In this document: piece after piece, positions 1 to 64,000 of the stretch
How the letters are laid out: each line of letters starts with the position of its first letter
Numbering within the stretch: position 1 is the first letter of the stretch
DNA from: an uncultured Spirochaetales bacterium
Lineage (GTDB): Bacteria > Spirochaetota > Spirochaetia > JABEVK01
NCBI GenBank assembly: GCA_964475005.1
Contig: CAYYUZ010000003.1
Coordinates: 3,500-67,499 of the forward strand
DNA length: 64,000 bases
Reading direction: 5' to 3'
Notes under the pieces: model-generated
The model's input: only the letters and a program-made list of their open reading frames with translations
Told to the model about the DNA's origin: nothing
Databases searched by the model: none
Made by a program: the position numbers and the translations under genes

Positions 1-7
1 TCTAGAT

Positions 8-1213
8 GTGTTCGACCGGTGGGGTGCCGATGCGGTCGCCTGGCAGGTTTGGCCCGCGTTCGAACGGCTGGCACCGGAGATTGCGCTAGACTGGGGCCGC
101 CGGTTTCGCGATTGCTACCGCACCGCGCAGGGATCGCTTCTGACGCAGAGTCATTTCGGCAAACGCTTTTGGCACAACGCCGTCCGCAACAGCCTGGATT
201 GGCAGCATCCGGTTCAAAGGGTCCCCGGCAACCGCCCCCTCGTCATCGCGGCCTCGGGTCCCAGCCTCGACGACGGGCTGGCTCATCTGGCCCGCTCAAG
301 GAAGAAGTTTGAACTCTGGGCGCTGCCTTCAAGCTTTGAGACGCTCGTCCGCCGCGGCCTCATTCCCGACGCCGGTGTGGCCACCGACGGAGGGTTCTAC
401 GCCCGCGAGCACCTGCACCGGCTGGCCGGAACCGCGACTCCGGTACTGGCCGCTTTGGGGTCCGCTCCCGACCCCGTGCTGGCGCGGCGCCCCTGCCTTT
501 TCTTCAGCCAGGGCATGCCAGTAGAACAGGCCCTTCTCGGAGTGCTGACCGGGGAGTATATCGAAGTGCCTAGCCAGGGCACCGTCGCAGTGACGGCGAT
601 TCGGTTGGCTCTGGAAGCTACTACCGGTCCGGTCTTCATCGCCGGCCTCGATCTGGCGTTCCGCGACCTTCGAGGGCACACCTCGCCGCACACTGTCGAT
701 CGGCGCCTTGAAACGCTTCACCGGCGGTTGGCCCCGCTTGAGGGCCTCTGGGCCGACCGGCTGTTTGAACAGGCCACCATAGTGCAGGAGACGACCCGCA
801 CTTCCCCTGCGCTTGTGACCTACGCGGGTTGGTTCAGGTCTCGGGCGCGCTTTTCCAGGCCTGTGTTTCGGATCGCACCGTCGCCCATCCGCTGGGACAC
901 GATGACCGAGGTTGGGTGGGACGCCGCCGAGACCCTGTGGAACCAGCAAGAGCAAGAAGGCGGCCGGTGGGTTGCCAGCCAGGCCCTCGAACCAACGGCC
1001 CGTCGTCAAAAAGTGCATTCGGCCCTGGAGGCGTTCCTGGCCCGGGTCAACACAGTTTCGGCGACGGACCCCTGGCTCGTCGAAGCCGCAAAAACCGCGG
1101 TGCCGGAAGCCTTGAGAAACGATTTCCGTGCACGCCGTCAGGGACAGCCCGCCCATGACGCGAAAGCCGCGCTCAGGCAGTTTCTCGAAGAACTGCGGGA
1201 AGCCGTTCCTTGA
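8..1213 (+). CDS. DUF115 / MptE-like (motility-accessory-factor-like) protein, paralog 1; may extend upstream of the window
   Basis: 401-aa ORF. A Rossmann-like G-x-GPSL motif (VIAASGPSLDDG) and a later IAGLDLAF motif are reminiscent of PF01973. Frame is open to the window edge. Stop overlaps the next start (ATGA). Long antisense ORFs inside it are attributed to GC bias. Confidence 0.45.
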   Translation: MFDRWGADAVAWQVWPAFERLAPEIALDWGRRFRDCYRTAQGSLLTQSHFGKRFWHNAVRNSLDWQHPVQRVPGNRPLVIAASGPSLDDGLAHLARSRKKFELWALPSSFETLVRRGLIPDAGVATDGGFYAREHLHRLAGTATPVLAALGSAPDPVLARRPCLFFSQGMPVEQALLGVLTGEYIEVPSQGTVAVTAIRLALEATTGPVFIAGLDLAFRDLRGHTSPHTVDRRLETLHRRLAPLEGLWADRLFEQATIVQETTRTSPALVTYAGWFRSRARFSRPVFRIAPSPIRWDTMTEVGWDAAETLWNQQEQEGGRWVASQALEPTARRQKVHSALEAFLARVNTVSATDPWLVEAAKTAVPEALRNDFRARRQGQPAHDAKAALRQFLEELREAVP

Positions 1214-2790
1214 GCCGGTTCTGGCAGCCCAATCTGGAGGCACTCCGTGGGCGGGAAGACCGGGAGACGCGGGCGTTGTACGAACAGCTTGCCTCTAGGG
1301 GGCCAGGTGCCAACCTTGGCTTGAAAGACCGCGAGGACAACCCTCTTCCCGGATTCTTGTACCAAGGCAGAGCCCGCTCCCTGATTTCGACTTTCGATGC
1401 CGCCAAAGAGGCCCAGCGGTGGTCGCAAGGGTGGAGCGGCGGCACGGTTGCCGTCTTCGGCGGCGCGGGACGCCGGGCAGCCGACGCCTTGAACGGCCTG
1501 CAGCTCGCGTTCTGGGTGGAGCCGCGGGTCGAAGTCTGGCAGAGCCTGTTCACCTGGGAAGACTGGACGACCTGGATTGAGCGCAGCGAGTGGATTCCTA
1601 TTTTCCGTTCGCCTTCGGACTTTCAAGCCCTGGTTCTGGACCGCTACCACCCGCTGTGGGACGGAGCCTTCCGAACCCTTGACTGGAAGGCGGCGACCAA
1701 CGGCCAGGAAGCCCTCTGGGACCCATACCGCGGGGCGGTCTCGGCCGCGCTGGAGGCTTTGGCGTCGGACACCTCGACGCAGGCCAGGTTTGGCGAACGC
1801 TGGTATCGCAACGCGCTGAGGAACTTGAAGCACCTTGAGGAGGCTTCGGTGCCCGGTTGCCCGGGGGCCCTTGTTGTTGTCGCGGGGGCCGGGCCAACTT
1901 TGGGTGACGCTCTCGAGAATCCGAGAAACCTCAGGTGGCTTGAAGAGCGGCCAGAAACCGGTGACCGTCTTTTCAGCACCGACACGGCCCTTCCAGCGCT
2001 GACCGCCCGCGGCATCGCGCCGGATCTGGTGCTGTGCCTCGACGGCCAGCTCCCTACCTTGCACCATTTTGTTCCTGCCCGGCCTGCAGGCGTTCCTCTT
2101 GCCGCCGATCTTGCGTCGCTTCCTCTTCTCGGGCGAGTGGGTATGCCCGTGGTGCGCTACCTGTCGGGACACCCGTTCGGCACGGTCGTGAGGCGTGTCT
2201 TTCCCGAACTCCCGGTTCTGGATGGATCGCTTGGCAACGTTTCAGGTCTTGCGCTGAACGCGGCCTTGGCTCTGGGGGCCCGTCATGTGGAAACCTGGGG
2301 AGTCGATTTTGGCTACCGCAACGGTCAGGCTTACGCCCGCGGCACCTATGTGTACGACCTCGCCCAGAAACTGACAAGCCGGCTCACGCCGCTGGAGTCC
2401 CGCCTGACGGCGTCGTGCTACGGAGTCCGAGGACGTCAACGCTCGAGAATCAGCGGGGAGGCCTGGGACACGACCCCTCTCCTGCGGGACTATCGCGAAC
2501 GGTGGAATGGGTTTTCTGGAACTCCGGCCCCTATTCGGCTGGCCCACGGCGGTTCTGGCCCGCGGTGGGAGACCTTTTCACGGGACTGGCACGATCGCCT
2601 GGAGTCTCTCCCCTTCCCCTCGGACCCCTCGGTGTCGTTCCACTCGTTTGTCAGGCAACTCCCTACCGAACAGCGCCAGGACTGGTTGGCCCTCTGGCCC
2701 TTGGCTTTGGCACTCCACCGCCAGAGCGGGGCCTCTGGGCACGAGCTCCTGCAAACCGCTAAACGGCGCGCCCTTTCGCTCCTCGACTAG
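1210..2790 (+). CDS. DUF115 / MptE-like protein, paralog 2
   Basis: 526-aa ORF with the same motif pair (VVVAGAGPTLGDA ... WGVDFGY), translationally coupled to paralog 1. Family assignment is from motif recall, not a search. Confidence 0.45.
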   Translation: MSRFWQPNLEALRGREDRETRALYEQLASRGPGANLGLKDREDNPLPGFLYQGRARSLISTFDAAKEAQRWSQGWSGGTVAVFGGAGRRAADALNGLQLAFWVEPRVEVWQSLFTWEDWTTWIERSEWIPIFRSPSDFQALVLDRYHPLWDGAFRTLDWKAATNGQEALWDPYRGAVSAALEALASDTSTQARFGERWYRNALRNLKHLEEASVPGCPGALVVVAGAGPTLGDALENPRNLRWLEERPETGDRLFSTDTALPALTARGIAPDLVLCLDGQLPTLHHFVPARPAGVPLAADLASLPLLGRVGMPVVRYLSGHPFGTVVRRVFPELPVLDGSLGNVSGLALNAALALGARHVETWGVDFGYRNGQAYARGTYVYDLAQKLTSRLTPLESRLTASCYGVRGRQRSRISGEAWDTTPLLRDYRERWNGFSGTPAPIRLAHGGSGPRWETFSRDWHDRLESLPFPSDPSVSFHSFVRQLPTEQRQDWLALWPLALALHRQSGASGHELLQTAKRRALSLLD

Positions 2791-2832
2791 CCGTCCCTTG
2801 TCAGATCTTGAAATCGGCTCTAGAGTTAACCC

Positions 2833-3141
2833 ATGTACACAGCAACCATGGAGTATCAGTTCAAGCCCGAGCAAGTAGCCCTTGGCTGCCAAATCTGGCG
2901 GGAAACCGTCCTCGAAGCAGCACGCAACCGAAAGGGCTTTGTCCGAATGCAGCTCTTCTCACAAACCTCGGGGAATGTTTTGGCCATGGGCACCTGGGAA
3001 TCGAAGGGGAACGCCGAGGCTTTCATGCAGACAGGCGTCTTCGTCACTTTGAAGGAAAAACTCTCCCCCTTGATGCTCAAAGAGCCCCAACAACGGCTTT
3101 GGAATTTGGAAGGTTTTGCCGACACCTCGGGCGTCCACTGA
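2833..3141 (+). CDS. ABM (antibiotic biosynthesis monooxygenase)-like small protein
   Basis: 102 aa; ferredoxin-like ABM-type pattern (MQLFSQTSGNVLAMGTWESKGNAEAF). Confidence 0.45.
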   Translation: MYTATMEYQFKPEQVALGCQIWRETVLEAARNRKGFVRMQLFSQTSGNVLAMGTWESKGNAEAFMQTGVFVTLKEKLSPLMLKEPQQRLWNLEGFADTSGVH

Positions 3142-3322
3142 CCGCAAAGCGTCTTTGATTGTGATAACTCTTGACCATGCAAACACTTCCCCCCTAAACT
3201 TGTCAAACGGTTGAATTTTCCTTGACCGTAGCTGACAGTTCACTCAACGGGAAGAATTTACAAATGAATAATTCAAAACAGGATAACAACTTAGTTCAAA
3301 ACAACCCTAAGGGAACCAGGAA

Positions 3323-4582
3323 ATGAAACCGATCGTCACCCGCCTCTACGCCGTCTTGGTCGCCCTGACGCTGGTTGGTCTGGCCGCGTGGGCGGTGGCC
3401 GATTGGGTTCAACTTCAACAAAAGGCACAGGAGCTTGGGCGAACCGAACTTCGCCAAGCGGCTGGTCTGGTCTCAAACCTGACTCTCCACCCCGGAGTCC
3501 TGGAGGCGGCGGGTCTTGGCCGTGTTTTCTCGCAGGTTCCGGGGGCCGATCCGCATTGGAAGATGCTGCTTCTATCGTCGCCCGACCGGGGAACTGAGTA
3601 CTACCGGGGTCCCAGGACGCCGGTGCCTATTGATCGTGCAGTTCCTCGTTGGGAACCCCAGTCGATGACCGAGGTCAAGGTGGCTCTTCCCGTGTTTCGA
3701 GCCTCTGGCGAGCCGATGACCCTCGAGGGCATCTACCAATTCTACGGTCGGGGGGAGATTTTTCAGCTGTTGAAGGCCTGCGGCGCGACACTGCTGGTTC
3801 TGTTGGTGCTGACGACCATCGTGGTCTTTGTCTCGTCCCGCGTCGGAGAAGCTGAACCGGAAGAACCCAATGAAGAAGCCGAACCAAGCTCCTGGAGCCC
3901 TGAGGAGCCCGAACCGGCCGTTGAAAAGCTCGGTCCCTTGCCCCCGGAAAGAGACGAGGATTACTGGTTCGACGACACGCTGACGATGGAGGATCTGCCG
4001 CCTCTTGAGGAACCCCAGGGGCCTTTGCCCGAGGCCTACGATTCCGCGCCCGAGGACCACGCGCCGGCCACCTATGTGAGCGCACCGGCTGTGGCCTCCT
4101 CGTCCGCGCCGTCGCTGTTTGCGCCCGAATCCGGCTTAGGCTGGGAAGCGTTTTTGGCGACCCGGCTCGACTTTGAGCTCGACCGGGCCTCGGGTCAAAA
4201 CCAGGACTTAGCGCTCATCCTCTTTGAAATCAAATCCGGCTCCGTGATTCAGGCGACCTGGGGACGCCTCGTTCGCGATGCCTTCCCTTCCATTGACCTC
4301 GACTTTGAGTGCGAGGGCGGAGCCGCCGTAGTCTTACCTGGTCGCACCTTGGAACAGGCCCTCCAGGCCGCCAGGAGCTTCGTCGAAACTGCCGACCGCT
4401 CGCTGGGGGGTGCCCTAGTTCACGCCGGAGTCGCGGCGCGCGCGGGCCGCCTGCTGTCTTCGGACACGCTTTTGGGCGAAGCGGTTTCTGCCAAGCGAAG
4501 GTCTTTGGCAGGAACGGTTCGTGTCCTAGGGCTGAAGACCGACCCAGACCGCTACCGCGCGCACCTCAACGCCTCCGCCTAG
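3323..4582 (+). CDS. Membrane-anchored protein with Pro/Glu-rich disordered linker and degenerate GGDEF-like C-terminal domain
   Basis: N-terminal TM helix, a second TM around residue 150, an acidic low-complexity region, and a C-terminus (DLALILFEIKSG...GRLVRDAF...DLDFECEGGAAVVLPG...EQALQAA) that aligns to the GGDEF fold with the GG[DE]EF signature destroyed. RBS AGGAAATG upstream. Confidence 0.4.
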   Translation: MKPIVTRLYAVLVALTLVGLAAWAVADWVQLQQKAQELGRTELRQAAGLVSNLTLHPGVLEAAGLGRVFSQVPGADPHWKMLLLSSPDRGTEYYRGPRTPVPIDRAVPRWEPQSMTEVKVALPVFRASGEPMTLEGIYQFYGRGEIFQLLKACGATLLVLLVLTTIVVFVSSRVGEAEPEEPNEEAEPSSWSPEEPEPAVEKLGPLPPERDEDYWFDDTLTMEDLPPLEEPQGPLPEAYDSAPEDHAPATYVSAPAVASSSAPSLFAPESGLGWEAFLATRLDFELDRASGQNQDLALILFEIKSGSVIQATWGRLVRDAFPSIDLDFECEGGAAVVLPGRTLEQALQAARSFVETADRSLGGALVHAGVAARAGRLLSSDTLLGEAVSAKRRSLAGTVRVLGLKTDPDRYRAHLNASA

Positions 4583-4584
4583 AC

Positions 4585-5508
4585 CTATTTGTAGAGCAAT
4601 TGGCCGAGAGCCCAGTCGTTGACCCAGAAGTCTCGGGTGCCATCGTTGCAGCGGTAGCGCTTCTGCGAGTCGGCCGGGCCAATCTTGACCACGGTTTGTT
4701 TTCCGTCGGACCAGCTCAGCGTCAGGGTACCCAGGGTTGTGGCCACGGGCGCCGGATCGCCGGGCGACGCAAAGGCACCGAAACGGAACGACACAAGCTG
4801 TTGGGTCCAGGACGTCATGGCATCGTTGCCGGCCTTGGTGACGCTGTTTTCCCAGACGGCTTTGCTGGCCTTTGTGGACTTCACAAGATCGAATGACGGA
4901 TACACGGACTTGTCGGGGGCGGTGATTTTGCCGTCAAAGGCCACGCGGATTAGGGCCTCGGGTTTGCGGCCGGGCGACAGCGACAAGTCGGCCCAGGTGT
5001 TGAAATCCAGTTCGAGCGATCGGACAAAGTTCCGGTCGGTCTGCCAGACCTCTTTCTGACCGGCAAGCCGGACGAAAGCCTTGTCACCCAAGTCGTTGGT
5101 GCCGCCGATCTGAAGGTCGGCCAGGACTTTTCCGCCTCCTCCAAGCACTTTGAGGGTCTTGAAGCCTTGGTCGAGTCCCAAGGCCTTGACGTCGGCGTCT
5201 TGCGTCACAAGACGTTCGCGCAGAAGCGATTGCAGCGACTTGACGTACGAATCGATCCGCTCGCCTGCGGCGGGATACGACTTGCCCTGGTAGGTCAAAC
5301 TCCAACCTCCGGCCGCCTTGGCCAAAGTGACGCCGTTGCCCAGAACCAGGCTTGTCGCCTCCGAAGCTTGAAAACCGGTCAGAAGCGGTTGCTGAGCGGC
5401 GCGCTCGGCCACCGACTGCTGGCTGAAAACCCAGCCAAGGACAGCCGTGAGGCAGAGAACGCCGAGAAGAACGGATGTAACTGTGATTTTGGTTTTGTAG
5501 TCCATCAT
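4585..5508 (-). CDS. DUF4340-like periplasmic protein, last gene of the GldAFG-type ABC operon
   Basis: Signal/TM at the N-terminus (MMDYKTKITVTSVLLGVLCL). Start trimmed to the MM at 5508, which has an AGGGAG RBS. Position downstream of gldG is typical for DUF4340. Confidence 0.5.
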   Translation of the reverse strand: MMDYKTKITVTSVLLGVLCLTAVLGWVFSQQSVAERAAQQPLLTGFQASEATSLVLGNGVTLAKAAGGWSLTYQGKSYPAAGERIDSYVKSLQSLLRERLVTQDADVKALGLDQGFKTLKVLGGGGKVLADLQIGGTNDLGDKAFVRLAGQKEVWQTDRNFVRSLELDFNTWADLSLSPGRKPEALIRVAFDGKITAPDKSVYPSFDLVKSTKASKAVWENSVTKAGNDAMTSWTQQLVSFRFGAFASPGDPAPVATTLGTLTLSWSDGKQTVVKIGPADSQKRYRCNDGTRDFWVNDWALGQLLYK

Positions 5509-5519
5509 GAGGCTCCCTT

Positions 5520-7049
5520 TCAACTCTTCTGTTCTCGGGCTCGGCGGCGAAGGAACCGGACCACGGCCCACACAATGATCGCCATCGGCACGAGAAACAG
5601 GTTGACGAACGACAGCGAGAAGGCGACCGAGTCGCGGACCTGAGAATCCTGGAGCAGGGTCAGAGATTTCTCCCGGGCAGTACGAGTCTTGATCGACAGC
5701 AGGCCTTCGTCTTGGGCCAACCAGTCGACGGCGTTCTCGGCGAAGACGGCGTTGTCATCCCGGCCAGTGGCCTGCATCATGTTCGACAGGAAATTGGAGG
5801 AACCGACGACCACGAGCCTGGTGGAGGGCGAGACGCCTCCGTTGGGGAAAGCTGAAGGAAAGACTCCCGTCAAAGCAAGGACCTCGTTGTGCCTCTCCAT
5901 CTTCACGCCGGGCATCAGCGAACTGCGGGCCGCCATGTCAGGGTCGAGGGTCATGTTATCCTTGACGATCCAGGACTTGTCGCTAGTCCAGACCAGCGGC
6001 TCGGCTCGAATTCCGGCCTTTTTCAAATCGGCCAGAGCACTTGGCCACATCAGCGTCAACCCGCCAAACCGGCTCGTGATCGCGTTGGTCCTTGAGGTGT
6101 TGTTGGCCAGAATCTGCGGCCAAAGAGGATAGCGGCGCAGGGTCTGCCCCTGAGCGGAACTGAAAGGCACCACGGTGTTGTAGGCGTCGAGAACCAGGCT
6201 CTGGTCTACCTTCACTCCCCAGATTTCCAAGGCCTTGAGCAGCTCGTTGTCACCTGCGGGAGCGACAGCGCCTTGGGGCGAGTTCAGGTCGAAAGAGACC
6301 CCGTCGACGGCGAAAAGGACTTTTCCACCCTTCATCACATAGTCGTCGATGTTCTTGAGAACCGCGGGAGTGACTCCTTTTTCGCCGGCGACGATCAGCA
6401 CGGTGGCGTCGCCGATGGCCTCTCCCGGGTGTACCTCGCGGACTGTCGAATTCCTGGACAAGGTCTGGCTCAGCAGACCGTAAGTGTTGCTGAGATTTTT
6501 GGCGGGATCGGTCGAGAGGAAGGCCACGGTCTTCTGTTTCTGCGTGATGAGCTTGTTGATCTTGGTCGTCAGGTCGTATTCAAGCGTGTCGATCTGGCCA
6601 ACCAGCGGAAGAACTTCCTGCCGGTCGAGGTACTGCAGCACAATGCCCGAATAAACAACGGTCTGAGTCTGCTGGCTCTGTTCGACAATGTTCATCGAGT
6701 ACGGCTGCAATCCGAGCCTTTGCATGTCTCCCAGCTGTCCGGTTTCCTGGGGATCGATGACACGGACCTTGACCTTGCCGTTGGAGTTGTCGGCGTACTC
6801 CTGCAGGAAGTCGGCGATCTCCTGCGTCACCGGGGCAAAACCCGTGAGCTTCTTCGAAAGGAAGTAGACCACGTCGATGCCTTCTTTGGCTTGGCCGACG
6901 ACAGTTTTGGTAGCCTCCGAGATGGAATAGGCTCCCGAGCTTGTGATGTCAAGACGGAAGGAAAACAAGCTGAGGTTGATCACGGCCGCGGCGAAGACCG
7001 CGAGGACAAGGACAAGTAAGGTTCGTTCGCGCCTCTGTTGAAGACTCAT
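5520..7049 (-). CDS. gldG: GldG-like ABC transporter auxiliary component
   Basis: 509 aa with N- and C-terminal TM segments and a large periplasmic domain; operon context with ABC-2 permease and ATPase. Confidence 0.7.
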   Translation of the reverse strand: MSLQQRRERTLLVLVLAVFAAAVINLSLFSFRLDITSSGAYSISEATKTVVGQAKEGIDVVYFLSKKLTGFAPVTQEIADFLQEYADNSNGKVKVRVIDPQETGQLGDMQRLGLQPYSMNIVEQSQQTQTVVYSGIVLQYLDRQEVLPLVGQIDTLEYDLTTKINKLITQKQKTVAFLSTDPAKNLSNTYGLLSQTLSRNSTVREVHPGEAIGDATVLIVAGEKGVTPAVLKNIDDYVMKGGKVLFAVDGVSFDLNSPQGAVAPAGDNELLKALEIWGVKVDQSLVLDAYNTVVPFSSAQGQTLRRYPLWPQILANNTSRTNAITSRFGGLTLMWPSALADLKKAGIRAEPLVWTSDKSWIVKDNMTLDPDMAARSSLMPGVKMERHNEVLALTGVFPSAFPNGGVSPSTRLVVVGSSNFLSNMMQATGRDDNAVFAENAVDWLAQDEGLLSIKTRTAREKSLTLLQDSQVRDSVAFSLSFVNLFLVPMAIIVWAVVRFLRRRAREQKS

Positions 7050-7053
7050 CGGC

Positions 7054-7794
7054 TCACCTCCATTTCCGCAGGACGAGGATCTTGGTGTTCAGGTAGAGGA
7101 ACAGCGCCCCGAACCAGATAAAGTAGAGGGCGTCCTTGCTGTCGAGGACCCCCCGCTGAAAACTGGCGTAGCGCCCGTCGAGGCTGAAAAACCTGACTCC
7201 GTCCACGATCACTTGCGGCATTCCGAGCGAGGCCACGAGGCTTCCGCCGACGGCGACTACAAGCAGTCCGGCCACCGCAAGGAGAAAAGCGGAAATAGTG
7301 TTGGTCGTCAAGCTTGAAAGAAAGACGCCCAGCGCCACCGCGCTTCCCGACAAGAGAACAATGCCGATGTATTCACCGACGATTTCTCCTGTTTCAAAAT
7401 GACCGAGGCCAGACACCAGCCACGTCATGGGAAGCGTCAGGGCGATCATGGCCAGCACAATCGTGAAGGCGCCCAGGAACTTTCCGGCTACCAGAACGCC
7501 TATTCTCACGGGAAGCGTGAGAAGCAGTTCCTGGCTGCCGAGTTTCCGTTCCTCGGCCCAGGTACGCATGGTGATGGCGGGAATCAGAATGGTGAACGCC
7601 ACAGGAAACGTGGCAAAATAGCCGCGGAGCGAGGCCACCTGCTGCGCCAGAAACTGGTCGACCCAGAGGAACCAGACACCTGTGAACAAGAGAAAGAAGA
7701 GGATGGCACCCACGGCGACAGGACTGTGAAAGGCCGAGCGCGTCTCTTTGCGCCAAACGCTGACAAGCGGACTTTGCAGAAACGAGGTCTTCAT
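7054..7794 (-). CDS. gldF: ABC-2 type transporter permease (GldF-like)
   Basis: 246 aa, 6 predicted TM helices; overlaps gldA stop (ATGA). Confidence 0.7.
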   Translation of the reverse strand: MKTSFLQSPLVSVWRKETRSAFHSPVAVGAILFFLLFTGVWFLWVDQFLAQQVASLRGYFATFPVAFTILIPAITMRTWAEERKLGSQELLLTLPVRIGVLVAGKFLGAFTIVLAMIALTLPMTWLVSGLGHFETGEIVGEYIGIVLLSGSAVALGVFLSSLTTNTISAFLLAVAGLLVVAVGGSLVASLGMPQVIVDGVRFFSLDGRYASFQRGVLDSKDALYFIWFGALFLYLNTKILVLRKWR

Positions 7795-8744
7795 TCGGAA
7801 GTCTCCTTGGAGGGGGACGAAGTGAGCTGGACGAACAGGTCCTCAAGGCTGATGGTCTGCGGGATAAGCGACACAAGTTTGGCCTTTTGGGCGACGGCCC
7901 AATCGAAGAGCAGCTCGCCTCCAGGCACGTCAACCGGAAAGGCACACGACACAAGAGGTTCGGGCCCGTCTTCGAGCAAACGGGGTTCACCCTTCATTTT
8001 TGCGAGCCCTGAGAGCGACTTCAGGGCCGCGGCGCCACCCAGTCCTTTGATCCTCAGCTCGAACCGATTCTCGCCCTGAAGGTTTTTGGCGATCTCCTCG
8101 GCCTTGCCCTCGGCGACGATCTTGCCCTGGTTCATGATCAACACGCGCTCGCAGATGGCTTCGACTTCCTGCATGATGTGGGTCGACAGGATGACGGTCT
8201 TTTCGCGGCCGATGTTGTGGATAAGCTGACGGAATTCAAGGATCTGGTGAGGGTCGAGACCCGTGGTCGGCTCGTCCAGAATCAGAATGGCCGGATCGGC
8301 CAAAATGGCCTGGGCCAGACCGACCCGCTGCCGCTGTCCTTTGGACAGATGGCTTGTCACCTTGTGGTTGAAGGCGGACGCGTCGGTCCTCTCGAGAGCC
8401 TTGTCGATGGCCTCGGAGCGGGTCTCGGGATCAAGCCCTTTGGCGCCGGCCATGAACTCTAGGTACTCGCGGACGGTCAGGTCGGGGTAGACGGGCGAGC
8501 TTTCGGGCAGGTAGCCGATCAGTGCTTGCGCCTGACGTGTCTGTTCGAGCAGATCGATTCCGCCAATCGAGATCGACCCTTTTGCCGGGAAGTGAAAGCC
8601 TGTCAACATCTTCATCAGGGTCGTCTTGCCGGCGCCGTTGGGACCCAAGAGCCCCACGATCTGACCTTGACCCACTTCGAAGCTGACGTCGTCGACCGCT
8701 TTGAAGGTCCCGTAGGACCTGGTGAGGTTCGCTACTCTAATCAT
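7791..8744 (-). CDS. gldA: ABC transporter ATP-binding protein (GldA-like)
   Basis: Walker A (GPNGAGKTT), ABC signature (LSKGQRQR) and Walker B (ILILDEP). Start trimmed to MIRVANLTRSYG at 8744, preceded by GAGGAAGAAG RBS. The longer ORF to 8804 would overlap rnz. Confidence 0.8.
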   Translation of the reverse strand: MIRVANLTRSYGTFKAVDDVSFEVGQGQIVGLLGPNGAGKTTLMKMLTGFHFPAKGSISIGGIDLLEQTRQAQALIGYLPESSPVYPDLTVREYLEFMAGAKGLDPETRSEAIDKALERTDASAFNHKVTSHLSKGQRQRVGLAQAILADPAILILDEPTTGLDPHQILEFRQLIHNIGREKTVILSTHIMQEVEAICERVLIMNQGKIVAEGKAEEIAKNLQGENRFELRIKGLGGAAALKSLSGLAKMKGEPRLLEDGPEPLVSCAFPVDVPGGELLFDWAVAQKAKLVSLIPQTISLEDLFVQLTSSPSKETSE

Positions 8745-8763
8745 CTCTTCTTCCTCGTGGACG

Positions 8764-9705
8764 CTAAACTTCGTCCCGGTTGGGAATGTCAATGGTCTGG
8801 CCATCCCTGGAAAGGAAGGTGTCCGGAAAAACTTCCCGGGCCTCGGTCACCAGACGCTTTAGATCCTTCTCGTTGCACCGCGGAGAGTAGTGAACCAGTC
8901 CCATCTGCCTGACCTTGGCGGCCTTGGCGATCTGGGCCGCTTGGGTACTGGTGAGATGGCGCTTCTCCTTGGCACTGTCTTCAAGGTCCCGGGTGAACAT
9001 CCCTTCACACAGGAACAGATCCGACCCCGCCACCTCACGGGCGATTCCGGGAACCGGAGCCGTGTCGGTGACGTAGCTGAATTTGCACCCTGGGCGAGGA
9101 GGCCCTACCACCTGAGAGCTTTCCACGATGGTCCCGTCGCTCAGGGCCACCGGCTCTCCAGCCTGGAGCTTCGACCACAGGGGTCCCATAGGCACCCTGA
9201 ACTCCCTCGCTTTTTCCGGATGGAAGATCCCCGGACGCTCGGTTTCCTCGAGGGTGTAGCCTACACAGACGCGACTGTGACTTAGCGGAAAGGACCTCAC
9301 CCGGTACCCTTCGGCCTCGTAAACAACCTGAGGTTCCGACGGGTTACTGATTTCTTGCACAATGATTTCGTAGTTGAGATACATCTCAAGGGTTCGTCGT
9401 GACGCTTCGAAAAACTCCTTCACCTTGGCTGGGCCGATGAGGTAGAGAGGCTCGGTGCGGTCGACCTGGCTCGAAAGCATCAGCATGCCAGGCAGCCCGG
9501 TGATGTGGTCGGCGTGGGTGTGGCTGATGAAGATGGCGTTGATCTTTTTCCAACGCAAATTCATCTTTTTCAGGGACACTTGGGTCCCCTCGCCGCAATC
9601 GAACAGGAACAGATCGCCTTCCCGGCGGACAAGCGCCGAGGTCAGATGGCGGTGAGGCAGCGGCATGGTACCGCCAGTCCCCAAGACAAACACTTCCAAA
9701 CTCAT
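8764..9705 (-). CDS. rnz: Ribonuclease Z (tRNA 3-prime processing, MBL fold)
   Basis: MSLEVFVLGTGG start, HTHADH zinc motif, about 313 aa. Start trimmed from 9774 to the internal Met that begins the conserved beta-lactamase fold. Confidence 0.7.
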   Translation of the reverse strand: MSLEVFVLGTGGTMPLPHRHLTSALVRREGDLFLFDCGEGTQVSLKKMNLRWKKINAIFISHTHADHITGLPGMLMLSSQVDRTEPLYLIGPAKVKEFFEASRRTLEMYLNYEIIVQEISNPSEPQVVYEAEGYRVRSFPLSHSRVCVGYTLEETERPGIFHPEKAREFRVPMGPLWSKLQAGEPVALSDGTIVESSQVVGPPRPGCKFSYVTDTAPVPGIAREVAGSDLFLCEGMFTRDLEDSAKEKRHLTSTQAAQIAKAAKVRQMGLVHYSPRCNEKDLKRLVTEAREVFPDTFLSRDGQTIDIPNRDEV

Positions 9706-9854
9706 AGGGGAAAGAAAATAGCATAGAGTCGGCACAGGGGGAAGGGCACGCCGTAGCGCTCGGCGAATTGACAAAAGAAAACTGGCGTGTTAGGAAACTG
9801 GCATCACCTTCTCGTGAAGGTTTGTTCTTTGCAAGGAAATTTTCCGCTGATTGA

Positions 9855-10030
9855 CGTGCAACGAGAGAGCGTAGGTTTTGCTGTCGCAAAACGTACCGCC
9901 GAAGGGGCAAGATGGGAGTGCGAGCCGGACTCCGATCGAAACTCTCAGGCAAAACGTATCGTGGCAAAGACAGCACCTCTGGACGTAAGGGAACAGAGAA
10001 AAGGGCAAGCCAACGGCTTGCCTTTTTTTA
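9855..10030 (+). ncRNA. Glycine riboswitch (gcvT leader) with terminator expression platform
   Basis: Conserved aptamer strings are readable: CGAGAGAG ... ACCGCCGAAGGGGCAAG ... ACUCUCAGGCAAAAC ... GGCAAAGACAG ... CUGGACGUAAGGGAACAGAG. These are immediately followed by the hairpin GGCAAGCC-AACG-GCTTGCC plus TTTTTTT (10003-10030), 45 nt upstream of gcvT. Confidence 0.65.
10003..10030 (+). terminator. Rho-independent terminator (riboswitch OFF-state)
   Basis: 8-bp GC-rich stem GGCAAGCC/GGCTTGCC, 4-nt loop, 7-T tract. Confidence 0.7.
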
Positions 10031-10074
10031 TTTCCTGAACAGGGTTCTCGGCAGCTTTTCGAACAGGAGCTGAT

Positions 10075-11184
10075 ATGAGCGATACCCTGAAACGAACCCG
10101 ACTCTACGACTGGCATGTGGCGCACGGGGGACGAATGGTCCCCTTCGCGGGCTGGGAAATGCCCGTGCGTTACGACGCCGGGTCCCTGGAAGAACACCGC
10201 GTGGTCCGCCGCTCGGCCGGGGTGTTCGATATTGACCACATGGGTCAGATCACGGTGGTTGGGCGCGACGCCGAGGCTTTCTTGAACCGCCTAGTGAGTT
10301 GGGATATTCGGTCCATCGTCCTCAATCATTCGCACTACGCGCTGATGTGTTACGACAACGGCGGCATCGTCGACGACGTGTTCATTTACCGCAAGACCCA
10401 CGGCTGGTTCGTGGTCGTCAACGCGTCCAACCTCGAAAAAGACCTTGCGTGGATGAACAGCCACAGCGCGGGATTCGAAGTGACGGTCACCAACGTGTCG
10501 GATCCAACCTACATGGTCGCGTTTCAGGGACCGAGCGCGCTGCCGCTTCTCCAAACCCTCGTGAAGCCCGATTTAGGGTCGCTGGACCGGTTTGCCGCCG
10601 TCGAAACCGAGGTTGCGGGCGTTGGGGCCTTTATTGGCCGGACCGGCTACACGGGCGAGGACGGCGTGGAACTCTTCTTTCCTGCGGAGGCGGCCCTGAC
10701 CGTTTGGGAAGCGTTGCTGGCGACCTCCAAGTCTGGTCACGAAGTTCAGCCCATCGGACTGGCAGCCCGCGACAGTCTGCGGTTTGAGCCAGGTTTTCCT
10801 CTCTACGGTCACGAAATCGACGCCGAAACCACGCCCCTGGAGGCCAATCTGGGTTGGGCCTGCGCCTTCGAAACCGATTTTATCGGTCGGGACGCGCTGG
10901 TCCGCCAGAAGGTTCAAGGACTGTCGAAGAAGCTTGTCGGGTTTGAACTCACCGAAAGCGGTGTACCAAGGCAAGGGTGCGTGGTGACCAACCAGGCCGG
11001 CGCCGCGGTTGGCCAGGTGGTCGAGGGCCTGTACGCCCCCACGGCGGACAAATACTGCGGCCACGCGTTTGTGGCCCCTGAATTCGCCGCTGTCGGCACC
11101 AAACTCTTGGTTGTGATTCGCGACAAACCCAAGACTGCAGTCGTTGTGAAACGACCGTTCTATCGACCCGCCTACCGATCCTAG
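10075..11184 (+). CDS. gcvT: Glycine cleavage system T protein (aminomethyltransferase)
   Basis: 369 aa; N-terminus RTRLYDWHVAHGGRMVPFAGWEMPVRY is typical GcvT; AGGAG RBS. Confidence 0.9.
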   Translation: MSDTLKRTRLYDWHVAHGGRMVPFAGWEMPVRYDAGSLEEHRVVRRSAGVFDIDHMGQITVVGRDAEAFLNRLVSWDIRSIVLNHSHYALMCYDNGGIVDDVFIYRKTHGWFVVVNASNLEKDLAWMNSHSAGFEVTVTNVSDPTYMVAFQGPSALPLLQTLVKPDLGSLDRFAAVETEVAGVGAFIGRTGYTGEDGVELFFPAEAALTVWEALLATSKSGHEVQPIGLAARDSLRFEPGFPLYGHEIDAETTPLEANLGWACAFETDFIGRDALVRQKVQGLSKKLVGFELTESGVPRQGCVVTNQAGAAVGQVVEGLYAPTADKYCGHAFVAPEFAAVGTKLLVVIRDKPKTAVVVKRPFYRPAYRS

Positions 11185-11205
11185 CCCCCAACCAAGGAGA
11201 ACCCC

Positions 11206-11583
11206 ATGAACATCGACAAGAGCGCGAAATACCTATCCAGCCACGAATGGGCCCGCCCGGAAGGACCCGTTTACGTTTTGGGAATCAGCGACCACGCCCA
11301 GGAGAGCCTAGGCGACGTGGTCTACGTCGAACTGCCAAAGGTTGGCAGCACTTTCAAGAAGGGAGAGGTCTTCGGCGTCGTCGAGTCCGTCAAAGCGGCT
11401 AGCGACCTTTTTTGCCCTCTGAGCGGCGAGGTTGTCGCCGTCAACGAGCACCTCGCCAAGAGCCCGGAATCGGTCAACCGCGACCCCTACGGCGAAGGCT
11501 GGATGGTCAAGATCCGAGCCACCGAGTCCGGTGACTGGGACACCTTGCTTTCAGCACAAGACTACCAGCGGACGGCCTCATGA
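11206..11583 (+). CDS. gcvH: Glycine cleavage system H protein (lipoyl carrier)
   Basis: 125 aa; lipoyl-lysine motif [10 protein letters not shown]; AAGGAG RBS. Confidence 0.9.
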
Positions 11584-14396
11584 ACGACGCTTTCCTTCCC
11601 AGACACCTGGGCCCCAGTGAACCGGACCGGGCCACGATGCTCAGGGCGGTGAAGGCCTCCTCGCTCGACGCCTTGATCGACCAAACGATTCCGTCTGGAA
11701 TTCGGCTCAAGTCCCCGCTGAACCTTCCCGAACCCTTGGGCGAGGCGGAGTCACTGGCCGAACTCAAGGCCCTGGCCGGCCTCAACCAGGTATTCCGCTC
11801 GTTCCTGGGCCAGGGTTTCTACGACTGCCTCACACCGGCGGTTCTACAGCGCGGTCTTCTTGAGAATCCCGCTTGGTACACCCCCTACACGCCTTATCAG
11901 CCTGAAATCTCGCAAGGACGCCTGGAAGCCCTGATCAACTTTCAGACCATGGTGTGCGACTTGACGGGCATGGAGATCGCAGGAGCGTCGCTTCTCGACG
12001 AGGCCACGGCCGCGGCCGAAGCGATGACGTTATGCCTGCGTGTCCGGGACCGAAAGTCCACGGCCAACGTTTTCTTTGTGTCGGAGGATTGTCATCCCCA
12101 CGTGGTTTCGGTCGTTCAAACGCGGGCCGAGGCGTTGGGAGTCAGGGTCGTCCTGGGGAACCCAGAGACGTTCAGTTTCGAGGAACCAGCCTTCGGAGTT
12201 CTGGTTCCGTATCCGGACACCTTGGGCCGCATCCCCGACTACACGTCCTTGGTTGCACGCGCCCACGCAGCGGGCGCGCTTGCCGTGTTTTCGGCGGATC
12301 TTTTGGCTCTCACCCTTTTCAAGTCTCCGGGAGAGTTCGGCGCCGATGTCGTGGTCGGCAACAGCCAGCGTTTTGGAGTCCCACTTGGTTTTGGAGGACC
12401 TCACGCCGCGTTCCTGGCCACCCGTGAAGTGTTCAAGCGCGACCTCCCCGGCCGCTTGGTGGGGGTTTCGCGCGACACTTCGGGCCGCCCGGCTTACCGT
12501 TTGGCGTTGCAGACCCGCGAGCAGCACATCCGGCGCGAGCAGGCTACGAGCAATATCTGCACAGCGCAGGTGTTGCTGGCGGTGCTGGCTTCGATGTACG
12601 CCGTCTATCATGGCCCCGAAGGCCTCACGGCGATCGCCGCGCGGATCCGTCACCTCACCGGGACCTTGGCGGCCGCTTTGCGGGCGCTAGGCTACCAATG
12701 CGCTCCCCAGCCGTTCTTCGACACGTTGGTCATCACCGCTGGTCCTCTGAGCTCTGAAGAGATTATCAGGCGGGCCCAGAGTCGCCGCATCAACCTGCGC
12801 TTGCTTCCCGGTGGCGTGGGCTTGAGTCTCGACGAAGCAACAACGACCCGGGACTTGCGGTCCCTTATCGAAGTTTTTGGAGGAGAGGACGAGCCCGATT
12901 TCACCGCTCTTGTTCAGGCGCTGCCCCAAATCCCCGAACCCCTTCGACGGTCGACGCCTTTTTTGACCCATCCGGTCTTCCACAGCCATCGAACCGAAAC
13001 CGAGATGATGCGTTACCTGCAGCGGCTGGCTTCGAAGGACCTTTCTCTGGTCCACTCGATGATTCCTCTCGGATCGTGCACCATGAAGCTCAACGCCGCG
13101 GTGGAAATGCTGCCCATCACATGGCCCGAATTCGCCAAGATTCACCCCCTGGTTCCGCTGGGCCAAGTCGAAGGCTACCTGAAGCTGTTCGAGCGGCTTG
13201 AGCGTTGGCTGGCGGAAATTACAGGGTTCGCGGCCGTCTCGCTACAACCCAATTCCGGAGCCCAGGGCGAGTACGCGGGTCTCTTGGCCATCCGAGCTTG
13301 GCATCGCTCGCGGGGAGAACCTGGGCGGCGCATCTGTTTGATCCCCAGCTCGGCGCACGGAACCAACCCGGCCAGCGCGGCGTTGGCCGGCATGCAGGTC
13401 GTTGTCGTGCGGTGCGACGAGTCGGGCAACATCGACACCCAAGACCTCCGCGCCAAGGCCAGTGAGCACAGCGCCGGTCTGGCCGCACTTATGGTGACCT
13501 ACCCCTCCACCCACGGCGTGTTTGAGGAGTCCATCGTGGACATCTGCCAGGTGATTCACCAAGCCGGTGGACAGGTCTATATGGATGGGGCCAACATGAA
13601 CGCCCAGGTGGGGCTGACCAGCCCTGGCTTCGTCGGCGCCGATGTCTGCCACCTCAACCTTCACAAGACCTTCTGCATACCCCACGGCGGCGGTGGTCCT
13701 GGCATGGGGCCGATCGGTGTGGCAAAACACTTGGTGCCGTTTCTGCCGCCTCGGCACGGCGTGGGCATGGTCTCGGCGTCGCCCTGGGGAAGCGCGGGCA
13801 TTCTTCCCATCCCCTACGCCTACATCGCAATGATGGGTGCCGAAGGTTTGGCAGAAGCGAGCCGAATCGCCATCTTGAACGCCAACTACCTTGCCACGCG
13901 GCTCGACGGTTCCTTCCCCGTCCTCTACCGGGGAAAGAATGGCCGCGTTGCCCACGAATGCATCCTCGACCTGAGGCCCCTCAAACAGACTTCGGGCATC
14001 GAAGCCGAAGACGTGGCCAAGCGCCTGATGGATTATGGCTTTCACGCGCCCACAATGAGTTTTCCGGTTCCCGGCACCCTGATGATCGAACCCACCGAAA
14101 GCGAGTCGCTGGCCGAACTCGACAGGTTTTGCGACGCCATGATCGCCATCCGTGGTGAAATCCGTGAGGTGGAGGACGGGCGTGCCGACCGGCTCCGCAA
14201 TGTGCTTAAAGATTCGCCGTTCTGCGCCGAAGCCGCCACAGCCGACCTCTGGGACCGTCCGTACACGCGTCAGCAGGCGGTCTACCCTACAGAAGCGGTG
14301 AGAGGGGCCAAATTCTGGCCGGCCGTCGGACGGATCGAAAACGTGTGGGGCGACAGGAATCTTTTCTGTTCCTGTATCCCTGTCGCCGGTCCTTGA
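11580..14396 (+). CDS. gcvP: Glycine dehydrogenase (decarboxylating), single-chain P protein
   Basis: 938 aa; ATGA overlap with gcvH; PLP-lysine region [16 protein letters not shown]. Confidence 0.9.
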
Positions 14397-14411
14397 CAAA
14401 AGGAAGCTTTA

Positions 14412-14443
14412 CGTTAACCATGATTCTTACTCCATGGTTAACC
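14412..14443. promoter_or_regulatory. Candidate BirA operator (bioO): cGTTAACC-N16-GGTTAACc palindrome overlapping birA start codon
   Basis: Perfect 8-bp inverted half-sites at 14412-14419 and 14436-14443. This resembles the TGTTAACC-N14-16-GGTTAACA class II BirA box (comparison from memory). The adjacent gene encodes a BirA with an N-terminal HTH. Confidence 0.5.
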
Positions 14444-15357
14444 AAGAGACTCTCAGCCTGTTGAACCAGCTCAAACAGACTCAAGGCAAGGTTTCGGGGG
14501 CGGTGCTGGCGCGCCAACTGGGGATAAGCCGCGTCGCCCTGTGGAAACGCGTCGAGGCGCTTAGGGCGGCGGGCTACAGCGTGGCCGCCGATCGAGGGGG
14601 CTATCAGCTTCTGCCCGGTGACAAACCCCTTCCCTGGGAGTTTCCCGGCGACGAGGGAACTCTGGTTCACTTTGAGACCCTCGGCTCCACCATGGATGAG
14701 GCCTTTCGGCTGGCGCAGCAAGGTGTGACCAGTGGCGCCGTGGTTGCCGAAAAACAAAGCGCCGGCCGGGGCCGGGGCGGCCGCGTCTGGGAGTCGTCGG
14801 GGGGGGACCTGTTGGTCACGTTGATCTTGCGCCCACCGCTGCCACTTTCGCTGATCGGCGCCTTGGGGCTCGAAGCGCTGGCGTCGCTAGCCGACACTTT
14901 GGCGTCGCTGTACGGGCTGATGCTGACGATCAAGTGGCCCAACGACCTGATGGCTGGCTCGCGCAAAGTGGCGGGGGTCTTGGTGGAGGCCTGCGGTCCG
15001 GCCGATCGTCCCCTTTTCTACACAGTGGGTCTGGGGCTCAACGTGCACGGGCTTCCCAGCCTCGACAGGCCTGTAGCGTCGATGGAGGCGCTCGGGCATC
15101 CGGAGGCGGACCGCAGAGCCATCCTCACCGACTGGCGCCGCCGTCTGCATGGCTGGACCGCCTCACCAGTCTTGTCGCCGGGCCGCTGGGCCGCCCTTGC
15201 GCCCCCCGTCTTCACGTCCGTAGAAACCTTCGACGGAAGGACAGCTTCAGGCTATTCCCAAGGATTCGACAAGTCTGGCAGCCTTCTGGTCGCGCAGGCT
15301 GATGAAATCATCCCCATCCGGTACGGCGAGTCCCGTACCCTAGGAGTCGCTCTGTGA
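14434..15357 (+). CDS. birA: Bifunctional biotin--[acetyl-CoA-carboxylase] ligase / biotin operon repressor
   Basis: N-terminal winged HTH (VSGAVLARQLGISRVALWKRVEALR) plus BPL catalytic motif GRGRGGRVWES. Confidence 0.7.
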   Translation: MVNQETLSLLNQLKQTQGKVSGAVLARQLGISRVALWKRVEALRAAGYSVAADRGGYQLLPGDKPLPWEFPGDEGTLVHFETLGSTMDEAFRLAQQGVTSGAVVAEKQSAGRGRGGRVWESSGGDLLVTLILRPPLPLSLIGALGLEALASLADTLASLYGLMLTIKWPNDLMAGSRKVAGVLVEACGPADRPLFYTVGLGLNVHGLPSLDRPVASMEALGHPEADRRAILTDWRRRLHGWTASPVLSPGRWAALAPPVFTSVETFDGRTASGYSQGFDKSGSLLVAQADEIIPIRYGESRTLGVAL

Positions 15358-15938
15358 AAGCTCTACCTCAAATGGTTCTGGCCGCTCTGTTCACAGGCCT
15401 GATGATCGGCGGCGCGCTGATCACCATCCCGTTCCCGCAGGTTCCCCTGGTCGTCGCCAACGCGTTTCCTTGGTTGGCCGGATTGATCCTAGGACCATGG
15501 TGGGCGGCCGTATCCACGGCTCTATACCTACTTTTGGGCGCTTTCGGCCTGCCGGTTTTTGCCAAAGGTGCGGCCGGTGTCGGTGTCTTGCTCGGAAACA
15601 CGGGAGGCTTTCTGTTTGGTTACCTTCTTTCAGCGATCGCGGTGGGACTCCTGCGCGATCCTCGCGGGCAGAGTGTCGTGCGAAACGCCCTTGCCGTCCT
15701 GGCGGGGCTGATTATCGTCTATCTTGCGGGAATTCCGTGGTTGGCCTTTGTCGCCTTTCACGGCCCCTCGGGCTTTGAGGCCTCCCACCTCGTGCAGGCC
15801 CTCTTTTGGGCCACGGGTCCGGCGGCGGTTCCGTTCCTGTTCGTGGTTGGTGACCTGATCAAGGCGGTGGGAGTAGTGGCTGTGGCCGGCGTTCTGGTGC
15901 GTCTGCCGGGTGTCAGTCCGCTGCTGAAGGTGAAGTGA
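15354..15938 (+). CDS. bioY: Biotin ECF transporter S component
   Basis: 194 aa, 5-6 TM helices, BioY-like N-terminus; GTGA overlap with birA. Confidence 0.7.
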   Translation: MKALPQMVLAALFTGLMIGGALITIPFPQVPLVVANAFPWLAGLILGPWWAAVSTALYLLLGAFGLPVFAKGAAGVGVLLGNTGGFLFGYLLSAIAVGLLRDPRGQSVVRNALAVLAGLIIVYLAGIPWLAFVAFHGPSGFEASHLVQALFWATGPAAVPFLFVVGDLIKAVGVVAVAGVLVRLPGVSPLLKVK

Positions 15939-16702
15939 ACTCCGAAATTTCCAGGGGAGTTTTGGCGGTCGAAGGCCTGGGACACCGGTTTCTCGACGGT
16001 GTCTGGGGTCTCGAAGACGTGAGTCTGACCTTCCCCCCAGGCGAGTTCACAGTGATCGCCGGGCCCAACGGCGCTGGAAAGACCCTTCTGATGCGTCATC
16101 TGGTAGGCCTTGCCGAACCAACCGTCGGCAGGGTGACCCTCGATGGCGTCGACATTGGGCAACAACTGCCCCAGGTGCGCAGGCGGATCGGTCTTGTCTT
16201 CCAAGATTCCGGGGCGCAAATCGTCGGCCTCACGGTCGGCGAAGAGGTGGCCTTCGGCCCCCGCAACCTGGGTTGGAAGCCCCAAAAAGTCGAAACAGCG
16301 GTGGCCGAGGCGCTGGCGGCCGTCGGCCTGGAAGGACGAAGGTCGGAAATCTGTGCCCATCTGTCCGGCGGAGAAAAACGGCGCCTGACGATTGCCGGGG
16401 TCTTAGCCTGTGAACCCGAATTCCTTGTGCTGGACGAACCGTTTACAGGACTCGATTGGCCGGGCGTCCGGGCCGTTCTGTCCACCCTCGTGGCCTTGCA
16501 TCAGAAGGGAAAGTCTATCTTGCTGCTGACCCACGAGCTCGACAAGTGCTTGGCCCACGCCGGCCGGTTGGTGTTGCTGGCCGAACGCAGGGTCTTGGCC
16601 GAGGGTACCCCGGCAGCACTTTGGGACGCCATTCTCGCCGCCAAAACTCACAGGCCGCCCGGCGGTCCCGAAAGGATCGCCCAGATGACGTGGCTGCTTT
16701 GA
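15935..16702 (+). CDS. ecfA: ECF transporter ATPase (A component)
   Basis: Walker A GPNGAGKT, signature LSGGEKRR, Walker B LVLDEP. Confidence 0.75.
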   Translation: MNSEISRGVLAVEGLGHRFLDGVWGLEDVSLTFPPGEFTVIAGPNGAGKTLLMRHLVGLAEPTVGRVTLDGVDIGQQLPQVRRRIGLVFQDSGAQIVGLTVGEEVAFGPRNLGWKPQKVETAVAEALAAVGLEGRRSEICAHLSGGEKRRLTIAGVLACEPEFLVLDEPFTGLDWPGVRAVLSTLVALHQKGKSILLLTHELDKCLAHAGRLVLLAERRVLAEGTPAALWDAILAAKTHRPPGGPERIAQMTWLL

Positions 16703-17436
16703 ACCCTGTTCCCCCCTTTCAATTTTCGGGCCGAAGTTCCCCGCTTCGCGCCTGGGACATCCGTTTTCGCCTTGGCGCCACCCTTCTGGTCAGCACAAGC
16801 CTTCTGGCCGCGCCGCCGGCCGCTCTTGGGCCCCTGGGGGCCGGAGTGCTCCTCCTTTTAAAACTGGCGGGCTCGACGTTGAAAGAGACCGCAAGGGTGG
16901 TCTGGGGTTTTGCTGGATTCGTTATTTTCTTTGTGGGACTGGGTTTGCTGTTCGAGCCGACCTGGACGCAAGCGGAATTCTTGGGAATCCAAGCAGCAAG
17001 GTTGACCCTGCTGCTGCTCGTCGGCCACGTGCTCTTTCTGGCCGCCACTCCCGCTGATGTTACAGAGGGAATTCGCTGGTGTTTGACCGGACTGGGACGC
17101 AGGCGGGCGTGGGGAGCGGCGAACATGGCGTCCTGGGCCTTGGCGTCGGTTCCTCTGATTCTTGACCAAGCCTCCACACTCACCGAGGCGGCCTTGCTAC
17201 GGGGCCATTCTGCGCGGCGTCACCCACTGCGCGCTGTCAAACTGCTAACCTTGGCGCTGCTGATCCGGACCGTCGGACGGAGCACAGACTTGACCGATGC
17301 CCTTCAAGCCCGAAGCTTTGGCTTGTCGGTTCCGCAATCGAACCTCAAGGCTGGGCTAAAGGACGGGCTTGCTTTTGGCGGCGCGGCGGCTTGGTGCGCG
17401 GCGTCGTGGGCCTTTGGGAGTATAGTGTCTCCATGA
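16699..17436 (+). CDS. ecfT: ECF transporter T (transmembrane) component
   Basis: The frame of ORF 16456..17436 carries a CbiQ/EcfT-like membrane protein. It was trimmed to the TTG at 16699, which overlaps the ecfA stop (TTGA), because the upstream part overlaps ecfA out of frame. Confidence 0.6.
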   Translation: MNPVPPFQFSGRSSPLRAWDIRFRLGATLLVSTSLLAAPPAALGPLGAGVLLLLKLAGSTLKETARVVWGFAGFVIFFVGLGLLFEPTWTQAEFLGIQAARLTLLLLVGHVLFLAATPADVTEGIRWCLTGLGRRRAWGAANMASWALASVPLILDQASTLTEAALLRGHSARRHPLRAVKLLTLALLIRTVGRSTDLTDALQARSFGLSVPQSNLKAGLKDGLAFGGAAAWCAASWAFGSIVSP

Positions 17437-18416
17437 GAGAATCGAGTCCTCGGCGCAATCCTTGGGGAACCCTCTTCCTGGTGGCCGCCGCCGTGGGAAC
17501 CGTGGCCGTCCACTGGCAGCCTTGGTGGCCTGCCGACGCCACACGCCTGTTTCGCGCGTTCTTCGAAGCCTCGCTCGTAGGGGCGCTGGCCGACTGGTTT
17601 GCCGTCACCGCGCTGTTCAAACGTCCCCTGGGGTTGCCTCTGCCGCATACCGACCTGCTGGTGCGAAAAAAGGACCAACTGGTCGAGGCCCTGCCCAGGT
17701 TCCTGGGCAGCTTCTTGGTGCCCGAACGCCTCAACCCGGTTCTCCTCAGTGTCGACTGGTCGGCGCTTGTGCTGGAGGAGCGGACCGCCGAGGCCCTCGA
17801 CGAACTAGCAGCCGAGGGGCTTCACTCGCTATGGACCGCGTCGGCCCGGCCGGAGTGGGAACAGAAGGCCATTACCGTAGCCGCTGATTTGTTCCACCGG
17901 GAGCTGAGCCTGCACAAAGACGCCTTGGTCGGTCCCATCACTGACATGATCAAGCGCCACGTCGGCTGGAGAGGCTTGTTTGTTCAGCGCCAGTCGATAG
18001 ACGAGGCCGTGGACGGGTTTCTAGAGGAACTCCGGGCTGTCCGCGACCGGCCGAATCACGCGATGCGGCGTTCGCTCGCTACGGCGTTTCACCAGTCCTG
18101 GCCCAGACTCGTCGAGCAGCTCAAGCCGTCCCGCTGGTCGGCGGCCACGCGCAAACGCCTCGAACTCGACCCCGCCTTCCGTCAGCAATTCAACCAGCGG
18201 GTGGGTGAGCTCGCGGTCAGTGTTTGGCAACGGAGCGCCGCTTCAACAGTGCTCACCAACGCGCTTTCCTATGTTCTGTCTCAGACCGATGCCAGGGGCC
18301 TGGCCGACCGCATCGAGGGCGCCGTCCGCAACGACCTTCAGTACATCCGGGTCAACGGAGCTTTGGTCGGCGGTCTGGCGGGACTGGCGCTCGAGCTGCT
18401 CAAAACCCTCGGGTGA
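17433..18416 (+). CDS. DUF445-like membrane-associated protein
   Basis: Start trimmed to MRESSP, which overlaps the ecfT stop (ATGA); two N-terminal TM helices followed by a long helical domain. Family assignment is tentative. Confidence 0.4.
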   Translation: MRESSPRRNPWGTLFLVAAAVGTVAVHWQPWWPADATRLFRAFFEASLVGALADWFAVTALFKRPLGLPLPHTDLLVRKKDQLVEALPRFLGSFLVPERLNPVLLSVDWSALVLEERTAEALDELAAEGLHSLWTASARPEWEQKAITVAADLFHRELSLHKDALVGPITDMIKRHVGWRGLFVQRQSIDEAVDGFLEELRAVRDRPNHAMRRSLATAFHQSWPRLVEQLKPSRWSAATRKRLELDPAFRQQFNQRVGELAVSVWQRSAASTVLTNALSYVLSQTDARGLADRIEGAVRNDLQYIRVNGALVGGLAGLALELLKTLG

Positions 18417-18492
18417 CCAGGCAGTTTCTTTGGGTTCCAAATAGCTTACACTGAATTGACAGGGCCCCTCGCGGGCCACCAAGGAGACTCCT

Positions 18493-19200
18493 ATGAAGAA
18501 GATGCTTTCGGTTGCCGTGCTCATCTGCGGAACCGCCGGGCTGTTTGCTGCCGACCTTTCGGTCGAGGCCCAATTCACGATCACCGGTGCCAACGCCACG
18601 AAGAGCTTTTTGACCGTCGTAGGTCCGACAGCTTCAGTCAACAAAGACAGCGTTGACCCCAAGAAAGTCGACGTTGTCGGCGCCGCCAGCTTGAAAAAGG
18701 GTACGGAAGTCTGGAACACCTACAGGGCCGACGCGGCTAAGTCCCCCACCCTCCCCTTTGGTTTTCAGAACCTCGTCAAGTACGGCGTTTCCAACGTCGC
18801 CCAGTTCAAGTCCGACGGTCTTTCTGTGGTCAAGGCCGCCGACGGCGTGATCACGATTCAATTCGTCCACCGCGGAACCGCGATGAAACTCGTGACCGAC
18901 GAGACCGGCAAGCTTGACGTGGTCACGGGAACCCAGCTGAAGCGGACGATCGGTTTCATCGAGGAAGGCAAGGAACAAGTGCTCAGCACCGAGTTTGCCC
19001 CCAGCGGAACGATCAAGGATGCAGATTTTGCGAAGATTTGGGACGCCAAGGTGCCCGGAGGGACGGTGGTCGGCAAGGCCAAAACCACCGCGCTGCTCCC
19101 CGATGTTTCGCCTTCCAAGACCCCTTACGTCGGCGTGGTGCAATTCACCTTGACCGGCGAGGTCCTCAACATCAAGGGCGATTTCACGGTCAAGAAGTAG
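18493..19200 (+). CDS. Secreted protein of unknown function
   Basis: 235 aa with a clear signal peptide (MKKMLSVAVLICGTAGLFAADLSVEAQ); GGAGAC RBS; no recognisable domain. Confidence 0.5.
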   Translation: MKKMLSVAVLICGTAGLFAADLSVEAQFTITGANATKSFLTVVGPTASVNKDSVDPKKVDVVGAASLKKGTEVWNTYRADAAKSPTLPFGFQNLVKYGVSNVAQFKSDGLSVVKAADGVITIQFVHRGTAMKLVTDETGKLDVVTGTQLKRTIGFIEEGKEQVLSTEFAPSGTIKDADFAKIWDAKVPGGTVVGKAKTTALLPDVSPSKTPYVGVVQFTLTGEVLNIKGDFTVKK

Positions 19201-19479
19201 ACCTTTCTAGAAATTTTCACAAGAGATAGCGGAAGAAGAATTTCTGCCGAGCGAAGCGATGGATACCCCACGACCCCGAACCCGCCGTCAAGCGAAGCGA
19301 TGGCCGCCAAACCGGCCCAAACCCGTCGCTGAGCGAAGCGAAAGCCGTGTAGAACGGGCGCCGGAGATCGTCGTTTTGGCGAAGTCGACGGAAAGCGAGG
19401 AGCGCAGTCGCACTGGAAGTGCGTCGAGCACCGGAGCCGACCGAGACAAAGCCAAAACGGCGAGGTCCAAGCCCTTGTT

Positions 19480-19518
19480 GTGGACATAGCGCGAGGGGTA
19501 TCCTCGCGCTATGTCCAC
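19480..19518. promoter_or_regulatory. Perfect 17-bp inverted repeat (5-nt spacer) enclosing the dnaE start codon
   Basis: GTGGACATAGCGCGAGG-ggtat-CCTCGCGCTATGTCCAC; the dnaE ATG (19511) lies in the right arm. Either an mRNA hairpin occluding initiation or an operator for a dimeric regulator. Confidence 0.55.
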
Positions 19519-22500
19519 CTACGTCCCCCTCCATTGCCATACCGATTACAGCCTGCTCGACGGGGCGGCCTCGGTTGAGAAATTCGTTGCCAAGGCCAAG
19601 ACCTTGGGGCTTCCCGCACTGGCGATTACCGATCACGGCAACCTGTTCGGCGCCCTCAAATTCTGGAAAGAGTGCAAGAAGCAGGACATCAAACCCATCA
19701 TCGGGTGTGAGTTGTACGTCGCTCCCGGAAGCCGTTTCGACAAGGCCCGCAATGAGGAAGACAACCGGTATTATCACCTCGTTCTTCTGGCGCGGACCGA
19801 CGAGGGTTACCAGAACCTCCGCGTCCTATCGAGTCTGGGCTACACCGAAGGGTTCTACTACAAACCGCGGGTTGACTGGGAACTGATCCAGAAACACCAT
19901 GCTGGACTGATCTGCCTGTCGGCGTGCCTCGGCGGTGAAATTCCCCAGCTGATCCTGAGCGGAAAAATCGACCAGGCGCGGGCACGCATCATCGAGTACC
20001 GCGATCTTTTCGGCCCCGACGGCTACTGGCTCGAGCTGCAGAACCACGGCCTCGACGAACAGCAGACCGTCAACGAGAAGTTGATCCAACTCTCTGCTGA
20101 AACGGGAGTTGGACTAGTGGCGACCAACGACAGCCACTACGTCGACCGCGAGGACGCCGATGCCCAGGACACTTTGATCTGCATCGGCACCGGCAAGAAG
20201 AAAAACGACGTCAAGCGGATGAGCTTCGGAGCGCACGAGTTCTACGTCAAGAGTTTTGACGAAATGGAAGGACTCTTCAACGGGACTCCTGAAGCTCTGG
20301 CCAACACCCTGAAGATCGCCGATCTATGCCAGATGGAGATGAACCTGCCGGGGCCCCTGCTACCGGAATTCGAGGTGCCCGCGGACTTCATGGCGCGAAG
20401 CGAGGAGCTTGTCGGACCTGCGCTCCGCCGCCTGGAAGCCCGTCTAACCGACCAGGCCGAAGTGCGCAAGCGCCTGTTCGAACCCGCGACCCAGTACTTT
20501 GTCTGGCAGGCCAACAACGGTCTGTACAAGCGTTACACCAGCGTGACCCCCGAGATCCTCGACCGCATCGACTACGAGCTGCAGATCATCATCAGCATGG
20601 ACTTCGTGGGGTACTTTCTCATCGTCGCCGACTTCATCAACTGGGCCAAGGACCACGACATTCCCGTAGGCCCCGGGCGCGGTTCGGGCGCCGGTTCCAT
20701 TGTCGCCTACAGCCAGAGGATCACCGATATCGATCCTTTGAAGTACAAACTCCTTTTTGAACGTTTTTTGAACCCCGAACGCGTGTCGATGCCCGACTTC
20801 GACATCGACTTCTGCATGGACCGCCGTCCCGAAGTGGTCGATTACGTCACCAAACGCTACGGCGACGACAAGGTCGGCCAGATCATCACCTTTGGAACTC
20901 TCAAGCCCAAAGCCGCCCTCAAAGACGTGGCCCGTGTTCTCGATATCGGGTTCACCGAAGCCAACGCGCTCTCGGCCCTGGTCCCCGACGACCCGACCTT
21001 CAAGCTCCACCTTCACGAACTGCTAGCCGATCCCCTTCCCCAAAAATACGTGGACAAAGGCTGGCAGGAGAACAGCAACAAACTGAGGGAGTACTACCAG
21101 CGCGGTTCGGTGTACAAGGACCTTTTCGACACCGCCATGCGCCTCGAGGGCCTGAGCCGCCACGCTTCCACGCACGCTGCGGGGGTGGTCATCGGCAAGA
21201 CCCGCCTGACCGACTATGTGCCGCTCTACAAGGACCCCAAGACCGGACAGGTTACCACGCAGTTCACCATGGACCTTCTGGAAGAGTGCGGTCTGGTGAA
21301 GATGGACTTTTTGGGGCTGGCCACGCTCACCTTGATTCGCAACACGCTCAAGCTCATCGCCAAACGCGGCATTGTCCTGAAAGAAGAAGATATTCCCGAC
21401 ACCGATGAAAAGACCTTCCAAATGCTGAGCGAGGGCCGTTCGGCCTCGGTCTTCCAGTTTGAGTCGACAGGCATGCAGAAGGTTCTCAAACAGGCCAAGC
21501 CGACCTGCATCGAGGACCTGATCGCCTTGAACGCACTCTACCGCCCGGGCCCCATGGAAGAGATCCCCAACTTCATCAAGGGCAAGCAGAACCCGCGCAG
21601 CATCCAGTGGCTGCACGAGAGTCTCAAGGAGTGCCTGAAGGAAACCTACGGCGTCATCGTCTACCAGGAACAGGTCATGGAAGTCGCCCAGATCGTTGGC
21701 GGGTACAGCCTGGGCGGCGCTGACATCCTGCGCCGGGCCATGGGGAAGAAGAAGAAGGAGGAGATGGACAAGCAGGAGGTCAAATTCCTCGAAGGCGCCC
21801 AGAAAAAAGGTTACTCCAAAGAAGAGGCCAAACGGATTTTCGACTATCTTGTCCCGTTCGCCGGGTACGGCTTCAACAAGAGCCACGCCGCCGCTTACTC
21901 GGTGCTGGCCTACCAAACCGCTTGGCTGAAGGCCAACTATCCTGCCGAATACATGGCCGCCAACCTCACCAACGAGATGGACAATCAGGAAAAGATGGGC
22001 GACTACATGGCCGAGGCACGAGCCCTTGGGCTGAAGATTCTGCCGCCCCACGTCAACACCAGCGAGCGGCTTTTCACCGTGGTCGACGGCCAGATCGTCT
22101 ACGGGCTTCAGGGAGTCAAAAACATCGGCGAAGGCGCGGTCGAAGAGATTTTGAGGGCAAGGCAGGCGGGCGGACCGTTCAAAGATTTTCTCGACGTGCT
22201 CGACCGCGTCGACCTGAGAACGGTCAACAAGAGGGTGTTCGAGACGGGCATCCAGTGCGGGGTGTTCGACGGCCTGGGTCCCAACCGCGCTACCCTGTTC
22301 CATAACCTCGATAAGGCCATCGAGTGGGCCCAAAAACAAAAGGACGAGAAGGCCTCGGGGCAAGGAGGGCTGTTCGAGGGCACCGACGACGCCGTGGCTC
22401 CGCTCGAAATCGTCGCTTTTGACGAATGGCCTCAGAAGGAACTTCTCAACTTCGAAAAGGTCAACCTCGGTACCTTTGTGTCGGGCCATCCTCTCGACCC

Positions 22501-23089
22501 CATCCGCGAACAGTGGAAGCAAACCGTCACCGTCGACCTTTCCAAGCCCCGCAAAACCGAAGGCGACGATAAGGTCGACCAAGTCATGGGCCTGGTTACC
22601 GGCATCAAGACCATTATTACGAAAAAGGGCGACAAGATGGCGTGGGCGACCTTGGAAGATTTCGCCGGAACCATCGAACTCGTGTTTTTTCCCCGGACCC
22701 TCAAACAGGTGGAAATGATTCTGAACGCGGAGGGCCAGCCGGTACTTGTCGAGGAAGCCGTCCTTGGGTTCCGAGGCAAGGTCGAGATCGGCGACGAGAA
22801 GGCCAAGTTCATCGTGAACGAGGTCGTTCAACCGCAGGGGTTAGCACAGGTCAGGGCGCTCACCGTCCACGTGAAGGTCAAACAGAAGGCCTGGACCGAA
22901 GCCGAGGTCGAGAAGGTGCTCCACTACTTTCTTGACCACCAAGGAGGCTCGCCGCTTGTCCTTCACCTCACCGACGGTCAAAGGGAATTGAAAGTGAAAG
23001 CCCCCAACGGGGTAAGAGTCGCCTCCAGCCAAGAAATCCTTGAGAAATTTCAGAGCCAGAACTGGGCCGAATCGGTGTGGCGGGAGTAG
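19511..23089 (+). CDS. dnaE: DNA polymerase III alpha subunit
   Basis: 1192 aa; PHP domain start YVPLHCHTDYSLLDGA. Full-length alpha subunit. Confidence 0.9.
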   Translation: MSTYVPLHCHTDYSLLDGAASVEKFVAKAKTLGLPALAITDHGNLFGALKFWKECKKQDIKPIIGCELYVAPGSRFDKARNEEDNRYYHLVLLARTDEGYQNLRVLSSLGYTEGFYYKPRVDWELIQKHHAGLICLSACLGGEIPQLILSGKIDQARARIIEYRDLFGPDGYWLELQNHGLDEQQTVNEKLIQLSAETGVGLVATNDSHYVDREDADAQDTLICIGTGKKKNDVKRMSFGAHEFYVKSFDEMEGLFNGTPEALANTLKIADLCQMEMNLPGPLLPEFEVPADFMARSEELVGPALRRLEARLTDQAEVRKRLFEPATQYFVWQANNGLYKRYTSVTPEILDRIDYELQIIISMDFVGYFLIVADFINWAKDHDIPVGPGRGSGAGSIVAYSQRITDIDPLKYKLLFERFLNPERVSMPDFDIDFCMDRRPEVVDYVTKRYGDDKVGQIITFGTLKPKAALKDVARVLDIGFTEANALSALVPDDPTFKLHLHELLADPLPQKYVDKGWQENSNKLREYYQRGSVYKDLFDTAMRLEGLSRHASTHAAGVVIGKTRLTDYVPLYKDPKTGQVTTQFTMDLLEECGLVKMDFLGLATLTLIRNTLKLIAKRGIVLKEEDIPDTDEKTFQMLSEGRSASVFQFESTGMQKVLKQAKPTCIEDLIALNALYRPGPMEEIPNFIKGKQNPRSIQWLHESLKECLKETYGVIVYQEQVMEVAQIVGGYSLGGADILRRAMGKKKKEEMDKQEVKFLEGAQKKGYSKEEAKRIFDYLVPFAGYGFNKSHAAAYSVLAYQTAWLKANYPAEYMAANLTNEMDNQEKMGDYMAEARALGLKILPPHVNTSERLFTVVDGQIVYGLQGVKNIGEGAVEEILRARQAGGPFKDFLDVLDRVDLRTVNKRVFETGIQCGVFDGLGPNRATLFHNLDKAIEWAQKQKDEKASGQGGLFEGTDDAVAPLEIVAFDEWPQKELLNFEKVNLGTFVSGHPLDPIREQWKQTVTVDLSKPRKTEGDDKVDQVMGLVTGIKTIITKKGDKMAWATLEDFAGTIELVFFPRTLKQVEMILNAEGQPVLVEEAVLGFRGKVEIGDEKAKFIVNEVVQPQGLAQVRALTVHVKVKQKAWTEAEVEKVLHYFLDHQGGSPLVLHLTDGQRELKVKAPNGVRVASSQEILEKFQSQNWAESVWRE

Positions 23090-23164
23090 AGAGGTCACCG
23101 ACATCAGGTCTCTAGTCTGTTTCTAAAACATGAGTTAATATGTCAGAAAATAGAAGAAGAAATC

Positions 23165-24793
23165 GTGATGTCCAAGCCGTCCGACCCTTCCAATATAAAA
23201 CGTGAAAGGCCCATTGCTCCTTGGCGGATCTGTCATCTTGGCGGAATTGTCAGTATCGCGTTCGCGGTCCTTGTCGCTTCCTGTGAGAATCCCAGCCGTG
23301 TTGTCTGGAAGGCTCCCCCGGCGTCGCCACCGGCGCCTACTCCGCCTTGGGCGGTCACCAATACCGCCGGAACGGACTTTTCCCAGTTTGATAGCGTAGG
23401 GATAGACGGTTCGGACAACGTGTACGCCGTGGGGGCCCTGAAGAACCTCGCTACGTACAGTTTCGGAAACCTGCCGCTGTTCACCACAATAGACACTGGA
23501 GGCGCCAACGACAGCGTCTTGGTGAAATACAATTCCTCAGGAACGGCGCTTTGGACACGGATCGAAACCTTGGGAAACCAGGGAGACAACCAGTTTGTGG
23601 CGGTTGCCGTCGATACAGCGGGGAATTCGTACGTCGCGGGATACAGCCGGACCAGCGGGTGGCCGATTGCGTGGGGGAACGGCGTCAGCTTCGTTCCGTC
23701 ATCGACCTATCCTTGGGAGCTGCTTTTTATGAAGTTCGATACCAACGGGTCGGTCCAATGGATTTCGACCCAAACAGGTGGATACATCAGCCTTAGCCGC
23801 GGGGCGGCCGTTGATTCCTCAGGAAACAGTTTTCAGGTGGGCGACATCGAATCCACCGGGGGCTTCACCATCGGCAGCTCGGCGGGAGGATCGGTCGGAG
23901 TCACAGGAATCAACAGCACGGACAACGGCACCGGGAACAACGCCAATGGGTTTTTGGTCAAATACAACACCAGCGGCGTTCCGTCGTGGGTCCAAACCCC
24001 TATTTCAGGAACCCCTGTCCCCCTGGCCACCGACTACTTCGCGGCGGCCGCTGACAGCTCGGGAAACATCGCGGTAGCCGGTTACCTTTCCGGGGCAGGC
24101 GGGGGGAGCGTGGATTTTGGAGGACAATCCGCGGCCGGCGGCTACACCACGAACGTCGGCGGAAACGCCAACGCGCTCGTTGTGAAATATGACACCAATG
24201 GAGCCGCACAATGGGCTCGAACCACGGGGGCCGGGGCTCCAGGACCCAGCACTTTCTCGGGCGATTGTGTGGATTCCGCCGGCGACATTTACGCCGTTGG
24301 GTGGGTCACAGGCCCCGGAACCTTTGATTTTGGCAGCGGCCAAACCTTCAACGTCACGGTTTCTGGCCACAATGCAGTTCTCGTCAAATACAATGCCTCT
24401 GGCACCACGCTTTGGGCGAGAAGTTCCACGGGAGGAAGCGCGGCGAGCGAGTTTGCAGGGGTGGCTATCGACAAGAACGGGAATGTCCTCGTGTCAGGAC
24501 AATTCACCGGTCCCGGGAACTGTCAGTTTGGAAGCCAAACCGTCTCCGGGTCCGTCAGCGGAACGAACGCTCTGATGGTGAAGTACGACGCCAACGGCAA
24601 CGCGATGTCCGCGGCGACGGTGACATCGGCATTGGCACCCAGCCAGTTCTACGGGGTGGCGGCCGATTCTGCTGGACACCCCCACGCGGTGGGTTTTGTG
24701 AACGGCAACGCGCCGTTTTCCTTCGGCAACAATTTGTCGGTCACTGGGCCAGCGGCCAGCCTCAACAACGCTCTGATCGTCAAGTATCCGTGA
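23165..24793 (+). CDS. Secreted beta-propeller repeat (SBBP-like) protein
   Basis: Signal/TM at the N-terminus, then about 8 degenerate roughly 50-aa repeats of the pattern G(N/D)xYV(A/T)G..., similar to PF06739. Confidence 0.5.
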   Translation: MMSKPSDPSNIKRERPIAPWRICHLGGIVSIAFAVLVASCENPSRVVWKAPPASPPAPTPPWAVTNTAGTDFSQFDSVGIDGSDNVYAVGALKNLATYSFGNLPLFTTIDTGGANDSVLVKYNSSGTALWTRIETLGNQGDNQFVAVAVDTAGNSYVAGYSRTSGWPIAWGNGVSFVPSSTYPWELLFMKFDTNGSVQWISTQTGGYISLSRGAAVDSSGNSFQVGDIESTGGFTIGSSAGGSVGVTGINSTDNGTGNNANGFLVKYNTSGVPSWVQTPISGTPVPLATDYFAAAADSSGNIAVAGYLSGAGGGSVDFGGQSAAGGYTTNVGGNANALVVKYDTNGAAQWARTTGAGAPGPSTFSGDCVDSAGDIYAVGWVTGPGTFDFGSGQTFNVTVSGHNAVLVKYNASGTTLWARSSTGGSAASEFAGVAIDKNGNVLVSGQFTGPGNCQFGSQTVSGSVSGTNALMVKYDANGNAMSAATVTSALAPSQFYGVAADSAGHPHAVGFVNGNAPFSFGNNLSVTGPAASLNNALIVKYP

Positions 24794-24861
24794 CCGTCAG
24801 GCCGCGGTATCTCCATTTTTCCCCTCTTCTCTTCTAGCTGGAAAAGCGTTACCCTCAACCC

Positions 24862-25455
24862 ATGAATTGGCTTCCTCCCATCATGGGGGTCGTGTCGTCC
24901 CTGTTGCAGGTCTACATGCTCCTTCTCGTCATCCGCATCGTTCTGACGTGGGTTTCCATGGACCACGGCCATCCGGTGATCCGCATTCTTCATTCTATCA
25001 CCGACCCCTACCTCAACTGGTTCCGACGGTTCAGGTTTCTGGTTCTGGGAAACCTCGATTTTTCTCCTCTGGCCGCACTCCTCGTGGTCAATTTCTTTGC
25101 CAGTCTTGTCCGCATGATTGGAATGTACGGCCAGGTGAAGCTGGGGATCGTTCTGACGATTCTTGTCCAGCTGCTCTGGGAGGCCGTCTCGTTCTTCTTT
25201 CTCCTCTTGGGAATCCTGGCCCTTGTACGGTTTCTGGCTCTTCAGTTCCGCTGGGGGGGCCAGGCGATCTGGGCGTACCTTGACGCCATTCTGCAGCCGG
25301 CCGCCAACGGCCTTGGACGACTTCTTCGTCCCCGTTCGATCCCGTCCTACACGACCACGTTGCTGGCTCTTGCGGCCCTCAATCTTATCGTCTGGGGCGT
25401 GGGGCGCTTTTTGATCGAACTTCTGACCCGCTTCCTCGTGGCCCTGCCCGTGTGA
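24862..25455 (+). CDS. yggT: YggT family membrane protein (tandem YggT repeats)
   Basis: 197 aa with two YggT-like units (LLVIRIVLTWV...DPYLNWFRRF). Confidence 0.55.
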   Translation: MNWLPPIMGVVSSLLQVYMLLLVIRIVLTWVSMDHGHPVIRILHSITDPYLNWFRRFRFLVLGNLDFSPLAALLVVNFFASLVRMIGMYGQVKLGIVLTILVQLLWEAVSFFFLLLGILALVRFLALQFRWGGQAIWAYLDAILQPAANGLGRLLRPRSIPSYTTTLLALAALNLIVWGVGRFLIELLTRFLVALPV

Positions 25456-25462
25456 GGCGTGG

Positions 25463-27550
25463 GTGCTCCTCGGCGAACTGACGGTTTCCGTGACCCGGCT
25501 CAAGGGAGCCGGACCTGCGGCCGTCCGTGACTTGGCCAAGCTGGGAATCTCCACCGTGGCCCAGCTGCTGGAGCACCTTCCTCGCGACCACATCAACCGC
25601 CGCGACGAGGTGACTTTTCGTCAAGCCATGGCGACAGGACGTCCCGCCAACACAGTGGCCAGGGTCGTCCTTCACTCGCACTTTGGGCCGCCGCATCGAG
25701 CCACCCTGAAACTCCACCTGATCGACCGCGAAGGAACACCGGCGGAACTGCCTTGTTTCAACCGTCCGTTCCTTGAAAAGTCCTGGCCCGTCAACGCGTG
25801 GGTCTGGGTTTTCGGCGTACCCGAGATGAAGTACGGAAGCCTTCAGATCGCGGCCTTTGATCTCGACCTGCCTCCCACAGGCTTTGAACCCGGGGCTGCC
25901 TTGGGCGAGGCCGGCACCCTGGTCCCCCTCTATTCCTTGGCAGGAACCCTCAATCAAGCCGGAGTGGCCAGACTTGTCGCTCAGGCCTGGCACGACTACG
26001 TTCCCGAACCCCTCGAAGACGAACTGCCTCCCGAATACGCTCGCCTTCATGGCCTGTGGCCCCTCGATCAGGCGTTGCGGACCCTGCACAGGCCGCCCAC
26101 ACCCGAGGCGCTGGCCCAGGCGAGGCGGACGTGGATTCACCGCGAACTGTTTCACCTTCAGACGGCCATTCTTCGTCGCCCGACGGCCCTCAAGACCAAC
26201 GGAAGACCGCCCCAGAGGTTCTCCCATACGCTCAAGAACCACTTTCTGGAACGGTTGCCGTTTGCCTTGACACCAGACCAGAAGACCGTGGTCGCCGAAA
26301 TCGAGGCCGACCTCGAATCGGAAAAGCCCATGGCGCGTTTGCTTCAAGGTGACGTGGGCAGCGGGAAGACCCTGGTGGCCTTCCTTTCGGCCCTCCCCCT
26401 GATTGAGGCCGGATACCAGTGTGCGCTGATGGCGCCGACCGAGCTTCTGGCTCTGCAGCACGCGGAAAACGCCGCCAAGCTGCTCGATCCCCTGGGGGTC
26501 AAAATTGCCTTTCTGTCGGGAAACCTGAAAGCTGCCGGGCGGGGCCTGCTGCTCGCCGAACTGGCTTCCGGAGGAATCGACTTTGTGGTGGGCACGCACG
26601 CGCTGTTTAGCCAAGGGGTCGAGTTCAAGAACCTCCGCTACGTCGTCATCGACGAACAGCACCGCTTCGGCGTGGTCCAGCGCCAGGCCATGACCCGCAA
26701 AGGTCCCGACCCCGATCTGCTCTTGATGAGCGCGACGCCCATTCCCCGCACATTGGCGTTGACCGCATTCGGAGACCTCAAGACGTCGGTGATCAAGACC
26801 ATGCCGCTGGGACGCAAGCCCATCGTCACCCACACTAACAAGATGAGCAACCAGCAGAGGGTCTACGATTTTGTCCGCCAGGAGCTGAGGGCCGGACGGC
26901 AAGCGTATTTTGTGTATCCCCTCATCGAGGCCAGCGAAGTCCTCGACCTCAAAGACGCCCAGAGCATGACCGAGAGTCTGGCCCAGATCTTCGAAGGGTT
27001 TCGTGTGGGCCTCATCCACAGCCGCCTCGATGATGACCACAAGCGCTCGGTCATGGAGGAATTCAGCCAGGGAAAAGTTCACGTTCTGGTCGCCACCAGC
27101 GTGGTCGAAGTGGGCGTTGACGTAGCCAACGCCACGTGCATGGTGATCGAACACGCCGAACGCTTTGGTCTCTCGGCGCTGCATCAGCTACGAGGCCGTG
27201 TCGGGCGCTCCGATTTGCAGAGCTATTGTTTTCTCGTGTACGGAGAAGCCTTGACCGACGACGGCAAGACACGAATCCGGGTCATGATGGAAACGACTGA
27301 CGGCTTCCGTATCGCCGAAGAAGATTTGAAACTGCGCGGTCCCGGCGACATCGCGGGAATGAAACAGTCGGGCTTCCTCAAGCTCAAGGCGGCCGACCTT
27401 GGCCGGGATCTCGACATCCTTGTCGGTTGCCGCGACTACCTGACAGAACTCCTAACCCGCGATCCGGGATTTTTGGAGCCGGCCCAGGCCGGGTTGCGCC
27501 GGCTCTGGGCCAACTGCCCGCCCTTCAGCGACGAACTTGTGGCACTTTAG
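25463..27550 (+). CDS. recG: ATP-dependent DNA helicase RecG
   Basis: 695 aa; wedge domain, helicase motif I DVGSGKTLVA, DExH (VIDEQHRFG), TRG motif region. Confidence 0.9.
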   Translation: MLLGELTVSVTRLKGAGPAAVRDLAKLGISTVAQLLEHLPRDHINRRDEVTFRQAMATGRPANTVARVVLHSHFGPPHRATLKLHLIDREGTPAELPCFNRPFLEKSWPVNAWVWVFGVPEMKYGSLQIAAFDLDLPPTGFEPGAALGEAGTLVPLYSLAGTLNQAGVARLVAQAWHDYVPEPLEDELPPEYARLHGLWPLDQALRTLHRPPTPEALAQARRTWIHRELFHLQTAILRRPTALKTNGRPPQRFSHTLKNHFLERLPFALTPDQKTVVAEIEADLESEKPMARLLQGDVGSGKTLVAFLSALPLIEAGYQCALMAPTELLALQHAENAAKLLDPLGVKIAFLSGNLKAAGRGLLLAELASGGIDFVVGTHALFSQGVEFKNLRYVVIDEQHRFGVVQRQAMTRKGPDPDLLLMSATPIPRTLALTAFGDLKTSVIKTMPLGRKPIVTHTNKMSNQQRVYDFVRQELRAGRQAYFVYPLIEASEVLDLKDAQSMTESLAQIFEGFRVGLIHSRLDDDHKRSVMEEFSQGKVHVLVATSVVEVGVDVANATCMVIEHAERFGLSALHQLRGRVGRSDLQSYCFLVYGEALTDDGKTRIRVMMETTDGFRIAEEDLKLRGPGDIAGMKQSGFLKLKAADLGRDLDILVGCRDYLTELLTRDPGFLEPAQAGLRRLWANCPPFSDELVAL

Positions 27551-27971
27551 TATCTTGCTGTGTGCTTTTCGGGAAGACCTTAACAAGAGACAACGGAGAG
27601 GAAAAATCACCGCCCGCTACGCTCAAGGGCGCATAGGAACGCCGAGGGAAGACGAAGAGCGGAAGAAGGGTTAGAAGAACTCTCGTATTCAAGTTTTCTT
27701 TGTGTACTTGGCGGCTAGCGTCCCGTCAAGTGGTGTAAGAGTGGTGGTCGACCAGTTTCCGCAGATAGTGCGGACCTCCCCAGGGACCACCCTGCAGCCA
27801 AGGAACGGTTTGGTGTCAGGCAAGCGCAGAATCTCTTTCTGGCTTCAAATCGCTGAGGAAAGACACTTGCTCGGCCGTCTTCAGGTTATACGAAGCGAGA
27901 TTATTCGGATCTTTTTGTTTTTTTCTCAAATACTTTGACTTAAAGCACTTGAAGTTTCTAGCTTGTAAAGT

Positions 27972-28385
27972 ATGAAGAACGACTTGGAAAACAGCGTGAT
28001 CTTTGGCAAAGGTGATTCAAATCCCTTTGGGCAATATTTCAGTGGACAAAGTTATCTGAACATCCTTACTCGCGAAGGTGTCTTGACGGCCAATGTCACC
28101 TTTGAGCCTGGATGTCGAAACAACTGGCATATCCACCAAGCGACTGAAAAAGGCGGACAGATCCTGCTCGTTACTGGTGGAAGGGGTTGGTATCAGGAGT
28201 CAGGAAAAGCGGCGCGGGAGCTCATCGCCGGAGATGTCGTTCATATTCCATCTGGTATCAAACACTGGCATGGTGCTGCCCGAGACAGTTGGTTTGTCCA
28301 TATCGCGATTGAGATTCCTGGGGTCGGTGCGAGCACCCAATGGCTAGAACCAGTGTCTGACGCCGAGTATGGGAAGTTGAAGTAA
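27972..28385 (+). CDS. Cupin-2 domain protein
   Basis: 137 aa; cupin motifs NWHIHQATEKGGQILLVTGG and HIPSGIKHWHGA; markedly lower GC than its flanks. Confidence 0.6.
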   Translation: MKNDLENSVIFGKGDSNPFGQYFSGQSYLNILTREGVLTANVTFEPGCRNNWHIHQATEKGGQILLVTGGRGWYQESGKAARELIAGDVVHIPSGIKHWHGAARDSWFVHIAIEIPGVGASTQWLEPVSDAEYGKLK

Positions 28386-28401
28386 AGGCGAAGGAGAAAA
28401 C

Positions 28402-28976
<575 letters not shown>

Positions 28977-29001
28977 TCGGACGGGCAAGGAGGAAGAGCG
29001 A

Positions 29002-29463
29002 TTGAGTACCATTTCAACGGACAGACTCTATTCCATCAAAGAGGCTTCACAGCTGACGGGCTTACCCGCCAGCACTCTTCGCTACTACGAGACCATCGGG
29101 ATCATTGAACCTGTGGCCCGCGGAGATACGAGCGGTCACCGGCAGTACACCCAAGAAATGCTCAACACCATCGACGCTGTCGCCTGTCTCAATGCCACCG
29201 GGATGCCCCTAGACGAGATGCGCGAGTACCTGAACAACCGCAGCCGGGGCTCCAACGCGGCCGATGCGGTGATCCAGCTCCTAGAAGCCCACGAACGGAG
29301 ACTGAAGACCGAACAAATGTTCTTGAAACTGCGCAAACAGTACGTCGGCCTCAAGATCGCGTATTGGAAGGCCGTCAAAGCCGGTGACCAGGCTCAGGTT
29401 AAGCAGATTGGGGAAATGGCGCAAAAGCTGGCTCATGACCTCAAGTTTCGGCAAGACCTTTGA
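29002..29463 (+). CDS. MerR-family transcriptional regulator, AdhR-like (thiol-based aldehyde sensor candidate)
   Basis: MerR HTH (YSIKEASQLTGLPASTLRYYETIGII). Start assigned to TTG at 29002, with AAGGAGGAAG RBS 6 nt upstream. Single Cys in AVACLNATGM at the position of the sensing Cys of Bacillus AdhR. A Zn-ADH follows directly. Confidence 0.65.
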   Translation: MSTISTDRLYSIKEASQLTGLPASTLRYYETIGIIEPVARGDTSGHRQYTQEMLNTIDAVACLNATGMPLDEMREYLNNRSRGSNAADAVIQLLEAHERRLKTEQMFLKLRKQYVGLKIAYWKAVKAGDQAQVKQIGEMAQKLAHDLKFRQDL

Positions 29464-29540
29464 ACTGTATTGCGGCAGCCAAGATCTCGATTGGCCGACC
29501 ACGTTGAAGTCATTGAAAACTGACAAGTAAGGGAGACTCG

Positions 29541-30590
29541 ATGAAAGCAGTGATCTTTCAAGGAAAGGGCAAGGTAACGACTGAAGAGCGACCCCGGCCG
29601 GGGGTCCGACAGCCAACGGAAGCGATCGTGCGTGTGGTCCGGGCCTGCGTGTGCGGTTCAGACCTTTGGTATTTCCGGGGCGAGAGTGATCACGCCGTGG
29701 GAGCCATTGGTCACGAGTTCATTGGTATTGTCGAAGAAACCGGGTCGGCGGTACGAAACGTCAAGAGTGGAGACTTCGTCATTGCGCCTTTCGCCTTCAG
29801 CGACAATACCTGTCCCCACTGCCAAGCCGGATATCAAACGGCGTGTCAGCACGGTGGCTTTTTTGGCGCTGGCAACGACGCAGACGGAGGACAGGCCGAG
29901 TTCGTCCGAGTTCCTCAGGCCGACGGAACCCTTGAGGTCGTGCCCAAGCGCAAGTACGACGACGACATGCTCGCCTCGATTCTTTCGCTTTCCGACGTTA
30001 TGGGAACTGGCTACCACGCCGCTGTTAGCGCAGAGGTGAAAGCGGGGGACACCGTGGCCGTGGTCGGCGACGGTGCTGTGGGATTGTGCGGCATCATTGC
30101 TGCCCACCTGCTGGGCGCGAAACAGATCATTGCTCTCAGTCGCAACCCTGCGCGCCAGGCCCTTGCCCGAGAGTTTGGGGCGACCACAATCGTGGCTGAA
30201 CGCGGAAAGGCAGCGATCGACAAGGTGCTCGCGCTCACCGGTGGCATCGGTGTCGATGCCGTGCTGGAGTGCGTCGGCACCGATGAAGCGAACCAGACCG
30301 CGTTCGCCGTGGCTCGCCCTGGTGCAATAGTGGGTCGCGTAGGGGTGCCCCACCAAGTGGAGATCTCGGCTACAGGAACCTTCTTTCGCAACGTGGGCAT
30401 GCGAGGCGGTCCGGCACCCGTCAAGGCCTATATGAGCGTGCTCCTGCCCGCCGTCCTTGAAGGACGCATCCAACCGGGAAGAGTCTTTGACCTGACCACG
30501 GACCTAGATCATATTCAGGAAGCCTACCAGGCGATGGACGAACGGCGCGCCGTCAAGGTGCTGCTCAAAGTCAGCGAAATCGAGGACTAA
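29541..30590 (+). CDS. Zinc-dependent alcohol dehydrogenase (MDR family)
   Basis: 349 aa; catalytic zinc GHEFIG, structural zinc Cys cluster (CPHCQAGYQTAC), Rossmann motif VVGDGAVG. Confidence 0.8.
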   Translation: MKAVIFQGKGKVTTEERPRPGVRQPTEAIVRVVRACVCGSDLWYFRGESDHAVGAIGHEFIGIVEETGSAVRNVKSGDFVIAPFAFSDNTCPHCQAGYQTACQHGGFFGAGNDADGGQAEFVRVPQADGTLEVVPKRKYDDDMLASILSLSDVMGTGYHAAVSAEVKAGDTVAVVGDGAVGLCGIIAAHLLGAKQIIALSRNPARQALAREFGATTIVAERGKAAIDKVLALTGGIGVDAVLECVGTDEANQTAFAVARPGAIVGRVGVPHQVEISATGTFFRNVGMRGGPAPVKAYMSVLLPAVLEGRIQPGRVFDLTTDLDHIQEAYQAMDERRAVKVLLKVSEIED

Positions 30591-31999
30591 TGAAACCTAC
30601 CAACAACCCCAACGCACTCTTGGCCATCATTTGCATCAGCTATTTCATGGTCATCCTCGACAACTCCATCATCTTTACGGGATTGCCCCTGATCGAAGCC
30701 AGCATGCGGTTCACCCCGGCGTCCCTGGCATGGGTGACCAACGCCTATGTCCTCGTGTTCGGCGGGTTCCTGCTGTTGGGCGCACGAGCTGGTGACCTTC
30801 TAGGCCGACGACGGGTATTCCTTGTCGGACTCACCGTCTTTGGCATCTCGTCGGCGCTCGTCGGCCTGGCGCCCTTCAGCGAATGGCTGATCGCCGCCCG
30901 AGCTGTTCAGGGTTTAGGTGCCGCGATCCTGGCCCCTTCGTCCATGGCGCTATTGACCGAGCACTTCGAAGACGGCCACCAACGAGGGAGGGCTGTAGCT
31001 GCTTACAGTGCAGTAGCCGGCATCGGCGCAAGCGCCGGTTTGGTCATTGGCGGGATTCTGGCAGACACGATTTCGTGGCGCGCCGGTTTCTTCCTCAATG
31101 TCCCGATTGCGGTGGCGATGATTGTCGCGGCACTTCGCGTGATTGGCACGAGTCCCCGGCATGAAGGACGATTCGACTTGATAGGCGCCGTGTCGGGCAC
31201 GGCGGGAATGACTGCGCTCGTGTTTGGCATCAACAACGCGGCTGAAACCAGTTGGACCACGCTGACGACGATCGGATCAATGGTCGTTGCGGTCATTCTG
31301 CTGGTGGTCTTTGTATTGAACGAGGCCCGAGCCAAGCAACCCATCATGCCGCTTCGGCTGTTCGCCAACAGACAACGCGTAGGGGCCTACCTGACGCGTC
31401 TTCTATACCTCGGCGCGATGTTTGGCTTCTTCTTCTTTACGACGCAGTACATGCAAGGCATCTTACACTTCAGTCCGCTGCAGGCCGGTTTCGGGTTCTT
31501 ACCCATGTCGGCGATCAACTTCATCATCGCCCTGCTTGTGGTCAGGTTCGTGAGACGATTCGGAGGACCCACCGTCCTGATTGCCGGTGTGACCCTGACT
31601 GGAATTGGTATGGCGTGGCTCAGCCTAGTCGGCCCTGCGAGTAACTATTGGTGGAGCGTCGCTCTCCCCATGACGCTGATCGGCACGGGGCAGGGCCTTG
31701 CCTTTGCGCCGATGACCTCGTTTGGACTCACCCAAGTCGAGCCCAAAGACGCCGGCGCGGCATCGGGCATCGTGAACACCTTCCATCAAGTCGGTAGTGG
31801 TCTCGGACTCAGTATCCTCGTCGCCATGGGCTCTGCAGCAAATGCAGCAACGGTCAGTGGCCAGAATGCCCTTCTTCAGAGGATCAACGTGGCTCTCGTT
31901 GGTAGCACCATACTCCTTTCCGTTGCCCTAGTCATTGTTCTGGTTTTGATTGCACGCAATAGGCGGCATATGCCAGGGGCTTTCTCGTCTGCTGGGTGA
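30590..31999 (+). CDS. MFS transporter, DHA2 (14-TMS, EmrB/QacA-like) drug efflux family
   Basis: 469 aa, about 14 TM helices, motif A region GARAGDLLGRRRV; start overlaps the ADH stop (TAATG). Confidence 0.8.
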   Translation: MKPTNNPNALLAIICISYFMVILDNSIIFTGLPLIEASMRFTPASLAWVTNAYVLVFGGFLLLGARAGDLLGRRRVFLVGLTVFGISSALVGLAPFSEWLIAARAVQGLGAAILAPSSMALLTEHFEDGHQRGRAVAAYSAVAGIGASAGLVIGGILADTISWRAGFFLNVPIAVAMIVAALRVIGTSPRHEGRFDLIGAVSGTAGMTALVFGINNAAETSWTTLTTIGSMVVAVILLVVFVLNEARAKQPIMPLRLFANRQRVGAYLTRLLYLGAMFGFFFFTTQYMQGILHFSPLQAGFGFLPMSAINFIIALLVVRFVRRFGGPTVLIAGVTLTGIGMAWLSLVGPASNYWWSVALPMTLIGTGQGLAFAPMTSFGLTQVEPKDAGAASGIVNTFHQVGSGLGLSILVAMGSAANAATVSGQNALLQRINVALVGSTILLSVALVIVLVLIARNRRHMPGAFSSAG

Positions 32000-32348
32000 A
32001 TCGATCGACCCAAGACCGGAGAAGGAAGGATGTGATTCCCTCGTTGTCTTATTGTCGATCACTTGGCATCTCACGAACTGGCTCCATGGAACATGAGTCG
32101 CCAATCAGACCGCCAACGCATGTTCTGAGCATCGACGCGGTTCGAGGAAGGAAGAGAAGTATCTGCCCTTGCGGAGCTTAGGGATCTTCAGGTTCAGCCA
32201 CCCATCCTGGTCTGAAGACCTCGGCCTCCATGAGCTTTTGAAGAACAAACTATCCTAGCTGCGGTAGCAGGTCGCCCCCGGTGTGATTCCATTCTGCCTC
32301 AATCATTGCCGACCGGCGACAGTCAACCAATTGGGGAGACTCTTACAC

Positions 32349-32605
32349 CACTCCAGCGGTTCTGCCCTTGAGTGAGCGAAGCGATTTCCGCTGAAACCCT
32401 TTCTGCTGATGCTTTTTCACTTTCAGCATCTGCTGAAACGAATTCTCCTGATGAAGATTTGTCCTCTTCATCTGCTGAACGGGTTTCTCCTGATGAATGT
32501 TTGGTTTCAGCATCTGCAGAATTGAATTCTTCAGATGAAGTTTTCCTTTCGACATCAGCTGAACGTCCGTCAGCACATGCTGAAACAAATTCTCCTGATG
32601 AATTT
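32349..32605. repeat. Degenerate tandem repeat array, about 5 copies of a 40-57 bp unit with internal palindrome TCAGCAtcTGCTGA
   Basis: Units (TCAGCATCTGCTGAAACGAATTCTCCTGATGAAGATTTGTCCTCT and variants) read directly. AT-rich. Both strands give repetitive ORFs judged non-coding. Confidence 0.6.
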
Positions 32606-32660
32606 TGCCATTTTCCGGTTTTTTCACAAGAGGCAACGGAGATAGCGAAGAAGACCGAAC

Positions 32661-32727
32661 CACGGATAAACACGGATTCACACGGATGGGAAAAGGATCA
32701 ATCGGTGTTGATCCGTGTCCATCCGTG
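32661..32727. repeat. CACGGAT direct-repeat triplet plus nested inverted repeats
   Basis: CACGGATaaaCACGGATtcaCACGGATgg ... GGATCAA-tcggtg-TTGATCC ... CCATCCGTG, just past the stop of the convergent PilZ-like gene. Confidence 0.55.
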
Positions 32728-32798
32728 GTGAATCCCCCTTTCTGCCCATCCACTGTGTTCCTCTTCTCCGATGACTCCGCGTTCTCTTGTTCAGAATC

Positions 32799-33860
32799 TC
32801 AGGGCGTAGGACTCTCGGCTTCGACCTTTGGCCCTTCCTGGGCCTCCTGCACCTTCTGTTTCATGTACGCGATCAGACGGCTCTTGGTCGCTATGTCGAG
32901 ATACAGGAAAAGCAGACCGGCCTCATTCGTGCCTGAGCTTGTCATGAAAGCCTGCGACGGGACGACTTCGATGGGACCGAAGGCCCAATTGCGGGTGGCG
33001 CCTCTCTCCCCAAAAATCAACTGGTAGATCTGCCCCTTCTTCAAGGGCCGACCGACCTGCACTCGCACGCCTTCCAGACTCAAGTCAAGAACCTTCACAG
33101 TCTCGTTGAACGTGGTGCGAGGGTCGGCGATCGACCCCGACGCGTTGTCGAGCCCGATGCGCGAGTAGCGGCGGCCTGCTGTCAGAACCACCTCTTCGGG
33201 TTTGCGCAGAAACAGGCCGACGTCGTTGCGCACGTCGGTGATGACCGTCGATCCCTGAAGGAAATTCTTCCCCACGTTGTAGTTGAGCTGAAGAGCCGTT
33301 CCCTTTTTGAGAAACTCAGGAATCGGCGGACGGTATTCGACAACGATGTGTTTGCCGGTGATTTCAAGCACCTTGGATTTGATCAAATGCAGGGTTCCCG
33401 CCGTCGGGAAATCAAGCTCGATGTCGAAGCCCTCCTCGAGGGGATAGTTCTGATTGATGAAATCTTCAACTTCCTTTTCGGTGGTCTTCATCCGGTGAAG
33501 CTCGTAGAAAAAGAACTCAGAGTACTTCTCAAGAACCGACGACGGAACGGCTTGCGCCGAGCCCTCATGGTGCCGGAACTCGTTGATCAGTTCTTGAATG
33601 CGTTTTTGCTGGAGAGGGTTGAGCCGGCCGACCGCAGGAACGTACTTGGCACGGATCGGCGCGTCAGACCCCTCGGCCATGCCGGGTCCCCGTTTCTGGA
33701 AGCGCTTCTTGGCGTTGCCGTAACGTTGAACCAGGTACCACACCCCGACTACAAGGCCAATAACAACAAAAAAGCCAACAATGAGACCGATATTTCCGCC
33801 GCCCCCGCTGGAACTGAAGCCTTGGGCAAATTGGTTTTGCCAGGCGCCGCCATCATTCAT
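32799..33860 (-). CDS. Membrane-anchored PilZ-like domain protein
   Basis: Start trimmed to MNDGGAW (AGGTGGGGG RBS). Gly-rich segment, one TM helix, then a cytoplasmic domain with RRYSRIG...DNASGS resembling the PilZ RxxxR / (D/N)xSxxG c-di-GMP motifs (imperfect). Confidence 0.4.
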   Translation of the reverse strand: MNDGGAWQNQFAQGFSSSGGGGNIGLIVGFFVVIGLVVGVWYLVQRYGNAKKRFQKRGPGMAEGSDAPIRAKYVPAVGRLNPLQQKRIQELINEFRHHEGSAQAVPSSVLEKYSEFFFYELHRMKTTEKEVEDFINQNYPLEEGFDIELDFPTAGTLHLIKSKVLEITGKHIVVEYRPPIPEFLKKGTALQLNYNVGKNFLQGSTVITDVRNDVGLFLRKPEEVVLTAGRRYSRIGLDNASGSIADPRTTFNETVKVLDLSLEGVRVQVGRPLKKGQIYQLIFGERGATRNWAFGPIEVVPSQAFMTSSGTNEAGLLFLYLDIATKSRLIAYMKQKVQEAQEGPKVEAESPTP

Positions 33861-33915
33861 GATTTTCCCCCACCTGCTTTCAATGTCGGAACTCCTACAT
33901 ATAAGATAAGCATAT

Positions 33916-34629
33916 TTGGGCGTGCTGACACCAAACTCGACCTTTGGGGTTATCATGATCGAGTTCTTCGGGAGGATTGTCATGCGTTCCGCCGCCGAAC
34001 CCAAGGCGTGGGTCGAAAGCCACGTCGTCAGGGTCGCCCAATCGTCGTTTTTGATCACCAGCACCACTTCGTACGTCGTGGCGATCGACCCGTTTACTAC
34101 CTTTCCCAAGGGGGTTAAGGCCGACGTGGTCCTGATCACTCACAGCCACCCCGACCACTTCAACGCTTCGAAGGTCCGCTCGCTGTTGAAACCCGGAACC
34201 CGTGTCGTGTTTCCGGCCTCGATGAAGCGCAGCGGCGCGGACCGCGGTTTGGCGACCGACGCTCTGGTGCCCGGCGACACGCGTTTGATCGGCCCGCTGA
34301 CGTTGACCGCCGTGGCCGCCTACAACCTGAAACGCCCCATCCACCGCCGGTCTCAGGGGTTCCTTGGGTACCTTTTCACCCTGGACGGACTGAGGTTGTA
34401 CCATGCCGGCGATACGGATTTGATCCCCGAAATGCAGGCGCTCGTGGCCGATGTCGCCCTTCTGCCTGTCGGCGGTCTGGTTACGATGAACCCTGTTCAG
34501 GCCTCACAAGCCGCCCGAGAATTGAAGGCCAAGGTGGTGGTGCCCATGCATTATGGAAAGCTTCCTTTCACGCGTCAGGCAGGCAAGAAGTTTGCGTCGC
34601 TCTTTGAAGGGATCACGGTGCTCGCATGA
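33916..34629 (+). CDS. MBL-fold metallo-hydrolase
   Basis: HxHxDH motif (ITHSHPDHF); the true start may be a few codons in; ATGA overlap with the next gene. Confidence 0.65.
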   Translation: MGVLTPNSTFGVIMIEFFGRIVMRSAAEPKAWVESHVVRVAQSSFLITSTTSYVVAIDPFTTFPKGVKADVVLITHSHPDHFNASKVRSLLKPGTRVVFPASMKRSGADRGLATDALVPGDTRLIGPLTLTAVAAYNLKRPIHRRSQGFLGYLFTLDGLRLYHAGDTDLIPEMQALVADVALLPVGGLVTMNPVQASQAARELKAKVVVPMHYGKLPFTRQAGKKFASLFEGITVLA

Positions 34630-35951
34630 CCGAACTCCCCCTGGTCCCGGCACCCCGCTCGTTTGTCCCGTCCTCTGGATTGGCCTCCGGCAAGGCCGTG
34701 CTGAACGAGGCCCTGGTTCCGCAACTAGGGTTCGTGCCGCGCTTTGTCGCCGAGGAAGCCTACGAGTTGGAGTTCGACGAGGCCGGTGCCAGGCTCAGGG
34801 CGTTGTCGCCCGCGGGTCTCCAGCACGGAAGGACCACTTGGAATACCCTGAGTGCGCTGGAAACCTTTCCGGCCGGCAAGATCGAGGACGAACCAAGGTT
34901 CCGCTGGAGGGGCCTGATGCTCGACTGCTCGCGGCATTTTTACCCCGTGACCGACATCAAGGCCCTGCTCGACAAGCTGGCGGAGCTCAAGCTCAACCGT
35001 TTCCATTGGCATCTTGTCGACGACCAAGGGTGGCGGCTTGAGATTCCCGGCTACCCCAAGTTCACGCAAGTCGGTGCTTGGCGGACGCAGCCCGACGGAA
35101 AGCTCTACGGAGGGTTCTACTCGAAAGCCGAGGTGGTCGAGATCGTTGCCTACGCGGCTCAGAAGTCGATCGTCGTCGTTCCGGAAATCGAGCTTCCGGG
35201 GCATAGTCTGGCGGCTCTGGCCAGCTACCCCGAGCTTTCGTGTTCAGGGGCACCCGAAAAAGTGGAGACCCGCTGGGGCATCTTCGACGGGGTGTACTGC
35301 GCAAGTTCGGAGCCTGCGGCAAGAATCCTTGAAGACGTTCTCGAAGAAGTCTGCCGCCTGTTTCCCTCGCCTTGGATCCACCTTGGCGGAGACGAGGTCG
35401 TCAGGACCCGGTGGGAGAATTGCCCCCTGTGCCAAGCCAAGATTCGCAACGAAGGACTCAACGGTACCGAAGGTTTGGAGGCCGCGTTTTTCAGGCGGTT
35501 CATCGCTTTTTTGCAGGCCCGCGGAAAAACTCCGATTGGCTGGAACGAGCTGTTCGAGCACACCATCCCCAAGACGGTTCCCGTGCAGTGGTGGCAAAGG
35601 TCCGATTTGGCCAAGAAGACCCTCGAGGCGGGAAACCCACTGCTGGTCAGCAATGTCGAGTACTGTTATTTCGACTACCCCTACGCCGAGACCGACCCAT
35701 GGTACCTTCCGTCGTTCATGAAGGTCACGCCCGTTGAGAAGGTCTACGCCAACCCTGTGGTTCCCGCCGGGTGCGAGGCGCTTATCGACGGAATTTGGGG
35801 AGGAGAGGCCTGCCTGTGGACGGAGCAAGTGCCGCCAGGCGAAGCTCCCAAACGTCTGGCAGGACGCCTCGAAGCGTTTTCCGAAGTCTACTGGACCTTT
35901 GACAAGCGCCCCGGTTTTGAATCGTTTCTGAGACGGTCCGCTCGTGGGTGA
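34626..35951 (+). CDS. Beta-N-acetylhexosaminidase (GH20)
   Basis: RFHWHLVDDQGWRLE and HLGGDEV catalytic region typical of GH20. Confidence 0.8.
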   Translation: MTELPLVPAPRSFVPSSGLASGKAVLNEALVPQLGFVPRFVAEEAYELEFDEAGARLRALSPAGLQHGRTTWNTLSALETFPAGKIEDEPRFRWRGLMLDCSRHFYPVTDIKALLDKLAELKLNRFHWHLVDDQGWRLEIPGYPKFTQVGAWRTQPDGKLYGGFYSKAEVVEIVAYAAQKSIVVVPEIELPGHSLAALASYPELSCSGAPEKVETRWGIFDGVYCASSEPAARILEDVLEEVCRLFPSPWIHLGGDEVVRTRWENCPLCQAKIRNEGLNGTEGLEAAFFRRFIAFLQARGKTPIGWNELFEHTIPKTVPVQWWQRSDLAKKTLEAGNPLLVSNVEYCYFDYPYAETDPWYLPSFMKVTPVEKVYANPVVPAGCEALIDGIWGGEACLWTEQVPPGEAPKRLAGRLEAFSEVYWTFDKRPGFESFLRRSARG

Positions 35952-36408
35952 AGTTCACGAATGTCTGTGTTGCCAAGCCAATGACGGAAGCCGATCGATC
36001 TCTCCTGGGGAGGCGATTTTCGACGGTGACTTCTGGGTTGTGGAGCATGCGTTTCCGACAAGCTTGCTCGGATGGACTGTCGTTCGGCTCAAACGCCACT
36101 GTGAAGAGCTTCACAACTTGTCGAAACAGGAATTCGCCGAATTGGCCATGATCCAGTTTGCGGTCACCAGGACGCTGCACGAACTCCTTGATCCAGAGAA
36201 GGAGTACGTTGCCTGCTTTGCTGAAAAGGAGGGTTTCAAACACCTCCACGTTCACATCATCCCCAAACCCCACAGGACTCGTCCCGAGGACGGCGGAGTC
36301 AACGCTTTTCGGTTCCTGGGGCCAGCGGCCGAGAATCTTTTGAGCGACCAGAAGATCGTCGAGTTTTCTTCACAGATGAAGTCGGCCTTGCTGGCGTATT
36401 TCGACTAG
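35944..36408 (+). CDS. HIT-family (histidine triad) protein
   Basis: GTG start overlapping the GH20 stop; histidine triad HLHVHII. Confidence 0.65.
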   Translation: MGEVHECLCCQANDGSRSISPGEAIFDGDFWVVEHAFPTSLLGWTVVRLKRHCEELHNLSKQEFAELAMIQFAVTRTLHELLDPEKEYVACFAEKEGFKHLHVHIIPKPHRTRPEDGGVNAFRFLGPAAENLLSDQKIVEFSSQMKSALLAYFD

Positions 36409-36860
36409 AAGCTGACTTCGATGGCCGTTTTCACCGAGTTGGCGATGTAGCATTCGTGGTGGGCGTTGTGGTGAAGGGCTTCCAGTTTTTCGCGGGCAGG
36501 AGGAGGTCCCACCCATTCGATGTCGGGGTGGAGTTCAATGCGCGAGATCCAATCGCGGTTTTCCGCGTTTTTATCCATGAAGCCGACGGCCTTGTCGCGG
36601 TAACTCTTGATCACGAGTTTCTCCCGGTAGGCCAAAAACAGAAACGTCAGCATGTGACAGCTGGAAACCGAAGCCACAAAGGCCTCTTCAGGGTCGACGG
36701 CGTCCTCTTTGGAGTACGGCAGTTTGACCACCAGCGGCGAGGACGAGGCCTCGACCGTCACCCCGCCGTCGAAGGTCCACTGGTGGGCTCGGGAATACTT
36801 CCCCGTCGCGAACGCGTTTTCGCCGTCTTGCCAAAGAATCTGGGCCACGTACTGGTGCAT
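36405..36860 (-). CDS. OsmC/Ohr-family peroxiredoxin-like protein
   Basis: 151 aa; OsmC-type Cys motifs (SSCHMLT ... HECYI). Confidence 0.7.
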   Translation of the reverse strand: MHQYVAQILWQDGENAFATGKYSRAHQWTFDGGVTVEASSSPLVVKLPYSKEDAVDPEEAFVASVSSCHMLTFLFLAYREKLVIKSYRDKAVGFMDKNAENRDWISRIELHPDIEWVGPPPAREKLEALHHNAHHECYIANSVKTAIEVSF

Positions 36861-36931
36861 GCTCTCCCCCGAGTTTCAAACGATTTTGCTAATATCGGTG
36901 CCTAACCCGCAGGCCGTCAAGCCGGGCACGA

Positions 36932-37318
36932 CTATCGCGTCAGCTCGTAGTCAAGCTCGTAGAAGTGCTGTTGTCCTTCGATCCGGATCGTCATCGAACC
37001 GGTCACACCTTCCAAGGCGCCGCTCGAACAGCCAGGCACGATGGTCAGTTCAAGGCTCTGGGGGGCTGCCGTGCGAAAGCCTCGGTGGGTGACAAAGAAA
37101 GCTCCCTCTTTGCCATCCAGACGGCCTTCGATCCTTTCGAGGGCGACGTAGGCCCCGGACCCACTGTCGGCGCCAACAGCCAGCATCTCCACGGTGCTGG
37201 CGGCGACCAGTTGGCCGGTGAACTCCTTGGTCAGAGCGTAGCGCCCCGAGGTCAAGGTCCCCGACTTCTTCTCGGTTTCAGGTTTCATATGAACTTCAAA
37301 GGTTCCTGAGGCTTTCAT
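36932..37318 (-). CDS. DUF3224-like small beta-barrel protein
   Basis: 128 aa; the pattern resembles DUF3224 (YelI-like); tentative. Confidence 0.4.
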   Translation of the reverse strand: MKASGTFEVHMKPETEKKSGTLTSGRYALTKEFTGQLVAASTVEMLAVGADSGSGAYVALERIEGRLDGKEGAFFVTHRGFRTAAPQSLELTIVPGCSSGALEGVTGSMTIRIEGQQHFYELDYELTR

Positions 37319-37340
37319 CGTGGTCGCTCCTTCCTGCAGA

Positions 37341-38456
37341 TCAAAGTGTAACTGCCGCGAGCAGTTTCTTCAGAAGACCGGTTTCCCAAATTTGGATCTC
37401 GGGCTGACCGTAGTCTCCTCCTGTCATCACAACGATGAGCTCAAGGGCCGGAACGACGAAGATCTTTTGTCCGCCGTTGCCAACCGTCGAATACCAGCGT
37501 GTCTTGACGCCCTGTCCGTCATAGGTACCATTCCACCAGAAAAATCCGTAAGAGGTGCCTTGGTCGTCGAGGTCGAAAAAGTTTGTCTCCACCTTTACCA
37601 GAGGAGAGGTCACCGCGTCCACCCATTCCGCGGGGATCACCTGCCGGCCTTGCCAACGGCCACGAGCCAGCATCAGCTCCCCGAGTTTCAGCATGTCGCC
37701 CGACCGCAGTCCCAGTCCGGCGTACGGCAAGGGGTAGCCGTTGGCCCCCTTTCCCCACTTCAAGTCGACGATCCCCAAAGGAAGGAAAAGATCGGTCCGG
37801 ACAATCTCGGTGATGGGACGCCCATCGATGAGTTCGAGCATGCGCGACGCGATGAAAGTCGATCCCCCGGAATAGTTGAAGTGCGTTCCCGGGGGGTACT
37901 CCAACCGCCGGTTCAGCGCGTAACCTACGGGATCCTTGTCTGAAAACAACCGCGTCTCATCGCTGGTCAAAAGGCCTTCGCCCCACTCCTTCCAGGCCAG
38001 CCCGCTGCTCATCCCTAAGAAATCGTGAAGCTCAAGGTTCTGCACGTCGGGGGGCGCCTTGGCGGCCAATTCGGGAAAGTCCCGAACGCGCGAACGAAGC
38101 GAGTAATCGGGGTGCCTGGCCAGGACGCCTCCGGCCACGAGTGCCACGACGCTCTTGGTGGTCGAACGCACGTCGTGGATGGTTTGGGGCCCCAGCGAGG
38201 ACCAAAGGCTAAACACGCTGCCATCGCTGAGCGAGGTGTTCCAACCGTTGCGGTAAAGTTCGGCCGAAAGCCGGCCAAAGCGTTCAACCAGCAGACTGTG
38301 AAGGTTTCTGTCGGAGTGGGCCGCCTGGTCAACCACAGCGAGAAGCCGGGCGCGATCAAAACCGGGAACTTGACCAGCGACGTTGTACCTAGGCTCGGTC
38401 GAGCAGCCAAGCAGTGCCGCCGCGAGAAGGAGCGCGAGACTCAGTCGAGGATACAT
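37341..38456 (-). CDS. Serine hydrolase, beta-lactamase/PBP4-like family, secreted
   Basis: Signal peptide with lipobox-like LLGCS; SxxK motif STTKSV; YSG-type second motif (FNYSGGST). Confidence 0.7.
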   Translation of the reverse strand: MYPRLSLALLLAAALLGCSTEPRYNVAGQVPGFDRARLLAVVDQAAHSDRNLHSLLVERFGRLSAELYRNGWNTSLSDGSVFSLWSSLGPQTIHDVRSTTKSVVALVAGGVLARHPDYSLRSRVRDFPELAAKAPPDVQNLELHDFLGMSSGLAWKEWGEGLLTSDETRLFSDKDPVGYALNRRLEYPPGTHFNYSGGSTFIASRMLELIDGRPITEIVRTDLFLPLGIVDLKWGKGANGYPLPYAGLGLRSGDMLKLGELMLARGRWQGRQVIPAEWVDAVTSPLVKVETNFFDLDDQGTSYGFFWWNGTYDGQGVKTRWYSTVGNGGQKIFVVPALELIVVMTGGDYGQPEIQIWETGLLKKLLAAVTL

Positions 38457-39445
38457 GCGGACTGATGCTCCCTGGAAATCTCACGCAGCGGCGGTCTTGA
38501 TTCTTGGCAGGCGGGCTTGGCGAACGGACACCTTGGGTGAAAGTGGCAACCGGAGGGTGGAAACACCGCCGAAGGGATCTCACCGCGAGGCAGTTCCTGA
38601 GTTCGCCGCCGGTTGGGATCGGGAACAGGAACGGCGCCCAGAAGGGCCTTGGTGTACGGGTGGTGGGGCCGACGGAAGATCTCCTCCTTGGCCCCGATTT
38701 CCACAATACGCCCCAGGTACATGACGGCGACCCTGTCACAAAGGTACTTGGCCGTGGCCAAGTCATGGGTGATAAACAGGTAGGTCAGGTCGTGCTCGTC
38801 TTTGAGCTTCTTGAGGAGTTCCATGATGAGCGCCCTTACCGAAACGTCGGCCATGGCGATGGGTTCGTCGGCAACGATGAAGTCGGGATTCAGCGCCAAG
38901 GCCCGGGCAATGACCACCCGCTGGGCCTGGCCTCCGCTGATCTGATGGGGGTATTTCTGAAACAGGAAGTCGGCGGGAGTCAAACCCACGCTCTCCATCA
39001 AGGCCCTGATCTTGTCGTCGCGGTCGGTCTTTTCACCGATGTTATGGATGTCCAGGCCGTGGCGGATGGCGGCTCCCAGGCTCATGCGCGGCGATAGCGA
39101 CGAAAGCGGGTCTTGGAACACCATCTGCATCCGTGGTCTCTGCCTGCGAAGCTGCTCGGGTGTCAGACTCGTCAAATCGATCCCCTCGAACTTCACAGAC
39201 CCCGAAGTCGGGTCCAAAAGCCGCAGGGCCAAGCGCCCCGTTGTCGATTTTCCCGACCCGGATTCTCCCGCCAGACCCAACACCTCGCCCTTCTTCAAAG
39301 AAAAGGAGACACCGTCGACCGCGTGGACCTTGAGGTCTTTTCCTGCCATAGCCTTGTCAAAGGGATTCTTCCGGACGGCAAACTCCTTGACGAGGTTCTC
39401 GACTTCCAAAAGAAACGGCGGAGGAACGGCGTTTTCAGCGGGCAT
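38441..39445 (-). CDS. dppF: Oligopeptide/dipeptide ABC transporter ATP-binding protein
   Basis: Walker A GESGSGKST, signature ISGGQAQR, C-terminal oligopeptide-ABC extension. Start trimmed to MPAENAV at 39445. Confidence 0.8.
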   Translation of the reverse strand: MPAENAVPPPFLLEVENLVKEFAVRKNPFDKAMAGKDLKVHAVDGVSFSLKKGEVLGLAGESGSGKSTTGRLALRLLDPTSGSVKFEGIDLTSLTPEQLRRQRPRMQMVFQDPLSSLSPRMSLGAAIRHGLDIHNIGEKTDRDDKIRALMESVGLTPADFLFQKYPHQISGGQAQRVVIARALALNPDFIVADEPIAMADVSVRALIMELLKKLKDEHDLTYLFITHDLATAKYLCDRVAVMYLGRIVEIGAKEEIFRRPHHPYTKALLGAVPVPDPNRRRTQELPRGEIPSAVFPPSGCHFHPRCPFAKPACQESRPPLREISREHQSACILD

Positions 39446-40424
39446 GGTTGGGGGCCTCCGGTTCTGTGATTCTCCAGCAGGCCGCCCTGTGTCCAGGGCG
39501 GTGTTCCAACAGGGGAGGTTCTTGAATTCGGCAGCGCCCCATCGCCACGGGGCACCGGGGGGCAAACGAGCAACCCACGGGAGGATCGACCAAACCCGGC
39601 GGGCTGCCTTCCATGGTCGTCAGTTTTTCCTGGTCGATGTCGATGTTCGGCACGCATGCGATCAAGCCTTGGGTGTAGGGATGCAGGGGCTCGTGAAACA
39701 CCGAGGCCGCGGGGGCGTCTTCCACGACCTGGCCCGCGTACATGACCGCAATGCGGTCCGCCAACTCGGCCACCAGCCCGAGGTTGTGCGTGATGACCAC
39801 GATGGTGAGGCTGAATTCCTTTTGAAGCCGTTTGAGCAGGTCGATGAACCCCGCTTCGACGATCACGTCGAGCGCCGTGGTGGGCTCGTCGCAGATCACG
39901 AGTTTGGGCTTGAGCACAAGTCCAAGACCGATCATGATACGCTGGCGCATCCCGCCCGACAGCTGGTGAGGGAAGGCCCCCATCCGGCTGGGCTCGATCC
40001 CCAAATCTTCGAGGATGGCTTTGATCATCGCCACGGCTTCGGGCTTCTTGATTCCAGGCTTGTGTGTTTTGAGCGCTTCTAGAAAGTGGCGGTCGATGCG
40101 CATGAGAGGATTGAGGCTGGTGAGGGGATTCTGGAACACCATGGCAATGTCCTTGCCCCTGACCCGGCGCATCTGCTTTTCTGGCAGCGAGGCCAGATCG
40201 AGGCCCTCAAACAGCACACGGCCGCCGCTGATCCTGCCCGGCGGCCTGACCAACCGGAGGATGGCCAACCCCAGGGTGGATTTCCCCGAACCCGACTCTC
40301 CGACGATTCCCAGGGTTTCTCCGGATTTGACATCGAGGCTGACGCTCCTGACCGCGTGGACGGTTCCAATAGCGATCGGGTAGTCGATGCAGAGGTCTTC
40401 GATCTTCAGCAGGGTGTCATTCAT
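39435..40424 (-). CDS. dppD: Oligopeptide/dipeptide ABC transporter ATP-binding protein
   Basis: Walker A GESGSGKST, signature LSGGMRQR. Start trimmed to MNDTLLKIEDL. Confidence 0.8.
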   Translation of the reverse strand: MNDTLLKIEDLCIDYPIAIGTVHAVRSVSLDVKSGETLGIVGESGSGKSTLGLAILRLVRPPGRISGGRVLFEGLDLASLPEKQMRRVRGKDIAMVFQNPLTSLNPLMRIDRHFLEALKTHKPGIKKPEAVAMIKAILEDLGIEPSRMGAFPHQLSGGMRQRIMIGLGLVLKPKLVICDEPTTALDVIVEAGFIDLLKRLQKEFSLTIVVITHNLGLVAELADRIAVMYAGQVVEDAPAASVFHEPLHPYTQGLIACVPNIDIDQEKLTTMEGSPPGLVDPPVGCSFAPRCPVAMGRCRIQEPPLLEHRPGHRAACWRITEPEAPNHAR

Positions 40425-40431
40425 GGTCGTC

Positions 40432-41322
40432 TCATCGCTCCAAAAGCTTTGGGTTGAGGATCTCGGCCAGGCCTTCGCCAAGCAAGGTGAACCCCAGAGC
40501 CAGGATCATGATCATGGCACCCGGAAACGTGATCAGCCACCAACTGCCCGAGGGCAGGAACTTCTTGCCCATCGAGAGGTCCATTCCCCAGTCGGCAATA
40601 CCGGCCGGCAGCCCCAGTCCAATGTAGCTGAGAGCGGCTTCGGTCATGATGGCGTCGGCGATGTTGATGCTGAAGATCACCACGGTGGTTGCGATCACGT
40701 TGGGGAAGATGTAGCGGCCCAAAATGGTCCACCGTTTGGCCCCCAAAACACGGGCCGCCTCGACGTACAACTCCTCACGGATGCTGATGGTCTGGCCGCG
40801 GACCAGCCGGTAGTAGGTCGGAATATAGATCACGGCCACCGCCAAGGTGATGTTGACCACGCCCGGCCCCAACATGGCCGCAAAGGCGATGGCCAAAATC
40901 AAGCCGGGAAAGCTGTAGATCGAGTCCATTGTCAGCGATAGAACCCGATCGAGGGGACCGCCGACGAAACCCGAAAGCAGGCCCAAGGGAATGCCGATCA
41001 AACTCGAGATCAGCGCTGCGGCAAAAGCGACGCCAAGAATGGTCTGCGCGCCCCAAACCATGCGGGCCCAAATGTCGCGTCCCAGGTTGTCGGTGCCCAT
41101 CAGGTGCACGCCGCCGGGAGCGATCAACTGGGGTCCTGCGTTCTGGTCTGAGGGGTTGAAAGACGTGAACAGCCAGGGCAGCAGGGTCATGACGATCATG
41201 AACAGCACAATGAACAAACCGACGAGGAAGATGTACCACTCGGCGCCGTACTTCTTTCCGGCAGTGCCAAAGGAGTGGAGCGCGCGGCCCAACAAGCCAG
41301 CGGGGGTAAGAGGTCTAGTCAT
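40432..41322 (-). CDS. dppC: Peptide ABC transporter permease
   Basis: 296 aa, 6 TM helices, binding-protein-dependent transport EAA-loop region. Confidence 0.8.
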   Translation of the reverse strand: MTRPLTPAGLLGRALHSFGTAGKKYGAEWYIFLVGLFIVLFMIVMTLLPWLFTSFNPSDQNAGPQLIAPGGVHLMGTDNLGRDIWARMVWGAQTILGVAFAAALISSLIGIPLGLLSGFVGGPLDRVLSLTMDSIYSFPGLILAIAFAAMLGPGVVNITLAVAVIYIPTYYRLVRGQTISIREELYVEAARVLGAKRWTILGRYIFPNVIATTVVIFSINIADAIMTEAALSYIGLGLPAGIADWGMDLSMGKKFLPSGSWWLITFPGAMIMILALGFTLLGEGLAEILNPKLLER

Positions 41323-41339
41323 AGGGCAAACTCCGGGAG

Positions 41340-41500
41340 AAAAAGGAAAAGAGACAGGATGACGGGATTTTCAGGATTCACAGGACAGAGAGAATCAGAA
41401 AGAAAAGACGAAGGAGCCGGCATTTTCGGGACTGCCTTCCCGACTCCCTTTGCCTGGATCCTGTTAATCCTTCTCTTCATCCTGTAATCCTGTCACATTC
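41340..41500. repeat. GACAGGAT-family MITE/REP-like element (copy A) inserted between dppB and dppC
   Basis: Left end GAGACAGGATGACGGGATTTTCAGGATTCACAGGAC; right end ATCCTGTAATCCTGTCACATTC, the inverted complement of the left-end motif; internal hairpin CGGGA-aggcag-TCCCG. Confidence 0.55.
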
Positions 41501-41507
41501 TTTCATT

Positions 41508-42524
41508 TCAATACTTCACTCTGGGATCGATCAGGGCATGGAGGATGTCGACGACCAGCGAGATCAGCGACACAAACAGCGCGAAGATCACGATGATTCC
41601 TTGGACGGTGGGGTAGTCGCGCAGGTAGATGCGTTCCAACAGCAGGCGGCCCATTCCCGGCCAGCTGAAGGTGGTCTCCGTCAGAATGGCACCGGCCAGA
41701 AGAACGGCGAACTGCAGCCCGAGCATGGTCAGCACGGGGACGAACGCGTTGCCCAGGGCGTGACCGTAGACGACCTTTCCTTCCGACAGCCCCCGGGCTC
41801 TGGCGGCAAGCACATAGTCGCTCTTGAGCGAATCGAGCATATTGGCCCGCGTGAGGCGGAGGAAAACACCCGAAAGCGTCACGCCCAGGGTCAGCGCCGG
41901 GAGGATGAGGTGCAGTCCCACGTCGGCAAACGCCTCAAGGTTCCCTTTCGCGAGGGTGTCGAACAGGTAAAACCCCGTTCCCTCAAAATCGGCTGTCAGC
42001 ACCCGGGACCCCACGCGGCCCGCTACGGGAAGCCAGTCGAGGGCAACGCCGAAGATCATCTGCAGGATCAGCCCCATCCAGAATACGGGGATGCAATACA
42101 CGATGTTTCCGTAGAGGCGCACGGAATAGTCACCGAAACTCCGGCGGTGCCGGGCGGCCCAGGCACCCACGGGAATTCCGATGCCCAGCGCCACGAGCAG
42201 ACCAACGAAGGTCAGCTCGATGGTGGCGGGAAGCTTCTCGAAGATGGGCGAGACGACCTTCTCCTTCTGAATCATGGACTCGCCCAGGTCGAACCGGGCC
42301 AACTGCCAAAGGTAGTCGCCATACTGCTGCCAGATCGGTTTGTCGAGACCCAGCAGATGTTTTTTTTCGGCGACATAGGCCGGCGGCGCGTGGTCGCCCA
42401 GCATCGCTGAAATTGGATCGCCCGGCAAAACCCTGAGCACAAGAAAGACGACAGTCAGAAGGATTAGCAGCATCGGGATCGTCAACAAAATCCGCGTCGC
42501 CAGATATTTGAAAAGGTTCTTCAT
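41508..42524 (-). CDS. dppB: Peptide ABC transporter permease
   Basis: Start trimmed to MKNLFKYLATRILL; 6 TM helices. Confidence 0.8.
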   Translation of the reverse strand: MKNLFKYLATRILLTIPMLLILLTVVFLVLRVLPGDPISAMLGDHAPPAYVAEKKHLLGLDKPIWQQYGDYLWQLARFDLGESMIQKEKVVSPIFEKLPATIELTFVGLLVALGIGIPVGAWAARHRRSFGDYSVRLYGNIVYCIPVFWMGLILQMIFGVALDWLPVAGRVGSRVLTADFEGTGFYLFDTLAKGNLEAFADVGLHLILPALTLGVTLSGVFLRLTRANMLDSLKSDYVLAARARGLSEGKVVYGHALGNAFVPVLTMLGLQFAVLLAGAILTETTFSWPGMGRLLLERIYLRDYPTVQGIIVIFALFVSLISLVVDILHALIDPRVKY

Positions 42525-42612
42525 GAGGTACAAGCCGTCCAAAAAAAAAGGAACCTCCCTTAGGAGGTTCCTCGGCAGTCTATCAGCAAACCCAGAGTTA
42601 GGAAAGGTCCAT

Positions 42613-44148
42613 TTACTTCAGGGTCAGCTGATCGTAGAGGAGCAGCATGCTGGCGTTGGTCACAACATTGTCCACGTTCGGCTTGGTGAAAACGTAAAGA
42701 CTGCCCTGCCAAAGGGGAATGGTTGGCACGTCGTCGGTCCAGAGATTTTGGATCTTCTGGAAGGCCGCCTTTCGGACCTTGGTGTCGGCGCTTGTGCGTT
42801 CGGTCACGTAAAGGTCGTCCCACACCTTGCTTGAGAAGTAGACCCCGTTGCCCTTCGAGGCTTCGGTCGAGGTGAAGACCGCGCTGAAGTCGTCTGGATC
42901 GATGTAGTCAGGATACCAGCCCAGGAGGAACACGGGCATCTGCTTTTTGTCCCACTGCTGCTTGTAGGTGGCCCACTCGGCGGTCTTCAAGGTCACCTTG
43001 ACCAGGGGGCTCTTTTCCAGCTGGGCCTTGAGAACCTCGGCCTGGTTTACTTCGGCGTCGCCGTAGTGACTTGTCGTGTACCACAGGTCGAAGGCGAAGG
43101 GCTTGTCTTTGCTATACCCGGCCTTGGTCAGCAAGGCTTCGGCTTTCGCGAGATTTCCGTCGCCAAGGGCCTTGAAGGTGGGAGACCTGTACGCCAGTCC
43201 TTCAGGGATCATCGAATAGAGCGGCTTGTTCTGGCCCAGATAGACCTTCTGGTTGATGTCCGGGCGGTTGATCAGGTAGGCGAACGCCTGGCGGAGGGTT
43301 TTGTCCTTGAACACGCTTTCGCTGGTCTCGAACGCCACGTAGCGGATGAACACGCCGTCGAGCTTGAAGGTCTTCACCTTGTCGTTCTTGCTTTCGGCGG
43401 CGATGTCGGCCGGGTTCAGGGTCTTGAACGCGAGGTCGACCTCCCCCTTGTCGAGGGCCAGGCGGAGGGTGGTGGCGTCGGCGTAGTATCGGATGATGAT
43501 CCGTTCGACCTTGGCCTTGGTTCCGTAGTAGTTGGGGTTGATCTCGAAAACGGCTTCTTGGTCACGCTTATACGAGGTCAGCTTGTACGGACCCGAGGCG
43601 GGGAAGGGCGCACCGAGGTCGTTAGGGTCGTGCGAAATCTTGTCGGCGGAGAAGGTTTTGGGATCTTGGGGGAAGTAGGGCGGCGTTGCGATCAGGGCGG
43701 CAAAGTAGCCGGTTGGGGCTTTCAGCTTGAACACGACGGTCAGAGGATTCTTGACGGTGACGGTGTCGACGTAGTCGGTCACCAGCGACACCGGGTCACC
43801 TTTGAGGGCCACGACGCGGTCGATCGTCCATTTGACTGCTGCGGCGTCCAGGGGGTTGCCGTTGGAGAACTTCAGTCCCTTGCGGAGGGTGAACGTGTAC
43901 TCGTCTCCGGCCTTGTTGACCGTGTATTTTTCGGCCAGGGCGGGAATCAAGTCGGATGACCCATTCTTGTAGGTCAGAAGTCCGCCAGAGATGTTCTGGA
44001 AATACTCCCAAGTGTGGAAGTCCCAGGTACTGGCATTGTCGATGTCCGTAATCTTTTCGGTCGTCCCGTAGACCAACGTCTTGGGGGCAGCGAAGGCTCC
44101 GAACGGAACGAGAGCCATGGCCAAGAAGAAAACTGTGAGTTTCTTCAT
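42613..44148 (-). CDS. dppA: Peptide/nickel ABC transporter substrate-binding protein (family 5)
   Basis: Start at MKKLTVFFLAMALVPFGAFA (signal peptide); SBP_bac_5 size and pattern. Confidence 0.8.
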   Translation of the reverse strand: MKKLTVFFLAMALVPFGAFAAPKTLVYGTTEKITDIDNASTWDFHTWEYFQNISGGLLTYKNGSSDLIPALAEKYTVNKAGDEYTFTLRKGLKFSNGNPLDAAAVKWTIDRVVALKGDPVSLVTDYVDTVTVKNPLTVVFKLKAPTGYFAALIATPPYFPQDPKTFSADKISHDPNDLGAPFPASGPYKLTSYKRDQEAVFEINPNYYGTKAKVERIIIRYYADATTLRLALDKGEVDLAFKTLNPADIAAESKNDKVKTFKLDGVFIRYVAFETSESVFKDKTLRQAFAYLINRPDINQKVYLGQNKPLYSMIPEGLAYRSPTFKALGDGNLAKAEALLTKAGYSKDKPFAFDLWYTTSHYGDAEVNQAEVLKAQLEKSPLVKVTLKTAEWATYKQQWDKKQMPVFLLGWYPDYIDPDDFSAVFTSTEASKGNGVYFSSKVWDDLYVTERTSADTKVRKAAFQKIQNLWTDDVPTIPLWQGSLYVFTKPNVDNVVTNASMLLLYDQLTLK

Positions 44149-44393
44149 AAAATCTCCTTTGCTTCCCCTCTTCGAGAGGCGATGCCTCGTGGAAAGGGAA
44201 AACAAAATTATGGAAAGGAAGTCCGGACGCGTCAATCGACAGAGCTGTTAAGATTGAATGAAATTTGGGAATGCTTTCGCCTGCGGGAACGCAAAGGACG
44301 AAAGAAGTGACAAAGAGTCGAACCAGACCACATTTTGGCTAGGCCTTTTGCTGTATTTGTTCTATATTCGTGTTCCATCGGGCCGGTCCCTAA

Positions 44394-45404
44394 ATGGGGA
44401 TGAACATGGCCCGACTGCCAAACCGGATTCCACCCTTCCGAAGGACGTTCATGGCTCCTGAAAAGTGCTTCTTTTTTCTCCGCCAAGCCCTCCGCTTGGC
44501 CCTGGGGCTTCTTGTCCTGGGAACCAGTTCCTGCTCGGTTAACCGTATTGCCTTGAGCATGACCGCCGATGCCATGACCGGCGTCGGGCGAAGTACTGTC
44601 TTCACGGGCGACGACGACCCGGAACTCGTGGGCGACTCTCTGCCGCTCCTGATCAAAATGTTCGAGACTCTGCAGGAACAGCTACCCGATCACGCCGGAC
44701 TGAACCTGCAGACCGGCAGCCTCACCGTCATGTACGCCAACGCCTTCGTGCAGACTCCCGCCGAGTTTCTGCCGCCCCAGCAGGCCGAGCGCAAGAAGCA
44801 GCAGCTCGAGCGCGCCAAGAAACTATACCTGCGCGGAGAACGCTTTCTCATGAAGGAGCTGGAACTCAAATTCCCCGGCCTCAGGAAGGCGCTAGCCGCG
44901 GATTCGGCGGCACCGCTGCTGGCCAAGGCCACCAAGGCCGACGTGCCCTTCCTGTATTGGGAATCGGCGGCCATTATGTCGGCTTTTGCCCTCGCGCCGT
45001 TGGATGTCGGCCTCTCGGTGAGGGTCAAGGAGGCCCGGGCGTTGATGGCGCGGGCCTACGCTCTCGACCCCGATTTCGGCGGCGGCACCCTCGATGAATT
45101 CTACATTTCGTTCTACGGAAGCCTTCCGGCAGGGATGGGCGGGAACAAGGCCTTGGCCAAAGAGGCTTTCGAGCGGGCTCTGAGGAAGGGAGGCGGAAAA
45201 ACGGCGGGTCCCTACGTTGCTTACGCCTTGGCCGTGTCAATTCCGAACCAAGACTATGCGGAGTTCAAAAGCCTGCTCGATGCGGCTCTGGCCGTCGGTC
45301 TCGATTCTCCCTTCAACCGCCTCGCCAATATCCTGGCCCAGCGGAAGGCGGCGTGGCTGATCGCGCATCAGGACGATCTGTTTGTGGACATCCCGTCTCC
45401 ATGA
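44394..45404 (+). CDS. tatT: TatT-like TPR protein of a TPAT (TPR-protein-associated TRAP) transporter
   Basis: Helical TPR-like protein with a lipoprotein-type signal (probable real start MAPEKCFF at 44451), directly upstream of a fused TRAP permease and a DctP-type SBP. Confidence 0.55.
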   Translation: MGMNMARLPNRIPPFRRTFMAPEKCFFFLRQALRLALGLLVLGTSSCSVNRIALSMTADAMTGVGRSTVFTGDDDPELVGDSLPLLIKMFETLQEQLPDHAGLNLQTGSLTVMYANAFVQTPAEFLPPQQAERKKQQLERAKKLYLRGERFLMKELELKFPGLRKALAADSAAPLLAKATKADVPFLYWESAAIMSAFALAPLDVGLSVRVKEARALMARAYALDPDFGGGTLDEFYISFYGSLPAGMGGNKALAKEAFERALRKGGGKTAGPYVAYALAVSIPNQDYAEFKSLLDAALAVGLDSPFNRLANILAQRKAAWLIAHQDDLFVDIPSP

Positions 45405-47278
45405 AGAAACCCCTCAGTTTCTTTGCGAACAAGGCCGAAAACGGCATCGTCTTCTTGTTTCTGCTGCTCCTGGCCGTGCTTCCTGTGGCCGAGATCATCG
45501 CGCGGATCGGCTTCAAGACGGGAATTCCCTCGGAAGTCGGCCTGATGGCCCAGATCGTTTTGGTTCTGGGTTTCTTTGGTGCCATGGTCGCCGCCCGCGA
45601 GGGAGAGCACCTCAACATCGCCTTGGTCAATCATCTCAACAGCGGAAGGGCGCGCGTCATCGTGGGTTTGGTGAGCTCAACCATAGCTACCACCATCCTG
45701 ACCATTTTCGCGTGGAGTTCGATTTCGTTCGTCCTGCTCAGTTTCAACCCGTGGACCATCATCGGCTTCGTTCCCGATGGGCTTGTCGCGCTGGTGATGC
45801 CACTGGGCTACTCCGTCATGGCCTGGAGGATGGCGGTCTTCCGCACACCGGGGGGACGAAAACTCCGCCTACCTGCCGTAGGAATTCTTGTCGGGACAGT
45901 GTTGGCCGTCCCGGTCATCGTCAAGATCTTCTGGGGTGCCAACGTTCCGCCCGGGCTTGCGGTCATTTCGAACCTTGTCGATGCCTTCTACCGCGACTAC
46001 AGCCTTGCGGCCGTTCTTGTCATCATTGCCTCGGCCTTTGCCGGCACGCCCTTGTTCGTGGTCATCGGCTCGGTCGCACTGTTCTTCATCAAACAGGCCG
46101 GCGGTGAGTTCGAAATCGTCGCCAACCAAGCCTACACAGAATTGTCGCTGACCACCCTCCCCGCCATTCCCCTGTTCACCGTTGCCGGGTTCATGCTCTC
46201 GGAAAGCCAGGCAGGAGCCCGGTTGATCGGCGTTTTCCGCAACCTGTTCGGCTGGATTCCGGGCGGTATGATCATTGCGACGGTCGTCGTCTGCGCGTTC
46301 TTCACCACCTTCACGGGCGCCTCGGGGGTGACCATTATCGCCCTGGGGGGTTTGCTTTCAAAGATCCTCGTCGACCACGCCAAGTTTCCCCGCGGGTTCG
46401 CTCTTGGCTTGATCACGGCGGTGGGGAGCATAGGCATTCTGTTCCCGCCCAGCCTGCCCATCATTCTTGTAGGAGCCTCGACCCAGACGAGCATCCTTCA
46501 AATGTTTGCCGGCGGCATTGTCCCGGGGGTGCTCCTTATCCTTGCTATGATCGGCTACGGAATCTTCTTTGCCATCCGGCACAAGGTGCCCGTAGAAACG
46601 TTCTCCTGGAGGCAGACCGCCTCGTCGGTGAAAGCCTCCATCTGGGAGATTCTGTTGCCGGTTTGGCTTGTGGCTGGCTATTTCACAGGACTTCTGACCA
46701 TCGTCGAGACCGCGGCTTTCGCCGTGATCTACACCATCGTGATCGAAGTGTTCGTCAACAAAGACATCTCGTTGCGCTACCTTCACCGGGTCTTCATCAA
46801 GGGTGTGCCCATTATCGGCGGGGTGCTGGCCATCTTGGCCGCGTCGCAGGCCCTTTCGTACTTCATTGTCGATTCCGAAGTGCCGCAAGTTCTCACCAAG
46901 TGGGTGCAGTCGTACGTCACCTCGCCCTACCTCTTCATTCTCCTTCTCAACTTGGCGCTGCTTGTCGCCGGCAGTTTGATGGACATCTTTTCGGCCATCA
47001 TTGTGCTGCTGCCTCTTGTCGCGCCGCTGGGAGCGGCCTACGGTCTCAATCCTGTGCAGGTCGGTATCATCTTCATCATGAACATGGAGGTCGGGTTCCT
47101 CTTGCCGCCCATCGGCCTGAACCTGTTCCTGGCCTCTTACAGGTTCAGGCGGCCCTACCTCGAAATCGCCCGCAACGTATTACCGTTTCTGGTGATTCAG
47201 ATTGCCGTCAACTTGCTGGTGTCGTACGTTCCCTGGTTTACCACGGCCCTTGGGGCCTTCTTTCAACCCCACGTCTAA
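45401..47278 (+). CDS. TRAP transporter fused permease (DctQ-DctM)
   Basis: Start trimmed to MKKPLSFF (ATGA overlap with tatT); about 16 TM helices. Confidence 0.8.
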   Translation: MKKPLSFFANKAENGIVFLFLLLLAVLPVAEIIARIGFKTGIPSEVGLMAQIVLVLGFFGAMVAAREGEHLNIALVNHLNSGRARVIVGLVSSTIATTILTIFAWSSISFVLLSFNPWTIIGFVPDGLVALVMPLGYSVMAWRMAVFRTPGGRKLRLPAVGILVGTVLAVPVIVKIFWGANVPPGLAVISNLVDAFYRDYSLAAVLVIIASAFAGTPLFVVIGSVALFFIKQAGGEFEIVANQAYTELSLTTLPAIPLFTVAGFMLSESQAGARLIGVFRNLFGWIPGGMIIATVVVCAFFTTFTGASGVTIIALGGLLSKILVDHAKFPRGFALGLITAVGSIGILFPPSLPIILVGASTQTSILQMFAGGIVPGVLLILAMIGYGIFFAIRHKVPVETFSWRQTASSVKASIWEILLPVWLVAGYFTGLLTIVETAAFAVIYTIVIEVFVNKDISLRYLHRVFIKGVPIIGGVLAILAASQALSYFIVDSEVPQVLTKWVQSYVTSPYLFILLLNLALLVAGSLMDIFSAIIVLLPLVAPLGAAYGLNPVQVGIIFIMNMEVGFLLPPIGLNLFLASYRFRRPYLEIARNVLPFLVIQIAVNLLVSYVPWFTTALGAFFQPHV

Positions 47279-47287
47279 AGCTCTGCG

Positions 47288-48313
47288 ATGAGCAAAGGAT
47301 ACCCAATGAATCTTTCAATTTTCAAAACACTTCTGGCGGCCGCCCTCTGCACCTTTCTAGCCTTGCCGGTTTCGGGACTCACCCTGAAGATCGCCTCGGT
47401 AGCCCCGGAAGCCACCCCGTGGGGCGCCGCTCTCAACAAATTGGCCGCCGACTGGGAACGCATCACCGGCGGGCAGGTCGTGGTCAAGATCTACCACAAC
47501 GGCATCGCCGGCAGCGAGGCCGACATGCTCCGCAAGGTCAAGATCGGTCAGCTTCAAGGCGGCGTGTTCACGAGTTTCGGTTTGAACTCGATCACGCCGG
47601 AAATTCTCACCATGAGCGCTCCCCTGCTTATCCACAACAATGAAGAATTGAACTTTGTCCTCGACAAGAACCGCGCGACCTTCGAAAAAAAGATGCTCGA
47701 CAAGGGTTTTGTCGTGCTGGCCTGGTCGAAGGCCGGCTGGGTGAGGTTCTTCTCGAAGAAGCCCGTCTTCGTCCCCGCGGACCTGAAGAAGCAGAAACTG
47801 TCCACCGACCCCACCGAGGTTGCGCTCTCGGGAGCCTTCACAAGCCTGGGTTACCAGTTGGTGCCGGTCAACCTTTCGGAAACTCTTGTGGCCCTGTCGA
47901 GCGGCATGGTCGATGCCATCTACATCAGCCCGCTGGCGGCAGGCGGCATGCAGTTTTTTGGGGTGGCGAACAACATGGTCAACCTTGACGTCGCCCCGTT
48001 TCTGGGCGCCATTGTGCTGTCAACGTCGGTTTGGAACAAGATTCCCGCCGACCAGCAGGCCAAGCTCATCGAAAACAGCCTTTCGTTGGAGAAGGAACTC
48101 GATTCTCAGGTCGTCGACCTCGAGGCCAAGGCGGTGACTTCGATGCAGAAGTACGGACTGATCGTCAACAACCTGACACCGGCGCAACGACGGCTTTGGG
48201 AGCAAGACGCGAACGAAGGGCTTCCCCGCGCCATGGGAACTTCCTTCGACAAGGAGACCTTCGACCGCATCAGCGGACAGTTGAAAGACTTCCGGGCGGC
48301 ACAGAAGAAATAA
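47288..48313 (+). CDS. TRAP transporter substrate-binding protein (DctP/TatP family)
   Basis: Signal peptide, DctP-family size and pattern. Confidence 0.75.
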   Translation: MSKGYPMNLSIFKTLLAAALCTFLALPVSGLTLKIASVAPEATPWGAALNKLAADWERITGGQVVVKIYHNGIAGSEADMLRKVKIGQLQGGVFTSFGLNSITPEILTMSAPLLIHNNEELNFVLDKNRATFEKKMLDKGFVVLAWSKAGWVRFFSKKPVFVPADLKKQKLSTDPTEVALSGAFTSLGYQLVPVNLSETLVALSSGMVDAIYISPLAAGGMQFFGVANNMVNLDVAPFLGAIVLSTSVWNKIPADQQAKLIENSLSLEKELDSQVVDLEAKAVTSMQKYGLIVNNLTPAQRRLWEQDANEGLPRAMGTSFDKETFDRISGQLKDFRAAQKK

Positions 48314-48460
48314 GGGACAGGATTGCAGGATTTTGCGGATGGACAGGATTGGGGAGATCTTTGGGGAAATTCTCGGACCTCCCCGAGGCTTCTTGGTCCG
48401 CCTTTTTCATTTTCTCCTGGGAATTCTCCTCAATCCTGTCATCCTGTCACATTCCTTTCT
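48314..48460. repeat. GACAGGAT-family MITE/REP-like element (copy B) between convergent dctP and mnmA
   Basis: Left GGGACAGGATTGCAGGATTTTGCGGATGGACAGGATTGGGG; right CAATCCTGTCATCCTGTCACATTCC. Collinear with copy A end-to-end. Confidence 0.55.
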
Positions 48461-49528
48461 TCAAATTACCGAGAGGATCATCCCGGCGCCCAGGCACTCT
48501 TCGCCGGAATAGAACACCGAGAACTGGCCGGGGGCGATGCCCAGGTCGCCGGTTTCGAGGTGGACCGCCAGACGACTCTGATCGGCGCTCGGCTGGACCC
48601 GGCAGCGCACGAGCTCAGGTCCGTGGCGAAGTTTGCAAGTGAGCGGTTCGTCCGCCGTCGGCGGCCTATGAATCCAAGTCAGCTCGCCAACCACGAAATC
48701 GCTGCGGTTCTGCTCGGCGCGGTGTTCCTGATGACTGACGAGCACCACGTTGGTCTCCACATCCTTGCCGACGACGTACCAGGGGCCGTTTCCTAGTCCT
48801 AGGCCAGATCGCTGCCCGATGGTGTGAAACCAGTACCCCTTGTGCTCCCCCAGTTTCTTGCCGCTCTCGCGATCGACGATGGCTCCTGACTTTTCGCCCA
48901 AGTAGTATTTGACAAAGTCGTTGTACTTGATCTTGCCGAGGAAGCAGATTCCCTGGCTGTCCTTTCGCGCCTGGTTGGCCAAGTTGTACTCGTGAGCCAG
49001 TTCGCGGACGCGGTTCTTGAGGAGTCCCCCAATAGGGAATTCGATCTTGGAGACCTGAGCCTGGCTGAGATGGCTCAAGAAGTAAGTCTGGTCTTTCACG
49101 GGGTCGGGAGAACGCAGGAGGCGGACGGGACCGCCTGATCGGTCGACGACGCCATAGTGTCCGCTAGCGACCCGCTCGAAGGACTCGCCCACCTTGTCGT
49201 AGAAGGCTCCGAACTTGACCCTCTGGTTGCAGAAAATATCGGGAGAGGGAGTGTGCCCCACCCTCAGTTCTTTCAAGGCGTACTCGACGACTTTTTCGTA
49301 GTATTCGGCCTGAAGGGGAACCACCTTCAGGGAAACCCCCGCCGCATCGCACACCGCGCGGGCGTAACCCAAATCCTCTTCCCACGGGCAATCGCCTAAG
49401 TAGCTGAGTTCGTCTTCCAGCCAAATCTTGAGGTAGTAGGCCGTCACATTGTTACGGCCTTGCCGAAGGAGCTCGTAGAGCGCCACGGAACTGTCGACTC
49501 CCCCCGAAAGGAGCACAGCGGTCTTCAT
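48461..49528 (-). CDS. mnmA: tRNA-specific 2-thiouridylase
   Basis: PP-loop SGGVDSS at the N-terminus, 355 aa. Confidence 0.85.
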   Translation of the reverse strand: MKTAVLLSGGVDSSVALYELLRQGRNNVTAYYLKIWLEDELSYLGDCPWEEDLGYARAVCDAAGVSLKVVPLQAEYYEKVVEYALKELRVGHTPSPDIFCNQRVKFGAFYDKVGESFERVASGHYGVVDRSGGPVRLLRSPDPVKDQTYFLSHLSQAQVSKIEFPIGGLLKNRVRELAHEYNLANQARKDSQGICFLGKIKYNDFVKYYLGEKSGAIVDRESGKKLGEHKGYWFHTIGQRSGLGLGNGPWYVVGKDVETNVVLVSHQEHRAEQNRSDFVVGELTWIHRPPTADEPLTCKLRHGPELVRCRVQPSADQSRLAVHLETGDLGIAPGQFSVFYSGEECLGAGMILSVI

Positions 49529-49617
49529 CGCGACACCATATCAAAGACCTCGGTTCAAGGCTACTGCGTCTGCCTACCGACTTTTCGGGCGAACGCGGTT
49601 TAGGTATACTGGAGTGC

Positions 49618-50892
49618 ATGCCTCTCCCTCCCGTTGGAATCCACGACCTGGCCTTGGCCGTTCCTCGAAACCGCATCGACTTGGCGGAGCTTGCGGCGCG
49701 GCGGATCGCCGATGATCCCTCGATGGAGAAGCGGTTGGCCCGCGCGCTTGCAACCACGGGGCAGCGGACCATGCGCTACCCGGGGCCGACGGAGGACACG
49801 GTGACGCTTGCCGCCGAAGCGCTGCGGACGCTCCTGGACGCCAGGCCCGACCTGGATTCCAAAGGGCTCCGGTTTTTGACGTTGGGAACGGAGACAGGAG
49901 TCGATATGAGCAAGGCGGGTTCGTCCTACGTCCTGGGACTCCTGCAGAACTCCGGGTACCCCCTGCCCAGCACACTCTCGACGTTTCAGGTGCAGCACGC
50001 CTGCGCCGGGGGAACCTTGGCGCTGCTGACCCTTGCGGCTTTTCTTCAAGCCGCCGGCCAGGAAGGCGACTGCGCGGCGGTGCTGACCAGCGACATCGCG
50101 CGCTACAAGGCGCCGTCCACGGCCGAGATCACTCAAGGAGCCGGCGCCAGCGCGCTCTGGGTGGCCAGGAATCCCGATCTGCTCGAACTTGACCTGACGA
50201 CGGCGGGGTTCGCCAGCCATGACGTCGACGACTTCTTCCGCCCGCTGGGTTCGACCATTGCCAGGGTCAAAGGGGGCTACTCGCTGGCGTGCTACCACGA
50301 AAGCCTGGACCAGGCGTTTGAAGACCACTGCCGGCGGGCTGGCGTCTCTCCGGCGGACGAGCTGGCCTCTGTGGATGCCTTTTCCCTACACGTTCCCTAC
50401 GCCACGATGCCTGTTTCGGCCATGGAGAAGCTCCTCGAAAAGCACCTGGCCCTCGACGCCGCAGCGTCGCGCACGTTTTTGGAAGAACGCGGTTTCTTCG
50501 CCGGTCTGGAACCAACCGCCCAAATAGGAAACCTCTACACGGGAAGCCTTTATCTGAACCTAGTTTTCGGTCTGGCCGAAAGGGCCAGCGTCTGGGGCGC
50601 GCACACGGCGGGCAAAAAAGTTCTCTTGGCCAGCTACGGTTCGGGCAACACCATGGCCGTCTTTGTCGGGCGTCTGGCGCCCCAGGCCCTGCGGACCATC
50701 TCAAAATGGCGTCTTGAACCGCTTCTGACCGATTTCGACGACCCGTCCTTCGATTTCTATCAGTCCTGGCTCCACACCGAGAAGTCGGCCCACAACTACG
50801 CAGCGCTGTACGCAGCCAATCCGCCGCAACCGGGCCGGTTCGCACTGACGGGCATAAGGGAGGACGGTTACCGTGAGTACAGACTCCTTTGA
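49618..50892 (+). CDS. mvaS: Hydroxymethylglutaryl-CoA synthase
   Basis: 424-aa thiolase-fold enzyme with active-site Cys context (VQHACAGGT); first gene of a mevalonate operon. Confidence 0.7.
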   Translation: MPLPPVGIHDLALAVPRNRIDLAELAARRIADDPSMEKRLARALATTGQRTMRYPGPTEDTVTLAAEALRTLLDARPDLDSKGLRFLTLGTETGVDMSKAGSSYVLGLLQNSGYPLPSTLSTFQVQHACAGGTLALLTLAAFLQAAGQEGDCAAVLTSDIARYKAPSTAEITQGAGASALWVARNPDLLELDLTTAGFASHDVDDFFRPLGSTIARVKGGYSLACYHESLDQAFEDHCRRAGVSPADELASVDAFSLHVPYATMPVSAMEKLLEKHLALDAAASRTFLEERGFFAGLEPTAQIGNLYTGSLYLNLVFGLAERASVWGAHTAGKKVLLASYGSGNTMAVFVGRLAPQALRTISKWRLEPLLTDFDDPSFDFYQSWLHTEKSAHNYAALYAANPPQPGRFALTGIREDGYREYRLL

Positions 50893-51973
50893 CGAGGCGC
50901 GTGACGCCGACCGCGACCTGAAAGGCCGAAAGACCAGGCACATAGAAATCTGCACAAGCCCGGACTACGACCCCGAAGGAGGTTCGGCGCTGTTTGAACA
51001 TTTGAGCTTCCGTCACCGGGCTCTCCCCGAAATGGCGTGGGACGAGGTCAAAACCGAGACAGAGTTCCTGGGCCGCAAGGTCAAGCTGCCCCTGTTCATC
51101 AGCTGCATGACGGGGGGTTCCGACTCGAGCTATGGGATCAACAAAGATCTAGCGAGGGCGGCCCAGAGCGTGGGGGTGCCCGTCGGAATGGGTTCCATCC
51201 GCATCCTGTTTCGGCGACCCGAGGCATTTCCCGATTTCCACCTGAGGCCGCTAGCTCCCGATGTTCCCATTTTGAGCAACCTTGGCGCCCAACAGCTCGT
51301 GGAAGAACGGCTTCGGGACAACTACAAGACTCTGCGTGGCTGGAACGAAAAACTGGAAGTCGATGCCCAGGTGATTCACCTCAACCCCGGGCAAGAGGTC
51401 TACCAAGATCACGGCGACCGCGATTTCCGAGGCATCAAGGACACGTTGGAGGACTTCATCGCCAAGAGCCGGATCCCCGTCATCGTCAAGGAGACCGGCT
51501 TCGGTCTGGCGCCCGACGAGGTTGACTGGCTACTCAAGGTGGGGGCTACAGCGGTAGACCTGGCGGGGGCCGGAGGAACGAACTGGCTGACGGTCGAGGC
51601 CTACCGCCTCGACGAAGTCGCGTTCGAAAGCGCCGAGGCTCTCAGGGAATGGGGGTGGCCAACGGCGCTGCTTCTCGCCGCCGTCGGCCACCGAAAAGGC
51701 CGCATTTTGGCCTCGGGAGGGCTTCGCTCGGGCGTCGATCTGGCCAAAGCCCTGGCCTTGGGCGCGCATTCGGGAGGGTTTGCCCTCCCCGTGATGCGTG
51801 CGGCCAAAGAAGGAGGCGTCGAGGGCGTGGTCTCGCTCTTGTCGGGTTACACCCGCGCCCTCAAGACCGCAATGATCCTCACCTCAAGCCGCACCCTGGC
51901 TGAGCTGCGCAAGGCTCCCCTTGACTACTCGCGCGAGTTTGAATACCGGCTCAAACGATTGGGGAAGGCCTGA
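50873..51973 (+). CDS. fni: Isopentenyl-diphosphate delta-isomerase, type 2 (FMN-dependent)
   Basis: TIM-barrel FMN enzyme; C-terminal SGGLRSGVDLAKALALGA motif. Confidence 0.75.
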   Translation: MSTDSFDEARDADRDLKGRKTRHIEICTSPDYDPEGGSALFEHLSFRHRALPEMAWDEVKTETEFLGRKVKLPLFISCMTGGSDSSYGINKDLARAAQSVGVPVGMGSIRILFRRPEAFPDFHLRPLAPDVPILSNLGAQQLVEERLRDNYKTLRGWNEKLEVDAQVIHLNPGQEVYQDHGDRDFRGIKDTLEDFIAKSRIPVIVKETGFGLAPDEVDWLLKVGATAVDLAGAGGTNWLTVEAYRLDEVAFESAEALREWGWPTALLLAAVGHRKGRILASGGLRSGVDLAKALALGAHSGGFALPVMRAAKEGGVEGVVSLLSGYTRALKTAMILTSSRTLAELRKAPLDYSREFEYRLKRLGKA

Positions 51974-51976
51974 GCC

Positions 51977-53104
51977 GTGGACAAACCCGACCCGCCGCTG
52001 CGAAAGCGCACCATCGAGGAACGTCGGACCTGGTGGCTCGACGCCTGCAAGGCCGACCCGGAGCAGACCCGTTTTTTCAAAGAGTCGGGGTCCGACCTCG
52101 CGCTCGCCGACAGGCTTGTCGAAAACGCCGTCGGCTGGATGCCGATTCCGCTTGGTGTGGTTTCCGGCTTGGTCGTCAACGGAACTTCCTACCAGGTGCC
52201 GTTGGCCACCGAAGAACCTTCTGTGATCGCCGCGGCCAGCGCGGCAGCCTCGGCCGCAGCACGCTGCGGGGGTTTCACCGCCGGGGCCGCTATGCCGGTC
52301 ATGAGGGCGCAGGTTTTTTTGGAAGGGTCTGCCGCCGACGCCGAAGTTAGGCTCGAGGGTGCGCGCGGTGCGCTTGAAGCCGAGGCCAGGCAGCTTCTTA
52401 CGTCGATGGAGCGCCGGGGAGGCGGTCTGCGGGGACTCTCGATGGCGAGGCTTGAGGGTCTGGAAGTGGCGGTCGTGCATCTCGACGTCGACGTGCGCGA
52501 CGCCCTGGGAGCCAATCTTCTCAATACACTGGCCGAGACCCTATCGCCTTCTTTGGAAGCGTATTTGGGGGGAAAGAAGCTGATGGCCATCCTTTCCAAC
52601 GATGCGGGGTTCCGGCCCGCCTGGGCCGAAGTCTGGCTGACGGTCGACCCCGAACGGGCCCGACGAATCGCGCTCGCCTCGGCGGTGGCGCAGATCGATT
52701 CCCAACGGGCCATCACTCACAACAAGGGGATCATGAATGGAATCGCTGCTCTCGCTTTGGCAACGGGCAACGATACAAGGGCCCTGGAAGCCTCCGTCCA
52801 CCAGTTTGCGGGTGCCTCGGGGACGTATCGGGGGCTTACCTCCTGGACCGTCAGCGCCGAAGGACTTCACGGCAGGATCGACCTTCCGCTGGCGCTGGCC
52901 ACCGTTGGCGGTTCGGTGGGCATTCACCCTGCCGCCCAAATGGCCCTGCAACTGCTGGGGAATCCCGATGCGCCCGCTCTGTGCTCGATCGCCGCAGCCC
53001 TGGGACTGGCCCAAAACTATGCGGCTCTCAACGCCTTGGTCGGTGAAGGCATCCAGAAGGGCCACATGGCGTTGCACTCACGCCGGACCCAACGGACCGA
53101 CTAA
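51977..53104 (+). CDS. mvaA: HMG-CoA reductase, class II
   Basis: ENAVGWMPIP (ENxxG), RDALGANLLN (DAMGAN) and ATVGGSVG (GTVGG) motifs. Confidence 0.8.
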   Translation: MDKPDPPLRKRTIEERRTWWLDACKADPEQTRFFKESGSDLALADRLVENAVGWMPIPLGVVSGLVVNGTSYQVPLATEEPSVIAAASAAASAAARCGGFTAGAAMPVMRAQVFLEGSAADAEVRLEGARGALEAEARQLLTSMERRGGGLRGLSMARLEGLEVAVVHLDVDVRDALGANLLNTLAETLSPSLEAYLGGKKLMAILSNDAGFRPAWAEVWLTVDPERARRIALASAVAQIDSQRAITHNKGIMNGIAALALATGNDTRALEASVHQFAGASGTYRGLTSWTVSAEGLHGRIDLPLALATVGGSVGIHPAAQMALQLLGNPDAPALCSIAAALGLAQNYAALNALVGEGIQKGHMALHSRRTQRTD

Positions 53105-53161
53105 GCCGCCACCCGCGAAACTTGGCTTTCGCCGGCGCAATGAATTACCCTTAAGCGTATC

Positions 53162-55039
53162 ATGCCGCCGCCATCCTCCGGCCACGATCCCGATGCCTCC
53201 TACCGATGGAAGAACCTTTTCGACTTCGCCGCCGATGCCATTGTGCTTGGCAGTTCCGAGGGTATCATCCTCGAAGCCAACGACGAGGCCTGCCGTCTCA
53301 CCGGCTACTCCACCGCAGAACTTGTCGGAAGGCCGATCGAAGATTTCTTCAGCCCCGAGGAACAGGCTCGGGTTCCTCTCAACTACCGCGATCTGATGAA
53401 GGGACTGGTCATCCGCAATAGCCGGATGCTGAACCGGCGGGATGGAACCGTCTTTCCCGTCGAAATGAGCACCAAGCTGATGCCCGACGGGGTGTTTCAG
53501 ACCTACGTTCGGGACATCACGGAGTCGCTTCGAGCCGAAAGGGAACTCAAACTCAGCGAGGAGAAATTTGCCAAAGCCTTCCGAACCAGTCCGGACTCAG
53601 TCGCCATCAACCGGCTCTCTGACGGGATGTACCTGGAGATCAACGACGGCTTCGAAGCGATGACAGGCTACACTCCCGCCGAAGTCATCGGGCGACGTTC
53701 CGTCCCTGGCGATTTGGGGATCTGGGTTAAAAAGGAAGACCGCGAACACGTGGTGGCTTTGCTCAATCGGGGAGAACCCGTCCGCGGCTTGGAGGCTCAG
53801 TTCCGCAGAAAAGACGGGGGAATCATCATCGGGTCGTTCTCGGCTCGGCAGATTGAAATTCAGGGAGTCCCGTGTCTGCTGTCGATCACCCGCGACATTA
53901 CCGAAAAGAAGCACACCGAGGAAGCGCTTCGCAACGCCCAGAAGCTCGAATCCTTGGGGGTCTTGGCCGGAGGAATTGCCCACGATTTCAACAACTTGCT
54001 GACGGGTGTCTTTGGATATGTCTCTACCGCCAGAGAACTTATCGATGATGGACACCCTGCGCGCCAAGGATTGGACCGCGCGTTGGACGTCTTTGACCGC
54101 GCTAAGGCCCTGAGTCATCAGCTGCTGACCTTTGCCAAAGGGGGAGCTCCTGTCAAGACGCTCCTTGTGCTTCCGGCTCTTCTCCAGTCGAGTGCCCAGT
54201 TTGCCTTGAGCGGTTCCAACGTCAAAGCGGAGCTTCGGATGGAAACGGGACTCTGGGCCTGCGAAGCCGACGTTTACCAGATCGGGCAGGTCCTCGACAA
54301 CCTCATTCTCAACGCCCGGCAGGCGATGCCCGAAGGTGGAACGGTCACCATTGCGGCCTCGAACGTAGCCGACCCGGCACCGGTGCCGCTTGGCCCTGGG
54401 CCCTGGGTGAAGATCGAGGTCGGGGACAGGGGAGTTGGTATTCCGCAGGCTCACCTTTCCCAGGTCTTTGACCCCTTCTTCACCACCAAGGCGCAGGGAA
54501 CCGGCCTGGGATTGGCGACGGCGTTTTCCATCGTCAAGCGGCACGGGGGCCTCTTGAAGGTCGACTCCGAGGTGGGTAAAGGTTCCAAGTTCACGTTCCA
54601 CCTTCCCGCATCGCTGGACACTGTAGAAACGGCTCCCCAAACGCCTCAGGAAAGGCATGTGTGCAAGGGCAGCCGCATCCTCCTGCTCGACGACGAGCCC
54701 TTCATTCTCGAGATCGGACGGCGGCTCTTGGAGAATTGGGGATGCCAGATCAGCGTCGCGGTCAACGCCTTTGAGGTGCTCAAACTCTACACGGCGTCGC
54801 TGCGCACTGGACCGCGGTTCGACCTTGTCATCCTCGACCTGACGATTCCTGGCGGAGAAGGAGGCGTTCAGATCCTCGAACAACTCAAGCGTCTGGATCC
54901 GCGGGTGAGGGCGGTGGCGTCGAGCGGATACTCGGACGATCCGGTGATGGCTGTTCCCCTACGCTACGGTTTTCTGGGCAGCCTTCCCAAGCCCTACCGC
55001 TCGACCGAGTTTCAAGAGCTCCTGGATCGGCTCCTGTAA
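53162..55039 (+). CDS. Hybrid sensor histidine kinase (2x PAS - HisKA - HATPase - receiver) embedded in the mevalonate operon
   Basis: H-box AHDFNNLL, N/G boxes (LNARQAM, GDRGVGI, GTGLGL), receiver ILLLDDEP...DLVILDLTIPGG. Confidence 0.8.
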   Translation: MPPPSSGHDPDASYRWKNLFDFAADAIVLGSSEGIILEANDEACRLTGYSTAELVGRPIEDFFSPEEQARVPLNYRDLMKGLVIRNSRMLNRRDGTVFPVEMSTKLMPDGVFQTYVRDITESLRAERELKLSEEKFAKAFRTSPDSVAINRLSDGMYLEINDGFEAMTGYTPAEVIGRRSVPGDLGIWVKKEDREHVVALLNRGEPVRGLEAQFRRKDGGIIIGSFSARQIEIQGVPCLLSITRDITEKKHTEEALRNAQKLESLGVLAGGIAHDFNNLLTGVFGYVSTARELIDDGHPARQGLDRALDVFDRAKALSHQLLTFAKGGAPVKTLLVLPALLQSSAQFALSGSNVKAELRMETGLWACEADVYQIGQVLDNLILNARQAMPEGGTVTIAASNVADPAPVPLGPGPWVKIEVGDRGVGIPQAHLSQVFDPFFTTKAQGTGLGLATAFSIVKRHGGLLKVDSEVGKGSKFTFHLPASLDTVETAPQTPQERHVCKGSRILLLDDEPFILEIGRRLLENWGCQISVAVNAFEVLKLYTASLRTGPRFDLVILDLTIPGGEGGVQILEQLKRLDPRVRAVASSGYSDDPVMAVPLRYGFLGSLPKPYRSTEFQELLDRLL

Positions 55040-55077
55040 CAGTTGTCACGACTTGGGGCCGGTGCTAGGGTGACACC

Positions 55078-56037
55078 GTGAAAACCACAGGCCACGCCCT
55101 TGCCGGCCCCAGCTTGGCTCTCATTAAATACTGGGGCAAAAAATCAAGCGTCGACAACACTCCTGCGACCGGCAGTTTGGCGGTGACCCTTGAGGGTCTC
55201 GAATCGCGCACAGTGGCGAATTTCGACGACCGCGACTCTGTCGTGGTCAACGGCCGCGAGGAACCGCCGGCCCGTTTCTCGCCGTTTCTCGACCATTTGC
55301 GCGCGAAACTTGGCCTGGCAGACCAAGGTCTGGAGGTCGCTTCGACAAACAACTTCCCGACTGCAGCGGGTTTGGCCAGTTCCTCCTCGGGATTCGCCGC
55401 GTTGACGGGAGCCGTTGCGGCCTTGGCTGGGCAGGAGCTTGCCCCCGCGGACCTATCGGCGCTTGCTCGTCTTGGCTCGGGCAGCGCGACGCGTTCGGTC
55501 TTCGGGGGGTTCACCGTGTTCGAGGCCGGCGCGGCGGCGGCCCAACCTCTGCACGACGCGTCTTTCTGGGAGGACTTTCGGGTCGTTTTGGCCATTGTCC
55601 GCGAGGAAAGCAAGCCGACCTCCAGCCGCTCCGCGATGGAGTCAAGCCGCCTCACCAGTCCGTACTACGACCGCTGGGTCGAAACCTCGCCGGCCCTTCT
55701 TACCAAGGCCCGTTCGGCCGTCGCCGAGCGCGATTGGTCTCAGCTGGGTCCGCTGATCCGGCAAAGCTACCTGCGGATGTTCTCCACGATGTTCAGCGCC
55801 GAGCCGCCTTTGATCTACTGGCAGCCCGCCAGCCTTGCGTTGATTCAGGCGCTTGAGACCCTCCGCCAGGAAGGTTTCACGGCGTTCGAAACCATGGACG
55901 CCGGACCGCAAGTCAAGATCTTTTGCCCAGAAGACCAATGCGCGGCTCTGGTGGGTGAACTCGGCCGCAGGGTTGGGGGTCTTCGTTTCCTGACAGCGGG
56001 GCCCGGTCCTGGCCTGCGTTTCTGGAGAACCGAATGA
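55078..56037 (+). CDS. mvaD: Diphosphomevalonate decarboxylase
   Basis: LALIKYWGKK and FPTAAGLASSSSGFAAL GHMP motifs. Confidence 0.85.
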   Translation: MKTTGHALAGPSLALIKYWGKKSSVDNTPATGSLAVTLEGLESRTVANFDDRDSVVVNGREEPPARFSPFLDHLRAKLGLADQGLEVASTNNFPTAAGLASSSSGFAALTGAVAALAGQELAPADLSALARLGSGSATRSVFGGFTVFEAGAAAAQPLHDASFWEDFRVVLAIVREESKPTSSRSAMESSRLTSPYYDRWVETSPALLTKARSAVAERDWSQLGPLIRQSYLRMFSTMFSAEPPLIYWQPASLALIQALETLRQEGFTAFETMDAGPQVKIFCPEDQCAALVGELGRRVGGLRFLTAGPGPGLRFWRTE

Positions 56038-57002
56038 GTTCGTTTCGCCTGACGGTTCCGGGCAATCTGCTTCTGGCCGGCGAGTACGCGGTGTTGGAGG
56101 AAGGTGGACTGGGAGCGGCCGTGGCTGTCGAACCCCGTCTCATTGTCACAGTTTTTCCGTCGGACCACTGGGAAATCGTCGGCCGCTGGGTCGGCGGCGA
56201 GGAGGTCTGGAACCCCGAGTCGGCCCTGCCGCCGACCTTCGCGGGCGCGGTTTTTCTTCGAGCGTTGGAACTGCTGGAAAGCCGGGGAGGCGAACGCGAA
56301 CGCCGCTGGCCTCGGCGGATACCAGCCGCCCGCATCGAGCTGGACTCCTCCCGCTTCTTCGACGCCCAGGGCCGCAAGAGGGGTTTCGGCTCGTCTGCGG
56401 CGCTGGCTGCCGGTTTGACAGCAGCCCTGGCGGGTTTGGGCGAACGCGAACTCTCGCCGGTCTTGTACCAAACCGCGGTCGCCGCACACCGCCACGCTCA
56501 AGGCGGCGCCGGTTCGGGCTACGATGTGACTGCAAGCTGGTTTGGTGGGTTCGGGCTTTTTGTGGGGGGCGAGGCCCCCCGCTGGGAACCCGTCGATCCG
56601 ATCTTCCCTCCCCTCGCCGTGTTTTCCGGCCCCGAGACGGTGCGCACGGTGGGCTCCATTGCGCGCTACCGGCAGTGGAAGCTCGACGCGCCCCGGGAGG
56701 TCCGCGACTTTCTCGACGCCAGCAACGCCGCGGTGAACGGCCTGGTGCGGTCGCGCACGCTCGTGTCCCTGCTTGACGCGTGGGCGCAGACGCGCGAATT
56801 TGGTTTGCAAGTCGGCCGACGCATCGGCAGCGACGCGTCTCTTGAGGTGCCCGAAGGCCTGCCGCCCGATACGTTTATCAAGGCCCTCGGCGCCGGAAAC
56901 GAGACGGGTCTTGCCGTTTTGCCCAACGCAGGTGAGGTGGGCACGCTACCGAAAGCTGTGGTCGCCCTCGAAATGGCAAAGGAAGGCGTGAGGTGGGAGT
57001 AG
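56034..57002 (+). CDS. Phosphomevalonate kinase (GHMP type)
   Basis: VPGNLLLAGEYAVLE N-terminus, GFGSSAALAAG ATP-binding loop. Confidence 0.7.
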   Translation: MSSFRLTVPGNLLLAGEYAVLEEGGLGAAVAVEPRLIVTVFPSDHWEIVGRWVGGEEVWNPESALPPTFAGAVFLRALELLESRGGERERRWPRRIPAARIELDSSRFFDAQGRKRGFGSSAALAAGLTAALAGLGERELSPVLYQTAVAAHRHAQGGAGSGYDVTASWFGGFGLFVGGEAPRWEPVDPIFPPLAVFSGPETVRTVGSIARYRQWKLDAPREVRDFLDASNAAVNGLVRSRTLVSLLDAWAQTREFGLQVGRRIGSDASLEVPEGLPPDTFIKALGAGNETGLAVLPNAGEVGTLPKAVVALEMAKEGVRWE

Positions 57003-57886
57003 GCAGGGCGAAGCTCTTGCTCTTTGGCGAGCACGCCGCCGTCTACGGATACCCGGCGGTCGGCCGCTCGCTTCCCTGGTCGCTTACGGTCACTTCGAGC
57101 CCGGCACCGTCGTGGGAGCTTCCGGGTCTGGACCAGCAGAAAAGTATGGTCGGGGCGCTTGTCGAACGGCTGGAATACCTGGCGCTTGAAGCGGGGGGTC
57201 CGCCCCTAGAACCTGGCCGCCTGAAAATCTGTGCGGATGTTCCAGTAGGGAGCGGGTTTGGATCGTCGGCCGCGCTTTGCGCTGCCCTGGTGAACCTCTG
57301 GTTTCCAGACCGGTCAGCCGCCGATAGGGACTGGTTGGCTTGGCGCGGGGAACAGCTCTTCCATGGAACGCCCTCGGGCATCGACACGGCTCTGGCGCTG
57401 CGAGAAGGCTGGTGGGCGCTAGACGCCTCAAAATCCCCAGCCGCCGCTTCTTCCCTTCCTGACCCGGGTCTTGTGCTCGTGGTCGGCGCTGTCGTTCGAG
57501 AAAGAACCACAAAGTTCCTGGTCGCCGACCTAGCCCAACGGCGCGAGCGTGACCCTGCGGCGGCAAAGGCCGTCGAGTCCTTGGGAGAGATTTCGGCCAG
57601 CGCCGTTGCCGCCATGGCGGGACGTCAGACCGAGGCGCTGTTTCCGCTCGTGGTTCAAGCTCGCGAGGCGCTTTGCGCTCTGGGACTAGAGACGACTGCG
57701 CTCCGAGTAGCCATCGACGAGGGGCTTTCCTGCCCCGGTGGCCTTGCGGGAAAACTGTCAGGTGCTGGCGGCGGCGGGGCGTTCTTTCTGGCCTTCGAAA
57801 CCCGCGAAACAGCGCAGGCCGCCCTGCCTCGAATTCGTTCGAGGCTCCCCGAAGCGACCTGGACCGTGGAGCCATGTTTGGTGTAG
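56993..57886 (+). CDS. mvk: Mevalonate kinase
   Basis: KLLLFGEHAAVYG N-terminus, GSGFGSSAALCAAL loop, C-terminal GKLSGAGGGG. Confidence 0.8.
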   Translation: MGVGRAKLLLFGEHAAVYGYPAVGRSLPWSLTVTSSPAPSWELPGLDQQKSMVGALVERLEYLALEAGGPPLEPGRLKICADVPVGSGFGSSAALCAALVNLWFPDRSAADRDWLAWRGEQLFHGTPSGIDTALALREGWWALDASKSPAAASSLPDPGLVLVVGAVVRERTTKFLVADLAQRRERDPAAAKAVESLGEISASAVAAMAGRQTEALFPLVVQAREALCALGLETTALRVAIDEGLSCPGGLAGKLSGAGGGGAFFLAFETRETAQAALPRIRSRLPEATWTVEPCLV

Positions 57887-57948
57887 TCCCCTCCCCCAAA
57901 TGGATTTTGAATGATTCTAGATTTAATACGAAATGGCATTAACTTTTC

Positions 57949-57985
57949 TTGACAAAACTAGTCATCTTCACCCATATTTACTGTC
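57949..57985 (+). promoter_or_regulatory. Candidate sigma-70-type promoter of the cox operon
   Basis: TTGACA at 57949, then a TA-rich -10 candidate (CATATT/TATTTA) about 17-19 nt downstream, ending 1 nt before the coxB ATG. Confidence 0.35.
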
Positions 57986-58795
57986 ATGAAACCCTTCAAC
58001 CCGAAATGGGCCTTGCCGATCCTTTTCGTTCTTGCCGCGTTCCCGGTTTTTTCGGACTCCTTCATTGCGCAGCCCATCACCGAGTACGGCGTCAAGATCG
58101 TCGGCTTGTCGTACATCATGATGGCCCTCTGTATTCTGTTTTTCCTTCTCGTCGTCGGAGTCATCGGCTACTCGCTATGGAAGTTCCGTGCCAAGGGACC
58201 GAACGAAGAGGGTGTGGCCATCCACGGCCACACAGGGCTTGAAATCGTCTGGACCGTGATTCCGGCGCTCATCATGCTGGCGTTGGGTTTGGCCAGCACA
58301 GTGCTTGTTTTCGACCAGCTCAACCCTCCCAAAAAGACGTTGATTGTCAAAGTGACCGGGTACCAGTTCGGCTGGGACTTCGAATACTACCAGGCCGACG
58401 CGTCGCTGAGTTCGGGCGCCTCCGACGTGCAAACCGTCCGCAACATCTGCGGCAACCCGGCCGTCATGGTCAAGATCAAGAGCCTCCACGTGAAAAGCAT
58501 CGATGAGTTCACCATCCCAAAAGATACAGATATTCGGTTTCTGACGAGTTCAAAAGACGTTGTCCACAGTTTCTGGGTCCCTGAATTTCTGATCAAACGC
58601 GACATGGTGCCGGGGTTGGTCGCCGACTTCTGGGTCCATCCGAACCAAACCGGCGACTTTGTGGCCAAGTGTGCGGCCCTGTGCGGCGCCAGCCACGGCC
58701 TTATGGTCGCCAAGGTCCACGTTGTTGACCGGCAGCAATTCCAAACCTGGTTGGCAGCCCAACCCGGGGCTGATCTCAGCCCTCTAGCTAATTGA
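57986..58795 (+). CDS. coxB: Cytochrome c oxidase subunit II (CuA)
   Basis: Signal peptide plus 2 TM helices; CuA ligands H...CAALCGASH..M. Confidence 0.8.
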   Translation: MKPFNPKWALPILFVLAAFPVFSDSFIAQPITEYGVKIVGLSYIMMALCILFFLLVVGVIGYSLWKFRAKGPNEEGVAIHGHTGLEIVWTVIPALIMLALGLASTVLVFDQLNPPKKTLIVKVTGYQFGWDFEYYQADASLSSGASDVQTVRNICGNPAVMVKIKSLHVKSIDEFTIPKDTDIRFLTSSKDVVHSFWVPEFLIKRDMVPGLVADFWVHPNQTGDFVAKCAALCGASHGLMVAKVHVVDRQQFQTWLAAQPGADLSPLAN

Positions 58796-58807
58796 TCGGA
58801 GGATCTT

Positions 58808-60454
58808 GTGAGCGAAACACACACCGCCACCCACGGCCATAACTCTCCCTACCCTGCCTGGACCGAGTGGCTGTTCACCACTGACGCCAAGAAGATCGGC
58901 ATGGTCTACATGATCATGGCCTTCATCTACTTCTTTGTGGGGGGAATCTGCGCAGGGGCCATCCGTATCCAGTTGGCCACACCAACGATGAACTTCGTCG
59001 ACGGGGTCACCTACAACGGACTTGTCTCGATGCACGGCACGGTCATGATCTTCTTGTGGGTCATGCCTTTCATCGCCGGCATCATCAACTTCGTGATGCC
59101 CTTGCAGATCGGCGCCCGCGATATGGCCTTTCCGCGGCTCAACGCCATGGGCTTGTGGCTGTTCAACGCCGGAGCCTTGGTGCTGATGGCCACCTTCCTT
59201 CTTGGCATGCCGCAGGCCGGATGGACCAGCTACGCGCCGCTCTCCACCCTCGACAAGAAAGAGATCGGCATGGACCTTTGGATTCTGGGCATTCAGCTTC
59301 TTGGCGTCAGTTCGATCATGTCGGGCCTCAACTTCATCGTGACCATCTTGCGGCTTCGGGCTCCGGGAATGACGATTTTCCGCATGCCTCTTTTCGTGTG
59401 GTCGAGTCTTGTCGTTGGCTGGCTGATGATTCTGGCCATGCCCGCCATCGCTGTTACCCTGCTTGAAGTCTTGCTGGAGCGGCACTTTGGCTTCACCTTC
59501 TTCGGTCCAGCGCACGGCGGAGACCCCATCCTCTACCAGCACTTGTTCTGGTTCTTCGGGCATCCCGAAGTCTACATTCTGATCATGCCGGCCTTCGGCA
59601 TCATCAGCGAGGTCATTCCCGTGTTCAGCCGCAAGCCGATCTTCGGGTACAAGCTGATGGCGTGGTCGATGATCCTCATCGCGTTCCTCAGCTTTTTGTT
59701 GTGGGCCCACCATATGTTTGCCTCGGGCATGGACCCGCGGCTCACCCTCCCCTTCATGATTCTGACCATGATCATCGGTGTGCCAACCGGCGTGAAGATG
59801 TTCAACTGGATGGCCACGATGTGGAAGGGAAAACTCTACCTCGACACTCCCATGATCTTCGCTCTCGGCTTTCTGATCACCTTCGCCATTGGCGGCTTCG
59901 GCGGCATCATTCTGGCTTCGATTCCCATCGACCTGCACATCACCAACACCTACTTCGTTGTCGGGCATATGCACTATGTGCTCTTCGGCGGCTCGGTCAT
60001 GGCCATTTTTGCCGCGGTGTACTTTTGGTTCCCCAAGATGACGGGGTACAAGCTCAACGAAAAACTGGGCATCTGGCACTTTGTCTTCACCTTCATCGGC
60101 TCGAACGTCACCTTTTTGCCCATGCACTGGCTGGGGATGCTGGGAATGCCGCGGCGGGTCTTGACCTACGCCGCCATCTACGCCAGCGACAACCTGATGG
60201 CGACCATTGGTGGTTTCATCATGGGGCTGGCTCAGCTTATCCTTGTCTGGAACTGGTGGATCACCCTCAAAAAGAAGGAGCGCTGCGAGGAGAATCCCTG
60301 GCGGTCCAAGGGTCTCGAATGGACGCACGCCAGCTCGCCGCCCCGTCCAGACAACTTTGAAGAGATCCCCACGGTAGACTGGGAACCCTACGACTACGGC
60401 CTTCCGGCCCCGGCACAAGCCGCCAAAGTGAAGGAGGCCAAGGCTCATGGCTGA
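58808..60454 (+). CDS. coxA: Cytochrome c oxidase subunit I
   Basis: 548 aa, 12 TM helices, heme-copper oxidase His ligands (WFFGHPEVY, HHMF). Confidence 0.9.
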   Translation: MSETHTATHGHNSPYPAWTEWLFTTDAKKIGMVYMIMAFIYFFVGGICAGAIRIQLATPTMNFVDGVTYNGLVSMHGTVMIFLWVMPFIAGIINFVMPLQIGARDMAFPRLNAMGLWLFNAGALVLMATFLLGMPQAGWTSYAPLSTLDKKEIGMDLWILGIQLLGVSSIMSGLNFIVTILRLRAPGMTIFRMPLFVWSSLVVGWLMILAMPAIAVTLLEVLLERHFGFTFFGPAHGGDPILYQHLFWFFGHPEVYILIMPAFGIISEVIPVFSRKPIFGYKLMAWSMILIAFLSFLLWAHHMFASGMDPRLTLPFMILTMIIGVPTGVKMFNWMATMWKGKLYLDTPMIFALGFLITFAIGGFGGIILASIPIDLHITNTYFVVGHMHYVLFGGSVMAIFAAVYFWFPKMTGYKLNEKLGIWHFVFTFIGSNVTFLPMHWLGMLGMPRRVLTYAAIYASDNLMATIGGFIMGLAQLILVWNWWITLKKKERCEENPWRSKGLEWTHASSPPRPDNFEEIPTVDWEPYDYGLPAPAQAAKVKEAKAHG

Positions 60455-61268
60455 TTCCAAACCGCACTACACCCACCTGGGGCACTCCAACCCCTGGCCC
60501 TTTGTCGCGTCTCTGGGCCTGATGATCGGCGTCTTCGGCCTGCTGTTCACCATGTACAAGAACCCCGTTGGCTGGATGTTTGTGACCATTGGCGGCGGGC
60601 TGTTCCTCATTGCCGTGTTCACCTGGCTAACCACCATGGTCCGGGAAGACATCGGCGAGGCCACCGAACACACAGTTCCCGAGTTCCCCAGCATCGGAAA
60701 GTGGATGGTCGGGTTCCTCATCCTTTCGGAAGTCTTTCTGTTTGGGGCTCTATTCGCCACCTACTTCTACCTGCGCAACCACGACCAGGTTTATACCCAG
60801 AGTCTTTTGCACTACTACGAAGTCAATGGCGAAGTGTTCCAGATTTGGGGTCTTGTGCCCATTCTCAACACAATCTTTCTTGTGTCGAGTTCGGTCACTG
60901 TGCACTTTGCCGAAGAGGCGTTGCGCCACGGCAAGGCCAAAGTCTTTCAGATTTTGATGGCCATTACCGTGGTTCTCGGCGCGTTGTTCGTCGGCGGCCA
61001 GGCGTTTGAGTATTGGAACTTCTCGGTCAACGAGCATTTCACGCCTCAGACAAGCACCTTCGGGGGCACGTTCTACACGCTGACCACCCTGCACGGCATG
61101 CACGTCTTTGCGGGCGTAATCGTGCTCACCAGCCTGCTTGTCGGGTCGTTCTTCAAGAGCCTGAGCCCCAAACGCCACGTGGCGCTGACCGTGGCTTCGG
61201 TGTACTGGCACTTTGTCGACGTGATTTGGATCATCCTGGTGTGCGTGATCTACCTGCGTTTGATTTAG
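60447..61268 (+). CDS. coxC: Cytochrome c oxidase subunit III
   Basis: 273 aa, 7 TM helices, overlaps the coxA stop. Confidence 0.85.
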   Translation: MADSKPHYTHLGHSNPWPFVASLGLMIGVFGLLFTMYKNPVGWMFVTIGGGLFLIAVFTWLTTMVREDIGEATEHTVPEFPSIGKWMVGFLILSEVFLFGALFATYFYLRNHDQVYTQSLLHYYEVNGEVFQIWGLVPILNTIFLVSSSVTVHFAEEALRHGKAKVFQILMAITVVLGALFVGGQAFEYWNFSVNEHFTPQTSTFGGTFYTLTTLHGMHVFAGVIVLTSLLVGSFFKSLSPKRHVALTVASVYWHFVDVIWIILVCVIYLRLI

Positions 61269-61280
61269 CCGCCCCTTAAG

Positions 61281-61325
61281 AAATGTGACAGGATTTCAAG
61301 ATTTGCAGGATTGACTGGATAGAGG
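61281..61325. repeat. GACAGGAT-family element, short copy C (end motif only)
   Basis: AAATGTGACAGGATTTCAAGATTTGCAGGATTGACTGGAT, 13 nt after the coxC stop. Confidence 0.5.
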
Positions 61326-61331
61326 AAAAAG

Positions 61332-61362
61332 AGAGGAGGCCTTGAGGGCCTCCTTTTTTGTT
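61332..61362. terminator. Rho-independent terminator (bidirectional candidate)
   Basis: GAGGAGGCC-ttga-GGGCCTCCTTTTTTG; A-run on the other side also allows termination of the convergent FMN-reductase gene. Confidence 0.7.
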
Positions 61363-61373
61363 CACCAGAAACT

Positions 61374-61940
61374 TTAGCCCCTTCTCATCGGCTCTAGGGC
61401 GATAGCCCATTTTTCTAGAGCGGCCAGCATGGTCAGCGCTGCCTTGTTCTGTTCCTCCGTGGGCTTGAACTGGCCGCTGGCGTCAACAAACTGACGGTAG
61501 AACGGCAAATACACGGCTTCTGAGATCGGCATCATGTTGAGCGCCGTCAAGACCGGTTTCATCATCTGAATCGAACGGCTCCCTCCCGCGACGCCGCCGT
61601 AGCCGACAAAGGCGACGGGTTTGTGCTTCCACTCGTGAAACAGGTAGTCGATGGCGTTCTTGAACACTGCGGTGAATCCGTAGTTGTACTCGGTGGCGAT
61701 GACGACGAACGCGTCGGCGTTGTCGATGGTCTTGCTCCAGGCCTTGGTGTGGTCTTGCGTGTACAGACGTTTCGTGGGGTGTTCCGGCTCGTCGAGGAAC
61801 GGAAGGTTCACCTTGGCCAAATCAAGAATCTCCACGTCAAAGGCGGGCAGGGTCTTGGCCAAGCCCTCGATCCACCCGGCAAACAGCGGGCTGACGCGAC
61901 CGGGTCGGGTCGAAGTAATCAGAATCTTCAAGCGAATCAT
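61374..61940 (-). CDS. NAD(P)H-dependent FMN reductase family protein
   Basis: 188 aa flavodoxin-like fold; N-terminus KILIITSTRPGR and family size. Confidence 0.7.
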   Translation of the reverse strand: MIRLKILITSTRPGRVSPLFAGWIEGLAKTLPAFDVEILDLAKVNLPFLDEPEHPTKRLYTQDHTKAWSKTIDNADAFVVIATEYNYGFTAVFKNAIDYLFHEWKHKPVAFVGYGGVAGGSRSIQMMKPVLTALNMMPISEAVYLPFYRQFVDASGQFKPTEEQNKAALTMLAALEKWAIALEPMRRG

Positions 61941-61984
61941 GCAGGTCTCCTCCTGTTCAATCTACGAAGGAAAGCCTGCGGGAG

Positions 61985-62010
61985 GAAGCGACAGGATGAC
62001 GGGATTTTCT
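61985..62010. repeat. GACAGGAT-family element, short copy D
   Basis: GCGACAGGATGACGGGATTTTCTAG is near-identical to the left end of copy A; it sits in the divergent promoter region. Confidence 0.5.
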
Positions 62011-62116
62011 AGTCCTCTGGGTCCCCCCTGATTGACCCAGGTAGGGTTCAAGCAGAAAATGTTCCAAAGCCCATCAGGAGCGTTCTCTGACCAAGCCCAC
62101 CTATCAGCTTCACCTG

Positions 62117-63421
62117 TTGAAACTCACTTGGCCGATCTTCATCGAAGGGATGACGGGAGGTTTGGTCACCCTGACCGACATTTGGTTCCTGAGCCACATT
62201 TCCGATGAAGTCGCCGCTTCGGTGGGCATGGTGGGGGCCATCCTGACCTTGGGGTACTTTGTCCTTCCTCAGTTCACCTCGGCCGGGGGCAGCGTGGCAG
62301 CGCAGTATCTGGGGGCCAAGAAAGACGAATACGCGACGCCCACCTATGTGGCGACCCTGGTCCTGGGGTTGGTCCTAGGAGGACTGCTTACCTTGGGAAT
62401 TGGTCTGGGCGCAGGGAATCTCGGAACTTGGCTTGGACTGGACCCGGCGGGGAACGAGTATTCCCGGCAGTACCTGAGTGTCATTGCTTTCAATTTCATC
62501 GTTGTGGGACTGCGGTCCTCGTACTGGGCCATCTTATCGGCCAATACCCTCACCAAATGGAACATGGCCTCGGCCATCGTCACAGACGTCCTCAACATCC
62601 TGCTCTGTTATCTGTTCATCAACGGTGGGGGCCCTATCCCCAAGTTAGGGATCTCAGGGGTTGCGCTGGCCACCCTTTTGGCCTACCTCACAGGTTTTGG
62701 TGTCTATTTCTACTTGGTCCACTTTCGACTCAGGGTCAGTTTCGGTCTGAAGAAATGGGTGGGAAAGATCCGCCAGGTGTGGGGGCCCATCTTGAGAGTC
62801 GGGCTGCCGTCCGCGATGGAGCCGTTCAGCTGGACCGTGCAGAACTTTGTAGTGAGCATCATCATCATCCACCTGGGGGTTCCGGCCATGAGCGCGAACA
62901 CCTACGTTCTGCGGCTCATCTTTCTCGACCTCACCGCCAGTTGGGCGCTGACCTCGGCGGGCCAAATTATCATCAGCCATCAGTTCGGTGCCAGGAACCT
63001 CGACGAGGTCCACAAGACCTACCTACGGATCGTCAGGTATTCCATGATATTCGCCTTCGTCAATCTTCTTCTGTACCTGGCCTTCAGCGATGCCCTCTTG
63101 TCCATCTTCACCCACGACCCTCAGATCAAGCAGATCGCTTTTTGGCTTCTGTTTCTCAGTGTGTTTATCGAGCCGATCAGAGCGATCAATATTCTGGGGG
63201 GAATCGCTCTCAAGACCGTAGGCGACGGTAGATTCTCGGTCACCATGGCTATGGTCTTCATGTGGGGTCTGATCCCCGTTCTTCTGCTTGCCTCGCTTTG
63301 GGGATGGGGGATTGTCGGCTTCTGGTGCTGTCTGTTGTTCGATGAGACTGTGCGGGCCGCCCTCAACCTTTGGCGTTGGCTTCAGGGAAAATGGCGGAAG
63401 AATTCGGTGATTGGGACCTGA
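62117..63421 (+). CDS. MATE-family efflux transporter
   Basis: 434 aa, 12 TM helices, MatE-like N-terminus (WPIFIEGMTGGLVTLTDIWFLSHIS). Confidence 0.7.
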   Translation: MKLTWPIFIEGMTGGLVTLTDIWFLSHISDEVAASVGMVGAILTLGYFVLPQFTSAGGSVAAQYLGAKKDEYATPTYVATLVLGLVLGGLLTLGIGLGAGNLGTWLGLDPAGNEYSRQYLSVIAFNFIVVGLRSSYWAILSANTLTKWNMASAIVTDVLNILLCYLFINGGGPIPKLGISGVALATLLAYLTGFGVYFYLVHFRLRVSFGLKKWVGKIRQVWGPILRVGLPSAMEPFSWTVQNFVVSIIIIHLGVPAMSANTYVLRLIFLDLTASWALTSAGQIIISHQFGARNLDEVHKTYLRIVRYSMIFAFVNLLLYLAFSDALLSIFTHDPQIKQIAFWLLFLSVFIEPIRAINILGGIALKTVGDGRFSVTMAMVFMWGLIPVLLLASLWGWGIVGFWCCLLFDETVRAALNLWRWLQGKWRKNSVIGT

Positions 63422-63522
63422 AGGACCTCGAGCCGCGGCTCAGTGGACTAACCCGATTTGACAAAGATTCCCATCCGATTCAGGATGGAAGCCTGATACA
63501 ACCACGTTTCTCAGGAGTCACG

Positions 63523-64000
63523 ATGCCACGCCCCATGAAACCGTCCACCCTATCGATCATTGTCTTGACAGGCGTCGTCCTGGGGGCCGTCGGCTACTTG
63601 TTCGGGACGTTGATGACCTCGGCCTCGGGACCAGCAGTCAAAACCGCGCAGGGTCCGGGGGCCGTCTATGACACCCCTGTGCCGATTGCTGATTTCACCC
63701 TCGCCGATCAAACCGGCCAGCCGTTCACGTTTTCCTCAGCTCGAGGAAAGGTCGTTGTCATGGCGTTTTTGTTCACCCACTGCGGCGACGTGTGCCCGTT
63801 CAGCGCCATCAAGATGCGCCAAACTTTGGAACAACTGGGAGAGGCCGGCAAGAACGTGGTGCTCGTGGTGGTCGACACCGACCCCGAACGCGATACAGTT
63901 CCGGTGCTGGCCGGCTACAGCCGTGAGCTTGGGCTTTTCGACAAGTGGCACATGGTCACGGGTCCCCTGGCGACGATGCAGAAGCTGTACCAGACCCTCA
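63523..64000 (+). CDS. SCO1/SenC copper chaperone (partial, runs off window end)
   Basis: CAGGAG RBS, N-terminal TM anchor, thioredoxin-like CGDVCP motif (CxxxCP). There is no stop within the window, so it is absent from the ORF track. Confidence 0.7.
   Translation, partial: MPRPMKPSTLSIIVLTGVVLGAVGYLFGTLMTSASGPAVKTAQGPGAVYDTPVPIADFTLADQTGQPFTFSSARGKVVVMAFLFTHCGDVCPFSAIKMRQTLEQLGEAGKNVVLVVVDTDPERDTVPVLAGYSRELGLFDKWHMVTGPLATMQKLYQTL

Follow-up and report, generated by a model that had tools for sequence, protein, structure and literature searches.

A perfect 39-nt palindrome over the putative core promoter and the start codon of a probably leaderless dnaE gene in a deep-branching spirochaete

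We analyzed a window of 64,000 nucleotides, meaning the whole stretch of DNA presented above, from a deep-branching member of the Spirochaetota and found that the start codon of dnaE is embedded in a perfect 39-nt inverted repeat that also appears to cover the core promoter of the gene. The palindrome is a single-copy, lineage-specific DNA feature. It is real and non-random, and it is probably a DNA-level curiosity rather than an RNA switch on translation. The explanation that we tentatively favor, with somewhat less than even confidence, is a young template-switch palindrome that is tolerated over the core promoter of a leaderless dnaE. The features of the region are as follows.

19475-19480, + strand: putative -35 hexamer TTGTTG, with 3 of 6 matches to TTGACA, 18 nt before the -10 hexamer.
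19480-19496, no strand assigned: left arm of the palindrome, GTGGACATAGCGCGAGG, the putative dnaE promoter spacer, overlapping the last base of the -35 hexamer.
19493-19498, + strand: Shine-Dalgarno-like GAGGGG, 12 nt 5' of the ATG, probably neither transcribed from the proximal promoter nor used.
19497-19501, no strand assigned: loop GGTAT of 5 nt, the sole asymmetric part, which gives the -10 hexamer its TAT on the + strand only.
19499-19504, + strand: putative -10 hexamer TATCCT, formed by the loop and the start of the right arm and ending 6 nt before the ATG.
19502-19518, no strand assigned: right arm of the palindrome, CCTCGCGCTATGTCCAC, comprising the last bases of the -10 box, the presumed discriminator CGCGCT, the putative +1 at the ATG, and the opening 8 nt of the dnaE ORF.
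19505-19510, + strand: G+C-rich stretch CGCGCT between the -10 hexamer and the putative +1, a presumed discriminator.
19511-23089, + strand: dnaE, encoding DNA polymerase III alpha (1192 aa), assigned by its domains and relatives and putatively translated as a leaderless gene.

The first-pass annotation had described a perfect 39-nt inverted repeat with the dnaE ATG inside its right arm, and both points were borne out. The repeat has the form 17+5+17 (GTGGACATAGCGCGAGG-GGTAT-CCTCGCGCTATGTCCAC) and spans 19480-19518, and the ATG at 19511 occupies positions 10-12 of the right arm. All 17 pairs between the arms are Watson-Crick, with no G-U pair among them. It is the longest inverted repeat of the window, the runner-up perfect repeat having 12-nt arms. 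In 100 simulated first-order Markov windows (loop 3-12), the longest perfect arm ranged from 8 to 15 nt with a mode of 9-10 and never reached 17. When up to 3 mismatches were allowed, the arm was found in just these two places in the window, compared with 0.15 expected. The palindrome is thus far beyond chance. The same annotation had predicted a very stable hairpin, and folding agreed with this: the 39-mer reached -34.0 kcal/mol as RNA (z -9.5), with 17 perfect pairs, and -22.9 kcal/mol per strand as single-stranded DNA. The region from -35 to +25 around the dnaE start reached -35.5 kcal/mol, compared with -12.9 +/- 5.7 kcal/mol (minimum -24.8) at 38 other gene starts in the window, making the dnaE start region an extreme outlier in folding energy.

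The palindrome was reproduced in three independent assemblies, one of them from a strain with 14 SNPs, which ruled out an assembly artefact. JGI contig L043 (Ga0265320_10028252) was 100% identical to positions 17098-20012 of the window, palindrome included. ENA contig L029, from another sample, carried an identical palindrome and had 14 SNPs in 2.8 kb aligned, none of them within 18475-20040. At the 0.5% divergence of this strain the unchanged palindrome is uninformative, because only ~0.2 differences would be expected in 39 nt.

The first-pass annotation had proposed that further copies would reveal a regulon, and we found no regulon sites in the 64-kb window or in the genome, metagenome, and viral collections. 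The exact-arm scans returned 28 matches from 185,579 species genomes, 52 from the JGI metagenomes, and 2 from viral contigs. Except for this locus, the genome and metagenome matches were all lone arms from unrelated taxa, with at least 6 mismatches in the partner. The two viral matches were likewise single arms, and a scan of the viral contigs for the inner palindrome found none. In the JGI collection, which holds the locus of this organism, no other contig carried both arms, and the window contained neither a second copy with up to 3 mismatches nor a partial symmetric half-site. Across ~186,000 genomes, JGI metagenomes, and viral contigs, both arms occur at this locus only.

These scans bear on whether the palindrome belongs to a family of dispersed palindromic repeats (REP, BIME, or MITE-like) or is the footprint of a mobile element. 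It resembles REP elements, and also terminators, in being a 39-nt G+C-rich hairpin of REP-like size in an intergenic position, and its arm starts with GTGG, which we take to resemble the GT[AG]G head of REPs. It differs from both in being single-copy, in lacking a T-tract, and in overlapping a start codon. It was single-copy in the 64 kb even at 3 mismatches, and both arms were found nowhere else searched. The flanks, CTTGTT and CTACGT, are not duplicated, so there is no target-site duplication, and the right arm is not extragenic, holding the native dnaE ATG and 5 more coding bases. On the copy scans, which for the organism itself covered the 64-kb window and the JGI collection, we rejected a dispersed repeat, and we consider its chance of being correct negligible.

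The product of the ORF at 19511-23089 is a complete DnaE, in which the PHP, Pol3 alpha, finger, HHH, and OB domains are all present. The ATG at 19511 is the sole possible dnaE start: the frame is closed by a TAG at 19487-19489, and between that stop codon and the H-x-H motif of the PHP domain (codons 8-10) there is no other ATG, GTG, or TTG. The DnaE proteins of 11 relatives begin with M-x-x-F-V-H-L-H, at an equal distance to the PHP motif. The gene upstream of dnaE encodes a 235-aa secreted protein in the same direction, and the stem of the palindrome lies 280 nt past its stop codon. The intergenic region is more structured than shuffled sequence on the + strand (z -3.1), which is not the case for the - strand (z -0.75), and its copies elsewhere in the window are merely chance 10-13-mers. 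A long imperfect hairpin is located at 19355-19475, upstream of the palindrome. Two ORFs in this region, one on the + strand (19259-19489) and its mirror on the - strand (19487-19125), were rejected as genes, having no Pfam match and being uncalled in L029.

We then considered the promoter. A strict consensus scan of 19100-19650 called no promoter. When the 110 nt preceding the ATG were scanned less strictly, only the proximal TTGTTG/TATCCT promoter emerged, and the pattern TTG-N16-19-TANNNT-N5-8-ATG, which describes it, fits 4 of the 1355 ATGs in the window. TANNNT is located 5-8 nt upstream of 1.8% of all ATGs, compared with 6 of the 55 first starts of genes in the window. These six starts (19511, 24862, 27972, 49528, 49618, and 55078), where about one would be expected (P of order 10^-3, Poisson estimate), belong to genes without a Shine-Dalgarno sequence. 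An mRNA starting at 19511 was predicted to be unpaired over its first 27 nt.

This arrangement is like that of the promoters of leaderless genes, in which the -10 box lies ~7 nt before an ATG that is also the +1, and which have been mapped in Leptospira, Borrelia, Mycobacterium, and Deinococcus. As in those promoters, TANNNT ends 6 nt before the ATG, no Shine-Dalgarno sequence is found at 5-9 nt, and the 5' end is unstructured. It is unlike them in that the -10 box sits in the loop of a palindrome and the spacer mirrors the discriminator and the first codons. Among spirochaetes, leaderless mRNAs occur commonly in Leptospira and are also found in Borrelia (PMC5243855, PMC5314773).

To place the locus among its relatives, we used DnaE. 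Apart from the organism itself, the best matches to the N-terminal 400 aa were 54-56% identical and came from Spirochaetia, Marispirochaeta, Treponema, and Sediminispirochaeta; in the protein database no other lineage was closer than this. The dnaE 5' regions of 11 relatives (L082-L092) were compared, and 7 of these (L082-L088) were folded. The first-pass annotation had looked to relatives for conservation of the palindrome, and the hairpin at the dnaE start was absent in 11 of 11, though all are distant (54-56% identity). At the dnaE starts of the seven folded loci, the longest perfect inverted repeat was 4-5 bp, and the upstream sequences of L089-L092 contained no comparable palindrome. That annotation had also named an outcome that would speak against a regulatory role, namely that the palindrome is missing from the dnaE leaders of close relatives and is instead a dispersed repeat. 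The first half holds for the nearest relatives (54-56% identical), while the second does not.

A sigma-70-type promoter was found directly 5' of dnaE in 10 of the 11 relatives, consisting of a TTTACA-like -35 hexamer, 17-18 nt, and a TATxxT -10 hexamer. Four of the 11 dnaE genes (L084, L086, L088, and L089) were of the leaderless type, with the -10 box ending 6-7 nt before the ATG and no Shine-Dalgarno sequence. The leadered type comprised six loci (L082, L083, L085, L087, L090, and L092), in which the -10 box is further upstream and is followed by a Shine-Dalgarno sequence of the GAGGGG/GGAGG type. The distance from the -10 box to the called start was 19-24 nt in L082, L083, L087, L090, and L092. 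The called ATG of L085 is itself overlapped by the -10 box and precedes the true start, which is probably a GTG further downstream that opens V-S-F-V-H-L-H. L086 has the identical -10 hexamer TATCCT at the identical 6-nt distance, and L087 has the identical hexamer. The layout seen at 19511 is shared by 4 of the 11 relatives' dnaE genes and, within the window, by at least 5 other genes.

Because the layout matches that of the leaderless-class relatives, with the hexamer and distance of L086, we consider it likely that dnaE is leaderless here and that the loop and right arm supply its -10 box. The weak -35 hexamer (3/6) and the strict scan without a promoter call argue against this. The dnaE transcript would then probably start at about 19511, without the left arm. 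An mRNA that starts inside the right arm would lack the left arm and could not form the -34 kcal/mol hairpin, which would remove the main support for translational sequestration.

The first-pass annotation had suggested translational control of dnaE through a sequestered initiation region. With the putative promoter inside the palindrome and the gene's own mRNA probably lacking the left arm, this suggestion is unsupported, and translational sequestration of dnaE is unlikely. Such control would call for a dnaE transcript initiated further upstream, on which the RNA hairpin hides GAGGGG and the AUG; the stem would be opened, for example, by ribosomes finishing the ORF at 19259-19489, by a helicase, or by RNase III. 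We consider this form of control improbable, and its proposed means of opening equally so. Consistent with it are the -34 kcal/mol stem, the standing of the dnaE start region among gene starts, and the structured + strand, which suggests that the intergenic region is transcribed; there is also no canonical terminator after the upstream gene. The ribosome-binding site had been placed in the loop or left arm, and GAGGGG is indeed found at the top of the left arm and in the loop. However, it lies 12-13 nt from the ATG, whereas the Shine-Dalgarno sequences of the window (AGGAG/GGAGG) lie 5-9 nt from theirs. The ORF at 19259-19489 (76 codons) is in the dnaE frame, and its TAG at 19487-19489 falls within the left arm, but it has no Shine-Dalgarno sequence at its ATG, has no Pfam match, is uncalled in L029, and would encode a charged, low-complexity peptide. 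No candidate promoter further upstream was found in the scans of the 110 nt before the ATG and of 19100-19650, and the geometry of the proximal promoter is common to relatives and other genes of the window, so that the left arm should be missing from the main transcript.

The hairpin can also be compared with those known to sequester a start codon or ribosome-binding site, such as RNA thermometers and the MS2 replicase hairpin. Like them, it would hold the AUG in a stem, provided that the left arm were part of the transcript. Known reversible hairpins of this kind have stabilities of a few to about -15 kcal/mol. By contrast, the stem found here is free of mismatches and bulges and exceeds them several-fold in stability, which is too much for a reversible switch, so that -34 kcal/mol amounts to a block; in addition, the left arm is probably outside the mRNA. 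The sole competing complement, 12 nt (11/12 pairs) at 19261-19272, lies against the apex of the hairpin, and no alternative pairing is able to open the stem. There is no covariation, and the 11 relatives have neither the hairpin nor compensatory changes.

The structured + strand also raises the question of whether the palindrome serves the upstream gene. Together with the imperfect hairpin at 19355-19475, it might stop or pause the polymerase or block 3' exonucleases, and the hairpins might in this way define and stabilize the mRNA 3' end of the gene for the 235-aa secreted protein. The two genes run in the same direction with no T-tract terminator between them, and the structure is specific to the + strand of the intergenic region. 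However, no U-tract follows the stem on either strand, the sequence after it being CTACGTCCCC on the + strand and AACAAGGGCT on the - strand, neither of them a T-run. The stem lies far past the stop codon (280 nt) and overlaps the start codon of the next gene, and the organism has at least one canonical hairpin-plus-T-run terminator, at 42573-42548. An action on the polymerase or on exonucleases is quite improbable in our view, and a role in defining the 3' end is no more probable. An intrinsic terminator in the strict sense was ruled out by the missing T-run, and the scan of 19100-19650 found no terminator-like site.

At the DNA level, the first-pass annotation had called the palindrome an ideal operator for a dimeric repressor. 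A dimeric or dimer-of-dimers repressor bound to the dyad would block RNA polymerase and control dnaE transcription, and the position fits: the dyad overlaps the -35, -10, and +1 of the putative promoter, is centered on the -10, and extends from -31 to +8 across the putative transcription start, a classical position for occlusion. The symmetry holds at the DNA level at 17 of 17 positions and is intact in all three assemblies, including the second strain. Operators placed over core promoters, as known for LexA and CIRCE/HrcA, likewise put a dyad on the -10 and transcription start of a housekeeping gene. CIRCE, the HrcA target, is a perfect 9-N9-9 repeat and acts in mRNA too. The palindrome is unlike such operators in having no LexA box match, regulon, cognate regulator, or conservation, and its arms are about twice the length of a half-site. 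The other parts of the operator claim found no support: there was no second or partial symmetric site in the 64 kb or in the same metagenome, no adjoining regulator, and no dyad in the relatives.

The genes around dnaE encode the secreted protein, which is of unknown family, a DUF445 protein, an SBBP-repeat protein, YggT, and RecG, and no regulator gene adjoins it. The nearest transcription-factor genes, for BirA (4 kb upstream) and a MerR-family protein (9.5 kb downstream), each have a more obvious adjacent target. The annotation had noted no resemblance to LexA boxes, and in agreement with this neither CTGT-N8-ACAG nor GAAC-N4-GTTC was found in 19440-19540. A candidate DnaA box (like TTATCCACA), namely ATGTCCACA at 19479-19487 on the - strand, has 2 mismatches and was discarded as a chance-level likeness, 91 such sites being found compared with 85.6 expected. 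Our comparison with CIRCE, NrdR, and Rex boxes presumably also counts against an operator. A binding protein would not need symmetry at all 17 positions, and perfect complementarity over 17 positions exceeds what a protein half-site needs. We therefore regard an operator as rather unlikely and, beyond the fit of its position, unsupported.

The palindrome might instead act without a protein, as a promoter that senses supercoiling. Extrusion of a cruciform would take the -10, in the loop, and the spacer out of the duplex, and dnaE expression would follow superhelical density. A perfect palindrome with a short 5-nt loop exactly over the core promoter suits such a role, as does the folding of each strand as single-stranded DNA (-22.9 kcal/mol). 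However, cruciform extrusion is slow for short G+C-rich palindromes that lack A+T-rich flanks, and in vivo such structures are seldom seen at this size. Comparative support is absent, the relatives having no palindrome, and a cruciform switch is very unlikely. Taken as one proposition, a functional DNA-level switch on dnaE, whether an operator for a symmetric repressor or a cruciform-forming, supercoil-sensing promoter, is doubtful.

We return to the template-switch palindrome, the explanation that we tentatively favor. The promoter would consist of TTGTTG, an 18-nt spacer, TATCCT, 6 nt, and the A of the ATG (19511) as +1. The left arm would be the promoter spacer, and the loop and right arm would carry the -10, the discriminator, the +1, and codons 1-3. 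The dnaE mRNA would have an unstructured 5' end, a requirement of leaderless translation. During replication, a fold-back (template-switch) error may have copied the right arm, inverted, into the promoter spacer. The right arm would have been the template, bearing the constrained discriminator, +1, and ATG, and the spacer would be the one neighboring stretch free to vary in sequence, with the copied arm ending where the -35 hexamer begins. The copy could be tolerated with the -35, the -10, their spacing, and the ATG all intact. The still perfect arms would mean that the event is young or that template switching keeps correcting them. No dedicated regulator is assumed.

All 17 pairs of the arms are Watson-Crick, and the lack of any G-U pair is what copying from a DNA template would be expected to leave. 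The left arm occupies the same stretch as the putative promoter spacer. In bacteria, both the source and the maintenance of perfect inverted repeats have been attributed to template-switch correction (PMC5941160). Template-switch events and perfect inverted repeats are also the subject of PMC7202029, and inverted-repeat expansion at a yeast promoter is that of PMC13100816. The palindrome is like the quasipalindrome or template-switch products of E. coli in having perfect arms, one constrained and one free, and in being a lineage-specific singleton. It is unlike documented quasipalindrome events in the length of the 17-nt tract, and no outgroup shows an ancestral imperfect repeat or a mutation cluster. 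De novo templated copies of 17 nt are rare, which argues against this origin, and a palindrome fixed in an essential promoter could just as well be there because it is useful. We infer the template-switch origin from sequence, where the nearest other lineage is 54-56% identical in DnaE and the second strain is identical at this site.

A tolerated template-switch palindrome could have two side effects. The hairpin would form just on transcripts reading through from the same-direction upstream gene, and such read-through into dnaE is conceivable, with no canonical terminator between the genes and an unusually structured intergenic + strand. Read-through RNA would bury the AUG in the -34 kcal/mol stem and stay untranslated, leaving dnaE reliant on its own promoter for expression. 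The palindrome would also offer dimeric proteins a dyad that is already in place.

Dedicated control of the gene for the main replicative polymerase is, to our knowledge, hardly documented in bacteria, and a literature search on dnaE together with hairpins found nothing relevant. If an operator or cruciform switch were true, it would be a dedicated transcriptional control of a leaderless dnaE in an uncultured deep-branching spirochaete, and a proven one would be of real interest. The likelier outcome is one of caution: in lineages with leaderless genes, a hairpin that seems to bury a start codon may be outside the mRNA, with the promoter inside the hairpin. The locus would then offer a clear case from nature in which an essential promoter has tolerated a long template-switch palindrome because the new arm lies in the spacer.

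Further scans of the region gave minor observations. A tandem repeat scan of 19000-19700 found none, and a degenerate 41-nt periodicity is visible in the same interval. At the palindrome, a known RNA family was rejected, with Rfam giving just sub-threshold matches to microRNA-precursor hairpins. A glycine riboswitch elsewhere in the window was the only Rfam match found.

The intergenic region between dnaE, which encodes DNA polymerase III alpha, and the 235-aa secreted-protein gene that precedes it in the same direction contains the following features. The palindrome named in the last line is the perfect 17+5+17 inverted repeat at the start of dnaE.

19204-19213, perfect 10-bp palindrome TTTCTAGAAA, 3 nt past the stop codon of the secreted-protein gene
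19246-19368, array of three degenerate tandem units spaced exactly 41 nt apart, starting at 19246, 19287 and 19328
19355-19475, long imperfect hairpin, directly 5' of the palindrome

The hairpin is closed by the stem CGUCGUUUUGGC / GCCAAAACGGCG, which includes one G-U pair; this pair is functional on the + strand only. Folding of 19201-19479 gave a z of -3.1 on the + strand vs -0.75 on the - strand. We found no match to the hairpin in Rfam. Possible identities are a small RNA and a structured 3' UTR belonging to the 235-aa gene.

Each of the three 41-nt units opens with GCNGAGCGAAGCGA, and units 1 and 2 were found to be about 70% identical by eye. The array was not reported by Tandem Repeats Finder. 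The window contains four copies of the sequence AGCGAAGCGA, where 0.2 would be expected; the fourth copy is located at 32375. The region at 32380-32560 was observed to be dense in recurring CTGCTGA / CTGATGAAG-type motifs (e.g. 'tttcagcatctgctgaa'), and only short overlapping ORFs were found in it, on both strands. This region could represent a gene with internal repeats or a non-coding repeat.

Directly after the core of the first 41-nt repeat, GGATACCCCACG (19261-19272) is complementary at 11 of 12 positions to CGAGGGGTATCC (19492-19503), which forms the palindrome apex, and the match contains a perfect 9-mer opposite the palindrome loop. This complementarity could reflect long-range pairing or could be due to chance. 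We also identified a direct repeat, CGGCGAGGTCC, with copies 303 nt apart (within 19155-19179 and 19458-19484). Each copy is followed by a 14-mer, TCAACATCAAGGGC and GCCCTTGTTGTGGA respectively, and these are mutually inverted with 86% agreement. The arrangement may be a further trace of template switching in the intergenic region; a chance origin is also conceivable because 11-mers recur across the window at chance level.

We compared the dnaE loci of 11 relatives. The gene order dnaE, yggT, recG is common to the window (23165-27550) and the Marispirochaeta-like relatives L082 and L083; in the window, dnaE and yggT are separated by the insertion of a 542-aa SBBP beta-propeller-repeat protein. 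The genes 5' of dnaE were different in every relative. In several relatives (L082, L083, L084, L089, and L090), dnaE was split into two or three called fragments, apparently through frameshifts in long-read assemblies. The split calls are the reason why database matches take the form of partial proteins, 400-700 aa long.

In several genes of the window besides dnaE, a -10-like hexamer ends 6-7 nt 5' of the first start codon, and there is no Shine-Dalgarno sequence. Leaderless genes seem to be common in this organism. The starts with this layout are:

17433
24862
27972, TTGACT-18-TAGCTT-7-ATG
49528, - strand, divergent pair with 49618
49618
55078
57986, TTGACA-18-CATATT-7-ATG

Three other elements were identified elsewhere in the window.

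9852-9971, glycine riboswitch aptamer (Rfam RF00504, 51 bits), 5' of gcvT (10075)
42573-42548, - strand, textbook terminator consisting of an 11-bp stem and a trailing T7
47115-47150, perfect inverted repeat, ranking second in the window by length, GCCTGAACCTGT-N12-ACAGGTTCAGGC

The gcvT gene is followed by an ORF at 11206-11583 and a fused gcvP of 938 aa.

Follow-up and report, generated by a model that had tools for sequence, protein, structure and literature searches.

What is a degenerate tandem array, open for translation on both strands, doing between two convergent genes of an uncultured Spirochaetales bacterium? The question was raised by a sequence-only reading of 64,000 nt of contig CAYYUZ010000003.1 (assembly GCA_964475005.1; this whole stretch is referred to here as the window), in which the array was judged to be non-coding and was offered as a possible protein-binding array (iterons), a remnant of a plasmid or phage replication region, or a phase-variable tract. 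On the evidence assembled below, the array is probably a non-coding, selectively neutral, decaying minisatellite in an IS-scarred intergenic region. Ordinary genomic debris is the most likely explanation because we found no sign of protein coding, of a replication start or of length switching.

Structure of the Array

That the array is a tandem repeat is not in doubt. A tandem-repeat finder (TRF) defined a unit with a period of 42 at 32423–32544 (2.9 copies, 72% matches, 0 indels, score 125), and a repeat finder placed five copies in register at 32381, 32423, 32465, 32507 and 32570 (families D1/D2), with spacings of 42, 42, 42 and 63, no indels, and 64–91% identity to the reference copy. The units had been described as 40–57 bp long; the unit listing instead gives five 42-bp units and one extra 21-bp half-unit over 32381–32611 (Table 1), and each 42-bp unit is made up of two 21-bp halves. 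The cores TCTGCTGAA and TTCTCCTGATGAA recur with variable stretches of 5 and 9 nt between them, as seen in the unit listing and the per-column variation, and TTCTCCTGATGAA, which was said to follow the dyad in the units, is exact in three of the five and altered in the others. Counts of the 27-mer and 13-mer cores were never matched in dinucleotide shuffles of the window, in which the array is single-copy. The variable columns are weakly clustered in two spacer blocks (runs test P 0.03–0.05), which hints at some constraint on the two cores. The region is AT-rich, as originally stated, with a GC content of 0.45–0.46 compared to about 0.58–0.62 nearby. As for its start, the array is indeed present in the region that had been taken to begin at 32349, but that boundary takes in about 17 nt of an IS256 terminal inverted repeat, and the array proper runs from 32381.

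The claim that a perfect dyad occupies every unit was overstated. In a pattern search of the array the exact form, TCAGCAtcTGCTGA (TCAGCA-tc-TGCTGA), occurs once, at 32423, as part of the best dyad of the array, TTTCAGCA-tc-TGCTGAAA; perfect half-sites occur a second time at 32570–32583, with CA as the spacer instead; one further near-copy, with a single mismatch, lies at 32507–32520; and the units at 32465 and 32381 have no dyad. These two exact half-site pairs and the one-mismatch copy compare with 0.14 expected in the whole window. As DNA, the U1 dyad is predicted to form a 7-bp stem with a 4-nt loop (-5.5 kcal/mol).

Table 1. Coordinates of the array, its flanking elements and the reading frames that cross it (window positions).
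Feature	Position	Strand	Description and basis
MFS transporter gene	30590–31999	+	Pfam MFS_1, E 7e-53; gene calls
IS256-family IS remnant	32051–32366	-	blastn, tblastn, Pfam, alignment to other copies
ORF -A	32323–32673	-	116 aa, GTG start; stop codon inside IS remnant
ORF -B	32343–32753	-	136 aa, basic Lys/Gln/His-rich; gene calls in L003–L006
ORF +	32372–32731	+	119 aa, GTG start 6 nt outside IS end
U0	32381–32422	strandless	repeat unit, 42 bp
Best dyad	32421–32438	strandless	perfect 8+2+8 palindrome in U1
U1	32423–32464	strandless	repeat unit, 42 bp
U2	32465–32506	strandless	repeat unit, 42 bp
U3	32507–32548	strandless	repeat unit, 42 bp
Extra 21-bp half-unit	32549–32569	strandless	unit listing
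U4	32570–32611	strandless	repeat unit, 42 bp
165-bp imperfect palindrome	32626–32790	strandless	inverted repeats I1, I3, I4, I9, I10; RNA folds
PilZ-like gene	32799–33860	-	weak PilZ match, E 0.0017; gene calls

The Intergenic Region and Its Boundaries

The array sits in an 800-bp gap between an MFS transporter gene and a PilZ-like gene, and the convergent setting first described is therefore correct. The MFS gene is the final gene of a MerR-ADH-MFS block that converges on the array region, as does the PilZ-like gene, which encodes 353 aa as called (its longest ORF reaches 34139) and carries the SD sequence GGTGGGGG ahead of an ATG at 33860. The called genes from about 8 kb to the left to about 5 kb to the right of the array are SBBP, YggT, RecG, cupin, AKR, MerR, ADH, MFS, PilZ-like, MBL, GH20, OsmC, DUF3224 and beta-lactamase, and the best 25 of the 75 Pfam families in the window are housekeeping.

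On the MFS side lies the remnant of an IS256-family insertion sequence, which retains the left terminal inverted repeat, the leader and approximately the first 117 transposase codons, or about the first 30% of the element. It has suffered internal deletions of about 60 nt (with loss of the start codon) and 79 nt, as well as frameshifts; its 3′ side is truncated about 50 nt from the MFS stop codon, and its outer end (about 32366) is 15 nt from the first repeat unit. Its homology to transposase genes, and to related copies over their left inverted repeat and leader, assigns it to the family, of which a complete element, with an inverted repeat at each end and an undamaged transposase, is no longer present here. 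Using blastn, the remnant matches IS256 transposase genes on plasmids; tblastn with the IPKLRKGRYFSSFLEPRR fragment also returned IS256 transposases; residues 38–117 of ISMex14 match 32293–32051; and matches to P0002 and P0003 are at 52–54% identity. Pfam Transposase_mut (PF00872) aligns over about 45 residues (E 0.002), with a score below the gathering threshold because the remnant is a fragment. No further fragment of an IS256 element was found elsewhere in the window. Other copies (L014–L019) are 72–85% identical to the remnant in the HSPs of a DNA alignment, and these bear on whether the array might itself belong to the element, as subterminal transposase-binding repeats. This idea was rejected: those copies lack the array core and end at the aligned inverted repeat, and what lies past that end is unrelated sequence, which places the array outside the IS256 element.

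The impression that the array marks an island edge was borne out in substance, in that the IS256 remnant abuts the array and in relatives the PilZ-like gene is followed downstream by imuA-imuB-dnaE2 or a different gene instead of the MerR-ADH-MFS block. The remnant explains both this edge and the ORF boundaries, and the MerR-ADH-MFS block is joined to the PilZ-like gene at an IS256-mediated rearrangement scar. At the far side of the block (27.5–28.0 kb) no second IS fragment or repeat was found.

The IS256 remnant and a large palindrome, both missed in the first reading, bound the array and between them delimit all three of its ORFs. The palindrome, 165 bp long and imperfect, begins 8 nt past the stop codon of the PilZ-like gene. 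Its inner arms (32659–32687 and 32701–32729) contain three CACGGAT heptads each in a 10-bp phase, a pattern that gave four matches compared to 0.01 expected, and its outer arms lie at 32626–32654 and 32762–32790. As RNA, the core folds at -45.6 kcal/mol (z -5.2) and the whole at -81.6 kcal/mol (z -5.7), and the palindrome probably acts as a bidirectional terminator or belongs to the REP/MITE-like elements. Like REP/ERIC/MITE-like elements it is long, imperfect and placed right after a stop codon, and many copies of its core motif are dispersed in other genomes; unlike them, its CACGGAT unit is mostly single-armed elsewhere, and the palindrome matches no Rfam family.

The triple CACGGAT motif (AACCACGGATNNNCACGGATNNNCACGGAT in pattern form) is widespread in viral metagenome contigs. 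Copies elsewhere usually consist of a single arm of three heptads at the 10-bp phase, and an inverted partner lies within 150 nt in only 20 of 93. The element has more the look of a binding array at the DNA level than of a hairpin. A literature search for the repeat and its translations returned only unrelated primer matches.

Reading Frames across the Array

Long ORFs on both strands had been noted, and they are present and open. Since the repeat unit is free of stop codons in three frames, three long ORFs arise as by-products, and all three start or stop in IS or palindrome sequence. Examples of frame-specific peptides are FVSADAESEK and TSSEEFNSADAETK for ORF -A, VSPDECLVSASAELNSSDEVFLSTSAER for ORF + and NSILQMLKPNIHQEKPVQQMK for ORF -B. 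A genuine repetitive protein might be recognized by a period that preserves the frame, by homologues in the same frame, and by purifying selection with native codon usage. The first was found, in that the periods (42, 42, 42 and 63, with a half-unit of 21) are all multiples of 3 and are free of frame-breaking indels. Same-frame homologues were not found in protein searches with ORFs -A and + or in family and plasmid searches with ORF -B, and no array frame gave a Pfam, NCBIfam or meaningful PHROG match. Selection and codon usage tell a similar story: differences between units are spread over the codon phases as 49/46/46, inter-unit pN/pS is 0.8–1.0 for ORF + and 1.3–1.4 for both -A and -B, and codon usage across the array plus flank is native in no frame. 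The native genes have a GC3 of 0.735 and GGAG-type SD sequences; the three phases of the array have GC contents of 0.55, 0.55 and 0.16, and the codon log-likelihood ratios (LLR) of ORFs + and -A are lower than the 5th percentile of real 75-codon windows and no higher than the minimum of these windows. The non-coding judgement is thus the best-supported reading, given the lack of homologues in the frames tested, of purifying selection between units and of a native frame; a conserved repetitive protein with same-frame homologues, the one finding that was named in advance as fatal to it, did not turn up in the frames searched.

The simplest of the three cases is ORF +, an acidic SAE/SPDE repeat whose roughly 30 C-terminal residues are read from the CACGGAT palindrome. 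It has no SD sequence, a GC3 of 0.16 and a codon LLR of -0.42; a search of 5.8 billion proteins returned only identical copies from the same species, and we judge it to be spurious.

ORF -A requires more discussion because it is the most attractive candidate for a different, though unlikely, history, in which the array is a relic of a repeat-containing protein gene, that is, the in-frame low-complexity region of what is now a truncated pseudogene. The product would have been a small lipoprotein, encoded on the minus strand and with an acidic tether rich in Ser/Ala/Asp/Glu, whose gene was cut at about 32366 by the IS256 insertion and lost its remainder to a later deletion. Such an origin would account for the indel-free periods and the clean insertion of a 21-nt half-unit, but a length of 21 bp equally makes two turns of the helix, and the units do not count as independent samples. 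A coding origin also predicts the strong three-base compositional periodicity with a single AT-rich phase, and the IS end falls exactly at the point where all three ORFs are interrupted. The N-terminus of ORF -A, MFIRGSVFFAISVASC, fits a PROSITE-type lipobox rule (an N-terminal signal peptide and a lipobox whose Cys falls at positions 15–35, here MFIRGSVFFAISVAS|C) that is satisfied by 4 of 345 ORFs in the window and 0.5% of shuffled ORFs, and its 22 unique N-terminal codons score +0.24. Against this, the lipobox codons sit within an arm of the 165-bp palindrome, so the inverted repeat accounts for the sequence of the apparent signal peptide. Translation would begin at a GTG without an SD sequence, buried in the 3′ arm of the -45.6 kcal/mol hairpin, and this is not a credible start. 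The part of ORF -A within the array has a GC3 of 0.16, far from the native value, and a codon LLR of -0.31, and its pN/pS is that of a sequence free of constraint on the protein. No small gene occupies this position in the relatives. Two very large protein searches yielded no homologue: there was none among 5.8 billion proteins, and the matches among 1.84 billion representatives, to eukaryotic PPR proteins through ISACEKGGQWQ and to YadA-like proteins through SAIGENKTAIGENK, were rejected as convergent low-complexity artefacts. We judge ORF -A to be spurious or, at best, a truncated relic.

ORF -B could instead be a real lineage-specific small protein of 136 aa, which we regard as very improbable. 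Gene calls in four assemblies use this frame, its GTG is preceded at a distance of 6 nt by an SD-like AGAGGA, and its codon LLR of +0.30 inside the array is near the median of real genes. However, the metagenome gene calls on identical DNA begin at three different starts (136, 94 and 77 aa); the unique N-terminal 49 codons consist of palindrome sequence and score as non-coding (LLR -0.17 to -0.50); the final 8 codons and the stop codon are supplied by the IS end; and the pN/pS between units and the lack of any Pfam, NCBIfam, plasmid or meaningful PHROG match speak against a protein. ORF -B, too, is judged to be spurious.

Copy Number and Distribution

A phase-variable tract would be expected to differ in length between populations, and this one does not. 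Six independent metagenome assemblies from different samples span the array, all with an identical length and a single SNP; protein clusters add one more, making two SNPs in the population, and contigs from about nine samples are essentially identical apart from these two. The source samples include ENA ERZ27245396/399/402/619/620, JGI 3300031711 and SRR8543846. The identical length across the six assemblies indicates that the array is not phase-variable. Nor does it resemble a contingency tract, which would have identical short units in a coding region or promoter, since its units are 42 bp long, are about 70% identical and lie at the 3′ ends of convergent genes.

In related Spirochaetales, no such array follows the PilZ-like gene: scans of GTDB and JGI with the PilZ-like protein yielded seven relatives, none with the array, the nearest two (66–67% identity) being on contigs that end 83–165 nt after the gene. 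Plasmids and phages were searched for the unit, a check proposed at the outset: the plasmid matches were confined to the IS256 part, and the phage search returned nothing. Viral contigs gave only chance single matches. Six IMG/VR matches to TGCTGAAN5TTCTCCTGATGAA were set aside as single occurrences inside unrelated phage genes, with no arrays.

Binding Arrays, Replication Regions and RNA

Several outcomes can be envisioned for an array that acts as DNA. It might be a phased protein-binding array, such as an operator, an iteron array or a sopC-like centromere relic, either live or left over from a plasmid or phage; we consider this improbable. A dimeric protein would then recognize TCAGCA-N2-TGCTGA dyads (TTTCAGCAtcTGCTGAAA) that recur at 21-bp multiples. 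The dyad units at 32423, 32507 and 32570 are spaced by 84 and 63 bp, which puts them on one face of the helix; conservation is higher in the cores than in the spacers; the array is AT-rich relative to the genome and adjoins an IS and a rearrangement boundary; and the neighbouring palindrome holds a motif common in viral contigs. The sopC site of plasmid F is a tandem series of 12 repeats of 43 bp, all of which contain an inverted repeat bound by SopB, and iterons are at least three near-identical direct repeats of about 17–22 bp at helical-turn spacing. The array resembles these in its 42-bp units (compared to 43), in the dyad within them and in its direct, helically phased copies. The direct repeats do fall at 21-bp multiples, but each unit spans 42 bp and identity is about 70% (64–91%) where sopC and iteron repeats approach 100%, and, measured as a partition site, the five units hold intact half-sites in only two and a near-copy in a third. 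The genes nearby do not fit either. Rep, ParA/ParB (SopA/SopB), integrase and phage genes are all missing from the calls up to about 8 kb to each side and from the best 25 of the 75 Pfam families, and the context is one of chromosomal housekeeping. The closest TTATCCACA-like DnaA box (at most 1 mismatch) is at 28560, some 3.8 kb away, and the GC content drops only to 0.45, which is not that of an AT-rich unwinding element. Finally, no plasmid, phage or viral contig resembles the array in sequence, and operators are not expected at the 3′ ends of convergent genes. The proposal of iterons or a replication-region remnant thus finds no support.

A CRISPR array, which has near-identical repeats of 24–48 nt separated by unique spacers of similar length, was rightly dismissed from the start: the repeats here are degenerate (64–91% identical), the variable stretches of 5 and 9 nt are homologous between units, the would-be 9-nt spacers included, and no Cas family appears in the flanking gene calls.

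A functional RNA is about as doubtful as a protein from ORF -B, whether it is imagined as a minus-strand transcript that repeats CAUCAGGAGAA (GGA/SD-like) between hairpins and titrates a CsrA-type protein or ribosomes, or, with equally little probability, as a structured plus-strand 3′ UTR with anti-SD-like UUCUCCU motifs. The minus strand has 8 GGA compared to 4.8 expected, three of them in CAGGAG, and the plus strand has none; both strands fold better than shuffles (z about -3.2); and the units offer the 7-bp stem with its 4-nt loop. This is reminiscent of CsrB/RsmZ-type sponge RNAs, in which GGA motifs are likewise repeated between small hairpins, but the CsrA-sponge idea was rejected because GGA is only marginally enriched (P 0.08) and the motifs are not dependably single-stranded, the excess of CAGGA being a reflection of the repeated unit. 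In addition, the centroid of the minus strand shows essentially no structure, neither strand yielded a site resembling a promoter or a terminator, the large upstream palindrome would stop read-through from the PilZ-like gene, and the array matches no Rfam family. The motifs CUGAUGA and CUGAAAC had pointed to a hammerhead ribozyme or a C/D-box (k-turn) RNA, and this was also rejected: by inspection, the spacing of the elements cannot accommodate the helices, and a permissive Rfam scan returned no hammerhead and nothing beyond snoRNA/miRNA noise below threshold.

A Probable History and Its Implications

The reading of the array as a neutral, decaying minisatellite can be put in the form of a history. 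A 21/42-bp segment with an internal dyad would have been duplicated head-to-tail by slipped-strand mispairing or unequal recombination, giving rise to five units and one extra half-unit, and point mutation would then have driven the copies apart to about 70% identity. Copy number would now be fixed because the copies are too diverged for further slippage. On one side an IS256-family element inserted itself beside the array and has since lost most of its length to deletion, and on the other side the 165-bp palindrome probably terminates transcription. The array itself would have no dedicated function and would at most be transcribed passively in a 3′ untranslated region. In its tandem head-to-tail arrangement, intergenic position, degeneracy and spurious ORFs through the repeats, as well as in its probable origin by slippage or unequal recombination, the array resembles VNTR/MIRU-type minisatellites (about 40–100 bp). 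MIRU/VNTR loci are typically polymorphic in copy number and number many per genome, whereas the 64-kb window contains this array only once, and in six assemblies it is invariant.

There is a slight chance that the array is a working cis-element, either a dyad platform on DNA or a set of GGA/SD-like motifs on minus-strand RNA, that titrates or recruits a regulator jointly with the CACGGAT palindrome; if so, it would represent an undescribed regulatory or mobile-element end module in Spirochaetota. As debris, the array is of little importance in itself, but it serves as a worked example of how a stop-free repeat unit can generate three convincing-looking ORFs, and the hypothetical proteins of 136, 119, 94 and 77 aa that are predicted at this locus are best regarded as probable artefacts. 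The part of the locus that is likelier to repay more study is the triple CACGGAT motif.

The Array and Its Setting

The tandem repeat that the sequence-only reading placed at 32349-32605, in an AT-rich gap between convergent genes, is borne out on all three counts: TRF returned an indel-free repeat of period 42 bp at 32423-32544 (2.9 copies, 72% matches), a gap-free repeat finder placed five in-register copies at 32381, 32423, 32465, 32507 and 32570, GC content is 0.45 against about 0.6 in the surroundings, and MFS and PilZ-like genes flank the repeat. The copies are 42, 42, 42 and 63 bp apart and 64-91% identical to the reference copy, the last step comprising a full 42-bp unit and a further half-unit of 21 bp (32549-32569). 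Counts of the core motifs were never reached in shuffled windows, and this is the sole sizeable tandem repeat within the 64-kb window. The dyad that had been described in every unit is found in the exact form TCAGCA-tc-TGCTGA only once; both half-sites are perfect in two units (32423, 32570), the unit at 32507 has a copy with one mismatch, and two units lack it. Likewise, TTCTCCTGATGAA is exact in three units and was overstated as a general feature.

Features of the array locus and of the corresponding position in relatives
Feature	Position	Strand	Remarks
MFS gene	30590-31999	+	converges on array
Decayed IS256-family element	32051-32366	-	left inverted repeat, leader, ~117 codons kept; ~60-nt and 79-nt deletions, frameshifts
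Tandem array	32381-32611
ORF +	32372-32731	+	119 aa
ORF -A	32323-32673	-	116 aa
ORF -B	32343-32753	-	136 aa
Imperfect palindrome, 165 bp	32626-32790		begins 8 nt past PilZ-like stop codon
Palindrome core	32659-32735		inside 32626-32790
PilZ-like gene	32799-33860	-	converges on array
ORFs behind PilZ-like gene in Spirochaetales MAGs	L002 6126-8193; L010 2851-4885; L011 921-2955	+

Open Frames over the Array

Long open frames on both strands had been reported, and three were found; a stop-free 14-codon unit in three of six frames is near chance expectation, and repetition lengthens the ORFs. All three are bounded by foreign sequence: ORF + begins 6 nt outside the end of the neighboring insertion sequence (IS) and ends within the palindrome on the other side, ORFs -A and -B have their stop codons inside the IS, the start of ORF -A lies within the stem of the palindrome, and palindrome sequence encodes the N-terminal third of ORF -B. 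GC3 is 0.735 in native genes of the window versus 0.16 for the array in the + and -A frames, where the codon LLR (-0.42 and -0.31) is lower than in almost every 75-codon window taken from real genes. Differences between units are spread 49/46/46 over the codon phases, with pN/pS of 0.8-1.4 across all frames. Real genes here have GGAG-type Shine-Dalgarno sites, and ORFs + and -A have none. No Pfam, NCBIfam or meaningful PHROG match was found for the array ORFs; ORF -A had no match in 5.8 billion proteins, its hits among 1.84 billion representatives were confined to PPR and YadA-like repeat artefacts, and a protein search with frame + returned only itself, so that no same-frame homologues of a repetitive protein came to light. 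The earlier judgment that the array is non-coding is supported by this lack of real homologues, by pN/pS and by the non-native codon usage of + and -A.

The one positive coding signal is a lipobox match: the N-terminus of ORF -A, MFIRGSVFFAISVASC, passes a rule that 0.5% of shuffled ORFs also meet. The codons concerned are the palindrome arm, so the inverted repeat already explains their sequence, and the GTG start lies in a -45.6 kcal/mol stem. In favor of a real protein from ORF -B are an AGAGGA site, a codon LLR of +0.30 inside the array and the choice of this frame by gene callers, which gave it three different starts (136, 94 and 77 aa) in identical copies of the DNA; with an LLR of -0.17 to -0.50 in its unique part, we regard such a protein as very improbable.

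Elements Bordering the Array

An IS256 remnant, overlooked by the sequence-only reading, marks the point where the MerR-ADH-MFS block meets the PilZ-like gene. When the entire 800-bp gap was searched against plasmids, the only match was at 32110-32207, to IS256-family transposase genes; translated on the minus strand, this segment gives ...GWLNLKIPKLRKGRYFSSFLEPRRCSEHALAV, a conserved IS256 (Transposase_mut) motif. In DNA alignments, related copies match the segment between about 32359 and about 32110 with 72-85% identity, the copy in the window having two deletions (about 60 nt, taking the start codon, and 79 nt), and protein-level homology extends to 32051. The left inverted repeat aligns at 32354-32366, which puts the IS end 15 nt from the first repeat unit; the repeat does lie inside the flagged region, and the first 17 nt of that region are IS sequence. 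The array core is absent from other copies of this IS and the DNA past their ends is unrelated, so the array is flanking DNA and not a component of the element.

On the other side, the palindrome folds at -81.6 kcal/mol (z = -5.7), and each inner arm carries three CACGGAT heptads in 10-bp phase. The pattern CACGGATN3CACGGATN3CACGGAT, with 21 specified bases and a chance expectation of about zero, was matched without error 93 times, in 67 viral-contig stretches of IMG/VR (at most five per stretch; one contig may supply several stretches), on contigs of median GC 0.60. These are mostly intergenic, lie on both strands and have an inverted partner within 150 nt in only 20 cases; their consensus is TTTAAC-CACGGAT-GAA-CACGGAT-nnA-CACGGAT. 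The motif matches no Rfam family, has no match in cultured phage records and hardly any in plasmids, and did not turn up in a literature search by sequence. In layout, its 7-bp direct repeats one helical turn apart resemble OmpR/PhoB-type binding boxes.

History of the Locus

In the related Spirochaetales compared, the PilZ-like gene is followed by a putative imuA-imuB-dnaE2 cassette or another gene, never by the array or the MerR-ADH-MFS block. The ORFs in question (206-207 aa, 477-488 aa and a large third one present in L010 and L011) look like this mutagenesis cassette from their layout and translations, and it is missing at the corresponding position in the window's genome. Since relatives carry other genes here, the MFS/PilZ-like junction has the look of a rearrangement scar: insertion of an IS256 element beside the array would have been followed by a deletion that took away the greater part of the IS, along with the DNA beyond it, and brought the MFS 3' end to about 50 nt from the IS stump. 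The "island edge" proposed earlier is, in substance, supported by this putative history.

Several neighboring features were also recorded. At 28402-28976 (L003, 3813-4387), two short neighboring ORFs that overlap (104 and 93 aa) both match Aldo_ket_red, which suggests a frameshifted aldo-keto reductase pseudogene in the block upstream of MerR-ADH-MFS. The low-GC intergenic stretch of about 420 bp between recG and a cupin gene (27650-28100; GC 0.42-0.49), in which no repeats or IS fragments were found, may form the opposite boundary of the accessory block. The longest PilZ-like ORF spans 32799-34139 (-; 446 aa); an internal ATG at 33860 (353 aa) is backed by gene callers and an SD motif, and only the 353-aa version is on record in the protein collection. 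In a related MAG, the stretch L002 has at 3549-3742 a tandem repeat of 61 bp (3.2 copies, 99% identical), each unit containing a GC-rich hairpin with a run of T after it (...GAACCCCCTCTCGCGAGGGGGTTCGCTTTTT...), amounting to a tandemly triplicated terminator-like element.

Competing Readings

Most probably the array is a neutral minisatellite, now decaying, that serves no dedicated function. It behaves like VNTR/MIRU-type intergenic minisatellites, differing in being single-locus and invariant. Residual doubt comes from a repeat period divisible by 3 and a three-base phase in composition, features that would also agree with two helical turns (21 bp), and from variable positions that cluster weakly in the spacers (P 0.03-0.05). 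The main rival, a truncated relic of a repeat-containing gene, is unlikely.

Less likely still is a DNA-binding array. The 42-bp units with a dyad recall plasmid iterons and sopC of plasmid F, whose repeats are 43 bp, yet the array departs from the defining traits of these families: no partner genes were seen nearby, the dyad is degenerate and no replicon homology was found, so that the suggested iterons or replication-region remnant lack support. Searches of plasmids, phages and IMG/VR gave nothing beyond six chance single matches in unrelated phage genes; over a span reaching about 8 kb to the left and about 5 kb to the right, the genes are ordinary chromosomal ones, the window's top Pfam families are housekeeping, and the closest DnaA-box-like site is about 3.8 kb away. 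A functional RNA has a similarly small chance: the array RNA folds somewhat better than shuffles on both strands (z about -3.2), the minus-strand centroid is unstructured, GGA motifs there are marginally enriched and not reliably unpaired, and no Rfam match or promoter-like or terminator-like site was found. The proposed phase-variable tract, or contingency locus, is rejected by an array length identical in six spanning assemblies from six samples (one SNP, with one more from protein clusters), and the array is, as stated earlier, not a CRISPR.

As for the IS, its two close relatives from the protein search (P0002 and P0003, 52-54% identity) are likewise fragmented transposases and derive in part from metagenomes that also yielded the window's own contigs. 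Further copies (L014-L017, e.g., L014 1983-3055; L018 4001-5165), partly from the same metagenome samples, have a transposase broken into two or three ORF fragments. With these other copies also broken, the IS family appears, from sequence, to be decaying throughout this lineage.

Follow-up and report, generated by a model that had tools for sequence, protein, structure and literature searches.

Tandem-unit palindromes in a Spirochaetales genome apparently belong to a wide, cross-phylum family partnered with a predicted PD-(D/E)XK nuclease

The window (the whole 64-kb stretch of Spirochaetales DNA that was analysed) carries on its minus strand a peptide/nickel ABC transporter operon in the order SBP_bac_5, BPD_transp_1, a gene-less element here called A, BPD_transp_1, and then two ABC_tran genes. 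A fills the 185-nt spacer (41323-41507) between dppB and dppC, and this whole spacer is predicted to fold into one long hairpin. The element itself (41353-41494) is a convergent pair of arms facing each other. The arm on the side of the dppB stop codon, A_R (41458-41494, minus strand), starts 13 nt past that stop, has GAATGT in front of it, and reads on the minus strand GACAGGAT TACAGGAT GAAGAGAAGGAT TAACAGGAT; the second arm, A_L (41353-41386, plus strand), reads GACAGGAT GACGGGAT TTTCAGGAT TCACAGGAC and has its outer end 30 nt from the dppC start codon (41322). The dppC gene has its own GGAG ribosome-binding site. The original prediction placed A inside the dpp operon and had it co-transcribed with the genes; the location is right, and co-transcription agrees with the lack of a predicted terminator inside A, which is no proof of read-through. 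A strong terminator-like hairpin, with an 11-bp stem and a T-run, lies at 42548-42573 on the minus strand, in the gap between the substrate-binding-protein gene and dppB, the usual position of an attenuator.

B (48316-48448), the second convergent pair, lies between the convergent stops of a DctP-family gene (47288-48313) and an mnmA-like gene (48461-49528, minus strand). Its plus-strand arm B_L (48316-48349) begins 2 nt past the DctP-family gene stop, and its minus-strand arm B_R (48414-48448) follows the mnmA-like gene stop with GAATGT in front. C is a solo plus-strand arm (61287-61320), with the coxIII stop codon (61266-61268) on one side and a conserved terminator hairpin (61334-61354) on the other. 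D is a truncated plus-strand arm of two units (61990-62005; 61990-62009 over its full 20 nt), between divergent genes at 61374-61940 (minus strand) and 62117-63421 (plus strand); its 20 nt, GACAGGATGACGGGATTTTC, match the start of A_L at 20 of 20 positions.

These four copies, which the original prediction had named, hold six related arms: two each in A and B, one in C and half of one in D. Their consensus is GACAGGAT-nACAGGAT-TnnCAGGAT-TnACAGGAT, about four tandem units of 8-9 nt, and all six fit the definition that we set here of about four 8-9-bp units with an ACAnnAT-type core and an outer GAC (D being truncated). The motif is well above chance. We counted GACAGGAT nine times in the window where 1.72 occurrences are expected, a count reached in none of 100 shuffles, and GAATGTGACAGGAT three times at up to two mismatches where 0.22 are expected. 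A profile built from the arms recovered exactly these six in the window (E 5e-11 to 7e-8). The next match, at E=0.45, is a lone GACAGGATGACGG at 8185-8197 (plus strand), without an array and in a coding-dense part of the window, and is probably due to chance.

The inverted arms are 34-37 nt long, as the terminal inverted repeats of MITEs call for, and A and B are predicted to fold into long imperfect hairpins of -60.7 kcal/mol (z -2.2) and -61.2 kcal/mol (z -3.2), with their GGA motifs paired. Inverted ends were correctly anticipated, except that these are not ordinary terminal inverted repeats but arrays of four 8-9-nt units. The same pair had been described as full and collinear. The arms are indeed alike (z 4-6 over shuffles), but the centres, at z about 2, barely rise above shuffled sequence, so the copies are not really collinear: the A centre (41387-41457) has no homology to the B centre and no terminator-like site, and the B centre (48350-48413) holds a weak terminator-like hairpin at 48371-48388. 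Exact copies of A were found in three assemblies from other samples and of B in two; since both recur base for base, they are not assembly artefacts.

A further hairpin at 32659-32735 has the layout of A and B built from a variant unit, CACGGAT (ACCACGGAT AAACACGGAT TCACACGGAT ... GATCCGTGTC CATCCGTGGT), and CAGGAT and CACGGAT unit families thus coexist in the window. It neighbours a 42-nt tandem repeat (32423-32544, 2.9 copies, with sub-units CTGCTGAA / CCTGATGAA) that may be another array type; the intergenic region around them (32000-32800) is unusually long, at about 800 nt. The only Rfam family over threshold in the window is a glycine riboswitch aptamer (RF00504, 9852-9971, plus strand; 51 bits against a gathering score of 32).

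Relatives of this genome show that the sites are polymorphic. Where DppC is 82% and 75% identical, the end of dppB overlaps the start of dppC by one to four bases, and on this comparison the overlap is the presumed ancestral state (DppC relatives at 73-75% identity are labelled Spirochaetia at NCBI). A would then have replaced an ancestral overlapping stop/start. Two closer relatives, at 93% and 89%, have 154-160 nt of other palindromes at the dppB-dppC junction, one with AAAAGTTGGGTGAGGCC ends and the other with CACGAAGG-like tandem units and outer flanks that it shares with the window; both also carry extra tandem-unit palindromes at the dppC-dppD junction, a gap of 7 nt in the window. At the two dpp junctions these palindromes occupy 2847-3000 and 3892-4029 in locus L203, and 2841-3000 and 3892-4147 in L205, and they include AAAAGTTGGGTGAGGCC ends and arms of CACGAAGG- or ACGGAGA-type tandem units. 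Downstream of coxIII, an 88%-identical relative (L209) has kept the terminator and lacks the 34-nt arm C. Orthologous junctions that are either empty or otherwise filled show the elements to be inserted, unstable DNA.

Elsewhere, CAGGAT pairs are nested within CACGACGG/CACGAAGA tandem-unit pairs (L063, 5010-5200; L074, 2300-2510; Lacipirellulaceae MAG), which suggests that the elements insert into one another. Together the differing junctions and the nesting mark these places as sites of repeated gain, loss or replacement. We see no direct repeats at the ends of A, B or the gene-bearing cassettes described below, and no recent empty site is close enough to fix the boundaries; flanks are often inverted rather than direct, with a T-run on one side and an A-run on the other, or purine-rich and pyrimidine-rich sides.

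The family is not peculiar to this genome but spans many phyla. We scanned 596 Gb, one genome per species, for the pattern GACAGGATNNCNGGATN{3,8}GGATNNNCNGGA, for which about 1.6 chance matches are expected by our own arithmetic, and found at least 118 stretches, spread over more than 10 phyla or candidate phyla and mostly arranged as convergent pairs. Among the matches listed are Planctomycetota, Verrucomicrobiota, Kiritimatiellae, Lentisphaerae, Acidobacteriota, Gemmatimonadota, Spirochaetota, KSB1, Omnitrophota and a few others. Nearly all are MAGs, and the pattern is confirmed by one isolate and several long contigs. The consensus of 138 arrays, T-n-GACAGGAT-nACAGGAT-TnnCAGGAT-TnACAGGAT-T, extends that of the window arms; positions left free by the search pattern are 73-92% conserved, and 112 of the 138 have the unit spacing 8-9-9. 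The window copies are therefore gene-less members of a dispersed, intergenic, palindromic family that is REP- or MITE-like in habit, much as the original prediction had it, and a lineage-specific MITE is ruled out by the cross-phylum scan and the non-homologous centres.

The arm architecture held up in a looser scan, restricted to 824 kb of the matched loci. It yielded 167 arrays (shuffled sequence gives 10), of which 122 consist of exactly four units, and pairs were convergent in 38 cases against 4 divergent and 3 tandem. Spacers within pairs are mostly 10-110 nt, with 21 of the 38 at 10-30 nt, and most seemingly single arrays proved on inspection to have a degenerate partner arm. Centres vary even within single Pirellula and Lacipirellulaceae genomes, and linker identity is 0.68 between the arms of one pair but 0.52 between loci. 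On these sequence comparisons, selection acts on the units, the cores being kept while linkers and centres drift.

Some loci depart from this layout. Two metagenome loci (L162, 470-2807; L143, 2118-2326) have several same-strand arrays spaced every ~66 or 104 nt, a regularity that points to local tandem amplification of arms, and one viral contig (L240) has at least 10 tandem GACAGGAT units. A phage vector was considered and rejected: 30 of 34 matches in a viral scan are one conserved phage coding sequence (…HKDRIAGFSDVRDD…), a chance match, and true arrays occur on only three of the viral contigs (L216, L235 and L240 among L211-L244). A Pirellula MAG (L025) has an Acido-Lenti-1 RNA (RF01687, 875-919, minus strand; 42 bits against a gathering score of 37) ~4 kb from its array and apparently unrelated to it.

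In the window, arms tend to follow stop codons. The original prediction put their ends 10-25 nt past the stops of A, B and C and read this as oriented insertion or retention at gene 3' ends. We measure 6-12 nt to GAATGT and 12-18 nt to GACAGGAT, and B_L, only 2 nt past its stop, follows the trend as well; oriented retention, however, fails in other genomes, where, among 111 arrays, the outer end of the arm faces the 3' end of the neighbouring gene 55 times and the 5' end 56 times, a test resting on crude longest-ORF gene calls. Showing no 3'/5' bias at its outer ends, the element acts like a symmetric feature of the DNA.

The arrays are tightly associated with one gene family. When the 714 long ORFs of the array loci were clustered, GxxExxY was the sole array-linked family. 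Three of the four convergent pairs with spacers longer than 150 nt (L047, L053 and L067) have a GxxExxY gene inside. Spacers of ~370-410 nt in planctomycete, Opitutia and Terrimicrobiaceae genomes enclose an ORF of ~125 aa that matches TIGR04256 "GxxExxY protein" (E 1e-42) and PF13366 PDDEXK_3 (E 5e-41). The fit is close: the sense arm ends 1-17 nt ahead of the GxxExxY ATG in all three loci, and in L047 and L067 the antisense arm begins 4-17 nt past the stop. Such a cassette is also present in an isolate, Phycisphaeraceae bacterium D3-23 (complete genome CP114179.1), as TGA/TGACAGGAT...ATG...TAA...ATCCTGTC/AAAAAA between two sugar-nucleotide genes, at the same junction as in a planctomycete MAG. 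In the orthologous cassettes L047 and L207 the proteins are 66% identical, the CNGGAT cores intact and the linkers different. In L053 (4403-4975 and 5022-6197) one reading frame of the antisense arm lacks stop codons. It translates as NPVHPDNPANPV or NPFNPENPV and continues in frame into prepilin-like N-termini (SAFSLIELLV), so that the GxxExxY ORF stays open as far as the following gene; gene-calling programs could join or lengthen ORFs here.

The association also holds in the reverse direction. We fetched the best 80 GxxExxY loci from JGI metagenomes regardless of repeats; among the 70 genes whose flanks are long enough, two or more CNGGAT units lie within 130 nt of the gene in 81%, and on both sides of it in 59%, figures for genes that are the matches closest to queries themselves taken from array-flanked genes. 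Background windows of the same metagenome loci have such units in 6% of cases. The usual layouts are arm-gene-arm and hairpin-gene-hairpin. The IS200/IS605 TnpA suggested as one candidate for the partner is thus replaced by GxxExxY, a PD-(D/E)XK protein; the 64-kb window itself has no GxxExxY gene or gene remnant.

Most of the metagenome exceptions keep the layout and use another unit: ACAGAAT, ACATGAT, CACGGAT, AACATA, AAGAACA or ATAGGAT. CACGGAT-unit arrays, of the kind seen in the variant hairpin of the window, flank GxxExxY genes in L148 and L201. In these variant families all units of both arms change together, a concerted change that suggests one common determinant of specificity. For two variant unit types, the proteins that have the unit in common are reciprocal nearest neighbours, and for another two types they are near neighbours; such covariation of unit and protein would equally follow from simple co-inheritance of the cassette.

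The GxxExxY protein is a predicted nuclease of the Cas4-like PD-(D/E)XK fold. A 40-sequence alignment shows the PD-(D/E)XK signature: E27, E76, K78 and Q90 do not vary at all, and conservation of D66 is 90% or higher. The AlphaFold2 model (pLDDT 88.6) has its best solved-structure matches in Cas4 SSO0001, lambda-exonuclease-like nucleases and a restriction-endonuclease-like protein, and weak matches to Cas4 profiles agree with these. A sequence search detected no relative in the PDB, and the search for defence-system or phage-family membership returned the weak Cas4 matches and no PHROG match. The protein family is large, with at least 7,964 clusters (90% identity) at E<=1e-10 among 8,000 candidates. 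In the searchable literature GxxExxY or PDDEXK_3 is mentioned in passing only, with its function unknown, no paper contains the tandem motif, and we found no description of an array-GxxExxY system, although the database comments of TIGR04256 might already note flanking repeats.

We lean towards reading these elements as a REPIN/RAYT-like system built on a PD-(D/E)XK nuclease, with the window copies as its non-autonomous members. The units would be the binding sites of a GxxExxY nuclease encoded elsewhere in the genome, perhaps an oligomer that matches the four sites; it would act in trans on the hairpin- or cruciform-forming pairs and spread or maintain them as RAYT does REPINs, with a PD-(D/E)XK in place of an HUH active site. 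We know of no PD-(D/E)XK protein of about 125 aa that transposes DNA alone. In the host, A would simply be transcribed along with dppB and dppC, as a hairpin of roughly 140 nt between them, most likely just adding a structured spacer to the dpp mRNA.

A possible objection is that only the full cassette moves or homes, and that gene-less pairs and solo arms are dead relics left after deletion of the gene. Cassettes with the gene exactly between the arms do exist, as do solo and truncated arms such as C and D, and the unrelated, length-variable centres fit repeated gene loss from full cassettes as well as they fit miniatures mobilised in trans. We nevertheless consider relics unlikely. First, spacers fall tightly at 10-30 nt in 21 of 38 pairs, rather than in the broad spread of deletion remnants. 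Second, many GxxExxY genes have a complete short hairpin, not a single arm, on each side, so that the hairpin looks like a unit of its own. Third, gene-less elements exceed cassettes by roughly 20 to 1 in the 824 kb, and no gene remnant was detected in the window.

Another objection is that the arrays are sites for some other conserved host protein, or terminators or mRNA stabilisers, and that GxxExxY genes merely land in or beside them. Conservation of the core across phyla would suit this, as would the stable RNA folds predicted for the pairs and the frequent abutment of arms on stop codons and terminator hairpins. The unit sequence, however, changes together with the clade of the adjacent GxxExxY gene, which is not what one conserved host factor would predict; presence or absence differs among close relatives, and orientation relative to genes shows no preference. 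A terminator would also do harm at the position of A, within an operon, and none is predicted there. We judge this explanation quite improbable.

The arms also resemble CsrA/Rsm-type RNA arrays, in which CAGGAU(G/U) repeats in 3' UTRs or sRNAs would be sponges for a GGA-binding protein; this is one form of the RNA-level function that the original prediction entertained. The CAGGAT unit is what we take to be the CsrB heptamer core, several arms follow stop codons in sense orientation, and A_R gives a weak RsmY match. That match scores only 11.8 bits (E=1.3), where the gathering score is 57, and over the arms no Rfam family passes its threshold. Both orientations to genes are equally common, pairing would bury the arms in duplex, and the rigid 8-9-9 spacing and the nuclease-gene link point to DNA. 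Sister families, moreover, keep the layout without GGA (ACAGAAT, ACATGAT, AACATA). On the Rfam scores, the absent strand bias and these GGA-free sisters we reject the sponge reading, to which we give very little credence. A standard MITE whose parent is a conventional DDE or HUH insertion sequence, and whose ends are repetitive by chance, would explain small, intergenic, non-coding elements with inverted ends and insertion polymorphism, but is scarcely believable when the sole gene recurrently inside the arms is GxxExxY, not a known transposase, the centres of copies lack homology, no target-site duplication could be made out and the REP tags GTAG/CGTC are absent. We also discarded a sigma-70 promoter, suggested by TTGACA at the arm start: conservation of the T-T is partial, and there is no -10 element behind it.

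The preferred reading, a REPIN/RAYT-like system, can be set against the known systems. REPs are defined by a GTAG or CGTC tetranucleotide at one end (PMC3733652), and the REP literature also ties them to HUH transposases. Like REPINs, our elements are short extragenic repeats dispersed in intergenic DNA, mostly hairpin-capable inverted doublets with a short spacer, with singlets and clusters too, and with a small dedicated nuclease gene that is itself repeat-flanked and with whose lineage the repeat sequence covaries. Unlike REPINs, they have a PD-(D/E)XK (Cas4-like) partner rather than an HUH/Y1 transposase, outer ends of T-n-GACAGGAT without a GTAG/CGTC tag, arms of four direct 8-9-bp units rather than a single imperfect palindrome, and a gene often inside a pair; different phyla have the unit core in common, while REPs are for the most part specific to a lineage. 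Correia/NEMIS elements of Neisseria, ERIC, RUP and BOX are likewise 100-200-bp intergenic palindromes that lie between operon genes, form long RNA hairpins, and are present or absent among relatives. Those elements, however, have a homologous interior, length classes and usually target-site duplications, each in one genus or family, while here the arms alone are conserved and the family spans phyla.

Resemblance to other systems is more partial. CsrB, RsmY and RsmZ share the repeated CAGGAU(G) motif, but the arrays lack sRNA gene architecture, are not strand-specific, fail the Rfam models and have sister families without GGA. Proteins can read short contiguous repeats: MetJ met-boxes and omega-protein heptads are contiguous 7-8-bp units bound cooperatively. 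The likeness to our tandem 7-9-bp units in direct and inverted arrays is an analogy only, since the MetJ and omega sites are single regulatory loci under ribbon-helix-helix repressors, neither dispersed nor nuclease-associated. Free-standing homing-endonuclease cassettes and the ORFs of 23S rRNA intervening sequences are also small, selfish-looking ORFs bracketed by inverted repeats at gene junctions; here the elements do not share one conserved target gene, repeats are far more numerous than ORFs, and GxxExxY is no recognised homing-endonuclease family.

Taken more broadly, GxxExxY and its tandem-octamer arms may form an unrecognised cross-phylum class of mobile DNA, a second REPIN/RAYT-like replicator, independent of HUH, in which a Cas4-like nuclease reads the arrays, the central bases of the unit set specificity and several specificity families share a genome; we put this forward tentatively. 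A practical consequence concerns annotation, in that the arrays can be misread as CsrA sponges, as terminators or as short NPVNP-type ORFs. If our interpretation is true, a very large family of orphan proteins gains both a function and a DNA partner, and there is an explanation for common intergenic palindromes in the poorly studied PVC group, Acidobacteriota, Gemmatimonadota and Spirochaetota. It would also mean that a lifestyle of the REPIN type arose a second time, on a different nuclease fold, and the modular units, with their fixed frame and variable core, would offer a tractable case of nuclease-DNA specificity.

What the first reader, a model, noticed from the sequence alone, without database searches (positions are those of the whole stretch)
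49618..57886. Complete mevalonate pathway operon with a hybrid PAS sensor kinase embedded in it
mvaS, type-2 IPP isomerase, class II HMG-CoA reductase, mvaD, a GHMP phosphomevalonate kinase and mevalonate kinase lie in one co-directional block, several with overlapping stop and start codons. Between mvaA and mvaD sits a 625-aa hybrid histidine kinase (two PAS domains, HisKA, HATPase, C-terminal receiver) with no cognate DNA-binding response regulator nearby. A signalling protein inside an isoprenoid precursor operon is unusual. It suggests sensory control of, or by, the pathway (redox, oxygen or a lipid intermediate via the PAS domains), or it is simply a passenger gene. The presence of the MVA route rather than the MEP route is itself taxonomically informative.
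Basis: partly seen in the sequence, partly recalled or inferred. Interest (0 to 1): 0.55.

Follow-up and report, generated by a model that had tools for sequence, protein, structure and literature searches.

The report
Sensor kinase inserted in spirochaete mevalonate cluster
An uncultured aerobic spirochaete carries the usual spirochaete mevalonate-pathway gene cluster with an intact cytoplasmic sensor kinase gene inserted in the middle; related lineages keep it there, but close relatives have that spot empty or filled with other genes, so it is a modest lineage-specific curiosity and not a demonstrated pathway regulator.

Summary
Window 49618-57886 (+) encodes mvaS, type-2 idi, class II HMG-CoA reductase, a 625-aa soluble PAS-PAS-HisKA-HATPase-REC hybrid kinase, mvaD, a PMK-like GHMP kinase and mvk. 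Gaps run from -20 to +57 nt, with no terminator-like site at the kinase flanks. Without the kinase, the gene order equals Borrelia burgdorferi bb0683-bb0688. DnaE and MvaD relatives place the window in an uncultured Spirochaetia lineage. The kinase sits in the same mvaA|mvaD slot in three other divergent metagenomic lineages (55-58% identity). Those four kinases and their four operons are each monophyletic, which fits one old insertion inherited vertically, and all catalytic residues are intact. In the nearest other relatives the slot is empty (L091, a JGI contig, Spirochaetaceae MAGs), and in L171 it holds a TetR plus metallo-beta-lactamase cassette. The closest kinases outside the operon group whose context was read (49-51% identity) lie in unrelated neighbourhoods. 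The PAS domains carry no operon-specific signature, FixL-type heme and LOV flavin signatures are absent, and no response regulator or Hpt lies in the 64 kb. Best reading: a retained, probably co-transcribed insertion at a permissive junction. A role in controlling isoprenoid supply or respiration is possible but unshown. "Complete" overstates the case, because no thiolase is in the window. MEP absence could not be tested.

The parts
49529..49617 (.). 89-nt divergent intergenic region between mnmA (- strand, 48461-49528) and mvaS. It is the presumed promoter region of the MVA cluster.
   Evidence: The mnmA(-)/mvaS(+) arrangement is conserved in L083, L091, L171 and the Spirochaetaceae MAGs L001-L003. 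No sigma-70 consensus was found by the simple scan.
49618..50892 (+). mvaS, HMG-CoA synthase (424 aa)
   Evidence: Pfam PF01154 and PF08540 pass. TIGR01835 scores 284 bits, below its cut-off. 70-76% identity to the gene in the same position in the related loci that include it, L081, L083-L085 and L171.
50873..51973 (+). idi2/fni, type-2 (FMN) isopentenyl-diphosphate isomerase (366 aa). It overlaps mvaS by 20 nt.
   Evidence: TIGR02151 scores 332 bits, above its 281 cut-off. The same 20-nt overlap is called in L083.
51977..53104 (+). mvaA, class II HMG-CoA reductase (375 aa)
   Evidence: PF00368 scores 278 bits and TIGR00532 scores 302 bits, above its 260 cut-off.
53105..53161 (+). 57-nt gap between mvaA and the kinase. 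It is the left edge of the variable slot.
   Evidence: No terminator-like or promoter-like site here. The gaps are 33-36 nt in L081, L083 and L087, with an SD-like GGAGG or GGGGG before the kinase ATG.
53162..55039 (+). Soluble hybrid histidine kinase, 625 aa. Domains: PAS1 (about 15-125), PAS2 (about 135-250), DHp with H274, CA (N384, D422xGxG, F436, G446xG), and receiver (D510, D511, D559, S588, K610).
   Evidence: Pfam and NCBIfam. Catalytic residues are invariant in 28 homologues. There is no transmembrane segment: maximum Kyte-Doolittle 19-residue mean is 1.43. Orthologues P0002-P0004 occupy the same slot. GC3 is 0.72 against 0.67-0.77 for the MVA genes.
55040..55077 (+). 38-nt gap between the kinase and mvaD, with an SD-like TAGGGTG. 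It is the right edge of the variable slot.
   Evidence: The motif is present in the window and L081 and only partly kept in L083 and L087. No terminator-like site.
55078..56037 (+). mvaD, diphosphomevalonate decarboxylase (319 aa)
   Evidence: TIGR01240 scores 232 bits, above its 171 cut-off, and PF22700 and PF18376 match.
56034..57002 (+). GHMP kinase, probable phosphomevalonate kinase (322 aa). It overlaps mvaD by 4 nt.
   Evidence: Only weak PMK-family hits (TIGR01220, 47 bits) and PDB 3k17. The assignment rests on its position, equivalent to Borrelia Pmk bb0687.
56993..57886 (+). mvk, mevalonate kinase (297 aa). It overlaps pmk by 10 nt.
   Evidence: TIGR00549 scores 131 bits, below its 163 cut-off, and GHMP N and C domains match. 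Position is equivalent to bb0688.
57949..57978 (+). Sigma-70-like promoter (TTGACA, 18 nt, CATATT) in the AT-rich 99-nt gap before coxB. It marks the downstream aa3-type oxidase operon (coxBAC, 57986-61268) as a separate unit.
   Evidence: It was the only promoter-like site in 49300-58100, where shuffles give a mean of 1.2, so on its own it is not statistically distinctive.

Best explanation
The block is the ancestral spirochaete mevalonate gene cluster, mvaS-idi2-mvaA | mvaD-pmk-mvk. This is the same order as Borrelia burgdorferi bb0683-bb0688.

In an ancestor of one sub-lineage of an uncultured, oxidase-bearing Spirochaetia family, a gene from a large family of cytoplasmic PAS-PAS hybrid histidine kinases was inserted at the junction between the upper half (mvaS, idi2, mvaA) and the lower half (mvaD, pmk, mvk). 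That junction tolerates cargo: it is empty in the nearest other relatives and holds a TetR plus metallo-beta-lactamase cassette in another.

The kinase has since been inherited with the cluster and kept catalytically intact. It is co-oriented, with gaps of 10-57 nt and no terminator-like site, so it is most likely transcribed together with the MVA genes.

Inferred mechanism: a cytoplasmic cue read by the PAS domains (not FixL-type heme, not LOV flavin) sets autophosphorylation of H274. The phosphoryl group passes to the kinase's own receiver at D559, and from there to an unlinked Hpt protein and response regulator, or the receiver acts as an internal sink.

What the position gives with reasonable confidence is expression coupled to the MVA genes. 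Control of the pathway by the kinase is not shown.
For: - Gene identities and spacing.
- Borrelia gene order HMGS-Fni-HMGR-MvaD-Pmk-Mvk: PMC3364977.
- Spirochaete origin: the nearest named DnaE hits are a Spirochaetales MAG at 68% and Marispirochaeta at 54%. Named MvaD relatives are Spirochaetia and Spirochaetales MAGs. The nearest GTDB mvaA loci are Spirochaetaceae MAGs with the same mnmA(-)-mvaS-idi2-mvaA-mvaD-pmk-mvk synteny.
- Same slot in L081/82, L083-85 and L087/88: kinase identity 55-58%, against 68-84% for mvaS, idi2, mvaA, mvaD and pmk and 49-59% for mvk.
- The four kinase-bearing operons are monophyletic, 200/200 NJ bootstraps on 1267 columns of mvaA+mvaD+pmk+mvk. L171 is their sister and L091 branches next.
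- The four in-operon kinases are monophyletic among 28 homologues, 100/100 bootstraps.
- Slot state elsewhere: empty in L091, in JGI 3300047160 (mvaA and mvaD overlap by 4 nt), in L002, L003 and L151, and in L001, where mvaD fell below my coverage filter but the 1.3-kb gap leaves no room for a kinase. TetR(-)+MBL(+) in L171.
- The closest kinases outside the operon group whose context was read, P0005 and P0010 (49-51% identity), are in unrelated contexts.
- All H, N, G1, F and G2 box residues and the receiver residues are invariant.
- No terminator-like site in the flanking gaps, and SD-like motifs before the kinase and mvaD starts.
- GC3 of the kinase is not foreign, and no flanking repeats were found.
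Against: - Co-transcription is inferred from spacing only. In B. burgdorferi, RT-PCR did not detect transcripts spanning adjacent MVA genes.
- Long retention in one slot next to terminal-oxidase genes, together with a second independent arrival of a regulator (TetR) in the same slot, could mean the position is selected for regulation.
- The single-gene MvaD tree places about 30 further MvaD clusters among the four kinase-bearing loci, while only four full-length kinase orthologue clusters appeared in the top hits. The kinase may therefore have been lost repeatedly, or the 'one gain' picture may be too simple. Those junctions could not be inspected.
Confidence: 0.55

Rival explanations
1. Dedicated regulator. 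The kinase senses cellular redox, oxygen or energy state through its PAS domains. Through an unlinked phosphorelay it tunes expression of the MVA genes and the adjacent terminal oxidase. This would match isoprenoid supply (undecaprenyl phosphate, quinone side chains, and farnesyl groups for heme O and heme A) to respiratory demand.
For: - The kinase is kept intact in the same slot across lineages whose MVA enzymes have diverged by about 25%.
- In every related locus that extends past mvk, heme-copper-oxidase-related genes follow the MVA cluster: coxBAC in the window, L083, L091 and L171; a cyo-like COX2/COX1/COX3/COX4_pro set in L081; SCO1/SenC in L087.
- A different regulator family (TetR) arrived independently in the same slot in L171.
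- Precedent: the unlinked two-component system CroRS of Enterococcus faecalis raises MVA genes and lowers cytochrome bd (PMC10952268).
Against: - No response regulator or Hpt lies in the 64 kb or in the fetched parts of the related contigs.
- The PAS domains are no better conserved among operon copies than against kinases outside the operon group: PAS1 41-46% against 43-50%, PAS2 61-63% against 61%. Clade-specific positions number 1 in PAS1 and 0 in PAS2.
- FixL heme His and LOV Cys are absent, and there is no CxxCH motif.
- Close relatives run the same cluster and the same oxidase neighbourhood without the kinase.
- The TetR in L171 is divergently paired with the MBL gene, the usual self-contained arrangement, so it is not evidence for MVA control.
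Confidence: 0.3
2. Pathway-state sensor acting through an enzyme partner or a pathway metabolite. The kinase reads MVA flux directly, either by binding an intermediate (mevalonate, a phosphorylated intermediate, IPP/DMAPP, HMG-CoA/CoA) in a PAS pocket, or by forming a complex with a neighbouring enzyme.
For: - Its position is exactly between the rate-limiting HMG-CoA reductase and the lower pathway.
- Precedent for a hybrid kinase whose signal depends on a physically associated metabolic enzyme: YiaZ-YiaY of Pseudomonas putida, responsive to isoprenol (PMC12551699).
Against: - The PAS2 sequence is shared at about 61% with the three kinases from outside the operon group that were compared domain by domain; the two of them whose context was read sit in non-isoprenoid neighbourhoods, and a Geopsychrobacter kinase shares 55%.
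- No operon-specific PAS residues.
- No ligand signature was identified.
Confidence: 0.08
3. Inert remnant. The kinase is a neutral hitch-hiker on its way to decay, kept only because precise excision from an essential gene cluster is unlikely.
For: - It evolves faster than most of its neighbours: 55-58% identity against 68-84% for mvaS, idi2, mvaA, mvaD and pmk (mvk, at 49-59%, is as divergent).
- It is apparently absent from most relatives.
Against: - The reading frame is full length in all four lineages despite about 43% divergence.
- Every catalytic and phospho-acceptor residue is invariant.
- RBS-like motifs are retained.
Confidence: 0.05

Closest known systems
Borrelia burgdorferi mevalonate pathway locus bb0683-bb0688 (HMGS, Fni, HMGR, MvaD, Pmk, Mvk)
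   Same: It has the same six enzymes in the same order and orientation. The thiolase is unlinked. It is a spirochaete host (PMC3364977).
   Different: Borrelia has no gene between HMGR and MvaD. Here a 1.9-kb hybrid kinase gene sits there. The window organism also has an aa3-type oxidase operon immediately downstream. In Borrelia, RT-PCR did not detect transcripts spanning adjacent genes, whereas here several genes overlap.
CckA-like / 'PAS domain S-box' cytoplasmic hybrid histidine kinases (best NCBIfam hits PRK13557 and CckA; PDB relatives include the YF1 LOV-FixL chimera 4gcz, ZraS 9jfj, CckA 5idj/5idm and Leptospira LvrB 8vc9)
   Same: It shares the DHp H-box GGIAHDFNNLL, the N, G1, F and G2 boxes, a C-terminal receiver and N-terminal tandem PAS domains.
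   Different: No equivalog cut-off is reached: 247 bits against 631 for PRK13557, and 216 against 1000 for CckA. It is therefore not CckA, FixL, AtoS or LvrB. It has no transmembrane region. The heme His of FixL and the flavin Cys of LOV are replaced by Val and Ser.
CroRS two-component control of mevalonate genes in Enterococcus faecalis
   Same: A histidine-kinase system that raises MVA pathway genes and lowers a terminal oxidase, balancing isoprenoid use between cell envelope and respiration (PMC10952268). It is the nearest known example of what a regulatory role here would look like.
   Different: CroS is a membrane kinase with an adjacent cognate regulator, CroR, encoded away from the MVA genes. 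Here the kinase is a soluble hybrid kinase without a linked regulator, encoded inside the cluster. No regulatory link has been shown.
YiaZ hybrid kinase and YiaY alcohol dehydrogenase (isoprenol-responsive) of Pseudomonas putida
   Same: A hybrid kinase with a PAS domain whose signalling depends on a metabolic enzyme partner and responds to an isoprenoid-derived alcohol (PMC12551699).
   Different: No homology beyond the shared domains was tested, and the pathway context is different. It serves only as a mechanistic precedent for the most novel reading.

Membership tests
Bacterial mevalonate pathway gene cluster (classical DPMD route) | HMG-CoA synthase present | tested here: met
   PF01154 and PF08540 are above their cut-offs. 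TIGR01835 gives the best equivalog hit, but at 284 bits it is below its 360 cut-off.
Bacterial mevalonate pathway gene cluster (classical DPMD route) | HMG-CoA reductase, class II | tested here: met
   TIGR00532 scores 302 bits, above its 260 cut-off. The class I models score only 35-52 bits.
Bacterial mevalonate pathway gene cluster (classical DPMD route) | Mevalonate kinase, phosphomevalonate kinase and diphosphomevalonate decarboxylase all present | tested here: inconclusive
   mvaD passes its equivalog cut-off (232 against 171). mvk is sub-threshold (131 against 163). PMK is only weakly similar (47 against 166; PDB 3k17 at E = 2.5e-6). Both assignments are supported by gene order identical to Borrelia.
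Bacterial mevalonate pathway gene cluster (classical DPMD route) | Acetoacetyl-CoA thiolase, needed for a 'complete' pathway from acetyl-CoA | tested here: not met
   No thiolase was found among the window ORFs scanned. It is presumably encoded elsewhere, as BB0109 is in Borrelia.
Bacterial mevalonate pathway gene cluster (classical DPMD route) | IPP isomerase, type 2 | tested here: met
   TIGR02151 scores 332 bits, above its 281 cut-off.
MVA-only organism (no MEP pathway) | Absence of dxs, dxr and ispD-H from the genome | not testable with these tools
   None were found in the 64-kb window, but the rest of the genome is not available. Borrelia lacks MEP.
Hybrid sensor histidine kinase (HisKA type) | Phospho-accepting His in a DHp H-box | tested here: met
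   H274 lies in GGIAHDFNNLL and is invariant in 28 homologues. Pfam HisKA scores 24.5 bits, just below its 26.9 cut-off.
Hybrid sensor histidine kinase (HisKA type) | ATP-binding CA domain with N, G1, F and G2 boxes | tested here: met
   HATPase_c scores 81.7 bits. N384, D422xGxG, F436 and G446xGLGLA are invariant.
Hybrid sensor histidine kinase (HisKA type) | Fused receiver with an acidic pocket, phospho-acceptor Asp, Ser/Thr and Lys | tested here: met
   Response_reg scores 52.5 bits. D510, D511, D559 and S588 are invariant, and K610 is at least 90% conserved.
Hybrid sensor histidine kinase (HisKA type) | Downstream Hpt and response-regulator partners | tested here: not met
   None in the window in any frame for REC. 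None among the ORFs that were Pfam-scanned, for REC or Hpt. None in the fetched parts of the related contigs. The partners, if any, are unlinked.
FixL-type heme PAS oxygen sensor | Proximal heme-ligating His (BjFixL His200) in the F-alpha helix | tested here: not met
   In the phmmer alignment to 1dp6, the His of 'SRHDSY' aligns to a Val in PAS1. I identified that His as His200 from memory of the FixL literature. H196 in PAS2 is not conserved among orthologues. NF041777 FixL scores 121 bits against a cut-off of 850.
LOV (flavin) PAS photosensor | GXNCRFLQ motif with the adduct-forming Cys | tested here: not met
   In the alignment to YtvA 2pr5, 'KNCRFLQG' aligns to 'RRSVPGDLG', so Cys is replaced by Ser. 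There is no NCRF motif in the protein.
CckA cell-cycle kinase | Equivalog-level similarity | tested here: not met
   NF046020 scores 216 bits and NF046026 scores 175 bits, each against a cut-off of 1000.

The most novel reading that the evidence does not exclude
The kinase is a native sensor of mevalonate-pathway state. It would read flux either through a PAS-bound intermediate or through a complex with the neighbouring HMG-CoA reductase or decarboxylase, and relay that to genes for respiration and envelope lipid carriers. That would be the first natural bacterial signalling protein dedicated to MVA flux, and a ready-made biosensor part.
Probability: 0.08. Interest if true: 0.7.

Novelty: new variant of a known kind. 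Interest (0 to 1): 0.3.

Why it matters
Regulation of the bacterial mevalonate pathway is poorly understood. Known inputs, such as CroRS in Enterococcus and acetate in Borrelia, act from unlinked loci.

A sensor kinase kept inside the cluster for a long evolutionary time gives a concrete candidate to test for coupling between isoprenoid supply and respiration in aerobic spirochaetes.

The comparative result also gives a caution. The mvaA|mvaD junction is a variable slot: empty, kinase, or TetR+MBL. Position inside a metabolic cluster is therefore not evidence of function on its own.

The organism is uncultured, and the evidence favours a retained insertion without demonstrated pathway specificity, so the practical impact is modest.

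Tried and rejected
- **Recent horizontal insertion: rejected.** GC3 of the kinase matches its neighbours. No flanking direct or inverted repeats exceed chance-like short matches. Orthologues are deeply diverged but monophyletic.
- **FixL-type heme, LOV flavin and c-type heme PAS: rejected** by alignment and motif checks. The similarity of PAS1 to the MmoS FAD-PAS (3ewk) splits into two weak stretches (i-Evalue about 0.05 each), so it is uninformative.
- **Partner search.** There is no receiver or kinase domain in any other frame of the window. There is no Hpt or response regulator among the Pfam-scanned ORFs.
- **Rfam.** The only match in the window is a glycine riboswitch. No RNA element lies in or near the cluster.
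- **Collection scans.** They returned only one close relative (L091) and did not return the window's own contig. They are therefore weak for estimating prevalence.
- **Provenance and taxon name.** The exact look-up shows an unnamed NCBI contig of 72,745 bp. The look-up of DnaE failed, and the mvaA look-up gave only ENA and Logan fragments.
- **P0137 look-up** failed, and L172 did not reach the junction.
- **dN/dS** was not attempted. At 53-58% protein identity, synonymous sites are saturated.
- **Structure prediction** was not run. A model would not have identified the PAS ligand.

Full report
**1. Observation**

Pfam and NCBIfam assign them as follows:
- HMG-CoA synthase
- type-2 IPP isomerase (TIGR02151, 332 bits, above cut-off)
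- class II HMG-CoA reductase (TIGR00532, 302 bits, above cut-off)
- a 625-aa protein with two PAS domains, an H-box, HATPase_c and a receiver
- diphosphomevalonate decarboxylase (TIGR01240, 232 bits, above cut-off)
- a GHMP kinase whose best, but weak, hits are phosphomevalonate kinases
- a mevalonate kinase (TIGR00549, 131 bits, below cut-off)

Successive genes are separated by -20, +3, +57, +38, -4 and -10 nt.

The cluster is flanked upstream by mnmA on the opposite strand. Downstream lies coxBAC, across a 99-nt AT-rich gap that holds the only sigma-70-like site in the region.

No thiolase is in the window, so 'complete' holds only from acetoacetyl-CoA onward.

No other receiver or kinase domain exists in any frame of the 64 kb. 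No response regulator, Hpt or MEP gene was found among the remaining ORFs that I scanned against Pfam. About ten called ORFs of 104-273 aa and all ORFs under 90 aa were not scanned.

**2. Whose genome**

The window's DnaE has 80-89% relatives only in metagenomes. Its nearest named relatives are a Spirochaetales MAG (68%), Marispirochaeta aestuarii (54%) and Spirochaeta cellobiosiphila (53%). Named MvaD relatives are Spirochaetia and Spirochaetales MAGs.

The best mvaA loci among GTDB species representatives are Spirochaetaceae MAGs with the same mnmA(-)-mvaS-idi2-mvaA-mvaD-pmk-mvk synteny.

The window also carries a TatT-type TRAP system and two MptE-like genes. I recall the TatT component as a spirochaete feature, but I did not test that recollection.

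The gene order is that of Borrelia burgdorferi bb0683-bb0688 (PMC3364977). Spirochaetes are one of the bacterial phyla where MVA genes are concentrated (PMC6107057).

The MVA cluster is therefore an inherited spirochaete feature and not a recent acquisition. Whether the genome also has MEP genes cannot be told from one window.

**3. The kinase in relatives**

The three closest homologues of the kinase in a 5.8-billion-protein collection are P0002, P0003 and P0004, at 55-58% identity. Each lies between mvaA and mvaD in metagenomic contigs (L081/82, L083-85, L087/88), with flanking gaps of 10-36 nt.

In those contigs mvaS, idi2, mvaA, mvaD and pmk are 68-84% identical to the window's, and mvk is 49-59%.

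Two neighbour-joining trees support one old insertion followed by vertical descent:
- On 1267 columns of mvaA+mvaD+pmk+mvk, the four kinase-bearing loci form a clade in 200 of 200 bootstraps. L171 is their sister and L091 branches next.
- Among 28 kinase homologues, the four in-operon kinases form a clade in 100 of 100 bootstraps.

The kinase's GC3 (0.72) is like that of the MVA genes (0.67-0.77). No flanking repeats stand out.

**4. The slot is variable**

- L091 (mnmA 77%, coxA 87% to the window) has identical synteny, but mvaD starts 33 nt after mvaA.
- A 35-kb JGI contig from the same CoxA 90% cluster has mvaA and mvaD overlapping by 4 nt.
- L171 has a divergent TetR gene and a metallo-beta-lactamase-fold gene in the same junction.
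- L002, L003 and L151 have the slot empty. L001 has only a 1.3-kb gap between mvaA and pmk, which fits mvaD and leaves no room for a kinase.

The next-best kinase homologues whose context I read, P0005 and P0010 (49-51% identity), sit in unrelated neighbourhoods.

A single-gene MvaD tree places about 30 additional MvaD clusters among the four kinase-bearing ones. Only four full-length kinase orthologue clusters were seen in the top hits. This suggests the kinase is patchy even there.

**5. The protein**

It has no transmembrane segment. H274, N384, D422xGxG, F436, G446xG, D510/D511, D559 and S588 are invariant across 28 homologues, and K610 is at least 90% conserved. It is therefore a competent hybrid kinase.

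It reaches no NCBIfam equivalog cut-off, so it is not CckA, FixL, AtoS or LvrB.

Identity of the window kinase to other kinases, by domain:

| Domain | In-operon orthologues | Kinases outside the operon group |
|---|---|---|
| PAS1 | 41-46% | 43-50% |
| PAS2 | 61-63% | 61% |

Only 9 positions are specific to the operon copies. One is in PAS1 and none is in PAS2.

The FixL heme-ligating His aligns to Val, and the LOV Cys aligns to Ser. There is no CxxCH motif. The cue is unknown, and nothing marks it as specific to isoprenoid metabolism.

**6. Interpretation**

The best-supported reading is a functional, long-retained kinase gene inserted at a permissive junction between the upper and lower halves of the spirochaete MVA cluster. 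It is probably co-transcribed with them and signals to unlinked partners.

Shown:
- the gene content
- the conservation of the slot in four lineages
- its absence or replacement in the nearest other relatives
- the intact catalytic residues
- the absence of linked partners
- the absence of heme-FixL and LOV signatures

Inferred:
- co-transcription, from spacing and the lack of terminators. In Borrelia, RT-PCR did not detect transcripts spanning adjacent MVA genes.
- the phosphorelay
- any physiological role

The main rival is a role in matching isoprenoid supply to respiration. Two points suggest it. Heme-copper-oxidase genes always follow the cluster in the loci that extend that far. CroRS of E. 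faecalis co-regulates MVA genes and cytochrome bd. Three points weigh against it: the unspecialised sensor domains, the relatives that lack the kinase, and the self-contained look of the TetR+MBL cassette.

A direct flux-sensing role has a loose precedent in the YiaZ-YiaY complex. It is the most novel reading that remains open, but I rate it unlikely.

**7. Novelty and verdict**

Six full-text searches returned no description of a kinase embedded in a bacterial MVA cluster. The components are ordinary family members. The arrangement is a new variant of a known cluster, confined to a small uncultured lineage.

Interest is modest at 0.3. It is a tidy example of a variable slot inside a conserved metabolic cluster and a testable candidate regulator. 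Nothing here yet contradicts expectation.

Noticed in passing
window 57986-61268; L081 14895-18782; L083 14793-18047; L087 6155-6913; L091 14698-17941; L171 9176-12479: In every related locus that extends past mvk, the mevalonate cluster is followed directly by heme-copper-oxidase genes. These are aa3-type coxBAC in most loci, a cyo-like four-gene set in L081 (CoxA only 41% identical), and SCO1/SenC in L087. UbiA-family and SCO1 genes lie further on in L171 and L172. This could reflect a functional link, since heme O and heme A need a farnesyl group and quinones need prenyl chains, or it could be inherited synteny.
   Followed up: partly
L171 4826-6355: A divergently arranged TetR-family gene and a metallo-beta-lactamase-fold gene (HxHxDH motif) occupy exactly the mvaA|mvaD junction that holds the kinase in the window. 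This is a second, independent cargo at the same site.
   Followed up: partly
window 9852-9971 (+), upstream of gcvT-gcvH-gcvP at 10075-14396: A glycine riboswitch aptamer (RF00504, 51 bits) precedes a glycine cleavage operon with a single fused 938-aa GcvP. This is the expected arrangement.
   Followed up: no
window 44394-48313 (+): A TatT (TRAP T-component, PF16811) gene is followed by a fused DctQ-DctM permease and a DctP-type binding protein. This looks like a TPAT-type TRAP transporter, which I recall from spirochaetes, and it fits the taxonomic assignment.
   Followed up: no
window 8-2790 (+): Two adjacent MptE-like (PF01973) genes of 401 and 526 aa lie here. Function was not examined.
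   Followed up: no
window 3323-4582 (+), 23165-24793 (+), 32799-34139 (-): Three sizeable ORFs (419, 542 and 446 aa) with coding-like GC3 have no Pfam match at E <= 1e-5.
   Followed up: no
L151 104-6809; L096 2973-9243: In more distant relatives the upper genes idi2 and mvaS are inverted relative to mvaA-mvaD-pmk-mvk. The cluster therefore has a second breakpoint, between idi2 and mvaA, in other lineages.
   Followed up: no
window 53141-53155: The ATG that aligns with the kinase start of the three orthologues opens only a 4-codon frame in the window (ATG AAT TAC CCT TAA). The window's kinase instead starts at 53162, without an obvious Shine-Dalgarno motif. The 5' end of the gene has been remodelled in this lineage.
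   Followed up: partly
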